Shown piece after piece: positions 1-64,000 of a stretch of DNA of 64,000 bases. Made by a program: the position numbers and the translations under genes. This DNA comes from an uncultured virus (IMG/VR IMGVR_UViG_3300044986_000368) (Duplodnaviria > Heunggongvirae > Uroviricota > Caudoviricetes), in IMG/VR virus record IMGVR_UViG_3300044986_000368; one strand, 5' to 3'. Every line of letters begins with the position of its first letter. Position 1 is the stretch's first letter. Below the pieces are notes generated by a model, which saw only the letters and a list, made by a program, of their open reading frames with translations, made no database searches and was not told the origin of the DNA.

Positions 1-68
1 GTTCTTCGGGCATGTGGCGCAAATAGCAGCCCTGCGTTCGGCCTCCTCTTGGCTTACCTGTCCTTCAT
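1..68. repeat. Terminal direct repeat, identical to 63933-64000 (circular assembly overlap; unit genome 63,932 bp)
   Basis: GTTCTTCGGGCATG...TGTCCTTCAT occurs at both ends, and an ORF reads in frame across the join. Confidence 0.97.
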
Positions 69-417
69 GCCAGCGTGCCTCCACGGCCTTGTAGAACTTC
101 TTCATCATCTTCCACGCTGAGACTTTCACCTCCCGGTCAGGCCGAATCTCATCGCACCATTCGGGGATATACTGGCAGATGAAGTCAGCCATCATGATTT
201 CGATGGTCAATGGCTCCTTGATCCCGTTGCCAGCCAGATGCGCTTTAACGTCCGCTATGAGTGACGACCATCCGTAGCTGACAAGAACCACCTTGGTCTC
301 CTCGACCTTGTAGAACCAGCCGTAGGGGTCGCCAACAACCGTGCAATCTGGGAACATACCGCGAAGGCGTTCTTTGGTGAACTTGGGGATTTCGATGGTG
401 CGGATTAGCTCTTTCAT
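1..417 (-). CDS. 5' part of a 211-aa Cys-rich hypothetical protein spanning the circular junction (continues 63932 to 63714)
   Basis: ATG at 417 overlaps the giant-gene stop (ATGA); manual translation MKELIRTIEIPK...ERRAAICATCPKN|TDQLTEFCIGCH...CAACHCNLRLKV...CWMNEA*. Confidence 0.85.
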   Translation of the reverse strand, partial: MKELIRTIEIPKFTKERLRGMFPDCTVVGDPYGWFYKVEETKVVLVSYGWSSLIADVKAHLAGNGIKEPLTIEIMMADFICQYIPEWCDEIRPDREVKVSAWKMMKKFYKAVEARWHEGQVSQEEAERRAAICATCPKN

Positions 418-3400
418 CGTCTCATTGCTCTTTGGAGGGCAAGATCGCGCATGGCGTCTGCCTTGTCTGAGATGTAGTCCTTAGCGCGTTCAGCGGGCAT
501 TTGCAAGGCTCTAGGGCCGTATCGAAGGATCATTTGCTTGTAGAGCTTGCCCGTTTCAAGGCTATAAGCGTCGGCTTCCTCCTGCGTCAAACGGCGGCGG
601 TAGCGTCCTTTGCCCACCATGCGGTATTCGGCATTGGCAGGTGTCAGCCAGATTCCACGGGCGTTCAGGGCACCGAGCATCTGGTATTCAGGCTCGTCCT
701 TGAGCTTGCCAAAATCACGGCTGCCGGGATATGCGTTCTTCTGAATCTTGTTGCCAAGAATATCGTAGTAGTCATTGCCAACGTAGCGGCGGTAAACCGG
801 GATGTGCGATGCGACTTTTTCGTAGAACGTGGTGTAACGGCGCATGTCAGGTGCCGTCATGTAATCAATGTCCTTGAGGAAGCGAGGCATGAATCCGCCA
901 GCCCATCCTGCCAAAACCTGTCCCAAGCGTCCGATGGCCTTTTCAGCCGGGTCTTTGGTGGCGAGGTCGTTGGCGAACAACTGCCCAAGCTGAGCAAGGG
1001 CGGGGATTTCCAGCGAGGATTGCACGCCAGAAACACCAGCGGTGATGACTTGATTGGCGAATCCTTTCGATTTCCATTCATCGGGCGAATAGCGAATCAT
1101 GTCTGAAACGTTGCCTATTGCTGCCAGCAATGCACTAGGAAGCCAGTTCTGGTAGTTGAACACCTTGTCGCCGAATCCAAGGGTGTATTCGCGCTGGCCC
1201 TCAGAGAGCTTCTGCTTCTTCTGTGCAGGAGTAAGGTTATTCCAGCCGCCGTTGATGAACCAACCGCGCTTCTTGTCATCCGGCTCGTCTGAGATAGCCC
1301 TGATAAGTTGAACACCAATGGCTGTCACCACAACGCCCACAATCTGATTGCGCCAAATGGAGTCACGGAAAGCCTGCTGTGCGTTTTCCAGCTTGGCGTT
1401 GTCAGCTTCATAAAGTCGAAGGAGTCCAGCCAGCGGAATAAAGCTCACAGACTGGTTGAACTTGTTGCCTGCAAATCGGGCGAATCGAACACCTGTGATA
1501 TTCGTTCCCTGCTCAGCGATGAAGTTGAGCGTATTCCAGACAACGTAGTTGAGAGCATTCCAAGGGTCTTTTTTCACAGCCCAATCCGCTTCAGCCTGCT
1601 TCAGCCGCTCTTTGGTCGAAGTCATGATGCGCGTGTCGAAGGAACGCACAAGATTGTAGAAGTGCCCGCCAACGCCAGTCGGGTCAAGCGTCATTGCCGA
1701 TTCCGCCGCAAGATAGTCTTGGTTCTCAACCTTGAGTCCTAGCTTGGACAAGTCGGCATACATCTCGGCTTCTGCCAACGAGTTCAAGTAAGCCTTATCG
1801 CGTAGGCTAGTGGGGTAATTGCCACCAAACTCGCTTTTGACGATGCGATCCTTGTAAATCTTGAGGTCGGACTTCAGCGTGATGTCCCGAATCTGCTCAG
1901 GCGTGATGTTGGATTGCAACATGGCGGCGTGCAATGTTCCAGCTTTGGTCACCATCACGTTGAAGCCGTCCAGAGCGGTCAGAAGGCGACTCATGAACTG
2001 CATGAAGCGTCCGAGAACGGCTTTTACAGCATTCGGGTCTTTGGCAATCAAGTCAGCCACAACCTGATAGCGGGCAACCTCTTTGAGCGAGTTCACCTTC
2101 TTGAAGGGGTCGTTAGCACCAGACTCAAGGAATGATATGTCACCCGTCCAAAGATACTGCCAAGCGCGATTCATAGCAGATGGGAAAGACAGCAAATGCC
2201 TCGCGTAATCGCTGAACATTGTAGTGATAGCCTTAACAGCACCAGCCACATCCCCTTTGGCAAAGGCGGTAACCGCCCTCGCCACATGGATGCCCACGAT
2301 ATTGATTCCCGTGGCGTTGAGGAAGGACAAGCCAATCGAGATGATGGTATTCCAGCCAGACAGAACCGATGACACCCAGAAGTTTGCCATCAACTCAGCC
2401 ATCGGAACCTGCGAAGCCGCCTCAAGCTCCATCAGGAACTCGCGTCCCAACTTGTTCCGCTTGGCCTTGTTCAGTGTGTCATCCTGAAGTTGCTCGGCAA
2501 GGTCGCGTAGTTTCGCCTTCTCAGCCTCGGTGAACTTCATCTTAATGCCGAACTTGTCGCCAAGGATGGCAACCAACTCGTCGTTGTCGAAAACGCCAAG
2601 GTTGACTGCTTCAAGGATGCGATTGCGCGAGTCGTTGAGGGCTTTTGCGGCTTTCTTCTTGTCTTGATTTGCAAGCATGTCGCGATTTTTGTCAATCATG
2701 CGATTGATGATCTTCTCGCGTTGACCATTCCAAGATTCGGCAAACAGGTCTGCCAGCTTGGTCTTTTGCGCATCGCTGATGTTCTTGAACACGTCACTGG
2801 AAGCAATGGCGTCAAATACACGTTGGCGGTATGCCTCAACCGTGGACGCACGTTGAGAGAATAACTGAAGCCAAGGAATCGGGGTTTTCAGCGGGATTTC
2901 CTCGCCGAGGCGCATACGGGCAATCTCACGGGCAATTTTGCTCTGAGCTTTCGGGCCTTCAAGGAGGTCGTAAGCAGCCATCGCTTCTTGATCCAGCTTT
3001 TCCCTTGCTGCCGTCTTGAACAAGCGAGAAGCAACATCCTGCGAGACATTCAATTTGGACAGGCGTTTGGCGAAATCCGACTCAGAAACCGGGTCACTGA
3101 CCTGATCGCGGAAAGCCTTGTTGATAGAGTCTCCGTCAGTTGACTTTGTGAGGTCTTTTGAGCCTTGGCGGAAGCGTTCTTCAGTAGCGTAAATCAAGCG
3201 TGATGCCTGCTTGTCGGCAATCTCCACTTTGCGCTTTCCGATCTTAAAGTCCTTCATGCGAACCAAATCGGCGCGTTCTCTGGATGCGGTAAGGAACATG
3301 CGTTCAGCGACTTCCTCGCCAACTTTGAGATTGGCTAGACGTTCAGCAAATTGCTCAAATGACACAGGGTTGCGAACCTGATCCCTGAACGCCTTGATGA

Positions 3401-6400
3401 TGGAGTCCTTTTGCTGCTTCTTCGACATTCCTTCCGGAGGATTCTTGAAGCCTTGGCGATAAAGTTCCTCAAAGCGGTAGATGATTTGAGATGCCTTGTT
3501 TTCAGCAAGCTCAATTTCAGCAGCTTCTTTCTCGGCTGGATCAATCTCCTGACCTTTCTCGGCACGCTTTTTGAGCACATCGGCACCCTTCTTGCGTTTG
3601 GCGCGAGTTGCTTTCTGGGATGGCGTATCAGTAGCCGATTCCTGACCAAGGAGTTTTCTCAGATTGGCCTGAGCTTGAGCTAAGAACTCTGCTTGTTTTT
3701 TGTCAATTTCGTCAAGCGGAATGGAGTCCAATTCATTAAAATCCGCTGCCGACAGAGATGCTTTAGCGGCTGACTTGGCTTGCTGTTTCCTTCTATTGAG
3801 GTAAGCAATCTTGCGAAAGAGGTCTTTGGTTGCCTCCCAAAGAGATTTCGTTTCAGAATCCATTCCCTCCTCCGCTTCACGGAGAAGAGAGGTATTAGAA
3901 TCTTCCTCCTCGGCCTCAGCAGCAGCCGTAGCAGCTTGTTCATCCACCTTCGGAATCTCATTGGACAGATTCGCCTTCACCTGTGGCAGTGAGCCTTCCA
4001 TCGCGTTATTCACGGCCTCGGTGCCGTTATCCTTCATCTTCTTCTCAGCTTGAAGAATGCCGAACGCAAAAGCCGTGCGCGGGTCTTGGTAGATGAGATT
4101 GTTCACATAGAGGTTCTGACCACGCAATGTCGCCCCTTGCTGGAAGAATGCCGCAATCTTGTCATGCAGCTTTTGAGCCTGTGCTCTCTGACTTGGCGTT
4201 CTTGCCTTGTTGATTGCCAGATATACGCGCTGCAAAAGTTGGGCTTCAAGAATGGTCTGCGCAATCGGGCCACCTGTGTCTCTGCCATACAAGCCAAGAG
4301 CGATGCGGAAATCCATGTCGCCTTTGAACTTGTTGAAGATGTCCTCCAGCGTCATGCCATCCTTTTCCAGCTTGGAAAGCAACTCTTGGGCGGCGTTTTG
4401 ATAGGCGTTGAACCACAGCTTGGCGTGCGGGAATGACTCAAAATCCTTGATTGGACGGCCTTCGTAGTCAGCGAAATTGGGCAAGCCTTGCGCTGCTTCC
4501 GTAATATCTGCCTTGAACTGGCTGACAGCCGAGCGTTGCGCTGGCGTTTGAGCGTAGGAGTAACGAATGTCCGGCGAAGTAGTCTGGAACCGCTGGGAAA
4601 GCGGGATCACGTTGCCGGACTCGTCGTAGGTTACGGGGTCGGCGGATTTGATTTGAGACGGATCGAAAACAACAAAAATCGCATCAAGTGGCCCGCCGTC
4701 GAAAGTGTTTTTGATAATGACCGAATCATGCCCATTTTCCAGCGCCTCATCAATTCTGTCGGCATACGATTGTTCGCGGTATTCGTTGCTATTGTCGTCA
4801 AACACCATCGGATTATTCAAGAACAGATAGGCGTTCACCATCTGGCCTTCTGAGGTGTCCAGATAACTGTCAGGCAGTGACGCAGATAGTGCGTCAATAT
4901 CCGCCTTTGCGTCAACTCCAAGAGCCTCTAACGCAGGCGCAAGCTCATCGCGAAGGAATTGCATCCTTGATGAGATTATGTATTCAGGGTCGTCGGAAAT
5001 GCTCCCGTCAAGAAGAGTAGCAATGCTAATGTCGCCCCACTCTGAAACGAATTCGCCAGATCCAAACGGAAGATCGTTAACTTCCTCGACTGAGGTCAAT
5101 TCCACGGCTTCGCGGATCAACGCCTTAATTGCCTTATTGTAATCACGAACCCACTCCTCGCCGCTTTCGGACGCTTCAAATTCTCGGCGAATGTAATAAT
5201 CCTTGCTTGATGCCGTTTCCTTTGAGCCCGCAAAGAAGAATCCTTTCTTAGCCGATTCTGCAAAAGTGTTGCTTCCTAGCTTAGATTTGTCAAAAACGGT
5301 TATCGGCGTTTGAGACTTTGAGCCGTGAAACGCATTGACGACATAACGAACGCCAGTTTGGAAATCAAAGGTCGAGGCATTTTTGATAATCTGATCTCCT
5401 CCAGCCGCCTCATCGACCATCCGCTGCGCCTTCTCCATGTCGCCCGCTTCGACGGCAGCGAGGTATTCAGAATCCTTCTGCGCAACCTCAGAACTTGCAG
5501 CAAGCGAGTAACGCACGCTCACATCCTCGTCCTCAACAGGCTCAAACTCAGAGCCGCTCCAAGTATAGCGTCCAGTGTCCTCAACACGCTTGATGGCGGC
5601 TTCAATGCGTTGCTCAACCTCGGCGATGAATGGCTTCTTCGCGTCTGCCAGCACTTCATCTGATGCCAGCCATTCGTCCAACGCGCTTGTGTCATCTTGT
5701 GCGGCATCAATAATGTCCTGCGGAAGACGCTTGGCGAGTTCGGCATCGACGTTCTCAATCGAGTATTTGCCAGCAGCGCGAAGCTCATTGGCAACCTTGT
5801 CCCATTCCACATCATGCTGCCTGCCTTTGCGAGCAATCTCCACCAACGGCTCCAGCTTTGGATCACGCACGTCAGGTGATGCCAGTTCCCATGCAGCAAG
5901 AACGTCGTTATCCTGAATCGCGCTGTTGTATTCCGATTCCTCAAAACGCCGCTGAACGTCGTCGGGCCAGCTATCGACATCCTCGTTGTCAGCGGTGAAG
6001 CCTTCGATGCGCTGAATCGCATCATCCAGCGTGAGTAGCGCAGGATTGCTGAGAGACTGCATCGCGCCTGTGGGGAGGATGACGATGGAATTTGGCTCAA
6101 ATTGGTCGTTTTGCAGCGCCGCATTGTCCGCGTACATGTCCTGCACGATCTTGTCAAACTCGGCTTGCGTCAGGTTGTCCACAAGCTCGCCAGTCTTGCT
6201 GAAAAGCTCGGAAAGCGGCACAGACGGGCCATTCTGTTTTGGCATCTGCTCGTAGGCTTTGCGCACGCCAAAGAACACTTCAAGCTGACGCGGAGTGTAG
6301 GACGTGGAACGCGCTGCTTGTTGACCTGCCGCGCTGTTTTGGGCGGATTCGGAGGCGTAGCTATACCTTATTCCAGTATCAATACCTCCACCAAACTCAA

Positions 6401-9400
6401 AAGCATCGAAAATAGCTTCAACTTGCTCAATTTCAGAGCGAATCATATCGCCAGATTGGCCGATTTTAACCATCTGCAACGAAGTTCTGAGAGCGTTCAA
6501 AACCTCAGTGAGATATTTCTTCATCGCTTCCACAAAGCGCATCCATCCGGTTTCTGTGGTGAAGTCTTGGCGGTTGAACTGAATCAGTTGACGGCCAATT
6601 TCCATCGTAAAGGCTGGCGCTGTTTGTGATTTGACCAATCTGGCGACAATCTCATTTATATCATAAAGTGGAATGTTGGGGTTGTAAAGATTCCACGCTG
6701 ATACGACGATATTAGCAACTCTTGAATCGCCACGGCTCAATCCATCTGAAGATGCTTGAAGCATGTCAATCAGCATTGAATTGTAATAATTGACCTCAAA
6801 GTCTTCAAAATCCTGTTTTGAATCAGAATCTTTCCATTTTTGGTAGGCATTGAGATGCTGAGCGGTATGGATAACCTCTTCTTGTGACATGTCGTAAATG
6901 CCGGTGAATGCAGTTACAGCGTCAGCGTTTTGCAAATCAGTCAAATTTCTGGTGTCGAATCGCACCTCAATTGCTGGATTAGCTCCCGCAACATATACAC
7001 TAGCAGGTCTACCTTCTCCCGTTCTTTTGTTGGTAATGCGAACAGGAAGTATCGCGGCATCGAAGGAGTAACGCGATAAAATAGATTTAAGTCCAAATTC
7101 TTCCAGGGCTTTCGCCCTCTCAGTTGCCGAAAGCGCATTCCAATTTGTTTTTGAAACGCCTTCTCGAATTGCAGCCTCTCTTGCAGAGTCGTCTGCTCTC
7201 GAAATTGACGCCATGCCGATGCCACCATCTCGCGTGGCGATTCCTGTTTGAACAAATGGCTTGTATCCATAAATCAGTATTTGATCCCCACCCACCGTCA
7301 CATCAGGACGTGCCTTGTGAGCGTTCTTGAGAGCACCGCGAAGCAGACGAACAACGTCCTTCATGCTGGACAGCGTAGGCTCGCCCTTTGGCTTGCCCGT
7401 CCACTTGCGCCAGATTTCCTTGATGTAGTCCCAGAATTGCTTCCAGACGCCATCTGTGGGGATGGTTTTCGTCTCCTCGATATACTTTTGCAGGCGTTCA
7501 TCGAGAAGAGCGACCTCATGCGCCGGGTTCGTCCTCCAGTCGGCGTATTGCTTGTAAACCTTCGCAAGCTCATCAAGCTCCTCTGCCGGGAACATCTCGC
7601 GCAGGAATCGCATGATTTGCGCCTGCTGCTTGGCAGGAAGAAGCCAGAAGCCTTTGTGCATGTTTTCGTGCGTCAAAACACGCTTTGCTGCGGCAACAGC
7701 AGGTGTCACGCCATCTTCCTTGGCTTTTGCGCGGTCAAGATCGGTGACAACCACGCGGTCTGTGAAGATGAACGACATGCCGTTCTCGAACACGCCTTCG
7801 ACATTCTCAGCCTCGGCAGCAGCCACAGCACCGGGGAATTGCGCCTGATACTTGGCACGCTCACGACGCATATCCGCAGAAGTTCCACGCCATGTGAACA
7901 CGGCACTTGGCACCTCTCCTGAGTTTTGCAGTTCGCCGATTGCCTGCTCAACATCCGCAGACTTGACCTGATTTCTGACAGGATTCGTGCGTTTTGGGCT
8001 AAACAGGTTGGAAATGGACTGAGCGTTTTGCTTCTGCTGCTCCTGCTCAAGCTCGCGTTCTGCCCGCTCAAAGGCGTTGGCCTCCTTTTGCGCCTTGGGA
8101 GACGGAATAAATCCCTGAGCCAGCGCATCAGTCGCAGCCTTCCTTTTGGCGTTCTTTGCCTGCCTGCTATCTGTAGGCTTGATGGCAACACTTGGGTCTT
8201 CAAAGAAATCGCTCTGAACGAAGTCGTTGAACTCCTGATCGCTCAAACTCTTCAAGAACTTGTCCAAATCGTCCACCATCGTCCTGCCGCCAGCGTTGAG
8301 AATCTGCTCAACACGGCGATTGACCAAAGCCGGGGTCTTGGCTTCTAAGGATTTTTCTGTTGACTTTACGGTTTCTTCGGCGGAGACTTTAGGAACCGTG
8401 GGAATCGACCCTTCCACGGGCTGAAGCTCAGCACTGGCTACCGCCTCTCCCTTAGCCGAGGGAGGGGCGGTTTCGTTTGTGGCTACCGTTGTGGTTTGGG
8501 GAGATGGATATGCGGCGTCGAGAAAATCCTTGAATGCCTTTTGAGATGCTTTGAGTCCAGCCGGAAGGGCTTTGCCGGTCCACTCCTTCCAAACTTTGCG
8601 AGAAATTTTATTGTCGGGATGAAGCAGATCGGTCCACTGCTTATTTTGTATGGCAGACATCAATGCCTCGCCGTTCTTTGCGGCTACTTCAGGGCGAATA
8701 TCTTCACCTTCGTAAATTTGGGCAAACCTTTCGGCCTTGGGTGCCCAGTTTGGTTTTACGCCTCGTGCTTGCTCAAGCTCTTGCCTTGCGACATCTAACC
8801 GAGTGGGCGCTGCCTGAACTGGTTCGCCAGTTGCCCCCGGTTGAAAGATGTAGAGTTCACCCTGCTTGATGTAGCCTTCTGGAAGTCTAATGCCGTAGGT
8901 GTCAACGGCTTCGGCAGACACCGGCTTCCTATCTTCAAGAGCCGACTGGATATTAGATGCGTGTTGTTTTTGTGCTTTTTTGTCAGTTATTTTAGACAAA
9001 GCAACCTGTCTCTCTTGGTATATCTCAGCGGCATAGGGATAGGCAGCCATGTACGCGTCTGACGCCCCAAACTCTGCTTGGTACTTTCTTTTTATTTCTG
9101 AAATCGGGGTAGAGGCCCATTCTTTTGCCTGTTTTGCTATGCTCGTTAATTCCTCCGGCGTCATCTGCTCCGGCTTAGTCGCATCCCGCTCACTGCCAAC
9201 GCCTCGCAACATGACCTTGCCTTCGGTAGCGGGCGTCGGCGTCCCTTGCGGGGTGATTGGTTGCGCGAATGCAAATGTTTCACCTTGGCGCACATAACCC
9301 ATGTCAGTTGCCATCTTAACCAAGTCATGCTTTTCCAAGGTTTTAGCGACCATGAACGGCTCACGATCTTCTAATTGAGCAACGGTGAAACCCTTATTTT

Positions 9401-11843
9401 GTTTGCGAAGTTCCGCAAAGGCATCAGCCTTGGCTTTAGTCGCTTTTGCCTCTGCTTGTTTCCACTGCATGAAAGATTGCTCTTTAGCATCAGCCTCTTT
9501 TTTACCCTTGCTGGCATTGATCGAATAGTATCGTTCTTTCAGCTTATCAGCTTTTTCAGCGAGTTCATCTACTTGAAATTGAGCGCGAATATCGGCGGCA
9601 AACTTTTGGGCGTTTGGCCCTATGATGTAGCCTCCGCCGCTCCCAGTGCGTGCAAGATTACCCCCAAGCTGCCGGGGTGTCTCGGTAACTTGAGACTGAC
9701 TGCTGATGCCTGAAAGTGCCTCAGGTTGCTGTTGAAGTTCGCCTCCTGTTCCTCTCTCGTCAGGGGTGGTAGTCCGAACCTCGCCCGTTGCGCGTCGTAT
9801 TCCTTTCGCCTCGCTTCCGCCTTGGCTTTGAGCAAAGCCTTTTTCGAGGTCTGGTCTTGCAAGCTGCATGTCTTGGATGGCTGCTCGCACGCTTGAGAAC
9901 ACTTCATTGATTTTGGCGTTTTCATTGTATTCGTAATCACCCCATTGATTTTTGGGTGTTTTGTTGAGATTATCTTTATCTTTCTGTGCGTTTTGGAGCT
10001 TGCCTTGCAGATAGGCTCGGCGTTTTAACCAATCTGGTTCGGGCAGTTTTTCCAAATCTGGAACTGAAATTGCCGCGTAGGGCTTCATTAAATTGGTGCC
10101 AACTACTTCTTTTTGGCTTGGCGCTGGACTGAGTAGCTGATCGCTAAGGCTTGCTTCAGCGGTTTCCCGGCCTTCAACTCCGTCTTGAGGTTCTTGGAGA
10201 AGGCTTTCTTCGTCGGGGATTTCGATAAGGACATCTTCGGGTGGTGTTGTGGGTTGCGCTGGAATGACGGATTCAAGTCCGGCAGAAACTTCAGGGGGCA
10301 GTTGACCGCGCATTTTCGCAGCGGCGTCAGCAATGATGGCGCGATTGCGTTCAGCGCCTTCGGAAAGGGGAATTGCGCCAGCCTGTGTTGGCGCTGGCAT
10401 TTCAACTACCGCAGGCGCTTCAGCCGCTTGCTCAGGCTGAATTGGCGGCTGAGCGGTTTGCGCTTGAATTGCTTGAAGGTTTTTGGTGATTTGTTCGTTT
10501 GCATTGAGAACTTCTTCTGCGGTTGCGCCTGAAATTTCTGTGCCGGGAACTCCTTTTGTGGCATTAAGATTTGCTCTTGCAACCGGAGTCTCAGGCGGAG
10601 GCGGCATTGAAGGCTCTTCTGCGGGGGCGGCGGGAGTTGTTGGCGCGGCAGCAGTTTCAGTTGCAACTGCTTCGGGAGTCGGAAGCATAAGCTCCTTCGT
10701 TCCGGCAATAGTCTTTGAGGCAAGTGCGCTCGGAAGAGACAAGCCAACATCACCAAGCATCTCCATGTATGCCTCGGTTGGGTTGATTTCCTGCCCCATG
10801 GCATATTGAGCACCAATTTCACCCGCTCCCGCCGATCCTGTTTCAATCGCAGCGCCACCCAATATTCGTGCCACATTGCCTGATGGCGTGAATTGTTGTT
10901 TCGCAGCCGTGGCAGCACTTTTGACAGCCGCATTCAACGCCGGATTGAGCAATGCCGCGTCAACCGCCTCCTTGGAGGCAATATCAACACCAGCGTTGAC
11001 TAGCGTTTTTTGAGCAGCGCGAGCGGCGGCACGCTCTGGAATTGTCATCAATGCGCCAGCGCCCTTCAATCCAAGCCCTTCGACAGCGCCAATAACTGTT
11101 CCGCGAATAGCCCCGGCTTTCAAACCCTCAGACATAATGTCGGGGTTCTGTTTCAGATATGCAGAAATCTCATCCGCCGTCATGTTGGCGGCAGCGCCAT
11201 TTGTTCTTTCGTTGAGGATGTCGTAAATCGCTGGCCCTGCCTCCATTAAGGTATTGGAGATGGCACCGCCAGCGGTGGCTCCAGCAATACCCGTGAGAAT
11301 TGCACCAGGGCCAGTTTCAAGTCCAGCGCCAGCACCAAGAGCACCACCAATGGCATATCCAGCAAGTCCTGTTGCTCCGCTAATCAACGCATTGGGGGCA
11401 GACTGAACTGCCTGTTTGAAGGCAGCTCCCGGATGTCTTGCTGTCGTTCCCAAATATCCCCCAAGAGCTTCAATGGTTTCGAGTGGCCCGCGAGCCTGTT
11501 TGTAAGCCTCCTCGCTTTCCTTAAACTCCTGCATCAAAGCCACATCTTCCGCCGTGCGAGATGCTTCCTGCTCTTTTTGCAGAGCGCCCATTTGAGCAAG
11601 ATATTGAGCGGCATCTTGTTCGTCACCGGTCAGAGCATTGAAAGTCGTGCCAACACCCGATGCCATCTGCCTGAAGCCAACATCAAGAGCACCGCCCAAC
11701 TGAGACAGATAACCGGGCTCTTGACCGCGTGGAATTGCTGGTTTGGGGGTGAAAAATGGAGCCAATTCTTCAGGCGTTGGCTGTCTGTCAGCCTCAACCT
11801 GAAACCTTCTTCCATCCTTGAGTTCGACAAGATATTTGGGCAT
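414..11843 (-). CDS. Giant (3809 aa) polyvalent internal virion/ejection protein with ART-PolyVal-like ADP-ribosyltransferase and HExxH metallopeptidase-like domains
   Basis: Last of a run of virion genes; Ala/Gly-rich N-terminus; FHGS..FDKSK.GSN..GFFF..YL.LNNP..GHDSVII..VVFDPSQIKSADP motif; LTHENMHKG; repeated RYS linkers; helical C-terminus. Confidence 0.8.
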   Translation of the reverse strand: MPKYLVELKDGRRFQVEADRQPTPEELAPFFTPKPAIPRGQEPGYLSQLGGALDVGFRQMASGVGTTFNALTGDEQDAAQYLAQMGALQKEQEASRTAEDVALMQEFKESEEAYKQARGPLETIEALGGYLGTTARHPGAAFKQAVQSAPNALISGATGLAGYAIGGALGAGAGLETGPGAILTGIAGATAGGAISNTLMEAGPAIYDILNERTNGAAANMTADEISAYLKQNPDIMSEGLKAGAIRGTVIGAVEGLGLKGAGALMTIPERAAARAAQKTLVNAGVDIASKEAVDAALLNPALNAAVKSAATAAKQQFTPSGNVARILGGAAIETGSAGAGEIGAQYAMGQEINPTEAYMEMLGDVGLSLPSALASKTIAGTKELMLPTPEAVATETAAAPTTPAAPAEEPSMPPPPETPVARANLNATKGVPGTEISGATAEEVLNANEQITKNLQAIQAQTAQPPIQPEQAAEAPAVVEMPAPTQAGAIPLSEGAERNRAIIADAAAKMRGQLPPEVSAGLESVIPAQPTTPPEDVLIEIPDEESLLQEPQDGVEGRETAEASLSDQLLSPAPSQKEVVGTNLMKPYAAISVPDLEKLPEPDWLKRRAYLQGKLQNAQKDKDNLNKTPKNQWGDYEYNENAKINEVFSSVRAAIQDMQLARPDLEKGFAQSQGGSEAKGIRRATGEVRTTTPDERGTGGELQQQPEALSGISSQSQVTETPRQLGGNLARTGSGGGYIIGPNAQKFAADIRAQFQVDELAEKADKLKERYYSINASKGKKEADAKEQSFMQWKQAEAKATKAKADAFAELRKQNKGFTVAQLEDREPFMVAKTLEKHDLVKMATDMGYVRQGETFAFAQPITPQGTPTPATEGKVMLRGVGSERDATKPEQMTPEELTSIAKQAKEWASTPISEIKRKYQAEFGASDAYMAAYPYAAEIYQERQVALSKITDKKAQKQHASNIQSALEDRKPVSAEAVDTYGIRLPEGYIKQGELYIFQPGATGEPVQAAPTRLDVARQELEQARGVKPNWAPKAERFAQIYEGEDIRPEVAAKNGEALMSAIQNKQWTDLLHPDNKISRKVWKEWTGKALPAGLKASQKAFKDFLDAAYPSPQTTTVATNETAPPSAKGEAVASAELQPVEGSIPTVPKVSAEETVKSTEKSLEAKTPALVNRRVEQILNAGGRTMVDDLDKFLKSLSDQEFNDFVQSDFFEDPSVAIKPTDSRQAKNAKRKAATDALAQGFIPSPKAQKEANAFERAERELEQEQQKQNAQSISNLFSPKRTNPVRNQVKSADVEQAIGELQNSGEVPSAVFTWRGTSADMRRERAKYQAQFPGAVAAAEAENVEGVFENGMSFIFTDRVVVTDLDRAKAKEDGVTPAVAAAKRVLTHENMHKGFWLLPAKQQAQIMRFLREMFPAEELDELAKVYKQYADWRTNPAHEVALLDERLQKYIEETKTIPTDGVWKQFWDYIKEIWRKWTGKPKGEPTLSSMKDVVRLLRGALKNAHKARPDVTVGGDQILIYGYKPFVQTGIATRDGGIGMASISRADDSAREAAIREGVSKTNWNALSATERAKALEEFGLKSILSRYSFDAAILPVRITNKRTGEGRPASVYVAGANPAIEVRFDTRNLTDLQNADAVTAFTGIYDMSQEEVIHTAQHLNAYQKWKDSDSKQDFEDFEVNYYNSMLIDMLQASSDGLSRGDSRVANIVVSAWNLYNPNIPLYDINEIVARLVKSQTAPAFTMEIGRQLIQFNRQDFTTETGWMRFVEAMKKYLTEVLNALRTSLQMVKIGQSGDMIRSEIEQVEAIFDAFEFGGGIDTGIRYSYASESAQNSAAGQQAARSTSYTPRQLEVFFGVRKAYEQMPKQNGPSVPLSELFSKTGELVDNLTQAEFDKIVQDMYADNAALQNDQFEPNSIVILPTGAMQSLSNPALLTLDDAIQRIEGFTADNEDVDSWPDDVQRRFEESEYNSAIQDNDVLAAWELASPDVRDPKLEPLVEIARKGRQHDVEWDKVANELRAAGKYSIENVDAELAKRLPQDIIDAAQDDTSALDEWLASDEVLADAKKPFIAEVEQRIEAAIKRVEDTGRYTWSGSEFEPVEDEDVSVRYSLAASSEVAQKDSEYLAAVEAGDMEKAQRMVDEAAGGDQIIKNASTFDFQTGVRYVVNAFHGSKSQTPITVFDKSKLGSNTFAESAKKGFFFAGSKETASSKDYYIRREFEASESGEEWVRDYNKAIKALIREAVELTSVEEVNDLPFGSGEFVSEWGDISIATLLDGSISDDPEYIISSRMQFLRDELAPALEALGVDAKADIDALSASLPDSYLDTSEGQMVNAYLFLNNPMVFDDNSNEYREQSYADRIDEALENGHDSVIIKNTFDGGPLDAIFVVFDPSQIKSADPVTYDESGNVIPLSQRFQTTSPDIRYSYAQTPAQRSAVSQFKADITEAAQGLPNFADYEGRPIKDFESFPHAKLWFNAYQNAAQELLSKLEKDGMTLEDIFNKFKGDMDFRIALGLYGRDTGGPIAQTILEAQLLQRVYLAINKARTPSQRAQAQKLHDKIAAFFQQGATLRGQNLYVNNLIYQDPRTAFAFGILQAEKKMKDNGTEAVNNAMEGSLPQVKANLSNEIPKVDEQAATAAAEAEEEDSNTSLLREAEEGMDSETKSLWEATKDLFRKIAYLNRRKQQAKSAAKASLSAADFNELDSIPLDEIDKKQAEFLAQAQANLRKLLGQESATDTPSQKATRAKRKKGADVLKKRAEKGQEIDPAEKEAAEIELAENKASQIIYRFEELYRQGFKNPPEGMSKKQQKDSIIKAFRDQVRNPVSFEQFAERLANLKVGEEVAERMFLTASRERADLVRMKDFKIGKRKVEIADKQASRLIYATEERFRQGSKDLTKSTDGDSINKAFRDQVSDPVSESDFAKRLSKLNVSQDVASRLFKTAAREKLDQEAMAAYDLLEGPKAQSKIAREIARMRLGEEIPLKTPIPWLQLFSQRASTVEAYRQRVFDAIASSDVFKNISDAQKTKLADLFAESWNGQREKIINRMIDKNRDMLANQDKKKAAKALNDSRNRILEAVNLGVFDNDELVAILGDKFGIKMKFTEAEKAKLRDLAEQLQDDTLNKAKRNKLGREFLMELEAASQVPMAELMANFWVSSVLSGWNTIISIGLSFLNATGINIVGIHVARAVTAFAKGDVAGAVKAITTMFSDYARHLLSFPSAMNRAWQYLWTGDISFLESGANDPFKKVNSLKEVARYQVVADLIAKDPNAVKAVLGRFMQFMSRLLTALDGFNVMVTKAGTLHAAMLQSNITPEQIRDITLKSDLKIYKDRIVKSEFGGNYPTSLRDKAYLNSLAEAEMYADLSKLGLKVENQDYLAAESAMTLDPTGVGGHFYNLVRSFDTRIMTSTKERLKQAEADWAVKKDPWNALNYVVWNTLNFIAEQGTNITGVRFARFAGNKFNQSVSFIPLAGLLRLYEADNAKLENAQQAFRDSIWRNQIVGVVVTAIGVQLIRAISDEPDDKKRGWFINGGWNNLTPAQKKQKLSEGQREYTLGFGDKVFNYQNWLPSALLAAIGNVSDMIRYSPDEWKSKGFANQVITAGVSGVQSSLEIPALAQLGQLFANDLATKDPAEKAIGRLGQVLAGWAGGFMPRFLKDIDYMTAPDMRRYTTFYEKVASHIPVYRRYVGNDYYDILGNKIQKNAYPGSRDFGKLKDEPEYQMLGALNARGIWLTPANAEYRMVGKGRYRRRLTQEEADAYSLETGKLYKQMILRYGPRALQMPAERAKDYISDKADAMRDLALQRAMRR

Positions 11844-13741
11844 TATTGAATGGGAGTGATTGATCTGACAGGGTTATCAACGCTAACACCAACTTTGTTG
11901 GTGGGCAATGCGTTTCCTGTTGGATTTTTCAACACATCATCCAATACAGCCTTCCAAATCGGCGGACTTCTATCTGACCGCGCAGACGCTCCAAGCCCAT
12001 CCTTTTTCCAAGGTGTAAATTCGGACGGCGTATCAACCAATGGCACGGTTCTCCAATTACGAGAACCAACAAGATTGGCAATCCATTGCTTCAAATCAAT
12101 GTTTTGCCCGTCAACCTTAAACTTAATGCGCTCACCTTCCTTGAGTGAGTTGAAAATCTGTTCTGACGTATATCCGGTTTCATTAGAAATCGTATCAACT
12201 GCGTCACGAATTTTGTTTTTTGAAGCCTCCCACGCATCAGACCATTTCTGAGTATCGTCAGCCCTCTCGCTGATTCTCTCCACGTCACGAATGCGTTTTT
12301 CCAACGTTTGTGGTCGATCTAAAACCTTTTTGATAGAAGTTCCAGCCTGCTCAATCGGAACATTTTGCATTGCCGTTTTCTTGTATTCTTCCAATAGTCC
12401 GGCACGCTCCACCGGAGTCAAATCCGTACGTTTGAGTGTTTCCTTGTAGAAAGAATCACTGCGAGCATCTTTTGGCATGGACATCAACGCGCTCTTATCC
12501 AAAGACGCTGGCTCAATATTGGTGATATTGGCAGATGTTCCAGAAGGGATGAAGGAAGTCATGCCGGGCTGGAATGGCTGTTCTGGACGACCCAGAATAG
12601 GCGCTTGATTGCCCAATCCTGCATATGGTGTCAATTCAGCCTGACTGTAATCAATCGGAGTTACGATTCGATTGCCCGAATTAGCGATAGATTCAGCAGC
12701 TTCGACAAATGATCGCGGGTTAATTCCAGCAATCGGCTCAGCAGGAACCGGAACCATTGTGTTATAGCGAGGGTCGTAGCCCATTTGCAACGCCTGCTGG
12801 ACAATCTTGGACGACTCTAATTCATATGGTTGAGGCGGCGCTTTGGTCGGAATTGGCTTGCCATTTGCATCTGTTAATGGGGGGAATTCGTCCTCATTGA
12901 TGGCTTCACGCGCTTTAGCTTCACGCTCAAGGGCGTTTTGATACAGCTTACGGTATTCCTCAAAAACTGGATTCACCCCACCACGACGAGTGCCGGTAGA
13001 TGAAGGTGATTGAGTTCCGAAATACATACCATCCTCTTCTGGAATTGGTATAATTCTAGCAGATGGATTTGGATGAATGCCCTGATTCACCATGAAATTA
13101 TTGACTCTTGCCACACCGGCTGCATCACCAGCAGCTTCAAGTTTCATCATCTCTTCAAGGCCGCGTTGAGCCAACGGAGACATTTCCGCTGGTGGTTTTT
13201 GCGTAGCCTTATATTTAGCCTCAGACACAGCAATCGGCCCACGTTGAGCATACTGCATAGCCTCTTGCGGGTTTATGCCAACGCCAGCCAATTCAGCCGC
13301 ACGGGTGGTAATCTCCTCCTGACGACGCGCTTCCGCCTTCTGTTGGGCGTCAAACATCCTGTCGTTATTCTCGATGTAATTTTGAACACGCGGGTCGAAT
13401 TGCGCCATCGGGAACTGCTTCAGCACGGCCTGCTTGCGCTCCAGATAGTCTGGTTTCTGTCCGTCCACGTCAAATAGAGCACCAACTGCCTGCTCAGCCT
13501 GCATCGCTGCCTCACGTTCCCTGCGCAGCTTTTCGGCATTCTCACGAATCATGTCGTATTCGTTCTGAATCGCCTGAATTTGCGCCATCGGACGCTGGTT
13601 GCGAAGTGCCGTCAACGAGTCTGCCACCTGCATCGTTCGCGCCCAAGGTGAATCAGGCTCGACTTGACGGGTGCGTTGAAAAACCGGCTGCTGTGGAGCC
13701 TCCGAAATTCCAAGGTATTCTGGCAGAGAGATGACGGGCAT
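11843..13741 (-). CDS. Putative internal virion (ejection) protein, 632 aa
   Basis: Gln/Ala-rich helical N-terminus; stop overlaps the giant-gene start; podovirus-like synteny. Confidence 0.6.
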   Translation of the reverse strand: MPVISLPEYLGISEAPQQPVFQRTRQVEPDSPWARTMQVADSLTALRNQRPMAQIQAIQNEYDMIRENAEKLRREREAAMQAEQAVGALFDVDGQKPDYLERKQAVLKQFPMAQFDPRVQNYIENNDRMFDAQQKAEARRQEEITTRAAELAGVGINPQEAMQYAQRGPIAVSEAKYKATQKPPAEMSPLAQRGLEEMMKLEAAGDAAGVARVNNFMVNQGIHPNPSARIIPIPEEDGMYFGTQSPSSTGTRRGGVNPVFEEYRKLYQNALEREAKAREAINEDEFPPLTDANGKPIPTKAPPQPYELESSKIVQQALQMGYDPRYNTMVPVPAEPIAGINPRSFVEAAESIANSGNRIVTPIDYSQAELTPYAGLGNQAPILGRPEQPFQPGMTSFIPSGTSANITNIEPASLDKSALMSMPKDARSDSFYKETLKRTDLTPVERAGLLEEYKKTAMQNVPIEQAGTSIKKVLDRPQTLEKRIRDVERISERADDTQKWSDAWEASKNKIRDAVDTISNETGYTSEQIFNSLKEGERIKFKVDGQNIDLKQWIANLVGSRNWRTVPLVDTPSEFTPWKKDGLGASARSDRSPPIWKAVLDDVLKNPTGNALPTNKVGVSVDNPVRSITPIQ

Positions 13742-13747
13742 ATAGGA

Positions 13748-14485
13748 TTACGCTTTGGCCTTTTTCTTGTTCATCGCGCCTTCAACAATAGCTTTTCCCG
13801 TGTAGCGAGGCTTGACGCCCCAAGGGTCTTGCTTGTCGGTGACGCCTGTTGGCACGGCAGTTGCATAGCGATTGGAGACGCCTTGTTCGCCCGCTTTCTT
13901 GGCAAAGTATTTGGAGGCTGGCATACCTTCGATCATAGCTTCACCTTGATTTTCTGTGCGTGGTGTGGCGATTCCAGTGCCGTAACGGCCAACCACTGCG
14001 GTTCCGCCATTGCCAAATTTAACAGCGGTGCCGATTCCCGGCATCGTCTTAACTGTGGATTCTTTCAAGGCTGATTGTGGAATGGTAGCCATTTGCGCAA
14101 CCTGTTCTGGAGTCAGTCGGGTCATTACGCGCTCAGCTGCCGCCATAGGCATAGTGGCATTTTCATATCCAAGCATCCCACGCTCACGCAATTCCTGCCT
14201 GCGTCCAGCGACGTTGGCGCCAGCCTCTTGCATCATGCGCTTGCGGCGGGCCATTTCCAAGAGGTAATCAAGGTCAACTTGAGGTGTGGCTGGACGCTCA
14301 CCGCCAATATACACATCCTCAAATTTGGGAGCCAGCTTAGTCAAGTCGAGGCCGAAAGATGGCGCTTGATAGTCCAACCCGCCAGTGGAGACTGTAGCAC
14401 GGCTTGGCGTATTGATATTGAGAAGAGAGTTCGGGTCTTCCGCCAAAGCGGGGAAGTATTTCTTGAAGCGGTTTTCTTCAGCCAT
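13748..14485 (-). CDS. Hypothetical virion/internal protein, 245 aa
   Basis: Tightly packed ORF in the virion operon. Confidence 0.55.
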   Translation of the reverse strand: MAEENRFKKYFPALAEDPNSLLNINTPSRATVSTGGLDYQAPSFGLDLTKLAPKFEDVYIGGERPATPQVDLDYLLEMARRKRMMQEAGANVAGRRQELRERGMLGYENATMPMAAAERVMTRLTPEQVAQMATIPQSALKESTVKTMPGIGTAVKFGNGGTAVVGRYGTGIATPRTENQGEAMIEGMPASKYFAKKAGEQGVSNRYATAVPTGVTDKQDPWGVKPRYTGKAIVEGAMNKKKAKA

Positions 14486-14488
14486 AAA

Positions 14489-14977
14489 TCAAAGAGAGTA
14501 AGAGGGTCTGCGTGGAAACATCGAATTGGTCACTGTATTTCGCCCCCAGCTAGAAGGCGAGCGCCCCATGTAGTTGCGAAGCGGGCCTTGACCTTGGGAG
14601 TTGCCGTAATTCTTGGTGTCACCCATGTCCTGCTGAACTTGATCCGCCATGATTTGCTGGAACTGGTCAGGAGGGGGTGTCATTGCATCCAACTCCAAGG
14701 CCGTGCGGAATTGGTCACGGCTCTTGACTCCACGCATGACTTGCTCGCCAACGCGGAATGGGTCACGGCTTGAGCGACCAACTGCTGCGGCAGGACGTTC
14801 AGATAAAGGAAGCGCCCAAGAATAGGCAGGACTTTCCAAGGCTTGCCGAGCAAAGGTGCCAGCGCCGTATCTCGCAGGGTCTTGAAGGCGCTCCGTAGTC
14901 GAAGGCATGTATTGCATGTCCTTCTGTCGCTGGACACCGGAATACTGACTAAAACTGCGTGCTGATGCCTTTGCCAT
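14489..14977 (-). CDS. Hypothetical virion/internal protein, 162 aa
   Basis: 3-bp spacing to both neighbours. Confidence 0.55.
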   Translation of the reverse strand: MAKASARSFSQYSGVQRQKDMQYMPSTTERLQDPARYGAGTFARQALESPAYSWALPLSERPAAAVGRSSRDPFRVGEQVMRGVKSRDQFRTALELDAMTPPPDQFQQIMADQVQQDMGDTKNYGNSQGQGPLRNYMGRSPSSWGRNTVTNSMFPRRPSYSL

Positions 14978-14980
14978 AAT

Positions 14981-15946
14981 TTATCGAGTTTGAGGAGTGG
15001 AACCTGCCGACTGCGGGAACCAAAACGGCATCGTAGGCCGAATCGCGCCACGATTTTGCTTAAGTCCCTGATTGAGAATCTGATAGCACTTCTGCCAACG
15101 TTGCTCGGCGGCGGCTTCTTCATACGCACCGTCATTTTCCAGCTTCACGGCGATCAATGCGTGCTTCAAAGCGCCAAGGTTGTCAGGCCAAACAAGGTCG
15201 GTTTCAGCCACGGCAGGGACGTAGCGACGTTTGCACAGGCAGCGCAGCCAGGGCTTGCCGTCGCTCCGGCTTGTCATCGTGCCAGTCTTGTAGCGGCGGT
15301 AAATTGGGTTCGTCTCGCTTGGCTCGTAAACGGAAAGCTCAACGGGAGTGCCGCTCACAACCACGTTCAGCGTCACGGAACCAAGGGTCGCAGGCTTAAC
15401 GATCTGCGTTATGGTCATGGACGTTGCACCCGTCACCGTGGTATTTGCCAGCGTAAGGGCCAAACCAGCGTTGCCAGACGAGTCAAAAACCTCGTCTCCG
15501 TTCGTGTCGTAACCGTAAACGCGCACGATTTTACCTGCGTCAGCGGCGTTGGCGATGACAAGCTGCGGCAGTCCAGCATCGGTCTGAAACTCCATCGTGC
15601 AGCAGTCGCCTTGGTCAATGATCGTGCGAAGGTTCTCATCCATTGCCTCGTCATCGAAATACCCCGGCCCCGAAGTCATGAACTCAACCATTCTCGGATA
15701 TACGCCAGTGGGATAGTTCACGCGGGTAACTCCGATGATTGATTCCCAGCGTCTAGGAAGCGTGATGTAGCCTGTCGAAGTCTGGAAATCTACCTGACCA
15801 TAGGTGTTTTTCCACGCGCCAGAATTTATGATCCGCTCGCAGGCTTGGTTCAAATACGGCAAAAACAACGTCGAGTTAACGTCGTTGGGATCAACTTGCG
15901 TGTATAGCGCAGCACGGGCGGCGGCAACTGTTAGACCTGTGGGCAT
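14981..15946 (-). CDS. Putative head-tail adaptor / tail tubular-like protein
   Basis: YLNQACERII...YITLPRRWESI N-terminus and helical C-terminus typical of podoviral adaptor proteins; first gene of the operon. Confidence 0.55.
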   Translation of the reverse strand: MPTGLTVAAARAALYTQVDPNDVNSTLFLPYLNQACERIINSGAWKNTYGQVDFQTSTGYITLPRRWESIIGVTRVNYPTGVYPRMVEFMTSGPGYFDDEAMDENLRTIIDQGDCCTMEFQTDAGLPQLVIANAADAGKIVRVYGYDTNGDEVFDSSGNAGLALTLANTTVTGATSMTITQIVKPATLGSVTLNVVVSGTPVELSVYEPSETNPIYRRYKTGTMTSRSDGKPWLRCLCKRRYVPAVAETDLVWPDNLGALKHALIAVKLENDGAYEEAAAEQRWQKCYQILNQGLKQNRGAIRPTMPFWFPQSAGSTPQTR

Positions 15947-16000
15947 TGCCCGATTCTAATCCGTGCGGCATTTCTGGCAATAGGTAATTTTCATATTTGA

Positions 16001-16065
16001 GCCGAACTTCCGCTGGAGCCGACAGACTCGCTTTGGCTCGCTTGCGGCTCAGCTATTGGTTAGCT
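16001..16065 (+). mobile_element. attC-like site A (65 bp)
   Basis: R'' GCCGAAC, L'' GCTG(G)AGCCG(A)C, L' GCGGCTCAGC, R' GTTAGCT; two extrahelical bases in the left arm. Confidence 0.85.
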
Positions 16066-16329
16066 GAAATAAGTTTGCAGCCAATTCCCACACGGAAGCG
16101 GATACCAAATGTAGCCGTAAAAAGAATTGTCGCCACTTTGATGTTGCTCGACGTATACCTCTCCGAATTGCAAGTCTGGTTGCGCCTCGCCTTCGGGGGT
16201 GTCCACGATTCCTTGCAGCCCCCAAAGAGAGGTGTCCGAATTGTGCGCGATGAGTTGTCGCAAAAAATCAGCTAACAAGGTGGTCGAGGCGACCGCCACC
16301 GGCTCCGTAGTAGGTTTGGGATCGTTCAT
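16060..16329 (-). CDS. Cassette gene 1, hypothetical 89 aa
   Basis: Start lies in the loop of attC B; TAA stop lies inside the R' box of attC A. Confidence 0.75.
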   Translation of the reverse strand: MNDPKPTTEPVAVASTTLLADFLRQLIAHNSDTSLWGLQGIVDTPEGEAQPDLQFGEVYVEQHQSGDNSFYGYIWYPLPCGNWLQTYFS

Positions 16330-16384
16330 AGTCTAGGAATGGGTTGGGGTTGCGGGTAGCGTCGCCTCACCTTCGGCGTTCGCC
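16270..16384 (+). mobile_element. attC-like site B (115 bp)
   Basis: AGCTAAC-AAGGT-GGT(C)GAGGCGAC(C)GCCACC...GGTAGCGTCGCCTCACC-TTCGGC-GTTCGCC. Confidence 0.85.
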
Positions 16385-16731
16385 TCCAAGTCCTCGATCT
16401 TGCGCTTGGCCCTTTGGAGCCGCGTGTAGAGTTCACCAGCGCACCACCACTGCACTTGGTCAGTCGTGGTCATGTCGATGATTGTGCCATCGTAGTCTTG
16501 GCCGTGGCTCTCGCCATCTGTGCCCGCGCGGAAGCTCATTTCTTCCTCGCCGTATTCGATTTTGACGATGTAGTCGCCCGTCTGGTCTAGGTGCCATTCA
16601 ACGAGATCGACGCCATCGGTAATGCCGATAGTTTCGACTATCTCTTCCAGCCATTCGGGAGGACAACCCGGCTCTGCTACCAACCTCTGGGGCTGGTCTT
16701 GGGTCATTGTTAGTGTGCTTGCTTCGGTCAT
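16333..16731 (-). CDS. Cassette gene 2, hypothetical ~132 aa (MTEAST.../MTQDQ...)
   Basis: Acidic ORF; ATG 1 nt after the MTase stop, inside the attC C loop; the 213-aa call in the ORF track overextends into the MTase. Confidence 0.7.
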   Translation of the reverse strand: MTEASTLTMTQDQPQRLVAEPGCPPEWLEEIVETIGITDGVDLVEWHLDQTGDYIVKIEYGEEEMSFRAGTDGESHGQDYDGTIIDMTTTDQVQWWCAGELYTRLQRAKRKIEDLEANAEGEATLPATPTHS

Positions 16732-16796
16732 GTTATTGGGCCTTTGTCGTGTTGTCCTGGTCGTGCCCCAGGGTTGGCAGAGATTGAGCGTTGGGC
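16661..16796 (+). mobile_element. attC-like site C (136 bp)
   Basis: GGACAAC-CCGGC-TCT(G)CTACCAACC(T)CTGGGGC...GCCCCAGGGTTGGCAGAGA-TTGAGC-GTTGGGC. Confidence 0.75.
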
Positions 16797-17509
16797 AGAA
16801 ACAAATCACCCTGCGCGAGTTCGCGCTGGATGCGTTCGAGTGCCGTGGCATAGTGCGTCGGGTCTTTCTCGATGCCGATGAATCGGCGTCCAGACCGCAC
16901 GGCGGCGACTCCAGTGGTTCCGCTCCCCATATACGGATCAAGCACCGTTGCGCCATCGGCGAGCTTTGCTGCATCCATGCACCATTGCATCAGGATCACG
17001 GGTTTCTGGGTCGGATGCTGCGACTTCTCGCCGCCTTCGCTTCCGCGATACGCTCCGCTCCATAGGTGCCGGAATGCGCGGGGTTTAGTTCCCTTCTTGT
17101 GCCATGCGTATTCGCCTTCGGCAATTCGCACCTTGAGCGCGTTTTGCGTCACCTTGTCCCAGAAATACCATTGCCCGATTCTTGGCGGGATTGCGTGGCA
17201 GTAGTTGTTCACTCCCCAAAGGATCACGTCCGGGTATTCCATCAGATGCGACGGGTCGAAGATTTCATCGTCGCCGATCACCATGCCGAAGCGTTGGATT
17301 CCTTTCTGGGTGCTTTTGCTTGGATCATAGGCGATCCCATACGGCGGATCAGTGATGCACGCATCGACCTGCCCGAGAGTTGGCAGCACTTCCATGCAGT
17401 CCCCGAGATACAACGTCACCCGGCCACACGAAGAGGCATAACAAGCGCATAGAGCCAACGCCGTTTGGCGTTGGTCCTGTATGCGTGAGTCTGTGGCGGC
17501 GTGGCTCAT
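16733..17509 (-). CDS. Cassette gene 3: beta-class N6A/N4C DNA methyltransferase
   Basis: LYLGDC, TDPPYG, HPTQKP and LDPYMGSGTTG motifs. Confidence 0.92.
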   Translation of the reverse strand: MSHAATDSRIQDQRQTALALCACYASSCGRVTLYLGDCMEVLPTLGQVDACITDPPYGIAYDPSKSTQKGIQRFGMVIGDDEIFDPSHLMEYPDVILWGVNNYCHAIPPRIGQWYFWDKVTQNALKVRIAEGEYAWHKKGTKPRAFRHLWSGAYRGSEGGEKSQHPTQKPVILMQWCMDAAKLADGATVLDPYMGSGTTGVAAVRSGRRFIGIEKDPTHYATALERIQRELAQGDLFLPNAQSLPTLGHDQDNTTKAQ

Positions 17510-17523
17510 GCTAGTCGTTCGCC
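17436..17523 (+). mobile_element. attC-like site D (88 bp)
   Basis: GCATAAC-AAGC-GCAT(A)GAGCCA(A)CGCCG...CGGCGTGGCTCATGC-TAGTC-GTTCGCC; the MTase ATG lies in L'. Confidence 0.88.
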
Positions 17524-17524
17524 T

Positions 17525-17881
17525 TCACGCTGCGCAGTCGAGCATGTCCACAATATCATGTTCCACCATGTGGAGCGCACCGATGGCCTGATATGCGGTC
17601 ACGTCCGACTCCTGACCGTAGCGGCGGATTACGCTCCGCAGTTCTCGCCTGAGCATCGCGCCAGCATCTCCGCTGGCTCCGTCTCCCCACTCTTGCTCCC
17701 ATGCTCTCATGGTAGCGGCAGCAAGTCCGTGCTCACCATCCAGCTTTGAGCAGCGGTGTCCCTTGAGACGGTGCCTCACATCCTCGCAGACTGGACAAAC
17801 ATAGCCCAAAAGGCGAACAAAACGGTGCATCCAAGTCCTCGTGGCTTGGACTGCTGTGTCAGTGGTTTCTAGGGTGCTCAT
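17525..17881 (-). CDS. Cassette gene 4, hypothetical 118 aa with CxxC
   Basis: MSTLETTDTA...CPVC...; start lies within the attC E loop. Confidence 0.7.
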   Translation of the reverse strand: MSTLETTDTAVQATRTWMHRFVRLLGYVCPVCEDVRHRLKGHRCSKLDGEHGLAAATMRAWEQEWGDGASGDAGAMLRRELRSVIRRYGQESDVTAYQAIGALHMVEHDIVDMLDCAA

Positions 17882-17935
17882 TGGTCTTCTTGGGTTGTGG
17901 GCTTCGTTTCGGACTGGCTGACCTCCGCGTTCTGG
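17812..17935 (+). mobile_element. attC-like site E (124 bp)
   Basis: GGCGAAC-AAAAC-GGT(G)CATCCA(A)GTCC...GGACTGGCTGACC-TCCGC-GTTCTGG. Confidence 0.8.
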
Positions 17936-17951
17936 CCTGTTTATAAGTTCA

Positions 17952-17980
17952 ATCTTACGCCAATTATCCCTCAGAATCAA
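17952..17980 (-). promoter_or_regulatory. Sigma70-type promoter directed into the cassette array
   Basis: TTGATT-17 nt-TAAGAT with the genome-wide GCGTAAG motif. Confidence 0.65.
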
Positions 17981-19349
17981 CCTCTTTTCGCAAAACCTCA
18001 AACCTGAAGTGCTTGCCGACAAGCTCCATGTCCACGGTGCGGTAGCGTTCACCGTCACGAACCTTGTGGAAGAACATCTGGCGCTGGAAATTGGGCTTCT
18101 CCTCTTCTTTGCCCTTTTTCCATGAGGGGCCGTCGTTCTTGACGCCAATCTTCTTGATCTTGATGAGGTTGTCGGCGTCCTGCTCAATGGCGCGGGATTC
18201 ACGCACCTCGCCATCGTTGTTCACCTGCGAAGGCATGATGATGTGTGCCCCCGTCATCTTGGCGCACTGCTTGGTGGTAGCCGTGATGTGAGCAACCTCG
18301 CGTTCTCGATTTTGAGAATTTTCGGTAGTCTTGCATAGCTGGATGTAGTCAATCATCGCAACAAGCCTTTTGCCAGCGTTCAATTTACGCGACCTGCGTG
18401 AAATATCGCGGCAGATTTGCTCAATCGTCTTTCCAGCCACATCCACGATGCTGAAGTCCCATTTCGCCGCCTTGTTTGCCACAAGGCCAAGGTTGAGCAT
18501 TTCATTGCGCGTCAGCATCCCCGTTTTGAGGTTTTTGGCGTCAATCTTGCCCTGAGAGCACAAAATGCGCTTCACTTCCGCCTTGGGCATCATTTCGTAG
18601 GTGTAGTCAACGGCGCAACCACCCTCGATAGCCACCCATTCGAGCATTTGTCGGCACAAACTGGACTTGCCATCACTGGACTCAGCCGCCACAACCGTCA
18701 GGCATCCGGGTTCAAGACCGCCCATGATGTCATCAAATTCGGCGATACCAGTCGAAACCCCGGTGATTTTCCGCCCCGACTTCGCCATATCCTCGGCGTC
18801 CTGCAAGACCTCGTTAATGAGTTCCGCCATCGGGCGATGCTCCAAATCAGGGCTGCCATCGTCATTTGCAGCCTCCACAACGCTTTTAATGACGTTCTGG
18901 AGGGTATCGGCAGCGGAAGAACCCTCCGACTCGTTAAAACGCAAAAGAACGTCCATTCCAGCGGCAAGAACGCCAATCATGGCCCTAAGCTGGTATTTCT
19001 GCCGCACAATCCCGGCGTAGTAGCCGAAATGCGACACCATCGGGATGTTCGAGTAGAAGACACTGAGCCTCGCCGGGCCTCCCATGTTGTCGAGAAGCCC
19101 TTTTTCACGGAGATTGATTGTCACGGAAGGCAGATCAATCGGCCTTCCAGCGTTGAAAAGCTCCAAGAAAGCCTCGATCAGCCAGCGGTGATGGACGTGG
19201 AAGAATGAATCCACGGGCGGGCACTCCTCAATCAGCCTTGGGTGGTGGAAAATCGAGGAAACAACCGTCTGTTCAGCCTCCTCAGACCACGGAAGCTGGG
19301 CGTCTTTGAAGGACGCTAGAAGCTGTTCGATTGTGGGAGGAGGTGTCAT
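17964..19349 (-). CDS. dnaB: DnaB-like replicative helicase
   Basis: EAEQTVV N-domain, TGVSTGI..FD..MGGL.PG, AAESSDGKS, IDYIQL, SQVN, RESRAIEQDAD. Confidence 0.92.
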   Translation of the reverse strand: MTPPPTIEQLLASFKDAQLPWSEEAEQTVVSSIFHHPRLIEECPPVDSFFHVHHRWLIEAFLELFNAGRPIDLPSVTINLREKGLLDNMGGPARLSVFYSNIPMVSHFGYYAGIVRQKYQLRAMIGVLAAGMDVLLRFNESEGSSAADTLQNVIKSVVEAANDDGSPDLEHRPMAELINEVLQDAEDMAKSGRKITGVSTGIAEFDDIMGGLEPGCLTVVAAESSDGKSSLCRQMLEWVAIEGGCAVDYTYEMMPKAEVKRILCSQGKIDAKNLKTGMLTRNEMLNLGLVANKAAKWDFSIVDVAGKTIEQICRDISRRSRKLNAGKRLVAMIDYIQLCKTTENSQNREREVAHITATTKQCAKMTGAHIIMPSQVNNDGEVRESRAIEQDADNLIKIKKIGVKNDGPSWKKGKEEEKPNFQRQMFFHKVRDGERYRTVDMELVGKHFRFEVLRKEVDSEG

Positions 19350-19618
19350 TTAACGTCTATGACGACACGAGAATTGTCATGCCATTGGTAAGGGTTATTT
19401 GGCGCATCAAATGCCTTGGCCCACTCAGCTTTCGATGGATTGCGTACTGAGCCTGTTTTGCCAGTCTTGGGGCAATAAAGCATCAACCAGCCTTCGCTGA
19501 GGGCGGTTGAGAAAACCCACCAGTCATAATCTGGATGAGTCGATTGAGGTGGCGTGTCTAGGTTTGCTATCATGGTGTTCCTTTCTTGGGTGTATTTGGG
19601 TAAATTATTCTTCGTCAA
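19346..19618 (-). CDS. Hypothetical protein, 90 aa
   Basis: ATGA overlap with dnaB. Confidence 0.6.
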   Translation of the reverse strand: MTKNNLPKYTQERNTMIANLDTPPQSTHPDYDWWVFSTALSEGWLMLYCPKTGKTGSVRNPSKAEWAKAFDAPNNPYQWHDNSRVVIDVK

Positions 19619-19865
19619 TTCCGCAATCGTCTAAATCAAGCGTCTGCCATTTTTCAGCAGAGATGTCAGATTGCACACATTCGATGGAGTCCTCGCGGCG
19701 TGAAATATATAAATATGATCCCGTCTCGTCTGAGTTGACGAAAAAAATGGCGTCGGGCCAATGGTTCATAACCATGACTCGAACCTCATTGAGTTTTCTC
19801 ACAATTTCGTTCAGTCTGCGCTGAGCCGAAGATTCAATATTTTCAGGGAGTGATGTATAGTTCAT
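19605..19865 (-). CDS. Hypothetical protein, 86 aa (MNYTSL...)
   Basis: A/C-rich leader; fills the gap in the operon. Confidence 0.6.
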   Translation of the reverse strand: MNYTSLPENIESSAQRRLNEIVRKLNEVRVMVMNHWPDAIFFVNSDETGSYLYISRREDSIECVQSDISAEKWQTLDLDDCGIDEE

Positions 19866-19875
19866 GGTTTGTGGT

Positions 19876-20655
19876 TTATTGGATGTTTCCGATGATGGTG
19901 TTCCAGCGAAGGCAAAGGTCGCAAAGGTTGAGGATTCGGATGGAGTTGGGGGCAAAAGCGCCCTTTTGCACCTCAAGCGACCAAATTCCGCTTAATGCGT
20001 CTCTCATTTTTGAGACTTCAACAGTTGGATTGGCTCGCAAAAACTCCTTTAGGTGCTTAAAGTCCTTAGAATGAAAGGAATACGGCGTGTTAAACCGCTC
20101 ATTCCACATGTCGCGCCACATTTCGATGGCTTCTTGATGGCGAGGATCGGCGGGTTTTGGCGGTCTGCCACGCTTTGCGGGTGGATTGGAATGAATGATT
20201 GGCTTCTCGACCCCTTTCGGGAAAGCGAACAATTCAACCCGCTCGTTGCCCGAATTTTTTAATTCGGGAGATGTATATTCTTTTTCTATTCTGTTCTTTG
20301 TAGAGAACGGCTCTCCGTCAGACGGGAAGCCGTCATCTGGAATCCCGTTAGTCGGACTAGATGCGTCGCTCCAGTGCCACGTCATGCAGGTTACGCGCTG
20401 AGTATGTGGATCGCGTTCGCAGACCCGCTTCAAGTACCCGAAAGTCTCTAGCTCTTTGAAGGCACCTTGCAAAGCCTCTCTACCCTCGGTTGCCTGATCC
20501 TCAATCCAAGAGGCATTCGTCCTCCAGTTTTCAGGCTTAGACAGCATCATGACCAATAGGCCGCGAGCTTTGAAAGATAGCCGCTTGTCGCAAAGCAGTT
20601 GGTTCGGCAACACGGTGAAGTGCTCAGAAAGTTTTCGGCGGTGAATCGTTGTCAT
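19876..20655 (-). CDS. Phage replication initiator-like protein (N-terminal wHTH)
   Basis: FTVLPN..L.D.RLSFKARGLL..MLSKP.NW motif; upstream of dnaB. Confidence 0.8.
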   Translation of the reverse strand: MTTIHRRKLSEHFTVLPNQLLCDKRLSFKARGLLVMMLSKPENWRTNASWIEDQATEGREALQGAFKELETFGYLKRVCERDPHTQRVTCMTWHWSDASSPTNGIPDDGFPSDGEPFSTKNRIEKEYTSPELKNSGNERVELFAFPKGVEKPIIHSNPPAKRGRPPKPADPRHQEAIEMWRDMWNERFNTPYSFHSKDFKHLKEFLRANPTVEVSKMRDALSGIWSLEVQKGAFAPNSIRILNLCDLCLRWNTIIGNIQ

Positions 20656-21209
20656 TTGTTTGAGTTTTCTGTGATGTAACTGACGCAGTAAGACACATCA
20701 TCGTCGGTAAGTTTGAACCACTCTCCCCTAGCCCTTTTGTGAGCAAAATGCTTATGAAGCTCCTTCTCAATCTTCATACTCGAAGCCTCTGAAAAGAACA
20801 TGTCAATGTCTGGCTCCTCTGATTGTAGGGTCTTTTCCCTCTGGGTTGGATTTGTTGAAACGCCTATTTTCACAAAGCCATTTCGTTTGTTCTTCATTAA
20901 ATAAACAAACTGTCTCCTGCGAGGGGGTGATCCATGAGGGTTAGCGCAAAGAGCATCGTTAATTCTGTCGGTGTGAACTAAAAAATGTAAACATGCAGGT
21001 ATTCCGCGAAGCTCTTCGCTGATAAAGCCTCTATTCCTTAAAAGAAATCTACATGATTCTTGTTCGCATCTACTCAATCCAGTTGCATTTTCCCACTCTT
21101 TTTGAGTCATTCTAAACCACCCACATCTTCCCTTAACGTAACAAAGCATGATGGCGGCGTGAACCGATCCACAAATTTTCACCATTCGACTATCAAATAG
21201 TATTTGCAT
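20652..21209 (-). CDS. GIY-YIG (T5orf172/Mug113-like) nuclease fused to a replication-protein-like wHTH
   Basis: FVYLM...VKIGVS.NP..R..TLQ...EKELHKHF...R.RGEWF. Confidence 0.8.
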   Translation of the reverse strand: MQILFDSRMVKICGSVHAAIMLCYVKGRCGWFRMTQKEWENATGLSRCEQESCRFLLRNRGFISEELRGIPACLHFLVHTDRINDALCANPHGSPPRRRQFVYLMKNKRNGFVKIGVSTNPTQREKTLQSEEPDIDMFFSEASSMKIEKELHKHFAHKRARGEWFKLTDDDVSYCVSYITENSNK

Positions 21210-21224
21210 AATTCACCAAAAGGC

Positions 21225-21320
21225 GATCCCCACGCTCTCAAGGCTGGAAATCTGCATGACACAGGTTCCTTGAAAGGTGGGGATCATTTATCGTCATAGT
21301 TACAGGCCGTTTCCAGTCGG
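21225..21320 (-). ncRNA. C4-antisense-like structured leader RNA
   Basis: Stem GATCCCCAC..TCAAGG / CCTTGA..GTGGGGATC with loops GTCAT and TTTCCAG complementary to upstream ATGAC and CTGGAAA; promoter TTGACA-17-TAGGGT at 21328-21356. Confidence 0.55.
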
Positions 21321-21352
21321 CACTCCAACCCTATCTCAGCGAGGAGGGTGTG

Positions 21353-21592
21353 TCAATTCTTCTGATAATCCTCGTCCTCGATAGCAGAGAAAATCTCCAC
21401 CATGTCGTCGAGTTCATCCACAGCCGCATCCCAGATGTATTCCCGGTGAATCGGCTCGTAGCCAGCGATGTGATGCGCCAGAAGGTCGATCAGAATCTTC
21501 GTAATCTCGTCAGCGTCAACTTTACTTGACACTAGAATGGATTCCAGCCGGTATGCTAGACGATGCGCGGGCGATGCTTTCTCGTTTGGCAT
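21353..21592 (-). CDS. Hypothetical protein, 79 aa
   Basis: ORF in operon. Confidence 0.65.
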   Translation of the reverse strand: MPNEKASPAHRLAYRLESILVSSKVDADEITKILIDLLAHHIAGYEPIHREYIWDAAVDELDDMVEIFSAIEDEDYQKN

Positions 21593-21595
21593 AAA

Positions 21596-22387
21596 TTAGT
21601 AATTTTCAGCTTCCTCTCGCGTGATGAAAAAGTGAATACCTGAAGCACACTCATCTTGCCAGTCTTCAGAAAACGGCTTTTTGGGCCTGACGATTTCGCC
21701 TTTTTTGTATTCAAAGGCTGGATCGTGCGAGGAAAAACCCACATCCACTTCGTTGTCACCATCATAAATTGCCACAACAATAGCCTCAGAGCATCGACAC
21801 TTGCGACCAAAAGCATTAGAGCGTTTTGCGGATTCAGGAATGCGCAATTTTGCAATACTTCCATTTTGCAGCTTCTTCCAACCAATAATTTCCCCGTCTG
21901 GAAGAATGCGTGTTTGTGCAATGATTAATGTTGCGTATTTGGCACCGTGAAGATCAGCATCGCAAAGGTCAGCATCGCGAAGATCAGCACCGTGAAGGTT
22001 AGCACCGCAAAGATCAGCACCGCGAAGGTTAGCACCGCAAAGGTCAGCATCGCGAAGATCAGCATCGCGAAGGTTAGCATCGCGAAGGTCAGCACCGTGA
22101 AGGTTAGCATCGCGAAGGTCAGCATCGCGAAGATCAGCATCGCGAAGGTTAGCACAGCCAAGATCAGCATCGCAAAGATCAGCACCGCGAAGGTTAGCAC
22201 CGCAAAGGTCAGCATCGCGAAGATCAGCATCGCGAAGGTTAGCATCGCGAAGGTCAGCACCGTGAAGGTTAGCGACGCGAAGGTTAGTTTTTGATTTGAT
22301 GGCCGTCGCAACTGCCTCATAAATAGAAGCGTAGTCGCCCTCATGTATCACACTGCCTGTAAACCTGTTCTTAATTTGTGTTTTCAT
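21596..22387 (-). CDS. Pentapeptide-repeat protein with DUF5758-like C-terminus
   Basis: Tandem A(D/N)Lxx repeats; GWKK...LRIP...KCRCSEA...CASGIHFF. Confidence 0.92.
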   Translation of the reverse strand: MKTQIKNRFTGSVIHEGDYASIYEAVATAIKSKTNLRVANLHGADLRDANLRDADLRDADLCGANLRGADLCDADLGCANLRDADLRDADLRDANLHGADLRDANLRDADLRDADLCGANLRGADLCGANLHGADLRDADLCDADLHGAKYATLIIAQTRILPDGEIIGWKKLQNGSIAKLRIPESAKRSNAFGRKCRCSEAIVVAIYDGDNEVDVGFSSHDPAFEYKKGEIVRPKKPFSEDWQDECASGIHFFITREEAENY

Positions 22388-22396
22388 GTGACTTCA

Positions 22397-22425
22397 ATCT
22401 TACGCTTTTAAGCGGATATTGTCAA
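22397..22425 (-). promoter_or_regulatory. Sigma70 promoter with palindromic operator
   Basis: TTGACA-17-TAAGAT; spacer contains ATCCGC-N6-GCGTA; ATG 9 nt downstream. Confidence 0.75.
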
Positions 22426-22557
22426 TGTTCTTTACCAGCTTACTATTTCAAGTGTGCTAGAGCAGGGCTTTGAGCAGGATTGCAGCAGCGAGCGTCGTGA
22501 TGATAGCCATCATAATGAAGGCGGGGATAGGGCTTGTTTCGTCGTCGGGGTTCATGG

Positions 22558-22992
22558 CTATCTGATGGTTCTGCGGCAGTATTCAGCGATGAGCAACGCA
22601 TCTGAGATGGCGTGCGTGCATTTGATGTGCGGAAAAAGTTGCTGGGCGCGGCCTTTACTCACGTTTTTGTCGCCACCAGTGAGGCATCCAAGCTCCTTTT
22701 GCCACTTCTGAGGAGTGACGTAAGTGAATGGAATCTTGGCGGCAGTCAGAGCCATTTCAAGATGACCGAATCCTTGGCCGAAAGTGAACGCACTTTTGAC
22801 GCCCATTTGCGGAGATGAATGCACACGCTCAAGGCATGCGTGCAGATATGTAAAATCAAAGCCAATGTTATCAATCGCATCCCAAAGATCACATAAAGTA
22901 TCGGGCATCTTAATAGCCCAAGAGTTACCCTTTTCTGGAATGAAAGCAATTCCACCGTTGATTCCAACGTCCACACCTAGCCACAGCTTCAT
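22558..22992 (-). CDS. Phage RuvC-like Holliday junction resolvase
   Basis: LGVDVGINGGIA, LERVH, SAFTFG, PQKWQK, DALLIA. Confidence 0.85.
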   Translation of the reverse strand: MKLWLGVDVGINGGIAFIPEKGNSWAIKMPDTLCDLWDAIDNIGFDFTYLHACLERVHSSPQMGVKSAFTFGQGFGHLEMALTAAKIPFTYVTPQKWQKELGCLTGGDKNVSKGRAQQLFPHIKCTHAISDALLIAEYCRRTIR

Positions 22993-23131
22993 GACTCACC
23001 CCTTTCCAATTCCTTCACACGTTTCCTTGCCCACTCAATCCACTCGATTTCAGTATCACTGACATCCTCCTGTGCGGAGTGCCAAGCAATGGCTTCATCA
23101 AGCATTTCGATCTTTTCCTTGGTAATGCCGT

Positions 23132-23314
23132 TCATTTTGATACGATTTTGATGATGGGTTTACGCCATGCTTCGGAGCTTGTGTAGCGAATATCAGTCAC
23201 TTCGGCCTCGGCTTTTGTGAATGATTCGCCATTGACGATGAGTGTCTTTACCGGAACATCGCCGTGGATTTCGATGAGCCGCTTCAATTCTGCGATGATT
23301 TCTGTGGCGTACAT
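23132..23314 (-). CDS. Hypothetical protein, 60 aa
   Basis: ELKRLIEIHGDVPV motif common in small phage proteins. Confidence 0.6.
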   Translation of the reverse strand: MYATEIIAELKRLIEIHGDVPVKTLIVNGESFTKAEAEVTDIRYTSSEAWRKPIIKIVSK

Positions 23315-23317
23315 AGG

Positions 23318-23674
23318 TCAAGCAAGTTTGCCGTGCATGTGCGGACGGCTGGCGTTGTATTGCATTTTCAGGTAAACGGCGCGTCCAAGGTTGATTCCAA
23401 AAGCGCGTGACGAGTCGCAGACACGAATGAAGATGTCCGCAAACTCCTCTTCTGCGCATGTCAGAGCAGCCTCTTTGTCGCATTGATGGTTGAGTTTACC
23501 CTTGCGAGCAGCCTCCCAAAGCTCAGATACTTCTCCGTGCAGGTTTGCCGTCCACGCTGCCATGAGTTCAACGTCGTTTTTATCGAGGTCGCTGTCATGA
23601 AAGCCTTTCATCGCAGCCTTCTCGTAGCAGTCGGCGGCGATGGCGTTGATGGTGTCGATTTGATCGGAGGTCAT
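23318..23674 (-). CDS. MazG-like nucleotide pyrophosphohydrolase
   Basis: HGEVSELWEA.RK...EEEFADIFIR...KMQYN.SRP.MHGK. Confidence 0.85.
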   Translation of the reverse strand: MTSDQIDTINAIAADCYEKAAMKGFHDSDLDKNDVELMAAWTANLHGEVSELWEAARKGKLNHQCDKEAALTCAEEEFADIFIRVCDSSRAFGINLGRAVYLKMQYNASRPHMHGKLA

Positions 23675-23692
23675 GTGTTCTTTTGATGTGTG

Positions 23693-23974
23693 TTAATAAG
23701 AAATGTCATCCGCATTCCACAAAAGCTCAAACTCCTTATCCGTCAGACAATGAGAACCTAAAGCATCTCTCTTTTGTTTGATAGCAGCAATTCTTTCGTC
23801 ATGAGTTTTGTGGTTTTGCCACCAATCGGAAAGATTCGGGTCGGAGTCGATCATTGAGCGCAATGATGAATTTTCAATTTTTGTGCAAAGACCACAAAGC
23901 ATTGCTGTAAGTTTATGAACTTTGGATTCAAGTCTTTGTGGTCGTTCGCGTGCTTCTGCGTCGTAGCAAGGCAT
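23693..23974 (-). CDS. Hypothetical protein (MPCYD...)
   Basis: LCGLC...WWQNHK.HD motif. Confidence 0.65.
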   Translation of the reverse strand: MPCYDAEARERPQRLESKVHKLTAMLCGLCTKIENSSLRSMIDSDPNLSDWWQNHKTHDERIAAIKQKRDALGSHCLTDKEFELLWNADDISY

Positions 23975-24048
23975 ATAGGCAACTGTAAGCTGAGTTTTGC
24001 GCGTTGTCGAGTCGCGCCCCTCGGTTGTTGTCAGGTGTAGTAATTTGC

Positions 24049-24453
24049 TCACCACGGAATCTGGTCTTCTTCAAGGCCATCGTCTTTCATCAGGGGGTGA
24101 TTAGCGGCTTTGACCGCTCCATGCTGACTAGCGCGAGAACCGCCAGACGACCCACCAAAGACGAACTCTTTGCCGTTGCCAATGATGGGCAGACGAGTCT
24201 TTGCCATGCGCTCTTCTTTGGAGGCAGCTTCGGCAACAAAATGCGTCTTGCCAAACTTGTCTTCGCCGTCTCGGTTGGCTTTCACGTCGAGTTCAAAGAA
24301 CAGGCTCTCGCTACCATCTTTGCGCTGGAAACGCTTGAGGCGACTTTCTGGGATGCAGATGGCAGCGTATTCTTTGCCGTCTTTGCCGGTGATTTTCTTC
24401 GCTCCTTGGACTTTGAGAATGTCAAAGCTGATGTTGATGTTGTTATTAGGCAT
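24049..24453 (-). CDS. Putative single-stranded DNA-binding protein
   Basis: OB-like beta core, Gly-rich linker, acidic aromatic tail DDGLEEDQIPW; follows the exonuclease. Confidence 0.7.
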   Translation of the reverse strand: MPNNNINISFDILKVQGAKKITGKDGKEYAAICIPESRLKRFQRKDGSESLFFELDVKANRDGEDKFGKTHFVAEAASKEERMAKTRLPIIGNGKEFVFGGSSGGSRASQHGAVKAANHPLMKDDGLEEDQIPW

Positions 24454-24470
24454 TGGTGTTTGAGGTTAAA

Positions 24471-25268
24471 TTACTGTTTGAGCCACTTCTTCCGCTCCCA
24501 CGGGCTTATCTCCAATTCGAGGATGCCATTGCCGTAGCCATTCCATTTGCCCGTGGTTGAGCATTCGGTGTAGAGGTCAATGGCCTTGTCCATTTGAGCC
24601 TGACCAATCTCAACGGCCTCGGCTGGCGGGCTAAAGATGCAAACATCGCTCGCTTCTGTCTTTTCCGCCACAAGCCAATAAAACGGAGGCGGGTAATCAA
24701 GGCCAAGCTCAAGAGCAAGCAGAGTCCGATACCAGATCAACTGCAAGAAATAGAACCTGCTGGATGCTTCTTTGGCCCATACCTGCGGATTCGCATCTTT
24801 TGCAGTTTTGAGGTCAACGATGAACCAGTTGCCAGATTCATCCTGCCCCGCCGCGTCAATTTTGCCTTTGATTTCAATGCCGCGATACTTTTGCACGATG
24901 CCGATTTCACGCTTGGTGCATTTGCCAAGCAAGTATTGAACGTCTGCATTGCCCTGAATCGACTGGATAAGCCGCTGGCATGTCGCATAGCCATCTCGGC
25001 TCATTGTCTCTTTGTCTGCGTTGGCAGCTTTCCACGACTTTCCCTCCTTTGTTCTACCGTCCATGCCTTCCGGCATGACGGCCACTGGATAGTCTTTGCC
25101 TTCAAGGACTTTGGCGTGAACCACGGAACCGATAAGCATGTCTTCACTAGGATCAATCTTCTTTGCCAGAGAAGCCTTGTAGTGTTTTGGCGATAGCAGG
25201 ATGTTTTTGATGCTGCTAAAATTTAGAGCGGAATGCGCCCGGTAAATATCGTCTTCAAGGATAATCAT
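24471..25268 (-). CDS. RecE/ExoVIII-like PD-(D/E)XK exonuclease (DUF3799-like)
   Basis: YRAHSALNFSSIK...GSVVHAKVLE...KGKID...IVDLKT...Y.LQL.WY. Confidence 0.88.
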   Translation of the reverse strand: MIILEDDIYRAHSALNFSSIKNILLSPKHYKASLAKKIDPSEDMLIGSVVHAKVLEGKDYPVAVMPEGMDGRTKEGKSWKAANADKETMSRDGYATCQRLIQSIQGNADVQYLLGKCTKREIGIVQKYRGIEIKGKIDAAGQDESGNWFIVDLKTAKDANPQVWAKEASSRFYFLQLIWYRTLLALELGLDYPPPFYWLVAEKTEASDVCIFSPPAEAVEIGQAQMDKAIDLYTECSTTGKWNGYGNGILELEISPWERKKWLKQ

Positions 25269-26062
25269 GCTTCCACCTCCGCTTGGCTAGGAAGGTTGAG
25301 AGTTGCTTTTGCCACCTCTTTTGAAAACGCCTCATCAATAGTCGTTTGACCGTCTTTGATAGCTGTATGAAGACCAAAAAGAGTTTCAAGATCGGCCAGA
25401 TCAATATCGTCAACTGACCGCTTATTGAGCAAGGTTAAAATCTTTTCCTTTTGCACGCCCATTTTGGCAAAGGAATCCACGGCTCGCTGGCGACGTTCTG
25501 CAAGTGTTTTGGCATCACCAATAGCAACCTGTTTGGCCTGCTCAAAAATTGGCTTGATAAGAGCACCCGGCACAACTTTGAATACCGCATCGCGGAACGC
25601 AATGGCAGCACCCGCGTTGGCGGCAAGATTAATGTCATCCTCGTCAATCGCTCCATTCTTGGACTTTTTACCAACAATGCGGCGACGCTTCTCGACGGTG
25701 ACGGCTACATTTTTTTCAAGATCATGGCAGATGGCTTGAATTACAACGTGAGGGCTATCGCCGGTTGATACTGTGTCAATGATTCGGCTGCCAGCGCGAA
25801 GATTGCCGTAGCAAGACACAGCAATTTCAGCCAAACGAACAGACGGGCCTTGAATGCTTTTGCCACCACGAGGCAAGGTGTAGAAGCAGTTCTCGGCGGT
25901 TTCTTGATCCAGCGTGGCAAAGGAAAGCATGTCAGCTTTCACCTTGGAAAGTGTGCGTGGATACTTTTTGGCCGTGCTGATTTGAGTGTCAACCTCCGCT
26001 CGCGTGACTTGCTCAATGGCGGTGATACGTTCCGGTTTCAAGATTTCTAGTTCTTCGCTCAT
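25265..26062 (-). CDS. Putative ssDNA-annealing/recombination protein
   Basis: DTQISTAKKYPR...CFYTLPRGGK.I.GPSVRLAE family; position beside exonuclease and SSB. Confidence 0.55.
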   Translation of the reverse strand: MSEELEILKPERITAIEQVTRAEVDTQISTAKKYPRTLSKVKADMLSFATLDQETAENCFYTLPRGGKSIQGPSVRLAEIAVSCYGNLRAGSRIIDTVSTGDSPHVVIQAICHDLEKNVAVTVEKRRRIVGKKSKNGAIDEDDINLAANAGAAIAFRDAVFKVVPGALIKPIFEQAKQVAIGDAKTLAERRQRAVDSFAKMGVQKEKILTLLNKRSVDDIDLADLETLFGLHTAIKDGQTTIDEAFSKEVAKATLNLPSQAEVEA

Positions 26063-26676
26063 GCGTCGTGTTTCCAATGTTTGTTGTTTAGTATTTTACT
26101 GATGCAGGTTTGACTGACTCCAAAAATGTTAGCTATTTTTTGTTGAGAAATTGAGTTTCCTATTTTGCGTATTTCTTTCACCTGCCCCCTTGTTAAGGAG
26201 GCCCAATGGTGAGTTTCGCCAGATTCATTTAAGCCAAGTTGATAAGCGTGCAGACGATTTTCGCTAACTGTAACCCATTCAAGATTGTCGGGACGGTTAT
26301 CGTGTTTGATTCCATTTTTATGATTTACTTGATGCAAGTTAGAAGGAGGATCACCGTGAAACGCTTGGCAAATAAGGCGATGAACTTGAAACTGTTTTTG
26401 ATCGTTTTTGTTTCGGCACAATGTTACATGAAGATAACCAAAACCACTTAATGCTCCAACCAAAGGCTTTCTTTGTCTCAACCCGATAATATGTCCAGAT
26501 GGGGATGCTCGATAAAAATCTTCATATCCCTTGATTGGTTTTAGATTTGGATCGTTTATCAGCTTTTGGCGGTCTTCCTCCCTTTTTTCCATTTGCGCGA
26601 GCCGCTCTTTTCTTAGCTTCGCTTTTCGAGGAGCCGCCAACCTTGCCAAGAATAGATGCGATTTTTGAGAGTTCAT
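26059..26676 (-). CDS. NUMOD4-type HNH homing endonuclease
   Basis: PIKGYEDFY, VHRLI..AFH, VNHKNGIKHDNRPDNLEW, C-terminal HTH. Confidence 0.92.
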   Translation of the reverse strand: MNSQKSHLFLARLAAPRKAKLRKERLAQMEKREEDRQKLINDPNLKPIKGYEDFYRASPSGHIIGLRQRKPLVGALSGFGYLHVTLCRNKNDQKQFQVHRLICQAFHGDPPSNLHQVNHKNGIKHDNRPDNLEWVTVSENRLHAYQLGLNESGETHHWASLTRGQVKEIRKIGNSISQQKIANIFGVSQTCISKILNNKHWKHDA

Positions 26677-26818
26677 TCATAACTTATATCCCAAACGCTA
26701 GGGTTAGTCAAACCAATAATTAGTTTTGGTATTTTTAAGTCCAATTGTTTCGCTCATAGAAGTCAATCTTATCATTTTGTGCGCTGAAAAGCAACACGAA
26801 CCTTACAGAAAGTGGAAA

Positions 26819-27144
26819 TGAGAAATACTGCTTCCAAATATGTTGGAAAGTCCCCAATCCTCCCTCACGGGCAACAGTCCGTTTTGCATTAGGCTCTCAT
26901 TATTTAATCAAATTGGTTGCCTGCCGCCGCGAGAGTCCAGCTTTGGAACTGAGTTCCGCTACATTGGATTAAGTGCTCTCTCGCGCTTTCTGCTCACTCA
27001 TGCCAACGAGGCAAGTCGCGGGTGATTCACAGAGGGCCAGCACAGGCACGGCAGGCAAATTTATCAAAGATCATCAACCTAGCATTGTCAGTTTAATCGG
27101 CTTTGCAGCCAAACCTCGTCGGGCCATTGCTCAATACTAGGCTG
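26819..27144 (-). ncRNA. Cluster of three candidate structured RNAs
   Basis: Closing stems CAGCCTAGTATTG/CAATGCTAGGTTG, TTGCCTGCCG/CGGCAGGCAA and TGAGA/TCTCA; GNRA loops; no credible ORF. Confidence 0.5.
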
Positions 27145-27149
27145 AAAGT

Positions 27150-27299
27150 TTACTGACACGACTCGCAACCACCCTCAACATCGCAGGCTGGCGTTCCGAG
27201 TTCTTCGTTTAGATCGTCGTCCATCAGGCAGCAAGGTTGCGACGAATTGCAGGTCTTGGTGACTTGCTCAGTTTCGGGTTGTTCTGGTGTAGTGCTCAT
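27150..27299 (-). CDS. 49-aa acidic Cys-rich peptide ending ACDVEGGCESCQ (below the ORF-track cutoff)
   Basis: Manual translation MSTTPEQPETEQVTKTCNSSQPCCLMDDDLNEELGTPACDVEGGCESCQ*. Confidence 0.7.
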   Translation of the reverse strand: MSTTPEQPETEQVTKTCNSSQPCCLMDDDLNEELGTPACDVEGGCESCQ

Positions 27300-27425
27300 G
27301 GTGAAATTAACCTCTCGCCGACATGCCTACGCTGGAGAGGGCAGCGATAACAAGGAAAAAAGAATAAACCTCGGCTTCAATGTCTGTCGGTGACGAAGAA
27401 AACTTATGCTGCGGACGAATGGACT

Positions 27426-27725
27426 TCAAGGCAAATCTCCATTACGAATCTTTTCTTTGGCTTTCTCGATGGCCCATTCCTCGGCTTGCTTGACAATCGC
27501 AGGCTGCAAAACGTCGTGGTCAATCACGTCTCCAGTTTCCCGGTCAACTTCGCGGACAACCAAGAAGAAAATCTCAGCATCGCCGATGTATTCCGCATGG
27601 CCGTATCCGTGTTCTCGGTTGTAGTCAGAGTCGTCGCAATGCTCAACGTCAACGGTGGCTGACACCTCGAAGCAATCTTTGAGGCCCAAATCTTCGGTAA
27701 AGACTTCAACTGTGGTGGTTTTCAT
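27426..27725 (-). CDS. Hypothetical acidic protein, 99 aa
   Basis: ATGA coupling with the upstream ORF. Confidence 0.65.
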   Translation of the reverse strand: MKTTTVEVFTEDLGLKDCFEVSATVDVEHCDDSDYNREHGYGHAEYIGDAEIFFLVVREVDRETGDVIDHDVLQPAIVKQAEEWAIEKAKEKIRNGDLP

Positions 27726-27910
27726 GATGACGCTTTCTCCGGTAGTGCTAGGCGTTTCTGTTTGCGTTTGCGATACTTGAACGTGACCGGAAATCTTACA
27801 CGACGCAGCACCGTCGAGTCAAGGAACGCCACAGGTTTCTCAAACGACACGCTTTGCTCAAGGCAGTAGCGAGTGGCGGCATCAACCATGATTGAGGGGC
27901 GGAGAGTCAT
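27722..27910 (-). CDS. Hypothetical protein, 62 aa
   Basis: Operon packing. Confidence 0.55.
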   Translation of the reverse strand: MTLRPSIMVDAATRYCLEQSVSFEKPVAFLDSTVLRRVRFPVTFKYRKRKQKRLALPEKASS

Positions 27911-27911
27911 G

Positions 27912-28109
27912 TTAATCGAGTAGTTCTGCGGGCCATGAAGAAATCATATTTCCCGTTAAATGTTCTTGGCTGTCAATATCAAGCCAAGGAATTGCATTTA
28001 TTGCCACAATGGTACAGCGCCAGCCTGCGGTTGATTCGCACGGCGGATATTTAGAGAGTAGCTGCTGGCACTTGGTTTTGATTTTTTGAAGGTGTTCGGT
28101 TGTTGTCAT
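27912..28109 (-). CDS. Hypothetical protein (MTTTEH...)
   Basis: Operon packing. Confidence 0.55.
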   Translation of the reverse strand: MTTTEHLQKIKTKCQQLLSKYPPCESTAGWRCTIVAINAIPWLDIDSQEHLTGNMISSWPAELLD

Positions 28110-28110
28110 G

Positions 28111-28476
28111 TTACCAAAGGTTGAGGGTTTGTCCGAGGGCTTCACAGCGTTGGGCTGCGGTGGTGTGAAGGTCGGCTTTACACCATTGAGAAACCAGTCG
28201 GATTTTTCCGATAACGATTGTCCTTAATTCTTCTCTATACTCGAGCCATTGTTCATCAGTTAGCATTTTTTCCAACTCATGCACCGCGTTGAGGTCGTTG
28301 AAGTAATCCGGCAGTGGATCGAGCGGGATTCCAGCCAGATCGTCAATGGGTGTTTTTTGCACACATTTTTCATACGGCATTAATCGCCACGGTGCGTAGC
28401 CGATCATGTGACTGGCGACGATGCCTTTCCATCCAGCAGCCTCAGCCAGCTTGATTCGTTTTTCGTCTTGGGTCAT
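28111..28476 (-). CDS. Hypothetical phage protein (phage ABA-sandwich-like)
   Basis: LAEAAGW...PDYFNDLNAVHELEK...AAQRCEA motif. Confidence 0.7.
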   Translation of the reverse strand: MTQDEKRIKLAEAAGWKGIVASHMIGYAPWRLMPYEKCVQKTPIDDLAGIPLDPLPDYFNDLNAVHELEKMLTDEQWLEYREELRTIVIGKIRLVSQWCKADLHTTAAQRCEALGQTLNLW

Positions 28477-28667
28477 AGCGTTCCTCCCCTCTTGCGGCGA
28501 ATGTATTCAACAATCGTCATCGTATGCTGCCCATTGGGGTGCATGTCGCCGTCAAGCCAGCGTGTCATTGTGCTTTTGTTGATGTTCAGATCGCGGACAA
28601 TTCGCGCTTGCTCTCCGCGTGGAGATTCGGACAAGTGTTTTCGTAGTAGTTCGGCTATTTTGTTCAT
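28473..28667 (-). CDS. Cro/XRE-like HTH regulator
   Basis: QARIVRDLNINKSTMTRWLDG..HP. Confidence 0.7.
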   Translation of the reverse strand: MNKIAELLRKHLSESPRGEQARIVRDLNINKSTMTRWLDGDMHPNGQHTMTIVEYIRRKRGGTL

Positions 28668-29034
28668 GCTGTTTGTGGAAAAGTTTTCCGCCACTCATTA
28701 TGCCATTTTTCCGCCAGTGACGCGGCCTCGATCACTTGATTTGCGGCTCGTTTGAATTGTTCTGGACGCTTGTGCATTTGGTATTCGCCAATGGTTTGCA
28801 TGACGCTGATGGCGTGTTCGTGCCACCAAACTAGGTTTAAGAGGGCTTTTGTTGAAACGAGGGGTTTCATGGTTGTTAAACTTCACTGACATCAACTAGC
28901 GTGGAACCGAGACGATCCCACGAACGCCAGATTGCGCTGGCTGAAACGGCTGGAATCGTAAACCAGTATTCGCGGCTCTGAATCCGGTAAGTGACGCGGA
29001 AACGTGCGGGCTTTGTTTTGTTGAACATGAATCA

Positions 29035-29063
29035 ACCTTACGCTAATTCGCGGATGAATGCAA
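29035..29063 (-). promoter_or_regulatory. Sigma70 promoter with operator; leaderless start
   Basis: TTGCAT-17-TAAGGT; ATCCGC-N6-GCGTA; ATG 6 nt after -10. Confidence 0.7.
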
Positions 29064-29174
29064 GGATGTTTGCGGCTCTTTTTCGCGGCTCTGGTAGGAT
29101 TTCATCGAGTGCGGAAGTGGTAGGGTGTAAACGCATCGCCGGGTTATCAGAATTGAGAATGGCGTGAGGGCACG

Positions 29175-29210
29175 AAAAAGCCCCCGCCAGCACTAGGCCA
29201 GCGAGGGCTT
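29175..29210 (-). terminator. Intrinsic terminator
   Basis: GC hairpin AAGCCC..GGGCTT followed by a T tract on the minus strand. Confidence 0.55.
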
Positions 29211-29726
29211 GATCTTTAGCAGGCGATGCCTAGCGCATGGAGATTGGCCTTTGTCCATGCCGCGTGAGCTGTCGCCAGCTTTCTAGCTTTTTCCGTTCGT
29301 GACACAAGGCCGCTACGGTGAATGTGGATCAACGTCGGCCATTCGTGAGCTTTAAGCCCGAACACGGCCTCGGTTTCTTCCGCCTTCCGGTATCCGTCAC
29401 GCATCCCGGCTATCTTTGCGGCTGCTTCCATTTCTGTCATATTGGTGTGTCCTTTCTTTGTTTACTGGCTCGCTTGCAAGTACCACGGTTTTAGCCGTGT
29501 TAGCTTAGCGTCCTCTTTTTCCTTCCGTTCCCTTTCCTGCTCCGCCTCATGTTCCTGCCAGCGTTTAGCTAGAAGGTCAAAGAAAGCGGCGAGTTTTTGT
29601 TCGTTGGTTTGCATTTTGCTCCATTCGTTTATTTATTGTTGTTTTTATTGGTTTGCTTGGTAAAATGGCAATGCCGCCACTTCCTGTCAGAAGCAGCGGC
29701 ATCTAACCTCAACACACATATACGTC

Positions 29727-30260
29727 ATGAATGCTGAAGCTGAAGAAACCGTACAAGCGGAACCCAAATTGGTCAAATACACACCAGAACAAATCGAAAG
29801 GTTCTGGTCAAAAGTTGACAAAACAAGCCACCCCGGAGGGTGCTGGGTTTGGACGGCCTGCAAAGATAAGAATGGATATGGGCAAGTGGGCTTTAACGGC
29901 AAGGTTATTCGGGCGCATCGCGCTTCTTTTGAAATTACTTATGGCAAGTTGGGCGTCTTGGGTGGTCATCACGGCATGTGCGTTCTCCATTCCTGCGACA
30001 ACCCGCCTTGTGTGAATCCAGATCATTTGTGGACCGGAACAAATCATGAGAATATTTTAGACAAGGTTAAAAAAGGTCGCGCAAAGGTTGGTATCGGAGA
30101 ACGACAACATCTATCCAAATTGACGACGGCTCTTGTTCTTGAGATAAGAAACTCCTACGTTCCAAGAAAAGTTAGCCACAGGAAGTTGGCGGCTATTTAT
30201 AATATAGATAAGCAAACCGTGGCACGTGTTTTAAATCGTAAAACATGGAGGCATGTATAA
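29727..30260 (+). CDS. HNH homing endonuclease inserted against operon direction
   Basis: RFWSKVDK..GCWVWT...GYG...AHRAS...VLHSCDNPPCVNPDHL. Confidence 0.93.
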   Translation: MNAEAEETVQAEPKLVKYTPEQIERFWSKVDKTSHPGGCWVWTACKDKNGYGQVGFNGKVIRAHRASFEITYGKLGVLGGHHGMCVLHSCDNPPCVNPDHLWTGTNHENILDKVKKGRAKVGIGERQHLSKLTTALVLEIRNSYVPRKVSHRKLAAIYNIDKQTVARVLNRKTWRHV

Positions 30261-30263
30261 ATA

Positions 30264-30302
30264 AAAAAGCCGCCAGTCTGGCAATTAAGCAGACTGGCGG
30301 CG
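30264..30302 (-). terminator. Intrinsic terminator
   Basis: GCCGCCAGTCTG-loop-CAGACTGGCGGC with an A6 flank. Confidence 0.7.
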
Positions 30303-32331
30303 TGGTTTAGTGACAGCATCCGAGTACCAATGCGGCAAAGAAAATCGCAAAGGCCAGTGTGACGGCGAATTGGATCAGGAAATGCGGCTCCTGTGGTTCT
30401 AGGGGGTTCATTCGTGAATCCTCCAGCCATGGTTGCGGTTGCCGCAAGCATTCACGTCACCGAACACGCGAGAGCGCGTGCGCTGGCACTTGGTGCATTG
30501 CTGCGTGTGTAGTATGGCAGCGCCACCGATGCCCATGATGCCAGGGTTTTCCTTGCAGCCTCCGATATTTTGCCATTTATGCCGTTTGCATTTTTCGTTC
30601 ATGTCGTTTCCTTTCGTTTTGTTGTTTATCGGAGCTTAACGCTCCCCGCTACTCTGCCAGCTTTAGCCGACAGAGCAGACGGGAGAGTTATTCAGCTTGT
30701 TTCCATCCTTCCGCCTCGCGTTCCCCGCGAAGCTCCCGCGCTTGTTCGGCACGCTCGGAGAGTCGGCGAACATGGGCGCGGTGACTGTCCATTTCTTGCC
30801 GTGTGGCGAATTTGGATGGCAGAATCTCCAAATGGAGCCGGGAAGCGAGCCGATAAAGCTCGTCAAGGCTCATTTGGGCGATGGGTACGCGAAGCTCGCC
30901 AGCCTCGTCTCTCCTTACTTCGCAGGCCATGACTTTCCCGCTTGGGAGGCGGTCAAGGCTAAGGCCGACTATGTTGTTGGTTGCGCAGAAATCTGCTGGA
31001 TTGTGGTTTAGTTGCATGTTCATTTGTTTTAGTGGTTTGTGCTTTGCCCGGTTTTAACTCGCTAGACATGGGCAACGTCTAACGAGAGGGTTTGCGCCCT
31101 TTGCTCCCCTCCCATAAAGGAAGGGGAGACAAGGAGGCAATCAGAGCCAGCGTTGTTTCAGAGCATAGCCAGCATCTTTTTCAGTTTCACCACGGAAAAG
31201 AACGCTGGAAAGGCAATAGACAAGGTGGAAACCCATGTCCATTCCACAGCCGCCGACAACCACGGAGCCTTCGTCGTTATATCGCCATTCCAGCACATCC
31301 GAAACGATGCTAGAGATGTTCGCAACCTCGCCATTCAAGATGATCAGCGGAGTAATCCGGCGAGACATGCCAGATGCGGAAACGTGTTTTAGCATCGTGT
31401 AAACTGTGGAGCCGGTAGAAATCCAGCCCTTCAGCTTCTCGATTTGCTGTTGTCGGTACGCTTCTTGCCCTGCTTTTTTTCGGCAGCTTTTCGCATTCGT
31501 TCCAGTATTGGGGAGAATCGGTTTTGATAATCTGCCCCTCTTTTGTTTTCATGTAGTGCATAGTCGTTTCTTTCTGTTTGTTGTTTTTGTTCTTACATTA
31601 TAGCCGCAGCGAGTGCGGCTAGTATCAGTCCGCCGTAGATGAAGAGCCAGCGTATAAAACTGGCTTGATCATGGGCTTGCTGGCGTCGCCTTGCGGCTTC
31701 TCTGTAATGTTGCTGCATGTGGTACGGCATAGAGTTAGGCCAGAACCTCCGTGATTGGTTGTTTCTCGCCTCGCTCGATTGCCCCCGTGACATGATGCCG
31801 CAACAAAGCATGGGCACGAATGGCGGCAAAATTAATTTTCCATCCCGTACCCTCGCATGAGGGGCAATTATCACGCTGAATGCCTCGCTTACAAGGGCAG
31901 CGCGCCCCCGTTTTTGGCTGATAGTATTCTGTTCTCATCTGTTCTTTGGTTTGTTGTGTCGGCAGTTTTCGTCATGCGGGACGGGCTTATAGGGCCGAAA
32001 TTTTGCGGGATTTAGGGTTGCCCGCGCCCTTTTGTCAATTCTCCACCAGAATCGTAACGGCGTAGTTGTCAAAAACTGCCGCAAGGATCGTTTCGCCTGC
32101 TTTCTTGGCGCGTCGTTTGAGCGTCTCCAAGGCTTTAGAGTGATCTAACTGGCAATGTTCAAGCGAGCGTTCAACACCTCGATTCCAAGGTAAGCCGAGA
32201 ATTTTTCGGATTGGCTGGAATTGGAGTGAGGCATCTTTTGCGCCGTCGCGCTTGTCGTAGATTGGATATTCTGTTTTCATTTTTGTGCTTTGGTTTCTAC
32301 CCGGCTAATTCCGGGCAGAATGCAGAGCACG

Positions 32332-32366
32332 AAGCGCAGGGCCGCCTAACTAGCGGCCCTGCGCTT
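32332..32366. other. Strong intergenic hairpin (terminator or processing site)
   Basis: AAGCGCAGGGCCGC-CTAACTA-GCGGCCCTGCGCTT perfect 14-bp stem. Confidence 0.6.
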
Positions 32367-32982
32367 GTATCTCTACTGGATGACTTTCAGCGCGTTGTGC
32401 TTTACGTATTCCTCTAGCTGGTTGCGTGTCCACGCGACCAACAAAGGACGATAAGTTGATCTGATCAACTCTTTCACTTTTGAGAAAGGGCCGTCTCCAA
32501 AGTCTGAGACACGCATAAAGCCCAAGCTAAACGGGCCGTTTGCCACATCATTGATCAATTCGTACGCGATTGTTGGCCCCTCAGGAGCTGGATGCGTTTG
32601 GCCATGCGCCATTTCACAACATAGTTCAATGCCTTGGATTTCCAAGTCAGCGCATCGCGTGACGATTTCCAGCATGTTATTTTGCTCACCTTCTGGCAAA
32701 GCCAGGATGCGTTGTATGGGGTAAAATACCCCGATAGCGCCACGCTGGCGTGCAAGAAAGGCGAACAGGTATGGCTTAAGCGTTTGGTTCTGCATTTTTT
32801 GTTATGGTTGCCACTCTGCATTAAGTCGGACTTGTGACCGGCAGAAGGCGCGTTGTGCGCAGTCTGGTTGCATTAGCATCCTCTCTATCCTTTGAGGCAT
32901 GGCCGAATCCTGGCGACTCGGGGCGCGCCGCTTGTTTCCAAGTACCGGCAGAGAGGTACTAGCTCTCATTCAAGGCATGTAC

Positions 32983-33010
32983 ATTATACGCGCAGAAGCG
33001 TATATTGCAA
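32983..33010 (-). promoter_or_regulatory. Strong early promoter with palindromic operator
   Basis: TTGCAA-16-TATAAT overlapping TATACGC-N6-GCGTATA. Confidence 0.75.
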
Positions 33011-33075
33011 GGAGGAAAAGAGGGATTGATTCACTTTGTTTGACAAAGCGAGGGAATGAAGGGAAGCGTTAAGGC

Positions 33076-33660
33076 ATGGAGACACAAGAGAAAGAAGTAG
33101 AAAGCGAAGCGCCAGCACAATATCAGGAGGCTAAAATCGAGCCGAAAGCGGCATTTCCTGCCCCTATCTTAACGCCGGAACAGTGGTCACAAGTCAAAGA
33201 TGCCTGCGTTGCTGGAATGAGCTATCAAGACGCCGCCCGCATCTTCAAAACAAGCTATGATGCTATTCGTCAGCGTTCATGCCGTGAGAACTGGCTCACA
33301 CCTCTCAAAATTGAGAATATGAAGCGTGAATTGGCTGTCACGGAAAAAGAGAAATTGTCACAAGAGGCTGGAAAAGCCGAGAAACCCGTTCTTTTGGCTT
33401 CTCAGGCCGTCGCAGAGACACTGGAGAGTCACAGGAGCCAAACGCTGCTTGGACTCGCCAAAACGCTCAAAAACGCGATTAACAGCCCGGAGGCGCAATC
33501 TATCATTCCTGAGAATGTGTCGGAGCTTGTCCAATTGGGCGGTCTGGCGCTCAAACTCTACGGAATCGAGCAGTCCAACAGCGTTCAGGTGAACATCGTG
33601 ACCGATGGAAGCGCCGACTTTGGGGGGGATGATTTTCCCGTGATCGACGTAAATGATTGA
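33076..33660 (+). CDS. Putative terminase small subunit
   Basis: N-terminal HTH (WSQVK..VAGMSY..AARIF..SYDAIRQRS.RENW), helical middle, VQVNIV...VIDV tail. Confidence 0.65.
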   Translation: METQEKEVESEAPAQYQEAKIEPKAAFPAPILTPEQWSQVKDACVAGMSYQDAARIFKTSYDAIRQRSCRENWLTPLKIENMKRELAVTEKEKLSQEAGKAEKPVLLASQAVAETLESHRSQTLLGLAKTLKNAINSPEAQSIIPENVSELVQLGGLALKLYGIEQSNSVQVNIVTDGSADFGGDDFPVIDVND

Positions 33661-33906
33661 TTGCCAGTTGATTAGAGCTATCTACACACTCCTCATTAGT
33701 CAGGTAGGTACACCTTATGCGTAGCGGTGTAGTCTGGTAGTTAATCGAGGCACCCGGCGAGGTGTGGCGATGGTGGCCTATAGCATGACCACGGGGCGGT
33801 GGGGCAGGTGGAGCGGGGCAAGCCCGGCGGGTTCAATACGATATATAACCCCTCAAAAATTCCTCCTCCAAAGTTGAATTTACTCCCTTCTATGCGATAT
33901 TTACTC

Positions 33907-34782
33907 ATGCGTAGAAGCGACTTCAAAAATCTGGCTGGCAAAACCTTCGGACGATGGACGGTGGTTTGCGAGGCATTGCGTTCACCGGGAACTTACCAGT
34001 CTCGGTGGTTGTGCCGTTGTGAATGTGGCAACCGGCGTGAGGTGAACTATGGGTCTTTGGTGACGGGGCGTTCTTCGTCCTGTGGCTGCTTGAGGAGCGA
34101 CTACATGCGTGCTGCGTTGAAGTGTCCGCCTGAGCGTTCTAGGTCGAAGGAGAACTCGCTGTATTCAACGTGGCAGATGATGCGTCAGAGGTGCGAGAAT
34201 CCGGCTAATTCGAGCTATGCCAATTACGGTGGCCGTGGGATCACGGTTTGCGAGCGTTGGCAGGACTTTGATCGTTTTGTGGATGACATGCACCCGAAGC
34301 CGGAAGGGATGTCTTTGGACAGGATTGACAACGACATGGGGTATTCTCCTGAGAACTGCCGTTGGGCCACGCAGATGCAGCAGGCGAACAATACCCGCAG
34401 GTGCCATGAATGGGATGGTGAGCGCATTTCGTTGCGGGAGATTTGCCGTCGCATGAATGTGGAATATGGGCGTGCTCTTGCGCTGAAAAACAAGGGCATG
34501 GATGTGAGGACTGCGGTTTTGAAGGTGAGGTATGACGGGCACAAGTATCTTCCCAGAGAGGGTGAGATTATGCCGGAAACCACCAAGGCTGAGCTTGTGG
34601 CATTGGGTGGGGGCGCGATGTCCTCCAATGCGGAGGATCGGCGTCTGTGGCAGTGCATTTGCCGTTGTGATGCCATCAAGTATCGCGGGCCGCTTCCTTC
34701 GGACTATGACGGGTCTTTGAATGAGAAGATTGATTGGAGTGTAAAGCGTCCTTTTTCGCCATATTCTCCTGTTGGAGCTTGA
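33907..34782 (+). CDS. HNH-type endonuclease with N-terminal zinc-ribbon
   Basis: NLAGKTFGRW..CRCECG..SCGC..W..M.QRC.NP..YGGRGITVCERW..SLDRIDND.GYSPENCRWA. Confidence 0.9.
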   Translation: MRRSDFKNLAGKTFGRWTVVCEALRSPGTYQSRWLCRCECGNRREVNYGSLVTGRSSSCGCLRSDYMRAALKCPPERSRSKENSLYSTWQMMRQRCENPANSSYANYGGRGITVCERWQDFDRFVDDMHPKPEGMSLDRIDNDMGYSPENCRWATQMQQANNTRRCHEWDGERISLREICRRMNVEYGRALALKNKGMDVRTAVLKVRYDGHKYLPREGEIMPETTKAELVALGGGAMSSNAEDRRLWQCICRCDAIKYRGPLPSDYDGSLNEKIDWSVKRPFSPYSPVGA

Positions 34783-34814
34783 ATTTACTCATTTCTTCTA
34801 CCATCTTTGGGCCT

Positions 34815-35021
34815 ATGCCAAGACCAAGAAAAGACCTGTCTAGGGAGAGATTTGGACACCTTGTTGTTTTGCGGAGGGTGGGGAAGTCCAAAGCTGGAGT
34901 AGCCATTTACGAGGCGTTGTGCGACTGCGGAAACGTCAGGAGCGGGTATTTGCATCACAATCTGAAGAGCCTGCATACGCAATCTTGCGGGTGTCAGCCA
35001 AAGGGTGTGAGGAAAGTATGA
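34815..35021 (+). CDS. Stand-alone zinc-ribbon domain (HNH N-terminal module)
   Basis: DLSRERFGHL..CDCG..SCGC. Confidence 0.7.
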   Translation: MPRPRKDLSRERFGHLVVLRRVGKSKAGVAIYEALCDCGNVRSGYLHHNLKSLHTQSCGCQPKGVRKV

Positions 35022-35032
35022 CAAAAGTTGTC

Positions 35033-35088
35033 TATGCATTGATAATGCATATATATATAAGAGTACAGAATATGCATTGTTAATGCAT
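35033..35088. repeat. Two copies of an 18-bp palindrome flanking an AT-rich tract
   Basis: TATGCATTG(A/T)TAATGCAT at 35033-35050 and 35071-35088. Confidence 0.8.
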
Positions 35089-35152
35089 TGCCTTTTTTAG
35101 TAAGACACACAAAAATAGTTGATTCTCAGGCTATATTGAGGTAGAATAAGGG

Positions 35153-35872
35153 ATGGCAAAACTAGCCTATGAGGCAGACATCATTGCAGAGCTTGGCCCG
35201 ATCAGTGGAATGCACAAACTGTTGTATTTGACGCTTTGGAGTCGGGCAAACGAGATTGGGCACATTGTTGCCAACATGGACATGATTCTTGGATTGACCG
35301 GCATACGGTATCAGTACGAGGATTTGCTTCACTTTGGAAACCGGGTCAAAGTCTTGGATGGCAACGAGGTTATCCTGAGCAGGTATCTCAAAACCACTAT
35401 CGGCACGTTTTCGCGCACGATGAAGGTTCAGACAAAAATGTGGCGTCAGTTGGAGCTACGATGGAAGGCTACCAAAGACAATCTGACTCCGTTTATCGAG
35501 GCTTGGAGGGAATTGGACATTCTTAAATTTGCGCCCGAATACCCCGATGAATATGTGGAGGGAATGCCACCCCCAACATGGATGGCGAACCATAGGCGGG
35601 AACTTGAATTGTCACTGTCAGTTGATACACCTCCCGGATGGAGCGATAGAATACGGGATGAGTTTAGGAAATTTGTGGCATATCGGGTCGCCCTTGGGCG
35701 TGAAAAGACATCCAAGGCTGAAGCCGCGAAAGTCAGACTCACCCCATCACAAGTCATGAATTTTCAATCCATTGTGCAGGAAATGATTAACGATGGGGTG
35801 TCCGAAAAGAAAATCATCAAGCAGATTCAATATCCAGAAAACCATAATAAAATAGCCATCTACCTACCATGA
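35153..35872 (+). CDS. Hypothetical protein, weakly replication-initiator-like
   Basis: KLLYLTLWSRANEIG N-terminus; F.KFVAYR C-domain; promoter TTGATT-17-TAGAAT at 35119-35147. Confidence 0.5.
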   Translation: MAKLAYEADIIAELGPISGMHKLLYLTLWSRANEIGHIVANMDMILGLTGIRYQYEDLLHFGNRVKVLDGNEVILSRYLKTTIGTFSRTMKVQTKMWRQLELRWKATKDNLTPFIEAWRELDILKFAPEYPDEYVEGMPPPTWMANHRRELELSLSVDTPPGWSDRIRDEFRKFVAYRVALGREKTSKAEAAKVRLTPSQVMNFQSIVQEMINDGVSEKKIIKQIQYPENHNKIAIYLP

Positions 35873-36153
35873 CAATCCCTGCATCCATTAAATCCATCAG
35901 TCAAAAAGCGTTCGATCAAATCAACCTAGCCTTAAGCGAGAGGTCGATTGGTCAATGTCATCTGGATAACGGCACCTCCCTCCTCCAAGAAGCCATGCTG
36001 GAGCTGCGCAAAGAAACCGGGATGACAGCAAGGCAATTTGGCTCTCTGTGTGGAGTCTCTAAAGCCTACATCTACGCCTTGGAGAAAAAGATCAGGCCGT
36101 GGAACGACAAACTGGTGAGTCGCATTCTTGAAGCTATTTCATCCAAAACCTAA
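35869..36153 (+). CDS. XRE-family HTH protein
   Basis: LRKETGMTARQFGSLCGVSKAYIYALEK. Confidence 0.8.
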   Translation: MTIPASIKSISQKAFDQINLALSERSIGQCHLDNGTSLLQEAMLELRKETGMTARQFGSLCGVSKAYIYALEKKIRPWNDKLVSRILEAISSKT

Positions 36154-36159
36154 CCACCC

Positions 36160-36357
36160 ATGCCCACCGCCCACTCATCCCTCCTTCAATGGCTTCAGGA
36201 TCAGCCGGAAGTCAGCCTTCTCACCACTAGTCCAAGCATTAATGGCCTATGGATTCTTCGTGTTCGCTCCTATTGTGGAGGTGATGTTGTTTATGGGTCT
36301 GGCACCTCCTACGAGTCTGCCTGCTTTAACCTGCTTCAACAAATCCGCAAATCATGA
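36160..36357 (+). CDS. Hypothetical protein, 65 aa
   Basis: ATGA coupling to the next ORF. Confidence 0.55.
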   Translation: MPTAHSSLLQWLQDQPEVSLLTTSPSINGLWILRVRSYCGGDVVYGSGTSYESACFNLLQQIRKS

Positions 36358-36569
36358 CAGCCACCCTGACCTTCTACCTTCCTGAAGAACAAGACGAGTT
36401 CCGGCTTGCCTCGAATGCCTCCGCTTTGTCCGGCAAAGTGATCGCTGCCTACGAGGAGATTCGCAGAATTGCGAAATACGGCGAGGACGAAAAGGCGAAC
36501 GAAGCCTTGCGCGAAGCTCTTGTTATTCTCAACCCGGCGTATTCCTTGGCGTTGGGGGATGAAGCATAA
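36354..36569 (+). CDS. Hypothetical protein, 71 aa
   Basis: ATLTFYLPEEQDEF.LA motif common in phages. Confidence 0.7.
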   Translation: MTATLTFYLPEEQDEFRLASNASALSGKVIAAYEEIRRIAKYGEDEKANEALREALVILNPAYSLALGDEA

Positions 36570-36598
36570 CCTTACGCTTTTAACTTGAATCCAGCCCG

Positions 36599-37501
36599 AT
36601 GATGGGCGATGCTTTCCTTCACATGAACCACCCCGACAATCTCCAGCAAATTGCAGACGACTCTTTCCTTGCGCTTCCAAAAGGAATTGGCTCTCTCGAA
36701 TCAGATCCATCTGATTACCCTTATTGGGACAATGAAGCCCCTCACAGGCTGGCGATTGCCAAGCATATTCTGGATGCTGTTGGCAAGAAATCTGAGTCCA
36801 CACCAAAGAATGAGTTCAAACTTCCAACTCCGCCACCGGGCATGAAGTGGCACCGCGAAGACGGATGGACGGCTGACATGCTGCCATCTGGAACAAGACC
36901 TCTGTATTTGGGGGAGACCATTAACGTATGTGATTCCACTTTCAGTCAAGACAGAGCAAACGATTATTTCTTTCGCACCACCCGCCCCCTGACCTTCACT
37001 TACGAAGGCCACGAATGGACATGGCACCGTCCGGGCGATCCAATGCCGTGCGATGGGGAGCGCGAGGTATGGGTGATCGGAGAAGATCACCGTGTCTGCC
37101 ACCACGCTTGCCACCGTCCTTCCAAGGCAAAAACGTGGGTGTGGAAAAATACCACAAAACCCTACATCATCGGATGGCGCTACGCTGATGAGTCTCCAAA
37201 AGAAACCATACCAACCTCCATCTCTGACACCGCCAAGTCCATCGTTGCTGGAGACAGGGCCAAAGACTACGGTGACGCATCAGAATCGTTTGCCCGCATT
37301 GCCGCCCTGTGGAGCGCGTGGAAGGGTGTCGAGTTCACCTCTTGGGATGTAGCCATGATGATGATCCTCCTCAAAGTCAGCCGCGCAAAGACCAGCAAGA
37401 AGCAGGACACGCTGATTGACATCATCGGGTATGCGGAATGCGCGGAGAAGGTTGGAGGGAGCGTCTCGGATCAGACACCGCGAACCCAAGACCATGAATA
37501 A
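36599..37501 (+). CDS. Multidomain protein with C-terminal DUF6378-like domain; its tail is encoded by attC F
   Basis: GDRAKDYGD..ESFARIAALWS..DVAMMMILLKVSR..DTLIDIIGYA. Confidence 0.75.
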   Translation: MMGDAFLHMNHPDNLQQIADDSFLALPKGIGSLESDPSDYPYWDNEAPHRLAIAKHILDAVGKKSESTPKNEFKLPTPPPGMKWHREDGWTADMLPSGTRPLYLGETINVCDSTFSQDRANDYFFRTTRPLTFTYEGHEWTWHRPGDPMPCDGEREVWVIGEDHRVCHHACHRPSKAKTWVWKNTTKPYIIGWRYADESPKETIPTSISDTAKSIVAGDRAKDYGDASESFARIAALWSAWKGVEFTSWDVAMMMILLKVSRAKTSKKQDTLIDIIGYAECAEKVGGSVSDQTPRTQDHE

Positions 37502-37548
37502 CACGACCAGCGCACCAGAGCGGTTGTCCTGCATCCGATTTGTTCGGC
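37456..37548 (-). mobile_element. attC-like site F (R' degenerate, GCT)
   Basis: Minus strand GCCGAAC-AAATC-GGAT(G)CAG(G)ACA(A)CCGC...GCGGTGTCTGATCC-GAGAC-GCTCCCT. Confidence 0.75.
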
Positions 37549-37877
37549 TTTCGGTGCTTGATTTCATTGCGGTCATTCGTCGTTCGCGCCAAGACAGCGA
37601 GCGATTCTTTATGCGCGGCGGGTGCTGGGAAATGTTCTGCCTTCTGCGTAATGTCTGGCCAGAGGCTCAACCTTACCACTCATGGACTGACGACGTGACT
37701 CTTGGTGTTGGGCAACATGTGGCGACGAAAATAGGAGATCATCTTTACGACATTCGAGGGCGCATCCGCAGGCCGTCATTGTATCAGCCCATGACGCTGA
37801 CATCGTGGCCGTCACTGCGTGGCGGTGATCGTCCGCATCGTTGGGCAAAGCACTACCGCAGTGAGCCGAACCAATAG
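37494..37877 (+). CDS. Cassette gene 5: putative papain/transglutaminase-fold protein
   Basis: GGCWEM..L...HVATKI...YDIRG (Cys-His-Asp); start in the attC F loop, stop in attC G. Confidence 0.65.
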   Translation: MNNTTSAPERLSCIRFVRLSVLDFIAVIRRSRQDSERFFMRGGCWEMFCLLRNVWPEAQPYHSWTDDVTLGVGQHVATKIGDHLYDIRGRIRRPSLYQPMTLTSWPSLRGGDRPHRWAKHYRSEPNQ

Positions 37878-37916
37878 CTCACCGACGCGAAGCGTTCGGT
37901 GCAGCGCAAGTTCTAC
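37865..37916 (-). mobile_element. attC-like site G (52 bp)
   Basis: Minus strand GTAGAAC-TTGC-GCT(G)CACCGA(A)CGC-TTC-GCGTCGGTGAGC-TATTG-GTTCGGC. Confidence 0.82.
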
Positions 37917-39718
37917 GCCGCATACAACGACGCCAGCGAGTCAAACCGCTTCTTGAGCGGTGATTTGACCTTGCTGCTGTAATTCCCCGGTTTGTCGATA
38001 CCAGACAGGCCATGTCGTTCACGGCAAAGCTCGATAAGCACCGCCGCGCTGTCAAAGTGGTCGGGGCTGCGTCCAATACGCTGCTTCATCTCGACCTTGG
38101 ATTCTACCTTGATGCGTGAGCCGCCGTCCTGCGCTTTGTTTTCCTTGTAACGGCGCGATGTCATGTCGTCCGCCATTTCCTTCGTGATGTTGCGAAGCTG
38201 GTCGCAGCGAATCAGTTCTTTGCCAACCCCCCAAAGTTCTGCCACTTTATTGCCATATCGGACGCTGGATTTCTCCCTATCCGCAGATGACACAGGGCGG
38301 TCTGATGCTTTTCCGCCAAAGTCGACACGGAGGAAACGGTTGCTCCATTTTGACCAGATGGCGTCAGCAAAGGTCTTTCCACCCCCGGCGCTGGCATCAA
38401 TAGCCATATTCTCGATGGCGATACCTTCCTTCGTGCAAATCTCGCGCAACTTCTCGATCATCTGCGTGGTTCTGTCCACATCCTTACGTCCCATGTCCTC
38501 ATTGAGTTCGTAGTGTTTCTCAAATTTGAGACGCTTTTTACCATCGGTGCAGACGCCAATGCTGCCAACGGTGAGCACAGATTTGTCGCCGCCTGCTGTG
38601 TGCGAGATATCGAAGCCAGCAACCTTCGTTGGAATCCCCTGCCAAACGCAGTCATTCGGGATGCGCAGAAGCTCGCCGGGTGAGTAGATTGTCTCGTCGT
38701 CAGCATCCAGCATGAACGAACCAAGGACGCCTCGCCAGTATGAGCGTGTGTTCGGCCCCAGCTTTTCCCGCTTCTCGGCAAGCATCTCCTGAGTCATTAG
38801 GAACGGGTAAATAACCTTTCCCTCGGTAATGTTGGGCGAAGTCTCGATGTTGATTCGCCTCACATGCGCTCCTTTACCTTCCCATTCGTCCCAAGACGGG
38901 TCGTATCTATCCCAACCATCCCAAGGCTCGCAAAGACGGCCAAACGTGTCAAAAGGCGAATTGGCGTTGGCTAGGGCGATAAGCTGGACATTCGGGTTCT
39001 GCGTGATGTTTTCCTCGAATGTGTTAACGATGCTCCATGAGAGTTCGGCGCACTCATCAAGGATCACGATTAGCTTACCACCAGCACCGTGTTTCAAGCC
39101 TCGAATGGCTGTCGCGGATTCTGCTGCCTTGGCGGGTTCACCTGCAAACAGTCGGATTCCGTATTCCTCCATGACAACCTGCGTGTTAGGATCAACCGCC
39201 TTGATGGAGTAGGATGAGCCAACCAGCTTGCCTGGAGGTGGCGCTACCATGCCGTTGAAATAACGCACGATACGACCCCAGATACGGCCCATAGCTGCTG
39301 CCTTCGTGGTAGTGTTCACAAGAACAACATTCTTGAACGGCTTTGCCAGCCACCAGACGAGGGCATAGACGGCGAAAACGTCAGTCTTGCCGCCTGAGCC
39401 ACCCGATGTGATCGCCAGACGCTTGTGCTTGAATGCGTCCCGAATCATGGTTAGCGCCCAAGGATGCCACAGGAACTTGGTTTGCGATCCTTGGAAGTTC
39501 CACAGGATGTCAACCGCGTTGCAGAAATGCCGCCACGCAGGAAAGCCCTTGGCGTTCACGCTGCCATCCCGATGTCGGAGCGAGCCTGACCTGACTTGCA
39601 TCAAGATAAGCTCAATCTCCAACTGGTTTTTGGCCCTGAACTTCTCCCGCATCCCGTAGGTGTTCAGCGGCCCCTTTGTCAGTTTGGCGACAACGGGTTT
39701 CTGTGGGGCTTTGGTCAT
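37913..39718 (-). CDS. terL: Terminase large subunit
   Basis: Walker A SGGSGGKT, Walker B VILDE, LANAN coupling motif, GFD nuclease motif, GRSPDHFDS. Confidence 0.92.
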   Translation of the reverse strand: MTKAPQKPVVAKLTKGPLNTYGMREKFRAKNQLEIELILMQVRSGSLRHRDGSVNAKGFPAWRHFCNAVDILWNFQGSQTKFLWHPWALTMIRDAFKHKRLAITSGGSGGKTDVFAVYALVWWLAKPFKNVVLVNTTTKAAAMGRIWGRIVRYFNGMVAPPPGKLVGSSYSIKAVDPNTQVVMEEYGIRLFAGEPAKAAESATAIRGLKHGAGGKLIVILDECAELSWSIVNTFEENITQNPNVQLIALANANSPFDTFGRLCEPWDGWDRYDPSWDEWEGKGAHVRRINIETSPNITEGKVIYPFLMTQEMLAEKREKLGPNTRSYWRGVLGSFMLDADDETIYSPGELLRIPNDCVWQGIPTKVAGFDISHTAGGDKSVLTVGSIGVCTDGKKRLKFEKHYELNEDMGRKDVDRTTQMIEKLREICTKEGIAIENMAIDASAGGGKTFADAIWSKWSNRFLRVDFGGKASDRPVSSADREKSSVRYGNKVAELWGVGKELIRCDQLRNITKEMADDMTSRRYKENKAQDGGSRIKVESKVEMKQRIGRSPDHFDSAAVLIELCRERHGLSGIDKPGNYSSKVKSPLKKRFDSLASLYAA

Positions 39719-39727
39719 GGCAGGAGA

Positions 39728-40942
39728 TTACGCTCCCTGAGCCTGCATGGCAAACCAACGATTCATCGCATCTTCCGGCGTGTATCCACGTTGCTCCTTG
39801 GTGCGATCCTCGATGTCCTTGGCAGGCTGAGTCGTCTGGCTAGGATTCGGCTTGGCAGCATTGCGCTTGGCAAGCTCCTCCTTGAGCACCTTGATTTCAG
39901 ACTGTGCTTTGTGATACAAGTCATTGAGCTTCATCACCATAGGAGCAGTCTTGGCGGCAAGAGCGCGATTGGCTGGCGTGTCCTCAAACTTAGCGTTTTT
40001 CAGAGTTTCTGCCAGTTCAGGATCGTCCTTCAGGATGGCGAACTTCTCGCCAAGCTGTTTGTCCACAGCCTCGTAGGCTGCTTTCTCGGCAGCAAGTTGA
40101 GCCTCAGACTTCTTCTTGGACTCAGTTTCTTCAATGTAGCGAAGCTCCTGCTTGGCCTTTTCCGCGTTGTCGATCATCTGCTGAGCTTTGTCAGAAAGCT
40201 CACGATGCGTCTTGGCATAAGAGGCAAGCTCGGCTGCGTCCATCGGATTCCAGTCGGACGTAAGCTCACGCAGCTTACGGCGAAGCTCCACAGGGTCTTC
40301 CGTCTTCAACGCTTCCTTGACGGTGTCAGGTGACAGTTCGTAGGACTTGGCAAGCTCTTCGACGGCAGCACCAATCTTCTCGGCAGGAGCGATGATTTCG
40401 TTATGGAACGTGCGCGAGTTCATTACGTCATGGACGGCGCGGAACTTCTCGTTCTCGGCATCGCGTTCTTCCAGTTCCTTGATGCGCTTCTCGTATTGAG
40501 AGATGTCCTTGCCCTCAAACTCAGCAAGACGCTTCTTGGACTCCTCGATTTCAAGCAACTTAGCCTGAAGCTCTTGGTCTTTGGCGGGAAGCTGCTTGTC
40601 CTTGAGTTCACCAAGCTCGGTGCGGAGTTTGCTCAACTCCTCCTTCATGCCCTTCCAAGTGTTGATTGCCTCTGGAGTGGCGTGCTTCTTGGACGGGAAA
40701 TCGTCGGGAACATCGTTGGATTCAGTGGCTTTCTCCTCGGTTTTCGCTTCTGGCGCTGCTTCCTCGGTGGTTTTCTGCGCAACTTCCTCCGTTTTCACGG
40801 GTTCAGACACGGCTGCCTGTTTGGCGGCGTTTTCCTGTGCGGTGAAACGCTCCATCATTGGCCCGATGTCGAAATCTCCGACTCCGGGCGTGGCTTGTTC
40901 CTGTGAGGGCTGCGGTACTGCTGGCGATGCTTCGGTATTCAT
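39728..40942 (-). CDS. Putative capsid scaffolding protein
   Basis: Acidic Glu/Lys coiled coil downstream of portal. Confidence 0.65.
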   Translation of the reverse strand: MNTEASPAVPQPSQEQATPGVGDFDIGPMMERFTAQENAAKQAAVSEPVKTEEVAQKTTEEAAPEAKTEEKATESNDVPDDFPSKKHATPEAINTWKGMKEELSKLRTELGELKDKQLPAKDQELQAKLLEIEESKKRLAEFEGKDISQYEKRIKELEERDAENEKFRAVHDVMNSRTFHNEIIAPAEKIGAAVEELAKSYELSPDTVKEALKTEDPVELRRKLRELTSDWNPMDAAELASYAKTHRELSDKAQQMIDNAEKAKQELRYIEETESKKKSEAQLAAEKAAYEAVDKQLGEKFAILKDDPELAETLKNAKFEDTPANRALAAKTAPMVMKLNDLYHKAQSEIKVLKEELAKRNAAKPNPSQTTQPAKDIEDRTKEQRGYTPEDAMNRWFAMQAQGA

Positions 40943-40945
40943 GGG

Positions 40946-41272
40946 TTATTGGCGTGGTTCAAAGTATTGTTCGTCGTATTGCTGGAATGGCTCTGGAATC
41001 GACCCGTTGGTTTCGGGTTGAACTTCCGACAGCCATTTCAACATTCTCCAGACGCGCCGTTCTCCAGCCTGCATCTTGTGCATGGAGGATATGATTTGGT
41101 CTGCGTGAACGGGGTTCTCCCGATAGACACGCTGGATCACCAGATCATTCGGCTCCGTGTGCTCTTTGACGATTTCCATTGCCCGTGCGAACACGGTGGA
41201 TTGCATGATATGGGCGAGTTCGGGTGCAAGACCCTCTTCACGCCACCTTTGTATGAGTGTTTTCTTAGCCAT
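40946..41272 (-). CDS. Hypothetical head-assembly protein, 108 aa
   Basis: Between portal and scaffold; Q.GE.R.W motif. Confidence 0.6.
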   Translation of the reverse strand: MAKKTLIQRWREEGLAPELAHIMQSTVFARAMEIVKEHTEPNDLVIQRVYRENPVHADQIISSMHKMQAGERRVWRMLKWLSEVQPETNGSIPEPFQQYDEQYFEPRQ

Positions 41273-41278
41273 GAGTGA

Positions 41279-43552
41279 TTAGACAGCCCGCTGCAACTGA
41301 GCAGACGCGGCCTTGCGAGACATATCCGCAGCAAATTCCTGCTGCTTGAGGGCCATCTTCTGAGCCGCCTCAACCTGTCTCTGCTGCATTTTCATGCGGA
41401 ACTCTTCTTCCCGCTGATCCATCTTGACGCGCCATTCGGCGAGCATCTTTTCGATGTCAGACGGGCCTTGTGCCTGCGGTGCTGGCTGGCCTTGCGCCAT
41501 TGCGGCCTGTTCAGCCTCCTGAGCCTGCTGCTTTTGCAGGTGGCGGGTGCCGTTCGTGATGATTTCGTTAAACTGCTGAAGCTGCTGACGGAACATCGGG
41601 GCTTCGTTGCCTGTGTATTGCTCAAGCGTCTGAGCGGCGTGATCGAAGATGTTCGCCATCGGAGGCACAATCTCAGCATACAGCGCAGGATTTTGACCAG
41701 CGGCATCAAACTGCTGATAGTATTCGTTGAGCTTGGAGATGTGAACCTGAAGATGAACCGTCTTGTTCTCGTTCGGCAGGATCATCTGCTGGAATCCCTG
41801 AGCGAGCGCCACGTTCTGAGAATCCGCAATGGCAGCATCAATCGGAGGACGCTGATCCGAGCCGGGAGGCGTCGTAAGCTGATTCGCAATATCCCATCCA
41901 GCCACGGAGGCCGTTTGAAGGCGCACAAGCTGCTGCTTGCCGTAGTCATCGTAGTAGGGATAGAGCGCCATCAGCGACTCGTAGCTCAAACGACGTGCGG
42001 CAGGAGAGCCAGAACCAATCGTGCGACTTGCGCGGGTATAGCGCAGGTCAAGCTGTTCAAGCGCGGCCATAGGAATACCGTCCTCAAGGCAGCGCTCCTT
42101 GAACTCCCAAACATATTGACCACCGGGATCGCTGCGCTGATAGCCCGAACGCATCATGCGGCGAACCACCTGATTGCATAGACGGTCAAATTGCTGCATG
42201 AACATGTTGATTTCGGTGACAGAAAGCTGCGCATTCAAGTCCAAGCGGGCCATCGCCTCAAACTTGGAAATCTCGCGTCCCGTATCCAGCGTCTTTGTGC
42301 TGGTGTATTGACCGATATTCGTTGCCACCGTCTGTTGAAGCATTTCAATAGCAGGGGCAATAGACGCCGTGATATTCGGCGGTTGCTGCTGAATGAAGTT
42401 GGCACCGGGGGTGACGAGGAAGCCAAAACCGTATGGAACGATGCGGAAGTTCTCGACAGCCTCTTCGCTTTCCACCTGCCAAGTCGGGCCTGCTGAGAAC
42501 GCGGTATCCACAGCGCGATTGCGAAGGCGCATCAACTGGTTGAAGGCGTTGAACATGTCGCTACCAAGTCCACGAACACCGTGGTAGGTGGCGTTTGTGC
42601 CAATGCCACGAGTGAAGAAAATGAATGCCTCCTGAGCGGATGAGAACACGCCCTGACGGTAGAAGATGAAGTCCTCTGGCTCGCCATTCGTGGTAGAAAG
42701 CGCGGATTCGGTGAAGATCATTAGGCTGATTTGGCCGTCGTTTTCACGCACCCACATGTAAATCAGGGGAATTGTAGGGCCAGTTTCGCCAAGAACGAGG
42801 TCGTTGTTCTTCCAACGTTGTTCCCATTCCATCCAGTTGAAGGGGTCAATCAACTGCGGCGTTGCGTTCATCATAGCCCGTTTGAGCATTTCGATGTTCC
42901 AGCCTTCCTCGGCAGCGTATTGACCAAGCTTGATGTAGCGCATCAGTTGGTCTGGCTGCTCCAGCTTCTTCATTGCTGCATACTGAATCGAGTCCTCGCA
43001 GGTACGGGTTTGACGAGGAATTTTCAGGTAGGAAAGACTCGTAACGTCCCACTGCCAGTTCTGAGGGTCGGGGAAGTAGGCAATGCCAACACCATGTAGG
43101 GTGCGATAATGCGGAATGTAGGCGTAACGGAAGAAGAACTCAGGCCATTGACGAATAGTCCTGCTCAGGTGCAGGCTGATGCGCTGAGAAAGATTCTGAC
43201 GCTCGGAAGGCTCGCCATACTTGGTTTGCACGTCAATCAGCGCCTCGGAACCCGTAATCAAGTCCATGAAAGCGGCAATCGAGGTGTCCAAGAAAGCCTT
43301 GGCGTCACCGGGATTGAAGTTGGACATGTGGCCTAAACCTTGTTTTTGCAGCATTACGGGGTCGTAAGGCTCTTTGCCGTCAACCATCGCCTGAACCTTT
43401 GCCATCTGCTGATTGCTGGCAATGTCAGCCTGCTGCATCCGAAACCAGAGAGAGCGAGCGCCAGCCACGTCGGCGATACGGCGTTCAAGAGGTTTGCCCT
43501 CCGTGTCAACGACAGGTGGCGCGTAATTATTGAGGGCAGTTGCTAGTTCCAT
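41279..43552 (-). CDS. Portal protein
   Basis: 757 aa, largely helical, Gln-rich P22-like barrel tail; linked to scaffold and terL. Confidence 0.8.
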   Translation of the reverse strand: MELATALNNYAPPVVDTEGKPLERRIADVAGARSLWFRMQQADIASNQQMAKVQAMVDGKEPYDPVMLQKQGLGHMSNFNPGDAKAFLDTSIAAFMDLITGSEALIDVQTKYGEPSERQNLSQRISLHLSRTIRQWPEFFFRYAYIPHYRTLHGVGIAYFPDPQNWQWDVTSLSYLKIPRQTRTCEDSIQYAAMKKLEQPDQLMRYIKLGQYAAEEGWNIEMLKRAMMNATPQLIDPFNWMEWEQRWKNNDLVLGETGPTIPLIYMWVRENDGQISLMIFTESALSTTNGEPEDFIFYRQGVFSSAQEAFIFFTRGIGTNATYHGVRGLGSDMFNAFNQLMRLRNRAVDTAFSAGPTWQVESEEAVENFRIVPYGFGFLVTPGANFIQQQPPNITASIAPAIEMLQQTVATNIGQYTSTKTLDTGREISKFEAMARLDLNAQLSVTEINMFMQQFDRLCNQVVRRMMRSGYQRSDPGGQYVWEFKERCLEDGIPMAALEQLDLRYTRASRTIGSGSPAARRLSYESLMALYPYYDDYGKQQLVRLQTASVAGWDIANQLTTPPGSDQRPPIDAAIADSQNVALAQGFQQMILPNENKTVHLQVHISKLNEYYQQFDAAGQNPALYAEIVPPMANIFDHAAQTLEQYTGNEAPMFRQQLQQFNEIITNGTRHLQKQQAQEAEQAAMAQGQPAPQAQGPSDIEKMLAEWRVKMDQREEEFRMKMQQRQVEAAQKMALKQQEFAADMSRKAASAQLQRAV

Positions 43553-43595
43553 AATTAGGCGATTCTCCCATCCTTCGTTTGATAATCAAGGGGTT

Positions 43596-44657
43596 TCATG
43601 CCAGCTTCACCCATCCAGCTTTATTGGAAAGAACTAGGCCGTTCACAGGATTGTCGATTTCCGCCCTCAACTGTTCTGTCTCCAGCTTGAGCAGCTTCGC
43701 CAGCTCCTTGATTCTCATGGGTTTGTCCGCCACCAGCTTGCCAACTTGCGTGCCGATAAACGTCTTGTGCTTAGGAAGTCCGTCGCTCGACTGATCCCCG
43801 GCGACGGGCGGGGCACATGAATCCGCAGCACTTGCCCCTGCTACGGCACCGTCAGTCGTCGGTGATACAATGGGGTCTGCCGCTGAGAGCAGCAGATTCG
43901 GCAGCGAGTCGTCTTTACAACCATGGACGACCACCGCTGAAGAGGAAACTGGAGCCTTGTGAGATTCGTTTGGCCCGACACCCGGCATGTCATCGCAGAC
44001 GATTTGCTTGCCTTCCTTGCGGAAATTGCAGGTGCGCCAAAGGTGCTGAATCAGGCTTGTGGAGTGAGAATGCGGGATCACCTCATGCCGGATTGCCACG
44101 TCAAATGGCTCCAAAGGCATACCCGTAAACGCAGCTACACGGTCAATGTGCTGAATCTTAGGCGAGTATGCGGCGTAATTCGGCGGGTAAATACCCGTGC
44201 CAACCATGTGAGGCTCGCCAAGAATGGGAACTCGACCTTGCGGAGTATCCTGAAAACCGCGTGTAGGAACAATGCAACCCATGTAGGGTTTGTTCGCAGA
44301 AACGTATTCGTCGTGCAGGCGGTCAAGCCAGCCTGAGCACAGCGGCGCGTTATCAATCTCAAAGAAATAGAACGCTTCCCGAATGTTGAGGGCGTGAATG
44401 GCCTGAGCAGCTAGCTTAAAGTGCTTGTTGGAAGCAAGGGGCCAGCCAGTGATGCCGTTCAGGTTGACGCGAAGAAGCTCCGCTCGGCTGAACAGCGGAG
44501 ACAGCTTTTCCAGCGCCTCCTTGGCAGGTTGTTCCACGGTAACATCTGGCACAATAGCCAAAACGTGACGCGGGTAAGGCCCGAACTTCTTGATTAGGTC
44601 AACTCGCTTGGCGAGCAAATGAACATCAGACTGCGATACAGGAATTGCTAAGAGCAT
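43596..44657 (-). CDS. Putative GT-A fold glycosyltransferase
   Basis: GWP..SN..F, FYFFEID..P...WLD.L..EY, HMVGTGIYP, VVHGCKD. Confidence 0.6.
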   Translation of the reverse strand: MLLAIPVSQSDVHLLAKRVDLIKKFGPYPRHVLAIVPDVTVEQPAKEALEKLSPLFSRAELLRVNLNGITGWPLASNKHFKLAAQAIHALNIREAFYFFEIDNAPLCSGWLDRLHDEYVSANKPYMGCIVPTRGFQDTPQGRVPILGEPHMVGTGIYPPNYAAYSPKIQHIDRVAAFTGMPLEPFDVAIRHEVIPHSHSTSLIQHLWRTCNFRKEGKQIVCDDMPGVGPNESHKAPVSSSAVVVHGCKDDSLPNLLLSAADPIVSPTTDGAVAGASAADSCAPPVAGDQSSDGLPKHKTFIGTQVGKLVADKPMRIKELAKLLKLETEQLRAEIDNPVNGLVLSNKAGWVKLA

Positions 44658-44712
44658 GGTAGTGCTCTCGTAGCATGTTCCGTAAGGTTGGCAACCGGAA
44701 TTTTATGCTAAA

Positions 44713-47133
44713 TCACAGAATTGCGTGCTGGTTATATCCAGCATTTCGCAAAGCTCTGCGTGCCACGTCTAGCTGTGGAAGCCTGACTTTCTTTTCAAAC
44801 CACTTGGGATTGAGGGCAACCGTGAACTCGACAATGGCTTTTGATGCCGTCTCGTCATCCCATCCAGTGAGCTTCTTGACCTTCTTGACGGCAAACTCAA
44901 AGTAGCCCTCGTTCACCATGACGTTGCCACATTGATAATGCCATCCGATGATGCCATTGCCGCAAATGGGAACTTCGTTAACCAGATAGTTTCGCCAAGT
45001 TTTTACCTGAGAATCAATGTGATACACGGTGTCGTCGCTCAGGCACGGAAGATTCACCGAGCCATCAAAAACATACTGGGCGTTGTGTGCATTTGGATAA
45101 ACGCAGTCCGAAATGACAAGGCTTGCCTCTTGAATGCGGGGATGTTTCATCGCTTCCGCAATCGTCATGCAGGAGGATTGATTGCCGATGAACAGCTTGC
45201 TGCCAGCGATCAATTCTGCGACCTCTAGCATGTTGGCTGTGTGCTTGTATTCCACAGCGCCAAACGCATCACAGAAAGCTCGGTGCTCATGGTCTAGGCC
45301 AAGGAACAACAGCTTCTCTCCATAAAACTCGACAACCTTGCGCCAAGGGAAGTGAGGGTTCCCGTATCGCGGAGAACGATTGATGACAACCCGCCCTCGC
45401 GTCAGCTTGCTAGGCTCAATATTGAACAGCCAGCGTTCAGAGAGATTTGGCATGGTCGAAATGAACCCATGATCCAAGGCGTGCTTGGCATGATTGTGAG
45501 CCAAGGACATGTCGTGCTGAACCCATCCTGAGCGGAAGCCTTCGCTTTGCCAGTCAACAGGCTCGCCCTCGTAAATCTTGACATCCTTGATGTATGACTG
45601 CGCCATCAAAATTGGCTTGATGATGTCAATCTTGCTGGTGATGCCTTTGGTTTGCCCGTTGTCGCGCAACAGATACACGGCCTCACATCCAAGGTGGTGC
45701 AGTGTAGCCAAGGACACGATAATGTCGCCCAAATCGCCAGAAGAGGTGACATGCTTGACGCCTGAATACGTCTTTGCGGAGCGAACAATGTGATGCCCAA
45801 GCTGAACGTATGACCCAGAGTAGGGAGTGTTGATCGCATTCCACGCCACCGTTTCATCAAACACGTCCTTGTGGCAATGAACGCCGTCAACGCCAATGTG
45901 GCGGGAACGAGAGGCAGTAGGCACAATGCAATGCAGCCCATTGCGAGGAATGACGCGAAGCTGAATGTTCCAATCCCAGCCAGAAGGTGTTTTGTCGGCA
46001 TTGCCACTGGAATAGTCGAAGTCCCAAGTGTCACGCACATAATCCTTCCAGATGTGTCGTGGCATCATCCAAATGTTGCCCGTGAACTCCGTGCTACGGT
46101 GCCATGTCTCAGGATTGTGGTCTGCATTCTTTCCAACCCACTTGGCGCAAACAGCCATAGTTTTGTTGTCCATGTGAGTCGTCATGGACAGCAGGAATCT
46201 CAGCGTGTCAGGAGCAACCACAAAATCGTCCTCGCCAAGAATAACGCGGCTTGCCATTTGCTCGCTGAAGCAATTTTCAAACAGGTGCCACGGATTCTTT
46301 AGCACGCCCAAGACCTCCTTGTTCTTGTGAACGATCACAGGAACCGGGCATTTGAGCGCGAAATCATCAATGATGGCAAGGATCAAATCACGTTGATTCG
46401 TCGGCTCCACAAAGAACTGAACGCTTTTCACCAGCGACAAATCGTTTTTCAGCCAGCTTTCCAAAGACTCTTGCAGATACATCGGCCTGCCAGCGCAGGT
46501 AAACGCCAAGATTGCATGTTCCGGCCCCATCAGTGAGTCAAAAACCATTCGGCCATGCTCATAACGCGCAGGCGAATTGCTATTGCGAGCGACCTCATCT
46601 TCGGTGCCGTAGTTTTGACTTGGGTTTTTGTGGATGAACTGGATGTCAGTCGCGTCAGCAATGTTGGCATGTCGGATAGCTTGTTGGGTAAAGAAGTTGT
46701 CGCAGTAAACGGATTTAAATAGGGGGTGATAGAGGTAGCCAACCGTCTCATACCAATCGCGGGAAACGATGGCATGGCAGATCAAGTCGTCTTTGCGGTG
46801 CAAGTCGCCAATGCGCAAAACGTCGTTGTCGCCAAGACGGGCCTCCACAATCTCATCCCAATTTTGAACTGGCTCCCAATCGTCGTCTAGGCCGATGAGA
46901 ATATCTCCCTTGCAGCCAGCAGAGGCGGCATTCCACGCAGCAACACATGAGTTCTCCCTGCCTATGAACGTGGGGCAGTTGAAGTCCTCAAACAAAGCCT
47001 CGTCACCAAGATCAATGCCAAGAACAATCTCGACACGCTCAGGGTTTTTTGCCATACTGAGCCACAATTCGTGACACTTTTTGGCTACATGAGGACGTTT
47101 TGTTGCGTGGCAGAGAGAGATTATTTTCATCAA
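44713..47133 (-). CDS. Tri-domain glycosyltransferase (GT2-like + GT-A + GT9/GT-B-like)
   Basis: AAWN..GDILIGLDDD..YCDN; ILGEDDF..GWDWN..RSRHIG; SGDLGDII..FIGNQSS. Confidence 0.8.
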   Translation of the reverse strand: MMKIISLCHATKRPHVAKKCHELWLSMAKNPERVEIVLGIDLGDEALFEDFNCPTFIGRENSCVAAWNAASAGCKGDILIGLDDDWEPVQNWDEIVEARLGDNDVLRIGDLHRKDDLICHAIVSRDWYETVGYLYHPLFKSVYCDNFFTQQAIRHANIADATDIQFIHKNPSQNYGTEDEVARNSNSPARYEHGRMVFDSLMGPEHAILAFTCAGRPMYLQESLESWLKNDLSLVKSVQFFVEPTNQRDLILAIIDDFALKCPVPVIVHKNKEVLGVLKNPWHLFENCFSEQMASRVILGEDDFVVAPDTLRFLLSMTTHMDNKTMAVCAKWVGKNADHNPETWHRSTEFTGNIWMMPRHIWKDYVRDTWDFDYSSGNADKTPSGWDWNIQLRVIPRNGLHCIVPTASRSRHIGVDGVHCHKDVFDETVAWNAINTPYSGSYVQLGHHIVRSAKTYSGVKHVTSSGDLGDIIVSLATLHHLGCEAVYLLRDNGQTKGITSKIDIIKPILMAQSYIKDVKIYEGEPVDWQSEGFRSGWVQHDMSLAHNHAKHALDHGFISTMPNLSERWLFNIEPSKLTRGRVVINRSPRYGNPHFPWRKVVEFYGEKLLFLGLDHEHRAFCDAFGAVEYKHTANMLEVAELIAGSKLFIGNQSSCMTIAEAMKHPRIQEASLVISDCVYPNAHNAQYVFDGSVNLPCLSDDTVYHIDSQVKTWRNYLVNEVPICGNGIIGWHYQCGNVMVNEGYFEFAVKKVKKLTGWDDETASKAIVEFTVALNPKWFEKKVRLPQLDVARRALRNAGYNQHAIL

Positions 47134-47426
47134 GATTGGTTTTTAGACACCCATTCCGCGATTTGAGTAATGACACTATCGCTTGTGGAGGCGCAAGAGT
47201 CGCCGTTCTCGATAAACGAGAGAAATGCGCTGTTGATGCCAATTTGAAAAGCAAGCTCACGCTGTTTCATTCGCTTCTCCACGCGAAACTTTTTGAGTTC
47301 CATGCCAATGCGATTGACATAGCCAGACCTCGCAGTTTTGTATTTCTCTGTGATTTGAGAGACGTTCTTGTGGAACTCATTCGTGAGTTTTTGCAGGCGT
47401 TGCAGTTCTTGTTGTAGTTTTGTCAT
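47130..47426 (-). CDS. XRE-family HTH protein
   Basis: LKKFR..KRMKQRELAFQIGINSAFLSFIENG. Confidence 0.8.
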   Translation of the reverse strand: MTKLQQELQRLQKLTNEFHKNVSQITEKYKTARSGYVNRIGMELKKFRVEKRMKQRELAFQIGINSAFLSFIENGDSCASTSDSVITQIAEWVSKNQS

Positions 47427-47442
47427 AAGAGTTAAGGGAAAG

Positions 47443-47518
47443 TGGCAACCGGCTAAGGAATCGAACCTTACCAATCGGATTTGGAGTCCAACTCGCCAAC
47501 CTTGGAACATGGCCGGTT
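47443..47518 (-). tRNA. tRNA-Trp(CCA) with encoded 3' CCA and an atypical D-arm
   Basis: Acceptor AACCGGC/GCCGGTT-GCCA, anticodon arm TTGGA-CTCCAAA-TCCGA, T-arm TAAGG-TTCGATT-CCTTA. Confidence 0.88.
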
Positions 47519-47542
47519 AAAATTGCCTTTTTATCTTCCTCC

Positions 47543-47606
47543 CCGGCTATGTTTCCGCTACACTACAAGAAGGCTAACTTGGGGTGGCTCGAACACCCGA
47601 CTCCGG
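47543..47606 (-). ncRNA. Circularly permuted tRNA-like element (YrlA-like topology)
   Basis: CCGG-AGTC-[GGGTG TTCGAGC CACCC]-[CAAG..CTTG]-TA-[GTGT AGCGGAA ACAT]-AG-CCGG. Confidence 0.55.
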
Positions 47607-47616
47607 CATGATTTGT

Positions 47617-47859
47617 TCAGCAAGCCCAACGCTTGCGAGCAGCTTTACCGCGTTCGCCAGTCCATCCTTGTGAACGTGCGCAGAACGACTTTTTGCGTGC
47701 TGCGTCAGCTTCAGTCTTGGGATGCGGCGCTGGTGCTTTGAGATTGCTACCCGTGGCAGCGTTGTATTTTGCACGGCCCTTGGCGGTCAAACCCGCCCCC
47801 TTAGAGACAGGAAGTTTTTCGCCTCGGCCTACCGATAGTGATGGTGATTTCTTTGCCAT
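47617..47859 (-). CDS. Small basic phage protein (DUF6321-like)
   Basis: GLTAKGRAKYN..TGSNLKAP..RKKSFCAR..RKRWAC. Confidence 0.8.
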   Translation of the reverse strand: MAKKSPSLSVGRGEKLPVSKGAGLTAKGRAKYNAATGSNLKAPAPHPKTEADAARKKSFCARSQGWTGERGKAARKRWAC

Positions 47860-47900
47860 GAGAAACCTTACGGCATTAGAATGAACCCGGCAAGCGAAAA

Positions 47901-48305
47901 TCAACCGAGACGCTGCTTCAACTGGTACTGCCTAGCCTCGCTGGCATTGCAAAGCCCTTGCAGCAAGTCTTGTGTGCCGTTGGACGCTTTTGCCATCGCC
48001 TTGTCAATCAGGCCACAGAGGTCTTTCTCACCTTTGAGAATGATACGGAAGAAGGTTTCTGCTTTTGTTTCATCAGGGGCTACTGCTGACATATCTGCCG
48101 CCACACGGTTAATTTTGGTGATGGAGAGCTTTTCGCTGCCGAGTCCGATAACGCGCTCAACAAGGGAGTCGTAAGCTGCTTCATAGGCCGGATAAAGCTC
48201 GCCAAGGAACTCGTGATCCTCGAAGAAATTCGGGCCTTTGACCATGTTGTGAGCACGATGGGCGAGAAACTGAAGGGCGCGATACTGAGTGATGAGGGAG
48301 TCCAT
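47901..48305 (-). CDS. Dps/ferritin-like protein
   Basis: H.AH..VKG.NFFEDH.FLGELY...D.LVER signature. Confidence 0.8.
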   Translation of the reverse strand: MDSLITQYRALQFLAHRAHNMVKGPNFFEDHEFLGELYPAYEAAYDSLVERVIGLGSEKLSITKINRVAADMSAVAPDETKAETFFRIILKGEKDLCGLIDKAMAKASNGTQDLLQGLCNASEARQYQLKQRLG

Positions 48306-48419
48306 AGAGGTAGCGTGCTTGACTTGCTAGAAATTACAAGTGGAAATCTGCGCTCAGATGTAGTAAAAGTTGAGGCCCGCAAGGAGAACAGCCCTGCGAG
48401 CCTCTAACGACATCCATCA

Positions 48420-49253
48420 ATGAACGAAATGAACGCCGCTGAATCAAATCAAACACACGACACCGAAACCCGCAAGAGGAAACGCGGAGAGATACGGGAG
48501 GATGGGATGGTGTTTTGGGGGTATAAAAGAGGCAAGGAAAAGTGGGTGACGCCGGAAAGGCTAGCCGAAGTCAGAAAGAACTGCGCAGCCAAAACCAAGG
48601 CAAGGAGAATGGCTGATCCCGAAAAAGCTAGGCAGCAATCGCGGGAAAGCCATGCACGGAACCATGAGAAAGAGCGCGAGCATTATCGCCAAAATAGGGA
48701 TCGTATTCTGAAGAAGAACAAGGAGTGGTCTATGGCTAACAGGGAAAAGCACCGCGCCTTGATTGATCGGTGGAATGAGGAAAATCCCGAAAAACTGCTA
48801 GAATATAGCAGGAAGCACAAAGCATCCGACAAGGGTAAGGAATACATGCGCGAATATGTGAAGCGCAGACGCCGTGAAAACCCACAAGTTCTTATGGCAG
48901 AGCGGATTCGCGCTCGTCTAAGGGTGGCGCTGTCCGAAAGAGGATATGGTAAGGACTCTCTAACAATGGACGTTTTGGGGTGCTCTTGGGGCGAATTTGT
49001 TGCACATATTGAATCTCAATTCACTGGAGGACTCTCATGGGAGAATAAAGACGAATGGCACATTGACCATCACATCCCAATAGATGCAGCAAGAGATGTT
49101 CAGGAGGTTAAGATGTTGAACTATTACACCAACCTGAAGCCAATGTGGGGAAGTGAGAATTTAAAGAAAAGTGATAATTTGCCAGAAAATTTCCTTGCGC
49201 TTTGGAACAACTTGTGCAAAGTCACTGGCAACGAGTGTAAAATCCGTATGTAA
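48420..49253 (+). CDS. HNH endonuclease with charged helical N-terminus
   Basis: LGCS..EF..HIE.QF..G.SWEN..WHIDHHIP..YTNLKPMW..ENLKKSD. Confidence 0.88.
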   Translation: MNEMNAAESNQTHDTETRKRKRGEIREDGMVFWGYKRGKEKWVTPERLAEVRKNCAAKTKARRMADPEKARQQSRESHARNHEKEREHYRQNRDRILKKNKEWSMANREKHRALIDRWNEENPEKLLEYSRKHKASDKGKEYMREYVKRRRRENPQVLMAERIRARLRVALSERGYGKDSLTMDVLGCSWGEFVAHIESQFTGGLSWENKDEWHIDHHIPIDAARDVQEVKMLNYYTNLKPMWGSENLKKSDNLPENFLALWNNLCKVTGNECKIRM

Positions 49254-49426
49254 CACGGCTTCGGAATGCTCACCGGACGGAACGTGCGATAAGAGCAAAA
49301 CATCCTAATCTTTCGCTCGGGATTAGAACATGACCTGTTTTTCCTCATGCCACTGTGGCGTGCTGGAACCAAAACTGGTCAAATAAAGTTCTACTCAATC
49401 TTCTTCCGCCCTTAGGGCAAACCACT

Positions 49427-50605
49427 ATGGCCGCGTGTGATAATATCAACAACTTCTTCGTAAGCGAAGCTAACCGCATCAGTAATGATCCTTCCTACCG
49501 TAACTGGGTAACCACTCCCTGGGACGACAATACTATTGTTCCTAAGACTCGTTGGCCTGATGGAATGGGCGCAACGCCTAATTTTTTGGTTTTTGAACGT
49601 AGCACCCCGCTCAACAACGCAATCACCTTTGATACTGTCGGCTTCAACGATGGCGGTGAAGGCGATGCTGGTGGTTCCTGCACTCCTACGACTGTCACGG
49701 TCTATCAGGCTTACACCCGCCGCACGATGGCTCTCAAGCTGGCTGCGGTTCAGTCCGAGAAAATCTGCATGGAAGACGGTCGCATGGCCTACGAAATCGT
49801 TCAGCAGGGTTCGCACATTCTGCGTAACCTCCAGAACAACTCACGCTACGCTTGGGCCAATCAGCGCCGTGACGAGTTCACCAGCGTTTGCTCCAACAAG
49901 GCTGTGCTTGACTCGTCCATGACGACCTCTAGCTCCAGCTTCGGCACCGGCACCATCGGCACCATCAACCGTGAAGTCCTTGACTACTGGTATGATCGCC
50001 TTGTGGCTGACGGCGCTCATCAGGGCAACGGTCTTGGCACCAACCAGTATGGGCAGCCGGTTCTGCCGCTGATCCTCAGCCGTGAAGCTCAGGCCACTCT
50101 TGTGAACAACGAGACGAGCCTGAACAACATCCGCTGGTCGAATAGCAGCGACAAGCTCCTTGGGCCTCGCGGTTCCTTCGTGAACCTTGAGGGCTTCAAG
50201 CACATGATCGACATTCAGGCTCCTCGCTGGAACCTTGTTGGCGGTGCTTGGGTGCGTGTTCCCTTCTTCCTTCCGGCCTCCTCGGCTGGTGAAGCTGCGG
50301 AAGTCAATCCTGACTACTACACCGCTGGTTACGAAGACCTCTACATCGCCTCTAATCAGGTGGTCAAGTTCGCCATTCCGGGTTCTGCCCTTCAGGCTGG
50401 CGACCTCAAGTTCGCTCCGCAGGATTACCTCGGTAACTTCCGCTGGATCAACAAGTATGACCTTGAGTGCAACCCTGACGAGAACATCGGCTACTTCCGT
50501 GGCAAGCTCGGCTACGGTGCGCAGCCGGGTATCCCTGAATACGGTGCGGTTATTCGCTTCAAACGTTGCCCGCTTAGCTGGACGGTGAACACCGCCTGCT
50601 CCTAA
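49427..50605 (+). CDS. Major capsid protein (392 aa from MAACD)
   Basis: Size, strongly biased highly-expressed codon usage, downstream terminator, followed by fibre genes. Confidence 0.75.
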   Translation: MAACDNINNFFVSEANRISNDPSYRNWVTTPWDDNTIVPKTRWPDGMGATPNFLVFERSTPLNNAITFDTVGFNDGGEGDAGGSCTPTTVTVYQAYTRRTMALKLAAVQSEKICMEDGRMAYEIVQQGSHILRNLQNNSRYAWANQRRDEFTSVCSNKAVLDSSMTTSSSSFGTGTIGTINREVLDYWYDRLVADGAHQGNGLGTNQYGQPVLPLILSREAQATLVNNETSLNNIRWSNSSDKLLGPRGSFVNLEGFKHMIDIQAPRWNLVGGAWVRVPFFLPASSAGEAAEVNPDYYTAGYEDLYIASNQVVKFAIPGSALQAGDLKFAPQDYLGNFRWINKYDLECNPDENIGYFRGKLGYGAQPGIPEYGAVIRFKRCPLSWTVNTACS

Positions 50606-50629
50606 TCCCGAACGGTCTAACCTCTAACC

Positions 50630-50670
50630 GGGCGGGGTCGGCATCAACTGCTGGCCCCGCCCTTCTTACT
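50630..50670 (+). terminator. Intrinsic terminator after the capsid gene
   Basis: GGGCGGGGTCGGCA-loop-TGCTGGCCCCGCCC-TTCTT. Confidence 0.75.
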
Positions 50671-50677
50671 TACCACT

Positions 50678-50962
50678 ATGCCAAGTTTCAAAACCCCTGA
50701 AGGCTGGGAAATGCCTACTGATGCAACGCCGGGACAACCTTTTCAGGCTGTCGGAACATTCGTGGCTGACGAAGCCGGAAACCTCACGTTGATGGAAATC
50801 GACGGTTCGCCCATTGAAGGGTATGAAGAACCTGAGATGGAAGGCGAGGAAACCGAAATCGAAATCGAGGTTGGCGGCAAAAAGAAGCCTGCCAAGAACG
50901 AGGAAGGTATGACCGGCCCCGAAGAAATGATGATGCGTGCTCAAAAAGCCGGTCTATTCTAA
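50678..50962 (+). CDS. Hypothetical acidic protein, 94 aa
   Basis: Operon packing. Confidence 0.7.
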   Translation: MPSFKTPEGWEMPTDATPGQPFQAVGTFVADEAGNLTLMEIDGSPIEGYEEPEMEGEETEIEIEVGGKKKPAKNEEGMTGPEEMMMRAQKAGLF

Positions 50963-50965
50963 GCC

Positions 50966-51169
50966 ATGCCCGGTCAACTACAGACACTAAACGTTCCGCC
51001 ACCTGTTAGCATCCAGACTCTCTGGAACGCAATTCGGGTGGCGTTCGTCAACCGTAATCATCCCGGCGCAATTTCCTATAATCCGTTGACAGTTCCACCG
51101 CCCAATGTCAGCGTTCAAACATTGATTTACGCTGCCTTAAAAGCAGCACAGGGCGAGCTACAATCCTAA
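50966..51169 (+). CDS. 67-aa protein made of two copies of the fibre N-terminal motif
   Basis: L.VPPP.VS(I/V)QTL twice. Confidence 0.7.
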   Translation: MPGQLQTLNVPPPVSIQTLWNAIRVAFVNRNHPGAISYNPLTVPPPNVSVQTLIYAALKAAQGELQS

Positions 51170-51173
51170 CGCC

Positions 51174-52337
51174 ATGTCTGGACAACTCCAAACACTTAAT
51201 ACACCGCCGCCAGTTAGCGTTCAGACGCTTCTCTACGGCATTTATCAAGCCACTTCTAGCGGAAGCGGTGGCAGCACCGCATGGGGTTCCATTACCGGAA
51301 CCCTGAGCAATCAGACCGACCTTCAGACGGCGCTCAACCTCAAGACCAACAACGCTGCGGCTGCGATCACTGGCGGCTCCGTAACCGGCCTGACTTCGTT
51401 CGGTTTGGCTAACGCCGACGCCAGCGGGTATGGCTTGTTTTTCCAAGTCAACGAGGTTCTTTCCTCACCACGGGTTCTATCGCTCAAGACCAACAACGCC
51501 AACCGGACGCTTGATCTGAGCGGCAACCTGACCCTTGGAGGCAACTTCACTACCACCGGCAGCGGCACCATCGCCCTCGGTGGCTTTACCCTGACCGTCC
51601 CGGCGACCGGCACGGCGGCGCTTTTGGGGGTGGCGAATACGTTCACAGCAGCTCAAACTGTATCCGGTGGGACGGTCACGGTTAGCACACCTCTGCTAGA
51701 CCTGTCACAAACTTGGAATGCTGGAGCAGTAGCCTTTACCGGCATCAAGGCCAACTACACAGCCACCGCCGCCGCCGCAACATCCATGCTCATGGACTTG
51801 CAAGTTGGCGGCACATCAAAATTTAAGGTTGTCGCAAACAGCGCCACGGCGGGAACCCAAGTTATTTTTTCAGGCAACGGAGCCTCGACGACAATCACTC
51901 AGGCGGCTTCGGAAGTTTCATTCAATAACGGCTTCTCAGCCACCTTGCGCTTTGGGCTTGGCAATACTGATACATCTATTGTCGGGCAAGGGTGTCCGAT
52001 TCAACTTGCCAACTACGGAGATAACCCATTCAAGTTCGCCAAGAACGTCAATAGCGTGGCAGTTACGTTTGTGGTGGCTGTGGATGCAGCGGATGTGTTT
52101 GCCCTCAGAAATGCCAGTGCTGCCCAAACGCTCCGAGTTTACGGCACCTACACCGACGCCAGCAATTATCGCCGTCTTGCCATCGGCAGCACCACGGCAG
52201 GCGTGTTTTCTATTACAGCCGAAGGCGCGGGAACCGGAGCCAGCGGCAATGTGCTGCACATTTCCAGCCTGCCCACCAGCAATCCCGGCCCCGGCATTCT
52301 TTGGAACAACGCGGGCACGCCAGCCATCGGAACCTAA
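51174..52337 (+). CDS. Tail/capsid fibre protein
   Basis: WGSITGTLSNQTDLQ.AL motif; Gly/Thr/Ala-rich beta repeats; LPTSNPG.G.LWN tip. Confidence 0.8.
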   Translation: MSGQLQTLNTPPPVSVQTLLYGIYQATSSGSGGSTAWGSITGTLSNQTDLQTALNLKTNNAAAAITGGSVTGLTSFGLANADASGYGLFFQVNEVLSSPRVLSLKTNNANRTLDLSGNLTLGGNFTTTGSGTIALGGFTLTVPATGTAALLGVANTFTAAQTVSGGTVTVSTPLLDLSQTWNAGAVAFTGIKANYTATAAAATSMLMDLQVGGTSKFKVVANSATAGTQVIFSGNGASTTITQAASEVSFNNGFSATLRFGLGNTDTSIVGQGCPIQLANYGDNPFKFAKNVNSVAVTFVVAVDAADVFALRNASAAQTLRVYGTYTDASNYRRLAIGSTTAGVFSITAEGAGTGASGNVLHISSLPTSNPGPGILWNNAGTPAIGT

Positions 52338-52348
52338 AGCTAAACATC

Positions 52349-52597
52349 ATGAACATCACCCTGACACCCGAACGCCTTGCTTCGCTCGAAGCCGAAGCCA
52401 CCCGCCGCAATGCGGTGCCGAATGCCATCCCGACCACCGCCGAGGAGATCGCCACGCAACTTGTCAGCGCGGCGGCGGACTCTTATGCGGCGACTGCACG
52501 CGATACCTATGTGCGCAGCCTCTACGAGCGCATCAAGACCGCCGATGCGGCCACTCAATCGGACATTTTCAACTATGCTGAAACGCAGTTAGCCTGA
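52349..52597 (+). CDS. Putative fibre-associated protein
   Basis: Small helical ORF after the fibre gene. Confidence 0.55.
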   Translation: MNITLTPERLASLEAEATRRNAVPNAIPTTAEEIATQLVSAAADSYAATARDTYVRSLYERIKTADAATQSDIFNYAETQLA

Positions 52598-52601
52598 CCT
52601 T

Positions 52602-52976
52602 ATGACCAACCTCCAAGCCAACCGCCTCTACGCCACACTCGCCGAACTGTCGAAGCCCATCACCATTTCCAAGGAGGGTAAGCCCACAGAAGTTCGTTTG
52701 TCGTTCAGCGGCAAAACCTGCCTCGCGATTGCCCGGATGAAGAGCAAGCTCACACCGCATGTGACCGCGTGCGAGGAAGCCGTGAACGCCGTCATCGCCG
52801 CCCACGGCGGTCGTGTGCCGCCCGATCATCCAGCCTTTGCGGAGGTGGTGAAACAAATCACCGAGATCAATCAATCCACCTGTGATGTCGGCGACCTTGG
52901 CACCCTGTCGCTCGCTGAGTTTGAAGCCCAGGAAACGCTTCCTGATTTGGAGCCTCTGCTTCCTTACTTGCAGTAA
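52602..52976 (+). CDS. Putative fibre assembly chaperone
   Basis: Helical ORF after the fibre gene. Confidence 0.55.
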   Translation: MTNLQANRLYATLAELSKPITISKEGKPTEVRLSFSGKTCLAIARMKSKLTPHVTACEEAVNAVIAAHGGRVPPDHPAFAEVVKQITEINQSTCDVGDLGTLSLAEFEAQETLPDLEPLLPYLQ

Positions 52977-53009
52977 CCTCACCACGGCTGGACGCCGCAA
53001 CAACATGAC

Positions 53010-53540
53010 ATGCAAACATTCGATGAACTTGATGACGATTGGGTTAGAGCACTCTTCACCGAATCGCCTACGCCGATGGCTCTTGTGTCTCCTGAGCATC
53101 GGGTGTTTAGACCTAACGATGCGTATTGCCGTCTTGTTGGTTACAGCCGAGGTGAGCTTGCATCAAGAACGTGGAAGTCATTTACTCACCCGGACGACCT
53201 CGCTGGCGACGAATCTGGAGCCGAAAGCCTTAAAACCGATCTTGAAACCGAGGTCTATACCGTTACCAAGCGATACATCACCAAGTCAGGAGAAATCGTA
53301 TGGGTCAATCTTCACGTCAGAGCAATCCGAGACGGAGAGCGTTTTGTCTGCTATTTCGTTGTTGCCCACCCAATCAAATACCCCGTTGTCGGAACAACCG
53401 CAGTTGAGCAGCCGTCAAACTGGCTTGACTGGTGTAGAAAACACCCCAAAGACGCCCTCATGTTGGGAGGACTCGCTTCAATCGTCTTCGGAAGAGACTC
53501 CATCATTGAAATTCTCAAGGCAGTTCTGGCACTAAAATGA
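53010..53540 (+). CDS. PAS/PAC-domain protein with C-terminal hydrophobic helix
   Basis: LF.ESP.PMALVS...N.AYC.LVGYS..EL....W..FTHPDD...KRYI.K.G..VWV.L. Confidence 0.88.
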   Translation: MQTFDELDDDWVRALFTESPTPMALVSPEHRVFRPNDAYCRLVGYSRGELASRTWKSFTHPDDLAGDESGAESLKTDLETEVYTVTKRYITKSGEIVWVNLHVRAIRDGERFVCYFVVAHPIKYPVVGTTAVEQPSNWLDWCRKHPKDALMLGGLASIVFGRDSIIEILKAVLALK

Positions 53541-53980
53541 TCTGGCCGTTCCGCAAAAAGCAGCCGCCTGTTCCACGTCGGAAGCTCGATGTGGAGACGG
53601 TGAGAATGCTGCTAGACAAGCGGATTGCTGAGAACAAGCAAAGCAACTTCAAATCGTATTGGACAAAGAGCGCAATGGCCTTGGCGACGGTCAAGGATGT
53701 GGAGGATGCCAGCGCAAAGAGCTACGCACCTTGGGTCAAGGATGTCTGGGAATGCGAAAATCAGGCCCACAGTTTAATCGAAGCTGCTCAACGAAAAGCC
53801 GCGAATGAGGGCTGTCAGATTGCCATAGGCATCGTGTTTGCAGACCCTCCCGGCAGATTCCAAGATTCCGAACGCCACGTTTATGTCTGGATTGTTTCTG
53901 GACAAGGAATTGATTTCTATGATCCTACGGCGAGGCGTTGGTGCGAATGCCCGCAAAACATCTACTTTTCCCTGTTATGA
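53537..53980 (+). CDS. Transglutaminase/papain-fold cysteine-protease-like protein
   Basis: WECENQA...GIV...RHVYVW...FYDP (Cys-His-Asp). Confidence 0.55.
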   Translation: MIWPFRKKQPPVPRRKLDVETVRMLLDKRIAENKQSNFKSYWTKSAMALATVKDVEDASAKSYAPWVKDVWECENQAHSLIEAAQRKAANEGCQIAIGIVFADPPGRFQDSERHVYVWIVSGQGIDFYDPTARRWCECPQNIYFSLL

Positions 53981-54567
53981 GCCGAAAAGCCGAATTTCTC
54001 ACTCCATTTGAAGCCAAGGACATTTCTGGTGATCGTGAGGTATCTCGCTTGAAGCTACTGTCTCCTTTTCGTGTGTATAGCGATGAGCTTGATGCCGAGT
54101 TCACCGTGCCAGAAGGCTTCGAGTTTGACGAATCCATCCCCGGCCCGCTGCAAGGCATTGTCCGTCCATTTGGCATGTCCAAACGTGGCGCGTGCGTCCA
54201 TGACTGGTTGTATCAGAACCACGGCTATCAGGCTGATGACGGCGCATTCGTTCCTGTCACCCGTGAGCAAGCCGATGCCGTTTACCGTGAGATGCTCCTA
54301 GCTAAAGGCACTCCCGTGTGGCGTGCAAACATCCGCTGGTTTGCCTTGCGAATCGGCGGCTGGCTGGCATGGCGCAATGCTGTGGCAGTGGTCGCTATGA
54401 TGCTCGCCTCTTGCGCTAACGACATTGCTGGCCTGTCACGCGATGAGCGTCTAGCCATCTATGGCACTGTGGCAACCGTTGCAGGACAGCCAGAAATCGC
54501 TTCCATAGCCTACGGACTGCGTAGGAATCTTTCTTCTGCAAAAGCACCAAAAAACATATCACCATGA
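53977..54567 (+). CDS. DUF1353-like protein with C-terminal lipobox-like segment
   Basis: TVPEGF..D.SIP...ACVHDWLY...TREQAD..Y.EML...R.GGW; MMLASC. Confidence 0.8.
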   Translation: MSRKAEFLTPFEAKDISGDREVSRLKLLSPFRVYSDELDAEFTVPEGFEFDESIPGPLQGIVRPFGMSKRGACVHDWLYQNHGYQADDGAFVPVTREQADAVYREMLLAKGTPVWRANIRWFALRIGGWLAWRNAVAVVAMMLASCANDIAGLSRDERLAIYGTVATVAGQPEIASIAYGLRRNLSSAKAPKNISP

Positions 54568-54687
54568 CGGGATTTATACTAGGAATCATCGGCATAGCTG
54601 CATGCGTTGCGGTGGTCATGAGTATTTTTTACTTGATAAACCGCCTTTAGGTAGCTTACAGTTGGGTTACCCCAAGGAACTCATACG

Positions 54688-55683
54688 ATGAAAAACTGGT
54701 CAACTGCCGTTCACGAGAGTCAGGAAATCCGACACAAAAAGACGGTTTCTGACTTTGAAGCCGAGAGAAAAAACCTTCTCTCGGTCATCTCCGAAAAAGA
54801 TCACCAGCTAAACATCGCCCTTGGCATCAGCGGCGAAAAGCCAACGGTGTCCAAGATCAAAGCGGCAAAAGAAATGGACGCGGAGGCCACGTTTGTCGCA
54901 GTCGCATCAGACTGGCATGTGGAGGAGACGGTTGAAGGCAAGACCATCAACAACCTGAACGAGTTCAATCTCGACATAGCCGAGCAGCGCATCAACCGCT
55001 TTTGGAACTCGATTGTCCGCATGGCTCAAATCCAGCGTCACGGTGCCAAAATTGACCGCCTAGTTCTCGTTTTGGGAGGCGACCTGATGACGGGTTATAT
55101 CCATGAAGAGCTGATGGAGAACAACGCTCTATCGCCAACGCAGACGGTATTGTGGCTTCAAGATCAAATTGCCAGCGGAGTTGAATTGCTGTCGAAGCAC
55201 TTTGGCGAAGTGGTGATTCCTTGTGTCTATGGGAATCATAGTCGAACCTGTCGCAAACCTCGCCATGCCACAGGTGCGGCAAACTCCTACGAGTGGATGC
55301 TCTACAAGACGATGGCGAAACACCTCGGCAGAAAGGCAGAATGGCACGTGTCCGATGGTTATCACCTTCTTCTCGACCTCTACGGCAAGACTCTGCGCAT
55401 TCACCACGGCGACGGCTTGCAGTATCAAGGTGGCATCGGTGGACTGACAATCCCCGTGGAAAAGGCCATCGCATCTTGGAATAAAGGTGTTCCGGCAGAC
55501 CTCGACATTTTTGGTCACTGGCATCAGTCGCAACAGAACCCCAAGTGGATTTGTAATTCGAGCCTAATCGGGTACAATGCGTACTCTGTGGCGATCAAAG
55601 CTCCCTACGAGCCTCCGTCGCAAACAGGCTTCATTTTCGACAAACGATACGGCAGAACAATCACGTTCCCAATCTTTGTCTAA
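54688..55683 (+). CDS. Calcineurin-like metallophosphoesterase
   Basis: SDWH, GGDLM, YGNH, HHGD, GHWH motifs. Confidence 0.9.
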   Translation: MKNWSTAVHESQEIRHKKTVSDFEAERKNLLSVISEKDHQLNIALGISGEKPTVSKIKAAKEMDAEATFVAVASDWHVEETVEGKTINNLNEFNLDIAEQRINRFWNSIVRMAQIQRHGAKIDRLVLVLGGDLMTGYIHEELMENNALSPTQTVLWLQDQIASGVELLSKHFGEVVIPCVYGNHSRTCRKPRHATGAANSYEWMLYKTMAKHLGRKAEWHVSDGYHLLLDLYGKTLRIHHGDGLQYQGGIGGLTIPVEKAIASWNKGVPADLDIFGHWHQSQQNPKWICNSSLIGYNAYSVAIKAPYEPPSQTGFIFDKRYGRTITFPIFV

Positions 55684-55700
55684 AACCAAAGCAAACACAC

Positions 55701-56078
55701 ATGAACTGGCAAAAAGCAATCGACAAGATCAATCAGGACAAATACAAAATCCCCGCTGGATGGGATTCAAAAGAAAAGATAGCTCAAGAGCTTCAATGCT
55801 CTCCAGACCGGGTTCACGACCTGCTCAAAAGCGGCATCGCATCAGGAGCGTTTGAAAGCCAAGAGTTCCCAGTGTGGGATGCCAAGCGCAGGCTGACAGT
55901 CAGGATTCGATGCTATCGTCAGCGTGTTGACGAAAACTCGCCAGCGCCAACGAATGATTTGAACGCCAAGATCGCGGCCTCCATCCGTCGCAATCCAAAG
56001 CACTCGGATGCTGATATTGCGAAGAACTTCCGTGGTGCCACAAAGGCAATGGTAGCAGCCGTTCGCGCAACCCTGTGA
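55701..56078 (+). CDS. Hypothetical HTH-like protein
   Basis: IP.GW....IAQEL..S..RV..LL. Confidence 0.6.
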   Translation: MNWQKAIDKINQDKYKIPAGWDSKEKIAQELQCSPDRVHDLLKSGIASGAFESQEFPVWDAKRRLTVRIRCYRQRVDENSPAPTNDLNAKIAASIRRNPKHSDADIAKNFRGATKAMVAAVRATL

Positions 56079-56332
56079 AAGCCGAGTCCATCACCGTTCT
56101 AAAGCGCAAGCTTGGGCGTCACAAGGCGCTTGGGCTTGCGCACGGTAATGGAAAGATCGAGATTGACGAGCGCCTTCGTGGAAGGCATCACCTGTGCATC
56201 CTTATTCATGAGTTCCTGCACGAATGGGAATGGGCGCTTCCAGAAGAGGTTGTGGACAAATTGTCCAGAGACTTGTCAAAGTTCCTTCACAAGCACAACG
56301 CCAGAATGATCGAGGAGGACAGTCAGCCGTGA
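56075..56332 (+). CDS. Small HExxH metallopeptidase-like protein
   Basis: GLA...IEIDERL...LIHEFLH. Confidence 0.7.
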   Translation: MKAESITVLKRKLGRHKALGLAHGNGKIEIDERLRGRHHLCILIHEFLHEWEWALPEEVVDKLSRDLSKFLHKHNARMIEEDSQP

Positions 56333-56426
56333 TCGAGGAGTTCTCCGCATTGCAAATTTCCGCCCTGACATTTATAGCCATCCTGCTACTCATTTGGGGG
56401 CTTGTAATCATCAACTCATCCAAGAT

Positions 56427-56921
56427 ATGAAACTCTCAGAAGCAATCGTAGAAATCGCCAAAAAGGAAATTGGAGTCACTGAAATCAACGGGTCAAATTG
56501 CGGCCCTCGCGTGAACGAATACAAAGCTGCCACTTGGCTTCCTGCCAACAAAGGCTGGCCTTGGTGCGCGGCGTTTGTCTGTTGGTGCGTTCGTGAAGCC
56601 CTGACCATGACCGGCATCAAGGAAACCAAGACGTTCAAGCGTCCTCGCACGGCTGGCGCGTGGGATTTTGAAAACTGGAGCAAGGATCAGGACAACAGCA
56701 CCAACACCAAAAAGCCTCATCGCGGAGACATTCAATCTGGTGACATTGTGATCTTCACCTTTAGCCATATCGGTATCGCTACGTCTGCGCCAGACAAGAA
56801 TGGCAATGTGAGGACGTGTGAGGGGAATACAGACGGCGCAGGAAGCCGTGAAGGTGGTGCTGTTCTGGCTAAAACCCGTCACATTTCAAAGATTCGCAGC
56901 CGCATTCGATTCACGATATGA
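56427..56921 (+). CDS. CHAP-domain endolysin/amidase
   Basis: EIGV.E..SNCGPRV..PWCAAFV.W...GDIVIF..SHIGI...TCEGNT. Confidence 0.88.
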   Translation: MKLSEAIVEIAKKEIGVTEINGSNCGPRVNEYKAATWLPANKGWPWCAAFVCWCVREALTMTGIKETKTFKRPRTAGAWDFENWSKDQDNSTNTKKPHRGDIQSGDIVIFTFSHIGIATSAPDKNGNVRTCEGNTDGAGSREGGAVLAKTRHISKIRSRIRFTI

Positions 56922-57115
56922 CCGACTGGGAAAAGATCGTCAATCACTTCGAGGCCACCGCAAAGTGCGTTCATGGCAACAACCCTCGCGTCTTTTACGA
57001 ACCGGGGTGCCTTGTTGTGGAAACCAAAGGCAACTGCAAGTGTGAGCATTGGGATGGCGAGGGATTGCCGCTCACTCAAGTCTTGGCTGAGTGGCAGAAG
57101 CGGTTTGCAACGTAG
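56918..57115 (+). CDS. Hypothetical protein, 65 aa
   Basis: ATGA overlap with the lysin. Confidence 0.55.
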   Translation: MTDWEKIVNHFEATAKCVHGNNPRVFYEPGCLVVETKGNCKCEHWDGEGLPLTQVLAEWQKRFAT

Positions 57116-57602
57116 TCATTTTACAATCCCCTGTCCATCCTCGTTGGATATGAACAGCCCCTAGACTAAATCCAGTCTGAGGCCAAGGCTTCGGAGGTGT
57201 CGGAACAAAAAGTATTTCGCGTATGCCAAACCCCGCCTCCTCCATGTCCCGAAGACGGGCTTTCATGAAGAAGGCGTTCACCAAGCAGAGAAACACGACG
57301 TTATTGGAGCACTCCATGGACTTCTTGAGAAAGGCGCGGAGCTTTGACCACGGTGGGTTGGTGATTGTCCAGCAGACAGGCTCTTGACAAGAATTAAGAA
57401 AATCCAGCCCAACGTCGATCTCATACCACTCCACGAACCCGTTTGTAGCATAAGGTAGCATTGCGTCACTGAACGCTCCACTTCCCTTGCAAGGGTCTAG
57501 CAGCATGCCACTCGGATTGAAATGCGCCACAATCTGACGAGCCAGCTTAGGCGGGGTGTAAACGCGGTCATTGCCGCCTTTGGGTGCAAGTGGTCTGCTC
57601 AT
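57072..57602 (-). CDS. DNA adenine methyltransferase (NPPW)
   Basis: YTPP.LA, LDPCKGSGAF, EID.GLDFL, ITNPPWS. Confidence 0.88.
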   Translation of the reverse strand: MSRPLAPKGGNDRVYTPPKLARQIVAHFNPSGMLLDPCKGSGAFSDAMLPYATNGFVEWYEIDVGLDFLNSCQEPVCWTITNPPWSKLRAFLKKSMECSNNVVFLCLVNAFFMKARLRDMEEAGFGIREILFVPTPPKPWPQTGFSLGAVHIQRGWTGDCKMTTLQTASATQPRLE

Positions 57603-57814
57603 TTCTTTTTAATCGTTTCACCAAAAACCAGCGTTCTTTTCGCCGGAACTATTTTCGGCACCTCTCTTGCCTCCTGCGGCACATTAAACGGCACCCGGTT
57701 CTTGATGCTCCATGAATGGAACTCAGTCGGCAGCAGAACATCGCCCGTGCAAAGGCAGTGGCCTTCCCAAAGGCTGCGACCTGCTTTATGGCACTTGGGG
57801 CAGAGTTCTCTCAT
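57599..57814 (-). CDS. Small Cys-rich hypothetical protein
   Basis: CPKC...CLC.G; ATGA coupling. Confidence 0.55.
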   Translation of the reverse strand: MRELCPKCHKAGRSLWEGHCLCTGDVLLPTEFHSWSIKNRVPFNVPQEAREVPKIVPAKRTLVFGETIKKK

Positions 57815-58047
57815 CCCGCAGGCATCTGGCTCTTGACCATGCTCGCCACAACATTGCGCACCGTGTTTTCATGGGCCGAAATTGCCTCCTCAAGCACTTT
57901 GGGATCGAATGAGTAATTGGCAAACAGCATCCCGGCGCTAAACACCGCGCTGGACATGAGCATCTGCTTCACGTCGGCTTTGTGTTCTTGCGCCGCAAAG
58001 TCGGCTGCTGCGGTGATTTTTTCGGTGATTTCGGTCAAGTATTGCAT
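57811..58047 (-). CDS. Hypothetical protein, 78 aa
   Basis: Operon packing. Confidence 0.6.
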   Translation of the reverse strand: MQYLTEITEKITAAADFAAQEHKADVKQMLMSSAVFSAGMLFANYSFDPKVLEEAISAHENTVRNVVASMVKSQMPAG

Positions 58048-58107
58048 GGTGAGGAAAGTTTACGCTTTTACTGTTTTTGAAGGAGGCAAGTTAAGATGGT
58101 GTGAGTT

Positions 58108-58437
58108 TCATGGCTTTTTAAGTTTAAGTCCGCATGCAGAAAGTCTAGCTGTTATTTCATGAAGGGTATTCTTTCCAAGGCACCTGTATTGAAGTAATTG
58201 CCCCTCTGTGTAAGATGTCAGTTTGCCGATTGTGTCGATATTGGCGTTTTCCAAAATTCTTCTCGTTCTGTCGCTAAACATCAATACATCAACCAAGTCG
58301 TTTGACGAAACTTCGTTTTTGAATCGCTTTTTATCTATCAAAAGTGATACCGCATGAATCATTCTTGCTTCAAGTTTGCAAATTTCCCGTGCAATCATTG
58401 ATTGAATTTCTTCTTCTGTGAGAATTTGGATTTTCAT
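58108..58437 (-). CDS. RNA polymerase alpha-CTD-like protein
   Basis: L.FS.RT...L..ANI.TIG.L...TE..LL..R.LG...L.EI...L...GL.L matches the RpoA C-terminal domain pattern. Confidence 0.85.
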   Translation of the reverse strand: MKIQILTEEEIQSMIAREICKLEARMIHAVSLLIDKKRFKNEVSSNDLVDVLMFSDRTRRILENANIDTIGKLTSYTEGQLLQYRCLGKNTLHEITARLSACGLKLKKP

Positions 58438-58446
58438 GAGAAGCCA

Positions 58447-58475
58447 ACCTTACGCTTATTACAACTCAGAGTCAA
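58447..58475 (-). promoter_or_regulatory. Sigma70 promoter (a near-identical one lies at 58772-58800)
   Basis: TTGACT-17-TAAGGT with GTTGTAA.AAGCG spacer in both. Confidence 0.7.
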
Positions 58476-58764
58476 CGCCGTCTTTCAGGATCAATGTTTC
58501 CTGAATCACCCCCGGCATATCATCCACCCAAACGTCCACCTTGTAGCCAGCTTTGCGTGCAGATTGTTCTTTGAACATTCCTGCCGAGACAATAATAGGA
58601 AGATCGTCGCTATCAATTTTGAGCCTCTTCAACTTTTCAGGCGGCTGCTCAGCGCCAGTGACAATAATGGTTGTCCATCCAGCCATGCGGAACTCACGAA
58701 TCACCCTGTAAAACGTGTCAGGGTCTAGCGAAATGGTTCCGTCGATGTCAAATGCGATGGTCAT
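58459..58764 (-). CDS. HAD-superfamily phosphatase-like protein
   Basis: IAFDIDGT, IVTG, FK, VWVDD. Confidence 0.8.
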   Translation of the reverse strand: MTIAFDIDGTISLDPDTFYRVIREFRMAGWTTIIVTGAEQPPEKLKRLKIDSDDLPIIVSAGMFKEQSARKAGYKVDVWVDDMPGVIQETLILKDGVDSEL

Positions 58765-59041
58765 GGTTTTAACCTTACGCTTTTTACAACCATCAGTCAA
58801 CAAGCATCACAGAATCTCATTTTCCGGCGTGCTGATGCGAATCCAGTCTTGGTAGGTTGCTTCTTTTGCCAAAACCATCAGCCTCAACAATCACTTTGCG
58901 TTGGCTCAAAATCTTTGCCGCCATCTTTCTCATAAGCTCGCTTTCAGATTTCAGCAGTTTTTCGAGTGATTCGCTACTCATGGCGTTTAGGGTAAAGTTC
59001 TTCATAAAGCTACTTTCAATGGGTTTCTCGGCGTTTTGGAT

Positions 59042-59480
59042 GCACACACAGACCCTTAGCAAAAGGGTCTGTGTGCAGAGATACGATTCTTTCAATTGGG
59101 AATCGACGCCCCATCAACACACCGATATTATCGGCTCCAGCTCGCGCAGCGGACAGCTTGCCTACGCTTATCTTCTTTCGTGGATTCTGGCAGACTCCTT
59201 TCGGACTTCATTAAGCTAGCCCGGTCAGAACTAGCTCCGCTCCTTCACACACAGGCCCGTCAATACGATCTCCTGCTGCTACACGCCAAGCTATTTAATG
59301 CTTGGAAAGATGCAGGGCTGGCCTGCTTTGGCTCAAGAACTTATCTCAGCGTTTCCGGTGGACAGATGGTTCAGGAGCATGAAAAAGCCCGAACTCCGGG
59401 GTGAGAAACGGAAATTCGGGCTTTTCTGCTTCGGATTTCTTGGATTGCTCCAGTCTCACCCGAAGCACAGCTCTTTCAAG
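59042..59480 (-). ncRNA. Candidate long structured non-coding region with its own promoter (59489-59517)
   Basis: TTGCAA-17-TAAGCT; two hairpins with complementary GGGTGAGA/TCTCACCC; further hairpins; terminal GCACACAGACCCTT/AAGGGTCTGTGTG stem. Confidence 0.45.
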
Positions 59481-59544
59481 CTGAACCAAGCTTATTCCCT
59501 TGCGCCCGCCCTTGCAAGTGATATTCTCAGCAAACCCAAATTTT

Positions 59545-60201
59545 ATGGCGCAAGACGTTTATCTCATTCGGCGAACAGCCAATCCCCGTTCCGTCAAATA
59601 CTCAGCCGTCACCGAAGTTGTTCTCTCAGGATTGAGAACGGCTTACGCGGCTGTCACGGGCGTTTCTGCTACCGGAGTAGTCACCATCACGGGTTCCACG
59701 ATGGCAGACGGGATGCAGGTGATTTTCACCAGCCTGACGGGCGGTTCCAGCCTTTCTACCGGGGTAGCCTATTTCGCCGTCAATTCCAGCGGGGCGACCT
59801 GCAAGCTGGCCACGACGGAAGGTGGCACGGCAATCGCCCTCGGCAGCAATATCACGGCTGGCTCGGCTATCGTGGTCAATCCTCAGTTCCGTGTGTGGTC
59901 TAGCGAGTTTAGGGACGTTTTTCAAAGCTCTGTCTCTGGCACAAGTGGAAGTTATGGGCCGTTTAGCCTGACAACCCCCGGTCAAATTATTGACGCCGAG
60001 GTAGCCGCCACCGCTGGAGGCGCTAAGCTAACCCCCACATTTTCTGCTGATTCTGATGATGAGGCTCATTACCCCCTCCGCCAGACCCTTGTAAACCGCA
60101 CATTCTGGATTTTTGACCGTGGTGCCTCTGCCGCACCTCGCTACCTCTATGCCGAATATCAGGCGGGTGATGTTATCGCCGACAACGCCCCGACTCAGTA
60201 A
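59545..60201 (+). CDS. Putative virion structural/tail protein
   Basis: Thr/Gly/Ser-rich beta domain (G..VIFT.L.GG..L.TG..YF). Confidence 0.6.
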   Translation: MAQDVYLIRRTANPRSVKYSAVTEVVLSGLRTAYAAVTGVSATGVVTITGSTMADGMQVIFTSLTGGSSLSTGVAYFAVNSSGATCKLATTEGGTAIALGSNITAGSAIVVNPQFRVWSSEFRDVFQSSVSGTSGSYGPFSLTTPGQIIDAEVAATAGGAKLTPTFSADSDDEAHYPLRQTLVNRTFWIFDRGASAAPRYLYAEYQAGDVIADNAPTQ

Positions 60202-61040
60202 TGGCCTCCGACTTCCAGATACTCCCAACGCCGAATCCAGAGGAGTTCAGCTTCTCTGTGCGGGTTCCTGACCGCAAGATCAACACGGGGCTGCTTCTGA
60301 AGCCCGGAAGCACGCTTGTTTCTGCTCAGACGGCGTTCAGAACGGGCGGGACGGCTACCACCTATGCCGAGTTCCTGTGGGCCGTAAATCAAGAGCGTGT
60401 GGCAGACGGATTCGCCAACTACGTCTATCTCAAATGTGAGAAAAACAGCGCGGATTACGTCACGTTCTTCTTTGGTAAGGCAAGGACTACGGACGAGCGC
60501 AATACACCCTTCTCTGTCTATCGGGATAATCGACAATACACTTGGCCCTCGGTGCTGGAAGACCTTTACATTGTTAGTTCCACCGTGGCGCAGTATATCA
60601 ACAACGGCACCAGCGTCACCTCAACGCCGCGCTACATCCCAAAATACAAGTTCCGCCCTGCCGTCAGCTACAACAGCAGGATCATCGTTCGGCAATACCT
60701 GTCCGAAGTCCCTTGGCCCGATGGTGCCTTGGAGCATGAGCAACCCGTTCCGACTGACATCAACGCGGACTTCATCGGCCTGAATATCAATTTTGAGAGG
60801 TGCCTGCATGACACGGCCAGATTCCGAGAACTGGTGCCGGGTGCTCAAATTGTCTATGGCGCTGGCATCATCAATCCTCCGCTGGACAGGTCGCTGAACG
60901 GCCAGATTTTCCCTGCCACGAATTTCACCGATTGGGCTGATTTCTACATCGAGGACAGGCAGCAGCAGGTCAACGGCTTGTGGCTGCGTGAATCCGTTCA
61001 AATCTTTCCGCCGCCGACACCAGAAGCCATCATCCGATGA
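60201..61040 (+). CDS. Putative virion structural/tail protein
   Basis: TAATG coupling; beta-rich. Confidence 0.55.
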   Translation: MASDFQILPTPNPEEFSFSVRVPDRKINTGLLLKPGSTLVSAQTAFRTGGTATTYAEFLWAVNQERVADGFANYVYLKCEKNSADYVTFFFGKARTTDERNTPFSVYRDNRQYTWPSVLEDLYIVSSTVAQYINNGTSVTSTPRYIPKYKFRPAVSYNSRIIVRQYLSEVPWPDGALEHEQPVPTDINADFIGLNINFERCLHDTARFRELVPGAQIVYGAGIINPPLDRSLNGQIFPATNFTDWADFYIEDRQQQVNGLWLRESVQIFPPPTPEAIIR

Positions 61041-61216
61041 TTACGACTGTCCAAGGAGACTTCAAGCCTGCCAGCAGCCCGTTTGCCATGCGCCCGTGGA
61101 CGTGGGGATATGCAGGCGTTGGAGTGGATGTCAGCCGGGATGGAAACACCACGGTAATCGGCACCCTGCCATCAAAGCGGGTGACTGTTCAGAGCTTCAC
61201 ATACGTTCCCGCTTGA
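61037..61216 (+). CDS. Hypothetical 59-aa protein (below the ORF-track cutoff)
   Basis: ATGA overlap; MITTVQGDFKP...SFTYVPA*. Confidence 0.55.
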   Translation: MITTVQGDFKPASSPFAMRPWTWGYAGVGVDVSRDGNTTVIGTLPSKRVTVQSFTYVPA

Positions 61217-61249
61217 TTTGCTCGCAAGATAACCGTAAGGTTGTCAGAC

Positions 61250-61966
61250 ATGATCGCAGTCACCGTCGTCACGCCGTCCTATAAGCATCTTGAGAAAGAA
61301 GCCGTTAAACGCTTCAAAAAGCACTCAGGCTTGCCCGTGCAGGTGATTCGCGTCAAGGATGCTGAAGGATTTACCGCCAAGATGGAGCTAGACCGTTATT
61401 GCGGAAAGCAGAGGGTGGTGTTCTTCGATGTGGATTTTTGGCTCCTTCGTCCAGTGAAGTTTGACGCATGGGATGCGCCGCATTGGTATGCAACCCACGA
61501 TTCCGCTGTCTTCAATCCTCATGCGTTTCCAAGCACGGACTGCGGACTATACAAGCTGGACAAGCTGCGCTATTTCAACAGCGGCTTCTTCATCTGCGAC
61601 CTGCGCAATCCGATGCATCGCAAGGTGTTCCAGCGTGCTCGGCAGATTCACGCCAAGGTTCAGCGGAAGAAGTTTCCGAAGCCTGTGGATGTGACGGATC
61701 AGTTCTACCTGAACTATGCCGTGCAGGAGCTTGGGGTTGGCTTGAATCTGGTGCCATTGAAGTTCAATTACTATCACAAGGCTTCAGTCTGGGGGCAGGT
61801 GCCTTATATTCCGCGAGACATCATTGGCCTTCATGCGGCTGGATACAAACGCGAGGACAAGTTGCAGGCGCTACAAGTTCAGGAGCAAGTCTTCAAGCAA
61901 GACAATCTGATTGTCTGCGCAGAAGCCTATCAATTTGAAACCGCTCGTATTTTTGACATGCGATGA
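61250..61966 (+). CDS. GT8-like glycosyltransferase
   Basis: VVFFDVD, YFNSGFF, DQFYLN, KFN, HAAG; promoter TTGATT-17-TAAGGT at 61213-61241. Confidence 0.85.
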   Translation: MIAVTVVTPSYKHLEKEAVKRFKKHSGLPVQVIRVKDAEGFTAKMELDRYCGKQRVVFFDVDFWLLRPVKFDAWDAPHWYATHDSAVFNPHAFPSTDCGLYKLDKLRYFNSGFFICDLRNPMHRKVFQRARQIHAKVQRKKFPKPVDVTDQFYLNYAVQELGVGLNLVPLKFNYYHKASVWGQVPYIPRDIIGLHAAGYKREDKLQALQVQEQVFKQDNLIVCAEAYQFETARIFDMR

Positions 61967-63237
61967 GCGTTGAAAATCTTCTCCCAACTTCTAAATTGTC
62001 TCAAAAGGACAAATATACTTTGGCATGGGAAACGCTAAAGCCATCATATTCAGATGACGCCAGAGCGCACGCTAAGTGTTGGTTAACATACAGATGTTTT
62101 GATGGCGAGGTAACATACGCTGATTGGATTCAGCATGTTCGGGATATTAAATTAAACCCTTCATCACGATGGGTTGGATCGTTGCATTTTGCATTTGGTC
62201 TATGCCTTTTTCGGCAAGGAAACTTGGTAGATGCAATAAGCTGTTTTGAACAATGCAGGTCTTTAATTCAGACACCCGAATGCACTTTGAATGCACTAAG
62301 GAGCGCATGTATTTTGTGCAAATATCACCTTCTGTCAGGGGATAAAATTGCGGCAACTCATGTGATTTTTGACACACTGCATAAGTGGCAAATGTTAATT
62401 GCTGGCTTCAATTTCTTGAAACATCCTCAATGGATCATTGATGGAGGCGGTGATTCGTTGCCGATTCATTTATTGCTTCGTTCTGCTGGACACGCTGGTT
62501 TAACAAAATTTGACATCCAACATTGGATTCTTGAGCAAGAGTCTCACCAGAATCACCTTCCTTGGAAGAGATGCTATGATGAGTTGGTCAATCCAATTGA
62601 TATTGGCAAGGCATGGATTGTGGTATGCCGACACTCAGATGAGTTTAATCTTTCGCAGGCTGCTAACATCAAAAAGCAGTTTGAAAAATTTGTTACCAGA
62701 ACTGATTGGAGGTTTATTTGTCTTACTGACAAGCCGTCAGAAAACTGGCATTTGCCGCTGAAATCAGAAAAAATGGGGTGGTGGTCAATTATGGAGTCCT
62801 TTCAATTTAAGGGGCCGCATATATTAACTGGTCTGGATTCAATCATAATGGGCGATGTTTCGCCATTGCTTGATCTTGCGGAAGCGTGTCCAAAAGACAC
62901 CCTGTATGGAATAAGAGACTTTTATCAACCCCACGAATGGGCATCTGGTGTCACTATATGGAATGGCAATTGGCGAAAGTTAGATGAAATTTGCACGGAA
63001 AAACAAATGAAATCGCATCGCGGCAATCAAGAGTTTACTCGATACGCGGTCAAAACTGGATTGATTTTCAATCGAAAGCTGAACTTCATTCAAGATAAAA
63101 TTGATGGCATCATTTCCTACAAAAGAGATGTGAGAGATGCAGGTTTGAAGAACCCCCCAGAAGGTACACGAATTTGTTGTTTTCACGGAAAGCCAAGACC
63201 TTGGGAAATTAAAGCTGATTGGATACCAACCACATGA
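61963..63237 (+). CDS. Helical (TPR-like) N-domain fused to a GT-A glycosyltransferase
   Basis: FICLTD, GWWS.ME.F, LDSII.G, IRDF, SGV..W, ICCFHGKPRPW. Confidence 0.8.
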   Translation: MSVENLLPTSKLSQKDKYTLAWETLKPSYSDDARAHAKCWLTYRCFDGEVTYADWIQHVRDIKLNPSSRWVGSLHFAFGLCLFRQGNLVDAISCFEQCRSLIQTPECTLNALRSACILCKYHLLSGDKIAATHVIFDTLHKWQMLIAGFNFLKHPQWIIDGGGDSLPIHLLLRSAGHAGLTKFDIQHWILEQESHQNHLPWKRCYDELVNPIDIGKAWIVVCRHSDEFNLSQAANIKKQFEKFVTRTDWRFICLTDKPSENWHLPLKSEKMGWWSIMESFQFKGPHILTGLDSIIMGDVSPLLDLAEACPKDTLYGIRDFYQPHEWASGVTIWNGNWRKLDEICTEKQMKSHRGNQEFTRYAVKTGLIFNRKLNFIQDKIDGIISYKRDVRDAGLKNPPEGTRICCFHGKPRPWEIKADWIPTT

Positions 63238-63455
63238 AATACACCACCCCGCAAATCATCGCCATGATGCTCGATTGGAAGTCTTGGCGCGAGGACGAAG
63301 GCTATCTCACCAATGGCCGCGTGAAGATGTTCTACGGCATCCGGGCATACGAGTGCGTTGATTTCTATCCCAAAGTCCTGTGGGATTGTAATGCGCTCAG
63401 CTACTTTCTAACCCGTCCGTTTTGGTGGTATTTGAACCGAAAAGTCAGGTCTTGA
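63234..63455 (+). CDS. Hypothetical protein (~73 aa, MKYTTP...)
   Basis: ATGA overlap with the GT gene. Confidence 0.5.
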   Translation: MKYTTPQIIAMMLDWKSWREDEGYLTNGRVKMFYGIRAYECVDFYPKVLWDCNALSYFLTRPFWWYLNRKVRS

Positions 63456-63489
63456 CCTCCTACTTATTTCCCGTAAGCTAGGAGCTATT

Positions 63490-63717
63490 ATGCCATACCC
63501 CAAGGTCAATCTTCTAGGAAAACGATTCGGACACCTCAAAGTTGTCGAGTTCATGGAGCGCAATGCGCACTGCAACTCGATCTGGGCCTGCGTTTGCGAC
63601 TGCGGCGAATTGACCACGGCATACTACCAGCACCTTGTTCAAGGTGATAAGAAGTCCTGCGGGAAGTGTGGAATCATCAAGCGCGGGGTGAAAAAAGGGA
63701 CGAAAAGAAAGGCTTAA
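63490..63717 (+). CDS. Stand-alone zinc-ribbon domain (HNH N-terminal module)
   Basis: NLLGKRFGHL..W.CVCDCG..SCGKC. Confidence 0.7.
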   Translation: MPYPKVNLLGKRFGHLKVVEFMERNAHCNSIWACVCDCGELTTAYYQHLVQGDKKSCGKCGIIKRGVKKGTKRKA

Positions 63718-63932
63718 GCCTCGTTCATCCAGCAACGAGGATCATACACCACGTCCGGGTCAGTCTCCTTCACAATCGGAAAATGCACTTTGAGCCGCAG
63801 GTTGCAATGGCAAGCTGCACACACCTTCAACTCCGCATCCTTGCTCGTCCTCTTTGACCGCATGAAATCCGTCACTTTTGACAGCAAATCCCGTGTATGA
63901 CACCCTATGCAAAACTCAGTGAGTTGATCCGT
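63714..63932 (-). CDS. 3' part of the junction-spanning Cys-rich protein
   Basis: In-frame continuation of 417 to 1. Confidence 0.85.
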   Translation of the reverse strand, partial: TDQLTEFCIGCHTRDLLSKVTDFMRSKRTSKDAELKVCAACHCNLRLKVHFPIVKETDPDVVYDPRCWMNEA

Positions 63933-64000
63933 GTTCTTCGGGCATGTGGCGCAAATAGCAGCCCTGCGTTCGGCCTCCTCTTGGCTTACCTGTCCTTCAT
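63933..64000. repeat. Terminal direct repeat of 1-68
   Basis: Exact identity. Confidence 0.97.

Follow-up and report, generated by a model that had tools for sequence, protein, structure and literature searches.

The 64,000-nucleotide stretch of viral DNA analysed here (the window) carries an array of mobile, reverse-polarity gene cassettes that are gained, lost and replaced at G|TT. The window is a circular phage genome with a 68-nt terminal repeat that codes for terminase, DnaB, a replication initiator and a resolvase, and its closest record (G001) is identical to it across 15500-18500. Under the 4-kb rule found in the available text of Cury et al. 2016 (PMC4889954), the array is a CALIN: at least two attC sites lie on one strand inside 4 kb, and the surroundings encode no integron integrase; the genome is not a complete integron, as it lacks intI and its first site is attC-like. 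A tyrosine recombinase (PF00589) had no match among the 47 + 134 = 181 ORFs of the window, which cover all 176 frames of at least 100 codons, and was also absent from the complete relative G002. An Rfam search of the window gave no match. We consider it likely that this is the live array of an integrase-less phage, which uses a cassette pool common to phages and an IntI supplied in trans. The features are collected in Table 1.

Table 1. Features of the two cassette arrays and their surroundings (CM, covariance model)
Feature	Position	Strand	Description
Site A	16001..16065	+	65-nt attC-like dock at the attI position, without own cassette body; CM 19.6 bits
Cassette A-B	16060..16378	-	319 bp; 89-aa ORF 16329 to 16060; ATG within site B
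attC B	16270..16384	+	CM 44.4 bits; loop contains the B-C stop codon, with the A-B start 3 nt beyond
Cassette B-C	16379..16790	-	412 bp; 132-aa ORF 16731 to 16333; C-terminal tail coded by neighbouring attC
attC C	16661..16796	+	CM 24.4 bits; loop holds the methyltransferase stop and the start of gene B-C
Cassette C-D	16791..17517	-	727 bp; DNA methyltransferase (N6_N4_Mtase), 258 aa, 17509 to 16733; PF01555 E 7e-20
attC D	17436..17523	+	CM 50.9 bits; L' arm contains the methyltransferase ATG
Cassette D-E	17518..17929	-	412 bp; 118-aa ORF 17881 to 17525; R'' of E fits the cassette's first bases 9/9
attC E	17812..17935	+	CM 26.4 bits; array end adjoining dnaB
DnaB-like helicase	17964..19349	-	PF03796 and PF00772; array on the same strand, 83 nt past the dnaB stop
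Second array	37456..37871	+	One reversed cassette; YunG-like ORF 37494-37877, PF24591
attC G	37456-37548	-	CM 25.1 bits; R' is GCT, not GTT, in the window and G002
Site F, short dock	37865..37916	-	CM 24.4 bits; overlaps the stop codon of the terminase large subunit (phrog_2)

The five palindromic + strand sites described in an earlier note on this DNA are real, and all five have AAC, a 5-nt spacer, L'', L', a 6-nt spacer and GTT, together with unpaired (extrahelical) bases in the L'' arm. The four outer R-box bases are often off RYYY/RRRY, likewise in the chromosomal attC set. The earlier note had suggested a covariance-model check. Our model was built from 36 attC sites adjoining chromosomal IntI genes in Verrucomicrobia-class genomes, none of them from the window genome; 93% of cells in its training set pair in the named structure, the sites having been chosen for that shape. 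On the + strand all five sites match (19.6-50.9 bits, E 8e-11 to 6.5e-3), and beyond these and two sites on the - strand the highest remaining match in the 64 kb scores 11.9 bits. An earlier heuristic site scan had overlooked site E and placed a chance site ahead of A.

The mutual complementarity of the cassette ends is as had been claimed (A/B 9/9, D/E 9/9, B/C 8/10, C/D 5/7), and the G.T wobbles in B and C do fall on the bottom strand. On circularising, the R''/R' boxes of the four window cassettes would close at 7, 5, 5 and 7 of 7 positions; cassette C-D closes at just 5/7, yet it is the cassette shown below to be mobile. The proposed bottom-strand folding is weakly supported: at minimum energy the R boxes pair in B, C and E but not in A and D, where forcing them to pair costs 2.4 and 5.1 kcal/mol, respectively. 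The predicted fold energies of the top and bottom strands are near-equal (0.15-0.9 kcal/mol apart for sites A-E).

All four array ORFs lie on the attC bottom strand, as the earlier note had it, and each has its start codon within its own attC; the ATG falls at offset 60/115 in B, 71/136 in C, 74/88 in D and 70/124 in E. Thus none of the window cassettes (0/4) shows the canonical arrangement, in which the ORF lies on the top strand and ends before the attC. In B, C and E the start codon is in a predicted unpaired loop (P 0.59-0.75; for D, P 0.11), so these hairpins may have a second role. Genes also finish inside sites, the methyltransferase stop falling within C and that of gene B-C within B. 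Among homologues of protein B-C, the conserved part finishes at E[AVE]N in 31/37, the Asn codon straddling the crossover, and those 31 bear 29 different tails. The ORF of cassette A-B had no match in Pfam or PHROG, and cassette D-E is present in 3/3 close relatives compared.

Comparison with related phages, also proposed in the earlier note, revealed that near-identical genomes drop or swap whole cassettes precisely at G|TT. The 727-bp methyltransferase cassette C-D is missing exactly in G002 and G003, which have 99% identity around the array, and a contig from run X9 has the same 727-bp skip, with 4 letters at the junction that fit either side. In G002 cassette A-B is replaced by two other cassettes, site A being the same and the change running from G|TT. 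The window and G002 differ at six cassette boundaries; five of these are at G|TT, and the sixth, which closes the second array on its far side, is at G|CT. In this second array, at the terminase, G002 retains site F, which is followed there, from G|TT, by three other cassettes instead of the window's one. Run X1 may itself be the source of the window and is not independent; there, 16377-16792 forms a separate 416-nt contig at a depth of 101.5 (flanks 64-76), with other neighbours at both ends. Furthermore, the four variable bases of R'' fit the cassette's own first bases at 3.7/4 vs 1.8/4 for its present neighbours (p 4e-7; 35 phage cassettes, a few occurring twice), which is the footprint expected of circular intermediates. 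A search for excised circles found no backward joint in the contigs of four runs, contigs being a form of data that drops rare forms.

Site A is attC-like, as claimed, but proved to be a conserved dock rather than an ordinary cassette attC, its 5' side being bare of any cassette body. Its 20-letter motif recurs in 20 viral loci, some of them near-copies, and in the 21 dock sites the DNA beyond G| takes 18 different forms. When 19 dock loci were scanned, 12 had more sites on that strand, in every case 3' of the dock (with, in a single one of these, another site 2.6 kb away on the 5' side), and 7 had none. One extra cassette lies exactly at the dock in the comparisons L124 vs L123 and L139 vs L137. 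From these sequences we infer that the dock stands in for attI. Of six distant relatives of the gene left of site A, none is directly preceded by an array. Across 401 host-phylum genomes the dock motif was found with one mismatch in 3 (vs 6 control matches), and the one inspected was no dock. No IntI was found in five dock-bearing records (0/5, all incomplete); the dock-bearing G006 has a weak tyrosine-recombinase match, below cut-off.

We then found the same cassettes in phages that encode an integrase. A motif search of viral contigs returned 10 loci, two of which (L037 and L041) have an integrase beside an array containing cassette B-C. L037 belongs to G007, a complete 39.4-kb phage that codes for a major head protein, an endolysin and DnaB. 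Its integrase passes TIGR02249 (354 bits vs a cut-off of 265), aligns to VchIntIA through the IntI-specific insertion (2a3v, E 1.6e-65) and has motifs that give R133, K158, H264, R267, H290 and Y299, which we take to be the catalytic tyrosine-recombinase residues. Judged by its sequence, G007 encodes a true IntI and has both an attI and an array of reversed cassettes. Cassette B-C (412 bp) occurs at 99% identity and with exact ends in the IntI-bearing G007, G008 and L050. Compared with the whole of G007, the window has in common a 416-nt block (16377-16792, 99%), one 66% block and nothing else; since the likeness is confined to these blocks, a single cassette has moved between unrelated phages. 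In addition, a cassette of G002 is the first cassette of G007 (542 nt, 100% identity). G007 also has a second cluster (L065:11635-12934) of three attC-like sites far from the integrase, the middle one short, and the IntI of G008 (L066 / G008:C1:15436-16028) is broken into two frames although its array is identical to that of G007; the break could reflect decay toward an integrase-less state or an assembly error.

The attI of these phages behaves as an entry point. One attI flank is followed, after G|TT, by four different first cassettes (L048, L049, L050 and L051), whose stop codon the attI supplies. The cassette genes point toward attI, so a Pc located there could presumably not express them. 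As a separate observation, the phage attI (L049, L054-L061, L073) has a GATAAT/TATAAT-like hexamer 4-5 nt before the crossover, which could be an L box or an antisense -10 element.

Relatives of the G007 IntI are found in 16 viral loci at 63-100% identity. Among IntI protein clusters at E 1e-100 or better, the best 120 of 158 are 64-99% identical, and none of these 120 is on a contig >44.2 kb. A close G007-type copy occurs in 1/401 host-phylum genomes; this one, L073, has a reversed array, lies in a Verrucomicrobiaceae bin, and may be a prophage or a mis-binned phage. In the array of L073 (G012 contig 15) the same cassettes occur two times over, as replicative movement of cassettes would be expected to produce. 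A tree of 55 integrases has a 100/100 branch between the 10 proteins of phage type and the 45 chromosomal ones, a separation that is partly built in because the phage-type group was gathered by likeness to one query.

The orientation of cassettes differs between the two kinds of array. We called polarity by a crude rule that compares the longest ORF starting in a site and running back through R'' with the longest ORF ending at R''. Beside chromosomal IntI genes (44 loci searched, many without sites), 29 sites were forward, 4 reversed and 9 uncalled (n=42 unique heuristic sites), whereas beside phage-type IntI genes 5 were forward, 19 reversed and 4 uncalled (n=28 sites, 13 loci); for this contrast Fisher p is 3.6e-7, with a few chance sites in both sets. 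Further viral covariance-model matches, leaving out docks and IntI-array sites, were also mostly reversed (40 reversed, 13 forward and 5 uncalled, n=58). The phage-IntI arrays have cassette DNA in common with integrase-less phage loci, and that DNA had no match in 45 chromosomal integron loci, a small sample. Single forward genes of host type seemingly sit amid reversed ones in two viral arrays (L036:2395-2524 and L072:10911-10982).

The earlier note held that the phage borrows a host IntI to gain, lose and shuffle genes. Gain and loss are borne out by the relatives, but no re-ordering of the same cassettes inside one array was seen among those compared, and the enzyme need not be the host's, because a phage with IntI and attI carries cassette B-C at 99% and a G002 cassette at 100%. 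We propose that an IntI acting in trans would cut at G|TT and excise cassettes between two attC bottom strands, through circular intermediates, and that new cassettes would enter mainly at the dock (site A), in the place of attI. Owing to their reversed polarity, incoming genes would be appended to the 3' end of the dnaB operon and read from the phage's upstream promoter; each would bring its own start in the attC loop, and a gene lacking its own stop codon would take one, together with a variable C-terminal tail, from the neighbouring site. The IntI would most likely come, at least in part, from co-infecting or resident helper phages of the same host, which is probably a member of the Verrucomicrobia, to judge from the class of the attC sites and from the closest relatives of the IntI. 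There is a good chance that the IntI of a helper phage contributes, and we regard it as at least as likely a source as the IntI of the host.

Cassettes common to phages at 99-100% have 0 matches in the 45 chromosomal loci (again a small sample), chromosomal arrays run forward (29 vs 4 reversed, n=42), and the dock motif in the host phylum (3/401 genomes with one mismatch) does not exceed its 6 control matches, all of which makes it rather unlikely that the working enzyme for this same array is a host chromosomal IntI, with phage IntI genes merely another reservoir. Such enzymes would nevertheless be at hand and could do the whole work: IntI above cut-off is found in 75/251 genomes of the class of G012, the likely host class; host and phage attC sites belong to one structural class, and a model trained on the former finds the latter; and, according to the available text of Qi et al. 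2023 (PMC9892861), IntI1 recombined 5/6 phage attC sites. Very improbable, in our view, is that the array is a fossil whose blocks were captured by homologous or illegitimate recombination from an integron phage, its hairpins now serving as linkers or translation-start elements. A fossil would suit a genome without an integrase, sites A and D that fold poorly into the recombinogenic form, and start codons of B, C and E in predicted unpaired loops, but the breakpoints largely refute it, as only 4 letters fit either side at the 727-bp loss junction, 6/6 of the boundaries that differ, from two loci, coincide with the crossover base, and near-identical genomes differ by single cassettes, not blocks.

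Beyond the live, trans-acted array that we favour, these data may reflect an integron system of the phages' own, distinct from that of their hosts, a broader proposal whose chances we judge to be even. It would comprise an IntI lineage confined to phages, together with its attI; reversed cassettes, held in a common pool, in which the attC serves as gene start and tail; and integrase-less, dock-bearing clients that borrow a helper's enzyme in co-infection. Polarity would be a firewall; if this is true, cassettes from hosts, which are often anti-phage, would not be expressed in a phage array, nor would those from phages be expressed behind a host Pc.

Integrons are stores of anti-phage genes, and the system proposed here, if true, would be their phage-side counterpart. 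It would provide a site-specific mechanism for part of phage mosaicism, in which small accessory genes (methyltransferases and others) come and go after the replication genes. The basic integron design rule, by which strand choice secures expression from Pc, is reversed here, and natural attC sites are read as protein. A single named enzyme, together with an attI, a dock and a cassette found in both kinds of phage, makes the mechanism testable.

The phage CALINs published by Qi et al. 2023 (PMC9892861, in the portion available) are integrase-less attC clusters of virulent phages in which cassettes for DNA methyltransferases are frequent, and the window array, an integrase-less phage attC cluster with a methyltransferase cassette, resembles them. 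One example from that portion, ctTUS972 (MW202573), has attC sites on the - strand and annotated genes on the + strand and is thus reversed too, whereas another, TJE1, is forward, unlike the window array. P12002L gave no match with our own covariance model. As far as its accessible text goes, PMC9892861 does not remark on gene-versus-attC polarity and puts oddities down to general mosaicism; nor do those pages report cassette-level differences between relatives, a dock or phage-to-phage cassette transfer, and the complete integrons they describe are pieces of host type, carried by Vibrio, E. coli P1 and Shewanella phages. Virus Rctr41k (KX853513, L151 4680-10101), absent from those of its tables that were available, codes for an IntI-like protein (44% to P0038), and its six attC-like sites, all forward, share the strand of the integrase.

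Classical integrons, as covered by the available parts of Cury et al. 2016 (PMC4889954) and Bouvier et al. 2009 (PMC2727003), have the attC anatomy and the G|TT crossover point found here, the bottom strand being the one exchanged there and, by our proposal, here too, and the helper phages are like them in the IntI-specific insertion, in having intI opposite the attC top strand and in the adjoining attI. In the same parts of these papers, classical cassettes are mostly transcribed opposite to intI, the strand choice securing expression from Pc; here, by contrast, the genes lie on the bottom strand, pointing toward intI or the dock, with the ATG inside attC, and new cassettes arrive at the far end of a phage operon. 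The inverted-integrase integrons of the Treponema group, as presented in the sections of PMC4889954 at hand, also have intI and cassette genes co-directional, but there it is intI that lies on the attC strand, as it does in virus Rctr41k, whereas here the inversion affects the genes and leaves intI where it normally lies. Synthetic attC sites placed in coding sequence (Nivina et al. 2020, PMC7439510, available in part) are likewise read as protein, though engineered; unlike that design as far as the available text gives it, the natural attC here codes for the N-terminus of its own gene and the C-terminal tail of its neighbour. The literature searched, which left most subscription papers outside, described no reversed phage cassettes, phage-specific IntI lineage or dock. 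What is new here is the presence of cassette B-C in an unrelated phage with IntI and attI, the conserved dock and the reversed phage-IntI arrays.

Finally, we note other genes of the window genome. A 3809-aa protein (414-11843, - strand) has a weak ART-PolyVal match (E 2e-6, below cut-off), and its conservation in G002 is limited to patches. The pentapeptide-repeat protein at 21596-22387 differs in repeat number between G002 and G003 and the window. Small phage genes code for a ferritin-like protein (47901-48305), a PAS-fold protein (53010-53540) and an RNA polymerase alpha-CTD-like protein (58111-58449).

Follow-up and report, generated by a model that had tools for sequence, protein, structure and literature searches.

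The window, by which the whole analysed stretch of 64,000 nucleotides is meant, is the genome of an uncultured tailed phage, as judged from PHROG profile matches that include the large terminase subunit (37.9–39.7 kb), a replication initiator (19.9–20.7 kb) and a DnaB-like replicative helicase (17964–19349, minus strand; phrog_19, E = 7e-64). The sequencing runs containing it are for the most part lake-water metagenomes; no RNA run is listed among them, which says nothing either way about expression. The window phage is represented by the nearest record (G001, 92% complete) and by sister records, one of which (G007) is complete. Behind the DnaB gene, the fixed upstream neighbour of the first array, five attC sites (A–E) are found within 1.9 kb (16001–17935), without an integrase, and a second array comprises two attC sites (F and G) in 0.46 kb. 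All four genes of the first array (B, C, D and E) are encoded by the minus strand, which for these attC sites is the bottom one, and gene F of the second array is likewise a bottom-strand gene; each site therefore precedes its own gene on the mRNA. The peptides, stops and starts listed in the earlier note were all found on the minus strand, and the gene heads, which it had assigned to the other attC arm, extend 17–23 codons to R''.

At the far end of the first array, attC E (17812–17935, plus strand, 124 nt; covariance-model score of 39.6 bits) encodes an orphan 17-residue tail, NAEVSQSETKPTTQEDQ, the stop of which forms an ATGA overlap with the ATG of gene E at 17881. This tail is unused, the DnaB stop lying approximately 30 nt before the site. 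The uncoupled position of attC E is retained in a sister phage (L064), where the site is found at the same place behind DnaB with two stem substitutions. Gene E (17525–17881, minus strand, 118 residues) has a 22-codon head within attC E, which also contains a second ATG, and ends with its own stop 8 nt before the AAC of attC D (17436–17523, plus strand, 88 nt; 52 bits), leaving unused the tail of this site, which reads Asn-Asp-stop in the AAC frame and finishes 1 nt ahead of the ATG at 17509. This ATG belongs to gene D (16733–17509, minus strand, 258 residues), a DNA methyltransferase (phrog_67, E = 2e-42, residues 30–241) with residues 1–23 encoded within attC D and residues 240–258 supplied by attC C; the methylase cassette unit spans 16791–17517 (727 nt).

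The bottom strand of attC C (16661–16796, plus strand, 136 nt; geometry detector and covariance model) comprises the 19-residue methylase tail in the AAC frame, NAQSLPTLGHDQDNTTKAQ, with its stop 1 nt ahead of the ATG at 16731, and the head of gene C (16333–16731, minus strand, 132 residues), for which an alternative ATG at codon 9 also lies within attC C. The last 15 residues of gene C are supplied by attC B (16270–16384, plus strand, 115 nt; detector and covariance model), the bottom strand of which contains the gene C tail and stop (16380–16333; AAC-frame peptide NAEGEATLPATPTHS), ending 3 nt ahead of the ATG at 16329, and the head of gene B. Gene B (16060–16329, minus strand, 89 residues) has its first 18 codons within attC B and a TAA that overlaps R' of attC A; it has no PHROG match, and one of its three homologues bears another attC-like head. 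The array ends with attC A (16001–16065, plus strand, 65 nt; detector and covariance model), a short, fixed terminal site. The earlier claim that each long site finishes the upstream protein is thus correct for B and C but not for D and E, the tails of which are unused. A predicted sigma70-like promoter read from the sequence (15953–15980, minus strand; -35 TTGCCA, 16 nt, -10 TAGAAT) would serve the gene starting at 15946 and is identical in a sister phage (L083); it may mark the end of the array-bearing operon.

In the second array, the last 13 residues of a fixed phage gene (36599–37501, plus strand) come from attC F (37456–37548, minus strand; 35.4 bits), the two being joined at AG/C (37460–37462; here and below a slash within a triplet marks the point of joining). 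Site F had been said to behave as the long sites do. Its tail stop and ATG indeed overlap (by 8 nt), but R' is GCT in place of GTT, so that the tail opens with Ser. Gene F (37494–37877, plus strand, 127 residues; phrog_4814) has its head in attC F and its Asn-Gln-stop in attC G (37865–37916, minus strand, 52 nt; covariance model), a short, fixed terminal site adjoining the terminase stop. Both short sites, A on its bottom strand and G, read Asn-Gln-stop in the AAC frame and therefore close the last gene of their arrays. A scan of the window against Rfam gave no matches, and 50,697 cultured-phage records gave short methylase matches only.

Identity and mobility of the attC sites

The detector used looks for the attC layout of AAC, a 5-nt spacer, an L'' that carries a bulged base, a stem, L', a 6-nt spacer and GTT. 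It finds sites A–E with the top strand on the plus strand, and also G and H, for which the minus strand is the top strand. At the survey threshold it gives no match in 258 kb of shuffled sequence; used alone, it assigns to A, E and G scores that fall inside the shuffle range. The spacers are 5/6 in A, B, C, D and G and 5/5 in E, and AAC and GTT triplets are present at both R boxes in A–E and G, with F departing from this pattern through the GCT at R'. A covariance model built exclusively from 22 bacterial chromosomal attC sites matches, from best to worst, D, E, F, B, G, C and A, all on the predicted strand and with scores of 17–52 bits, A being the weakest (E-value of 0.1). In the window, R'' and the preceding R' match at 7, 5, 5 and 7 of seven positions, the pair formed by attC B and attC A being one of the complete matches, and among viral cassettes R'' matches the preceding R' at all four flanking bases in 59 of 93 (shuffle mean 5.8, maximum 14). 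The attC sites were not recovered by an exact-repeat search because they are too diverged.

Both arrays, one of five attC sites over 1.9 kb and the other of two over 0.46 kb, qualify as CALINs (at least two attC within 3 kb and no intI). The genes of the window do not show the usual cassette layout, in which the gene lies on the top strand and ends at or before R'', and an intI gene such as accompanies the array of a complete integron is not found in the nearest and sister records. In both arrays the position of attI and Pc is taken by the short, fixed attC, and transcription comes from the opposite end.

The cassettes are bounded units that have been gained and lost at AA/C. Cassette D is missing exactly from a sister phage (L040 and L041), in which the end of gene E is joined to site C at AAC, and the same 727-nt skip occurs in two sequencing runs from different studies (X9 and X16). 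Four other neighbours are joined at 16375–16377 in the sequencing runs and one at 16061, in attC A, where run X16 has a loose end. The sister phage L083 retains attC A with a different neighbour joined at AAC, and attC C is present behind three different upstream genes. Geometry, covariance model and gain or loss at AA/C agree that these are attC sites of mobile cassettes, as had been proposed from the sequence of the window.

No tyrosine recombinase (PF00589) was matched in the nearest record (92% complete) or in the complete sister record. A viral contig (G011) encodes an integron integrase, scoring above the TIGR02249 cut-off, beside an antisense array of 17 sites with AAC-frame read-through at 16 of them, and IntI is present in four of five verrucomicrobial genomes with similar sites. 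The footprint of the breakpoints at AA/C would fit bottom-strand recombination by IntI, which would be supplied by the host in the window phage and is encoded by the related viral contig. Regarding replication, a lagging-template test was based on the polarity rule given in PMC5371416; the GC-skew minimum lies at 27182, and an origin at 18–30 kb would place the bottom strand on the lagging template at all three loci of the window. Replication polarity was discarded as the sole cause of orientation, since locus L074 has both site polarities on one side of the helicase.

Exchange of tails at R' and of heads at R''

Gene C has three different tails in the window, L031 and L083, the identity ceasing at the AAC codon. 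Eleven pairs among the viral loci have an attC in common but differ in the upstream neighbour, and among the six listed pairs with a common upstream end five have a different attC and one the same attC with an indel. The prediction that conservation among homologues should begin and end at the R boxes is borne out by 36 homologues of gene C, in which the conserved block starts just past the position of R'' and ends at the Asn in 30; these proteins display 28 distinct tails after the fixed Asn, and a GTT-compatible dipeptide is found at R'' in 29 of 36. Since the homologues were compared as protein sequences, an attC origin of their ends is suggested rather than directly seen. The methylase aligns with its closest relative across residues 21–238, and this relative is bounded on both sides by different attC sites of its own. 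At the sequence level, neither starts outside the attC sites nor conservation across the R boxes was found, and the swapping of C-terminal tails by shuffling, also anticipated, is apparent in the divergence of the gene C tails from the AAC onward.

Exchange takes place at R' for tails and at R'' for heads. Ten pairs of long sites, from eight families, have near-identical attC sequences joined at R'' to unrelated bodies, and the head frame is preserved across R'' in seven of the eight families, namely those in which an ATG was found. In run X16 the methylase start is joined to another arm at 17444. In contrast to the fixed frame at R', the reading frame at R'' varies across families (33, 43 and 45 of 121). 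The top-strand crossover falls in the AAC of R'', according to Nivina et al. (2016; PMC5027507), and occasional top-strand recombination at R'' would be the simplest account of head exchange. The structure predicted for gene C is modest in quality (mean pLDDT of 61, with one internal low stretch) and of low confidence for head and tail, so that disorder of the ends is no more than faintly indicated. Heads and tails are probably not functional domains but tolerated, disordered appendages.

In each array the ends are fixed, and one of them is a short attC in which an in-frame stop follows at once. The window and a sister phage have short site A and cassette E in common and differ in the array interior. 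In the second array, short site G is followed by F in the window, by Y2 and F in G008 and by three other cassettes, including Y2, in the sister record (G007); in G008 the same Asn of gene F is followed by another tail, and in the sister record another attC with another tail is found at the same AG/C of the fixed phage gene. These array orders fit insertion at the short site, the first array also requiring one loss (D), and short attC A appears to be a candidate primary insertion site. The fixed AG/C inside the phage gene, at the far end of the second array, looks like a product of secondary-site insertion. Head exchange at R'', the fixed array ends and the in-frame stop at short sites A and G are points that go beyond the earlier note.

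A shared reading frame in viral attC sites

The survey drew on at least 351 viral loci and the window, which yielded at least 223 sites (167 unique), and was compared with a bacterial sample of at least 124 genome loci and at least 124 sites (98 unique); the loci were picked by patterns and proteins resembling those of the window phage, which biases the sample towards similar sites, and the viral and bacterial pattern scans used different length windows. One of the patterns, the two-arm pattern, was nearly uninformative, since the majority of its 119 stretches consisted of 93-nt matches in which the detector found no attC, and these loci were kept in the denominator; another set of loci had sites in 7 of 18 at a detector threshold of 13. 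Gene calls were heuristic, and related phages in the counts given below are not independent of each other.

By composition score, 121 of the 167 viral sites are antisense, 19 sense and 20 unclear, with 7 lacking a flank, and the corresponding numbers for the 98 bacterial sites are 21, 59, 16 and 2. Orientation by whole cassette gives 84 antisense, 5 sense and 4 unclear for the viral sample (n = 93) and 13, 43 and 4, respectively, for the bacterial sample (n = 60). These two counts replaced an orientation rule based on ORF length, dropped since it called 71 of the 167 sites 'both'.

A bias in reading frame at attC bottom strands, which a survey of phages had been expected to reveal, is present. 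Of the 167 viral sites, 66 show read-through of the upstream gene in the AAC frame, as against 8 and 7 for the other two frames; at the remaining sites there is a stop on the AAC (17), an earlier stop (34), a gene on the other strand (27) or no flank (8). The bias persists, with P = 6e-12, even when the 17 stops overlapping the AAC are counted against it, and in the 84 antisense cassettes all of the 52 read-throughs are in the AAC frame. The frame stops inside the site in 112 of the 121 viral antisense sites, compared with 29 of 59 bacterial sense sites, and the encoded tails have a median length of 13 residues and are nearly devoid of aromatic residues.

An in-frame ATG lies within the site in 72 of the 121 antisense viral sites; the other 49 have no ATG inside the site, GTG and TTG not being counted. 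In 42 of these 72 sites no more than 4 nt separate the AAC-frame stop from the ATG, compared with 9 and 12 for the other frames, and stop and start form exactly ATGA in 28 (a single offset, -4). When pattern-matched sites and the kin of the window phage are removed, the stop is still within 4 nt in 25 of 46 sites (6 and 10 for the other frames). Many gene bodies thus have no start or stop of their own and take them from attC sites, and a single frame is shared, in which bodies end in the AAC frame of R' and the frame stops beside the next ATG, mostly as ATGA. The idea that each cassette brings its own start and a ready-made stop is therefore in agreement with the survey.

Probable translational coupling and relation to known systems

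The geometry of coupling, with the upstream stop overlapping the start or lying a few nucleotides from it, is found at B, C and F; D and E do not have it, their tails being unused. Among 54 surveyed sites with a well-placed stop, the tail is read by the upstream gene in 27 and unused in 17, and for this reason coupling would be common but not required. The predicted mRNA fold of the sites places the tail in the 5' arm of the hairpin, and the geometry agrees with termination followed by reinitiation. While the cassette model itself is hardly in doubt, selection for coupling within that model is considered fairly likely. It had been suggested that arrays are coupled without SD sites. Starts lacking an SD match are real (58 of the 72 attC starts) but do not discriminate, since 31 of the 41 core genes of the window phage are also without one; the argument that coupling follows from the lack of SD sites was rejected on these grounds.

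This lack is in line with an alternative, unlikely on balance, which retains the same antisense cassettes and in which the shared frame only ensures termination, each ATG being independently initiated in an A/C-rich loop. Stop and start would then be close to each other since both must fit a short loop, and ATGA would represent ordinary phage packing. The loops are rich in A (36%), the predicted openness of the start region exceeds the site mean (0.51 versus 0.43, and above 0.6 in 35 of 72 sites) and tails are unused at D, E and the 17 surveyed sites, as independent initiation would allow. On the other hand, the one offset of -4 accounts for 28 of 72 sites and the other frames seldom stop near the ATG; in 24 of 72 sites the start region is predicted to be mostly paired (below 0.4) and would depend on a ribosome coming from upstream; and in the viral contig encoding an integrase the start is within -11 to +8 of the tail stop at 15 of 17 sites.

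The heads could also be annotation artefacts, with translation starting at GTG or TTG codons past R'' and the hairpin arm remaining untranslated. Such codons do occur soon after R'' (3–8 codons) in three genes, namely B (TTG, codon 23), D (GTG, codon 31) and E (TTG, codon 25). Gene C, however, lacks any ATG, GTG or TTG from R'' to codon 65, which lies far inside the conserved body, the start of homologues devoid of attC-like heads precedes these GTG and TTG codons by several residues, and the head frame is open into unrelated bodies in seven of eight families, which makes this explanation very improbable. Homologues of gene E without an attC-like head start 6–10 residues ahead of the conserved block, and a methylase relative without attC sites (L074) has a short N-terminus. 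Another reading, in which the hairpins would be regulatory RNAs or else dispersed repeats and the genes would be exchanged by homologous or microhomology recombination with no integrase, is scarcely credible: the sites do fold as RNA and an integrase was not found in the nearest and sister records, but the breakpoints fall on AA/C with unrelated sequence to one side, the bulged base and 5/6-nt spacers are those of attC, the chromosomal-attC model finds the sites with the right polarity and the R''/R' complementarity is far above that of shuffles.

The reading preferred here, a phage-adapted integron cassette system, is considered distinctly probable. An IntI integrase would recombine the sites, with the short attC acting as the primary insertion point instead of attI. 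The ribosome ending the upstream gene would unfold the mRNA hairpin at its 5' arm, stop at the loop and reinitiate on the next gene, so that any order of cassettes could be expressed from the phage early operon. The antisense phage variant of the integron cassette is real, widespread and adapted to phage operons; its shared frame, its stop-start geometry and the exchange at both R boxes emerge from sequence comparison, whereas the action of the integrase, the role of the short site and the coupling are inferred. A more speculative extension, which seems somewhat more apt to fail than to hold, is that of a two-part kit in phages of Verrucomicrobia- and Planctomycetes-like hosts, consisting of gene bodies that lack ends, bounded by GTT and AAC, and of attC modules carrying a tail with its stop and a start with its head. 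Integrase crossovers, on the bottom strand at R' and on the top strand at R'', would reassort both parts, ordinary phage genes would become cassettes by acquiring modules at both ends and a resident short attC would replace attI. If true, such a kit would amount to natural shuffling of protein termini and to a visible route of cassette genesis. Within the same gene families, ends derived from attC are present in some members and absent from others, and the heads vary too, which makes the origin of cassettes testable.

Integron cassettes are usually seen as promoterless bacterial genes accompanied by a non-coding recombination site. Here, attC is read in the reverse direction and contributes to two proteins, and dozens of viral contigs have one reading frame in common, which renders the cassettes plug-compatible within a phage operon. 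Phages could in this way precisely add and reorder accessory genes, including methylases, without an integrase of their own, and the odd Asn-initiated tails and low-complexity heads of environmental phage proteins would be accounted for. Jacquier et al., in 2009, are said to have described translation effects of attC. A full-text literature search, in which few subscription journals were covered, returned nothing on antisense phage cassettes with termini inside attC.

The closest known likeness is to the phage CALINs reported by Qi et al. (2023; PMC9892861), which are also attC clusters without intI and with DNA methyltransferase cargo; IntI1 recombined five of the six phage attC sites tested in that study. 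Its main text describes no antisense genes, starts or stops in attC, shared frame or exchange of tails and heads, and its supplement may bear on orientation. The attC sites of sedentary chromosomal integrons, described as R''-L''-L'-R' hairpins with an extrahelical base, an AAC crossover and R''/R' complementarity (PMC5027507), have the same hairpin structure, and sites from Verrucomicrobiota and Planctomycetota match by covariance model. Chromosomal cassette genes, however, lie mostly on the top strand (43 of 60), whereas the phage genes described here lie on the bottom strand, and neither an intI nor a recognisable attI was noticed for the window phage.

An att site with a short reading frame that aids translation of the next cassette gene has an analogue in ORF-11 of attI1, reported to enhance the translation of cassettes with poor initiation regions (PMC9410878). 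The ORF-11 case concerns one platform site or the top strand, while in the phage the attC of every cassette would combine, on its bottom strand, the end of the previous gene and the start of its own. Cassettes have also been reported to insert at GWT genome sites, termed attG (bioRxiv 10.1101/2022.09.11.507474), and the far ends of both arrays resemble such cassettes joined to plain phage sequence at G/NT; the GCT of site F nevertheless falls outside the IntI1 GWT consensus given for these sites, and several cassettes have used the same point. Finally, engineered attC sites are reported to recombine while encoding an unstructured peptide or linker (2020; PMC7439510), and the phage sites would be their natural counterpart, with a stop and a start added.

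Hairpin H, attC polarity and start signals

A third locus of attC-like geometry in the window, hairpin H (30634-30693), was scored at 17.5 by the attC-geometry detector written for this analysis; a search of the window with the covariance model built from bacterial chromosomal attC sites returned no match to it. H lies in the usual orientation, the gene at 30688-31023 having its stop within the R'' of the hairpin and being followed by a Shine-Dalgarno-led gene. The polarity of the attC sites reverses across the presumed origin (16001-16065, 30634-30693 and 37456-37916; GC-skew minimum at 27182), so that, given this origin, all of the attC bottom strands in the window would lie on the lagging template, a rule to which locus L074 offers a counterexample.

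At the end of the first array's operon, a promoter-like element (TTGCCA-16-TAGAAT; 15946-15980, minus strand) is identical in the sister phage L083, and the location of an ATG just 6 nt downstream of its -10 box suggests a leaderless mRNA. A Shine-Dalgarno match is absent at 31 of the 41 core gene starts of the window, most being preceded by A/C-rich leaders. Other genes include a 3809-aa open frame (414-11843), the product of which is probably a virion or injected protein, a pentapeptide-repeat protein gene with 15-nt tandem units (21596-22387) and, adjoining the lysis genes, a gene for a 176-aa protein (53010-53540) presumed to resemble a PAS-domain protein.

Cassette genes in other settings

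In L031 (position 3021), where cassette C occupies a different genomic place from that in the window, it is immediately preceded by a long gene (>560 codons), the stop codon of which, TGA, overlaps with the AAC crossover triplet. A methylase of the cassette D family in L074 (5751-6452) has no attC site and is an ordinary gene flanked by the initiator and the helicase, possibly representing the pre-cassette state.

Bacterial arrays and a viral integron

Among 60 bacterial cassettes, 13 gave an antisense score (arrays at L354, L357, L396 and L417), four of them with the start within the site; these antisense cassettes may be miscalls or may reflect host arrays holding phage-type cassettes. The viral contig G011 (L487, C1:1920-9559) carries recombination genes and a 17-site antisense array, in one site of which TAC replaces AAC at R'. 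The strand of the array ends with an integron integrase; judged by its sequence, this locus is a complete phage integron with its genes reversed.
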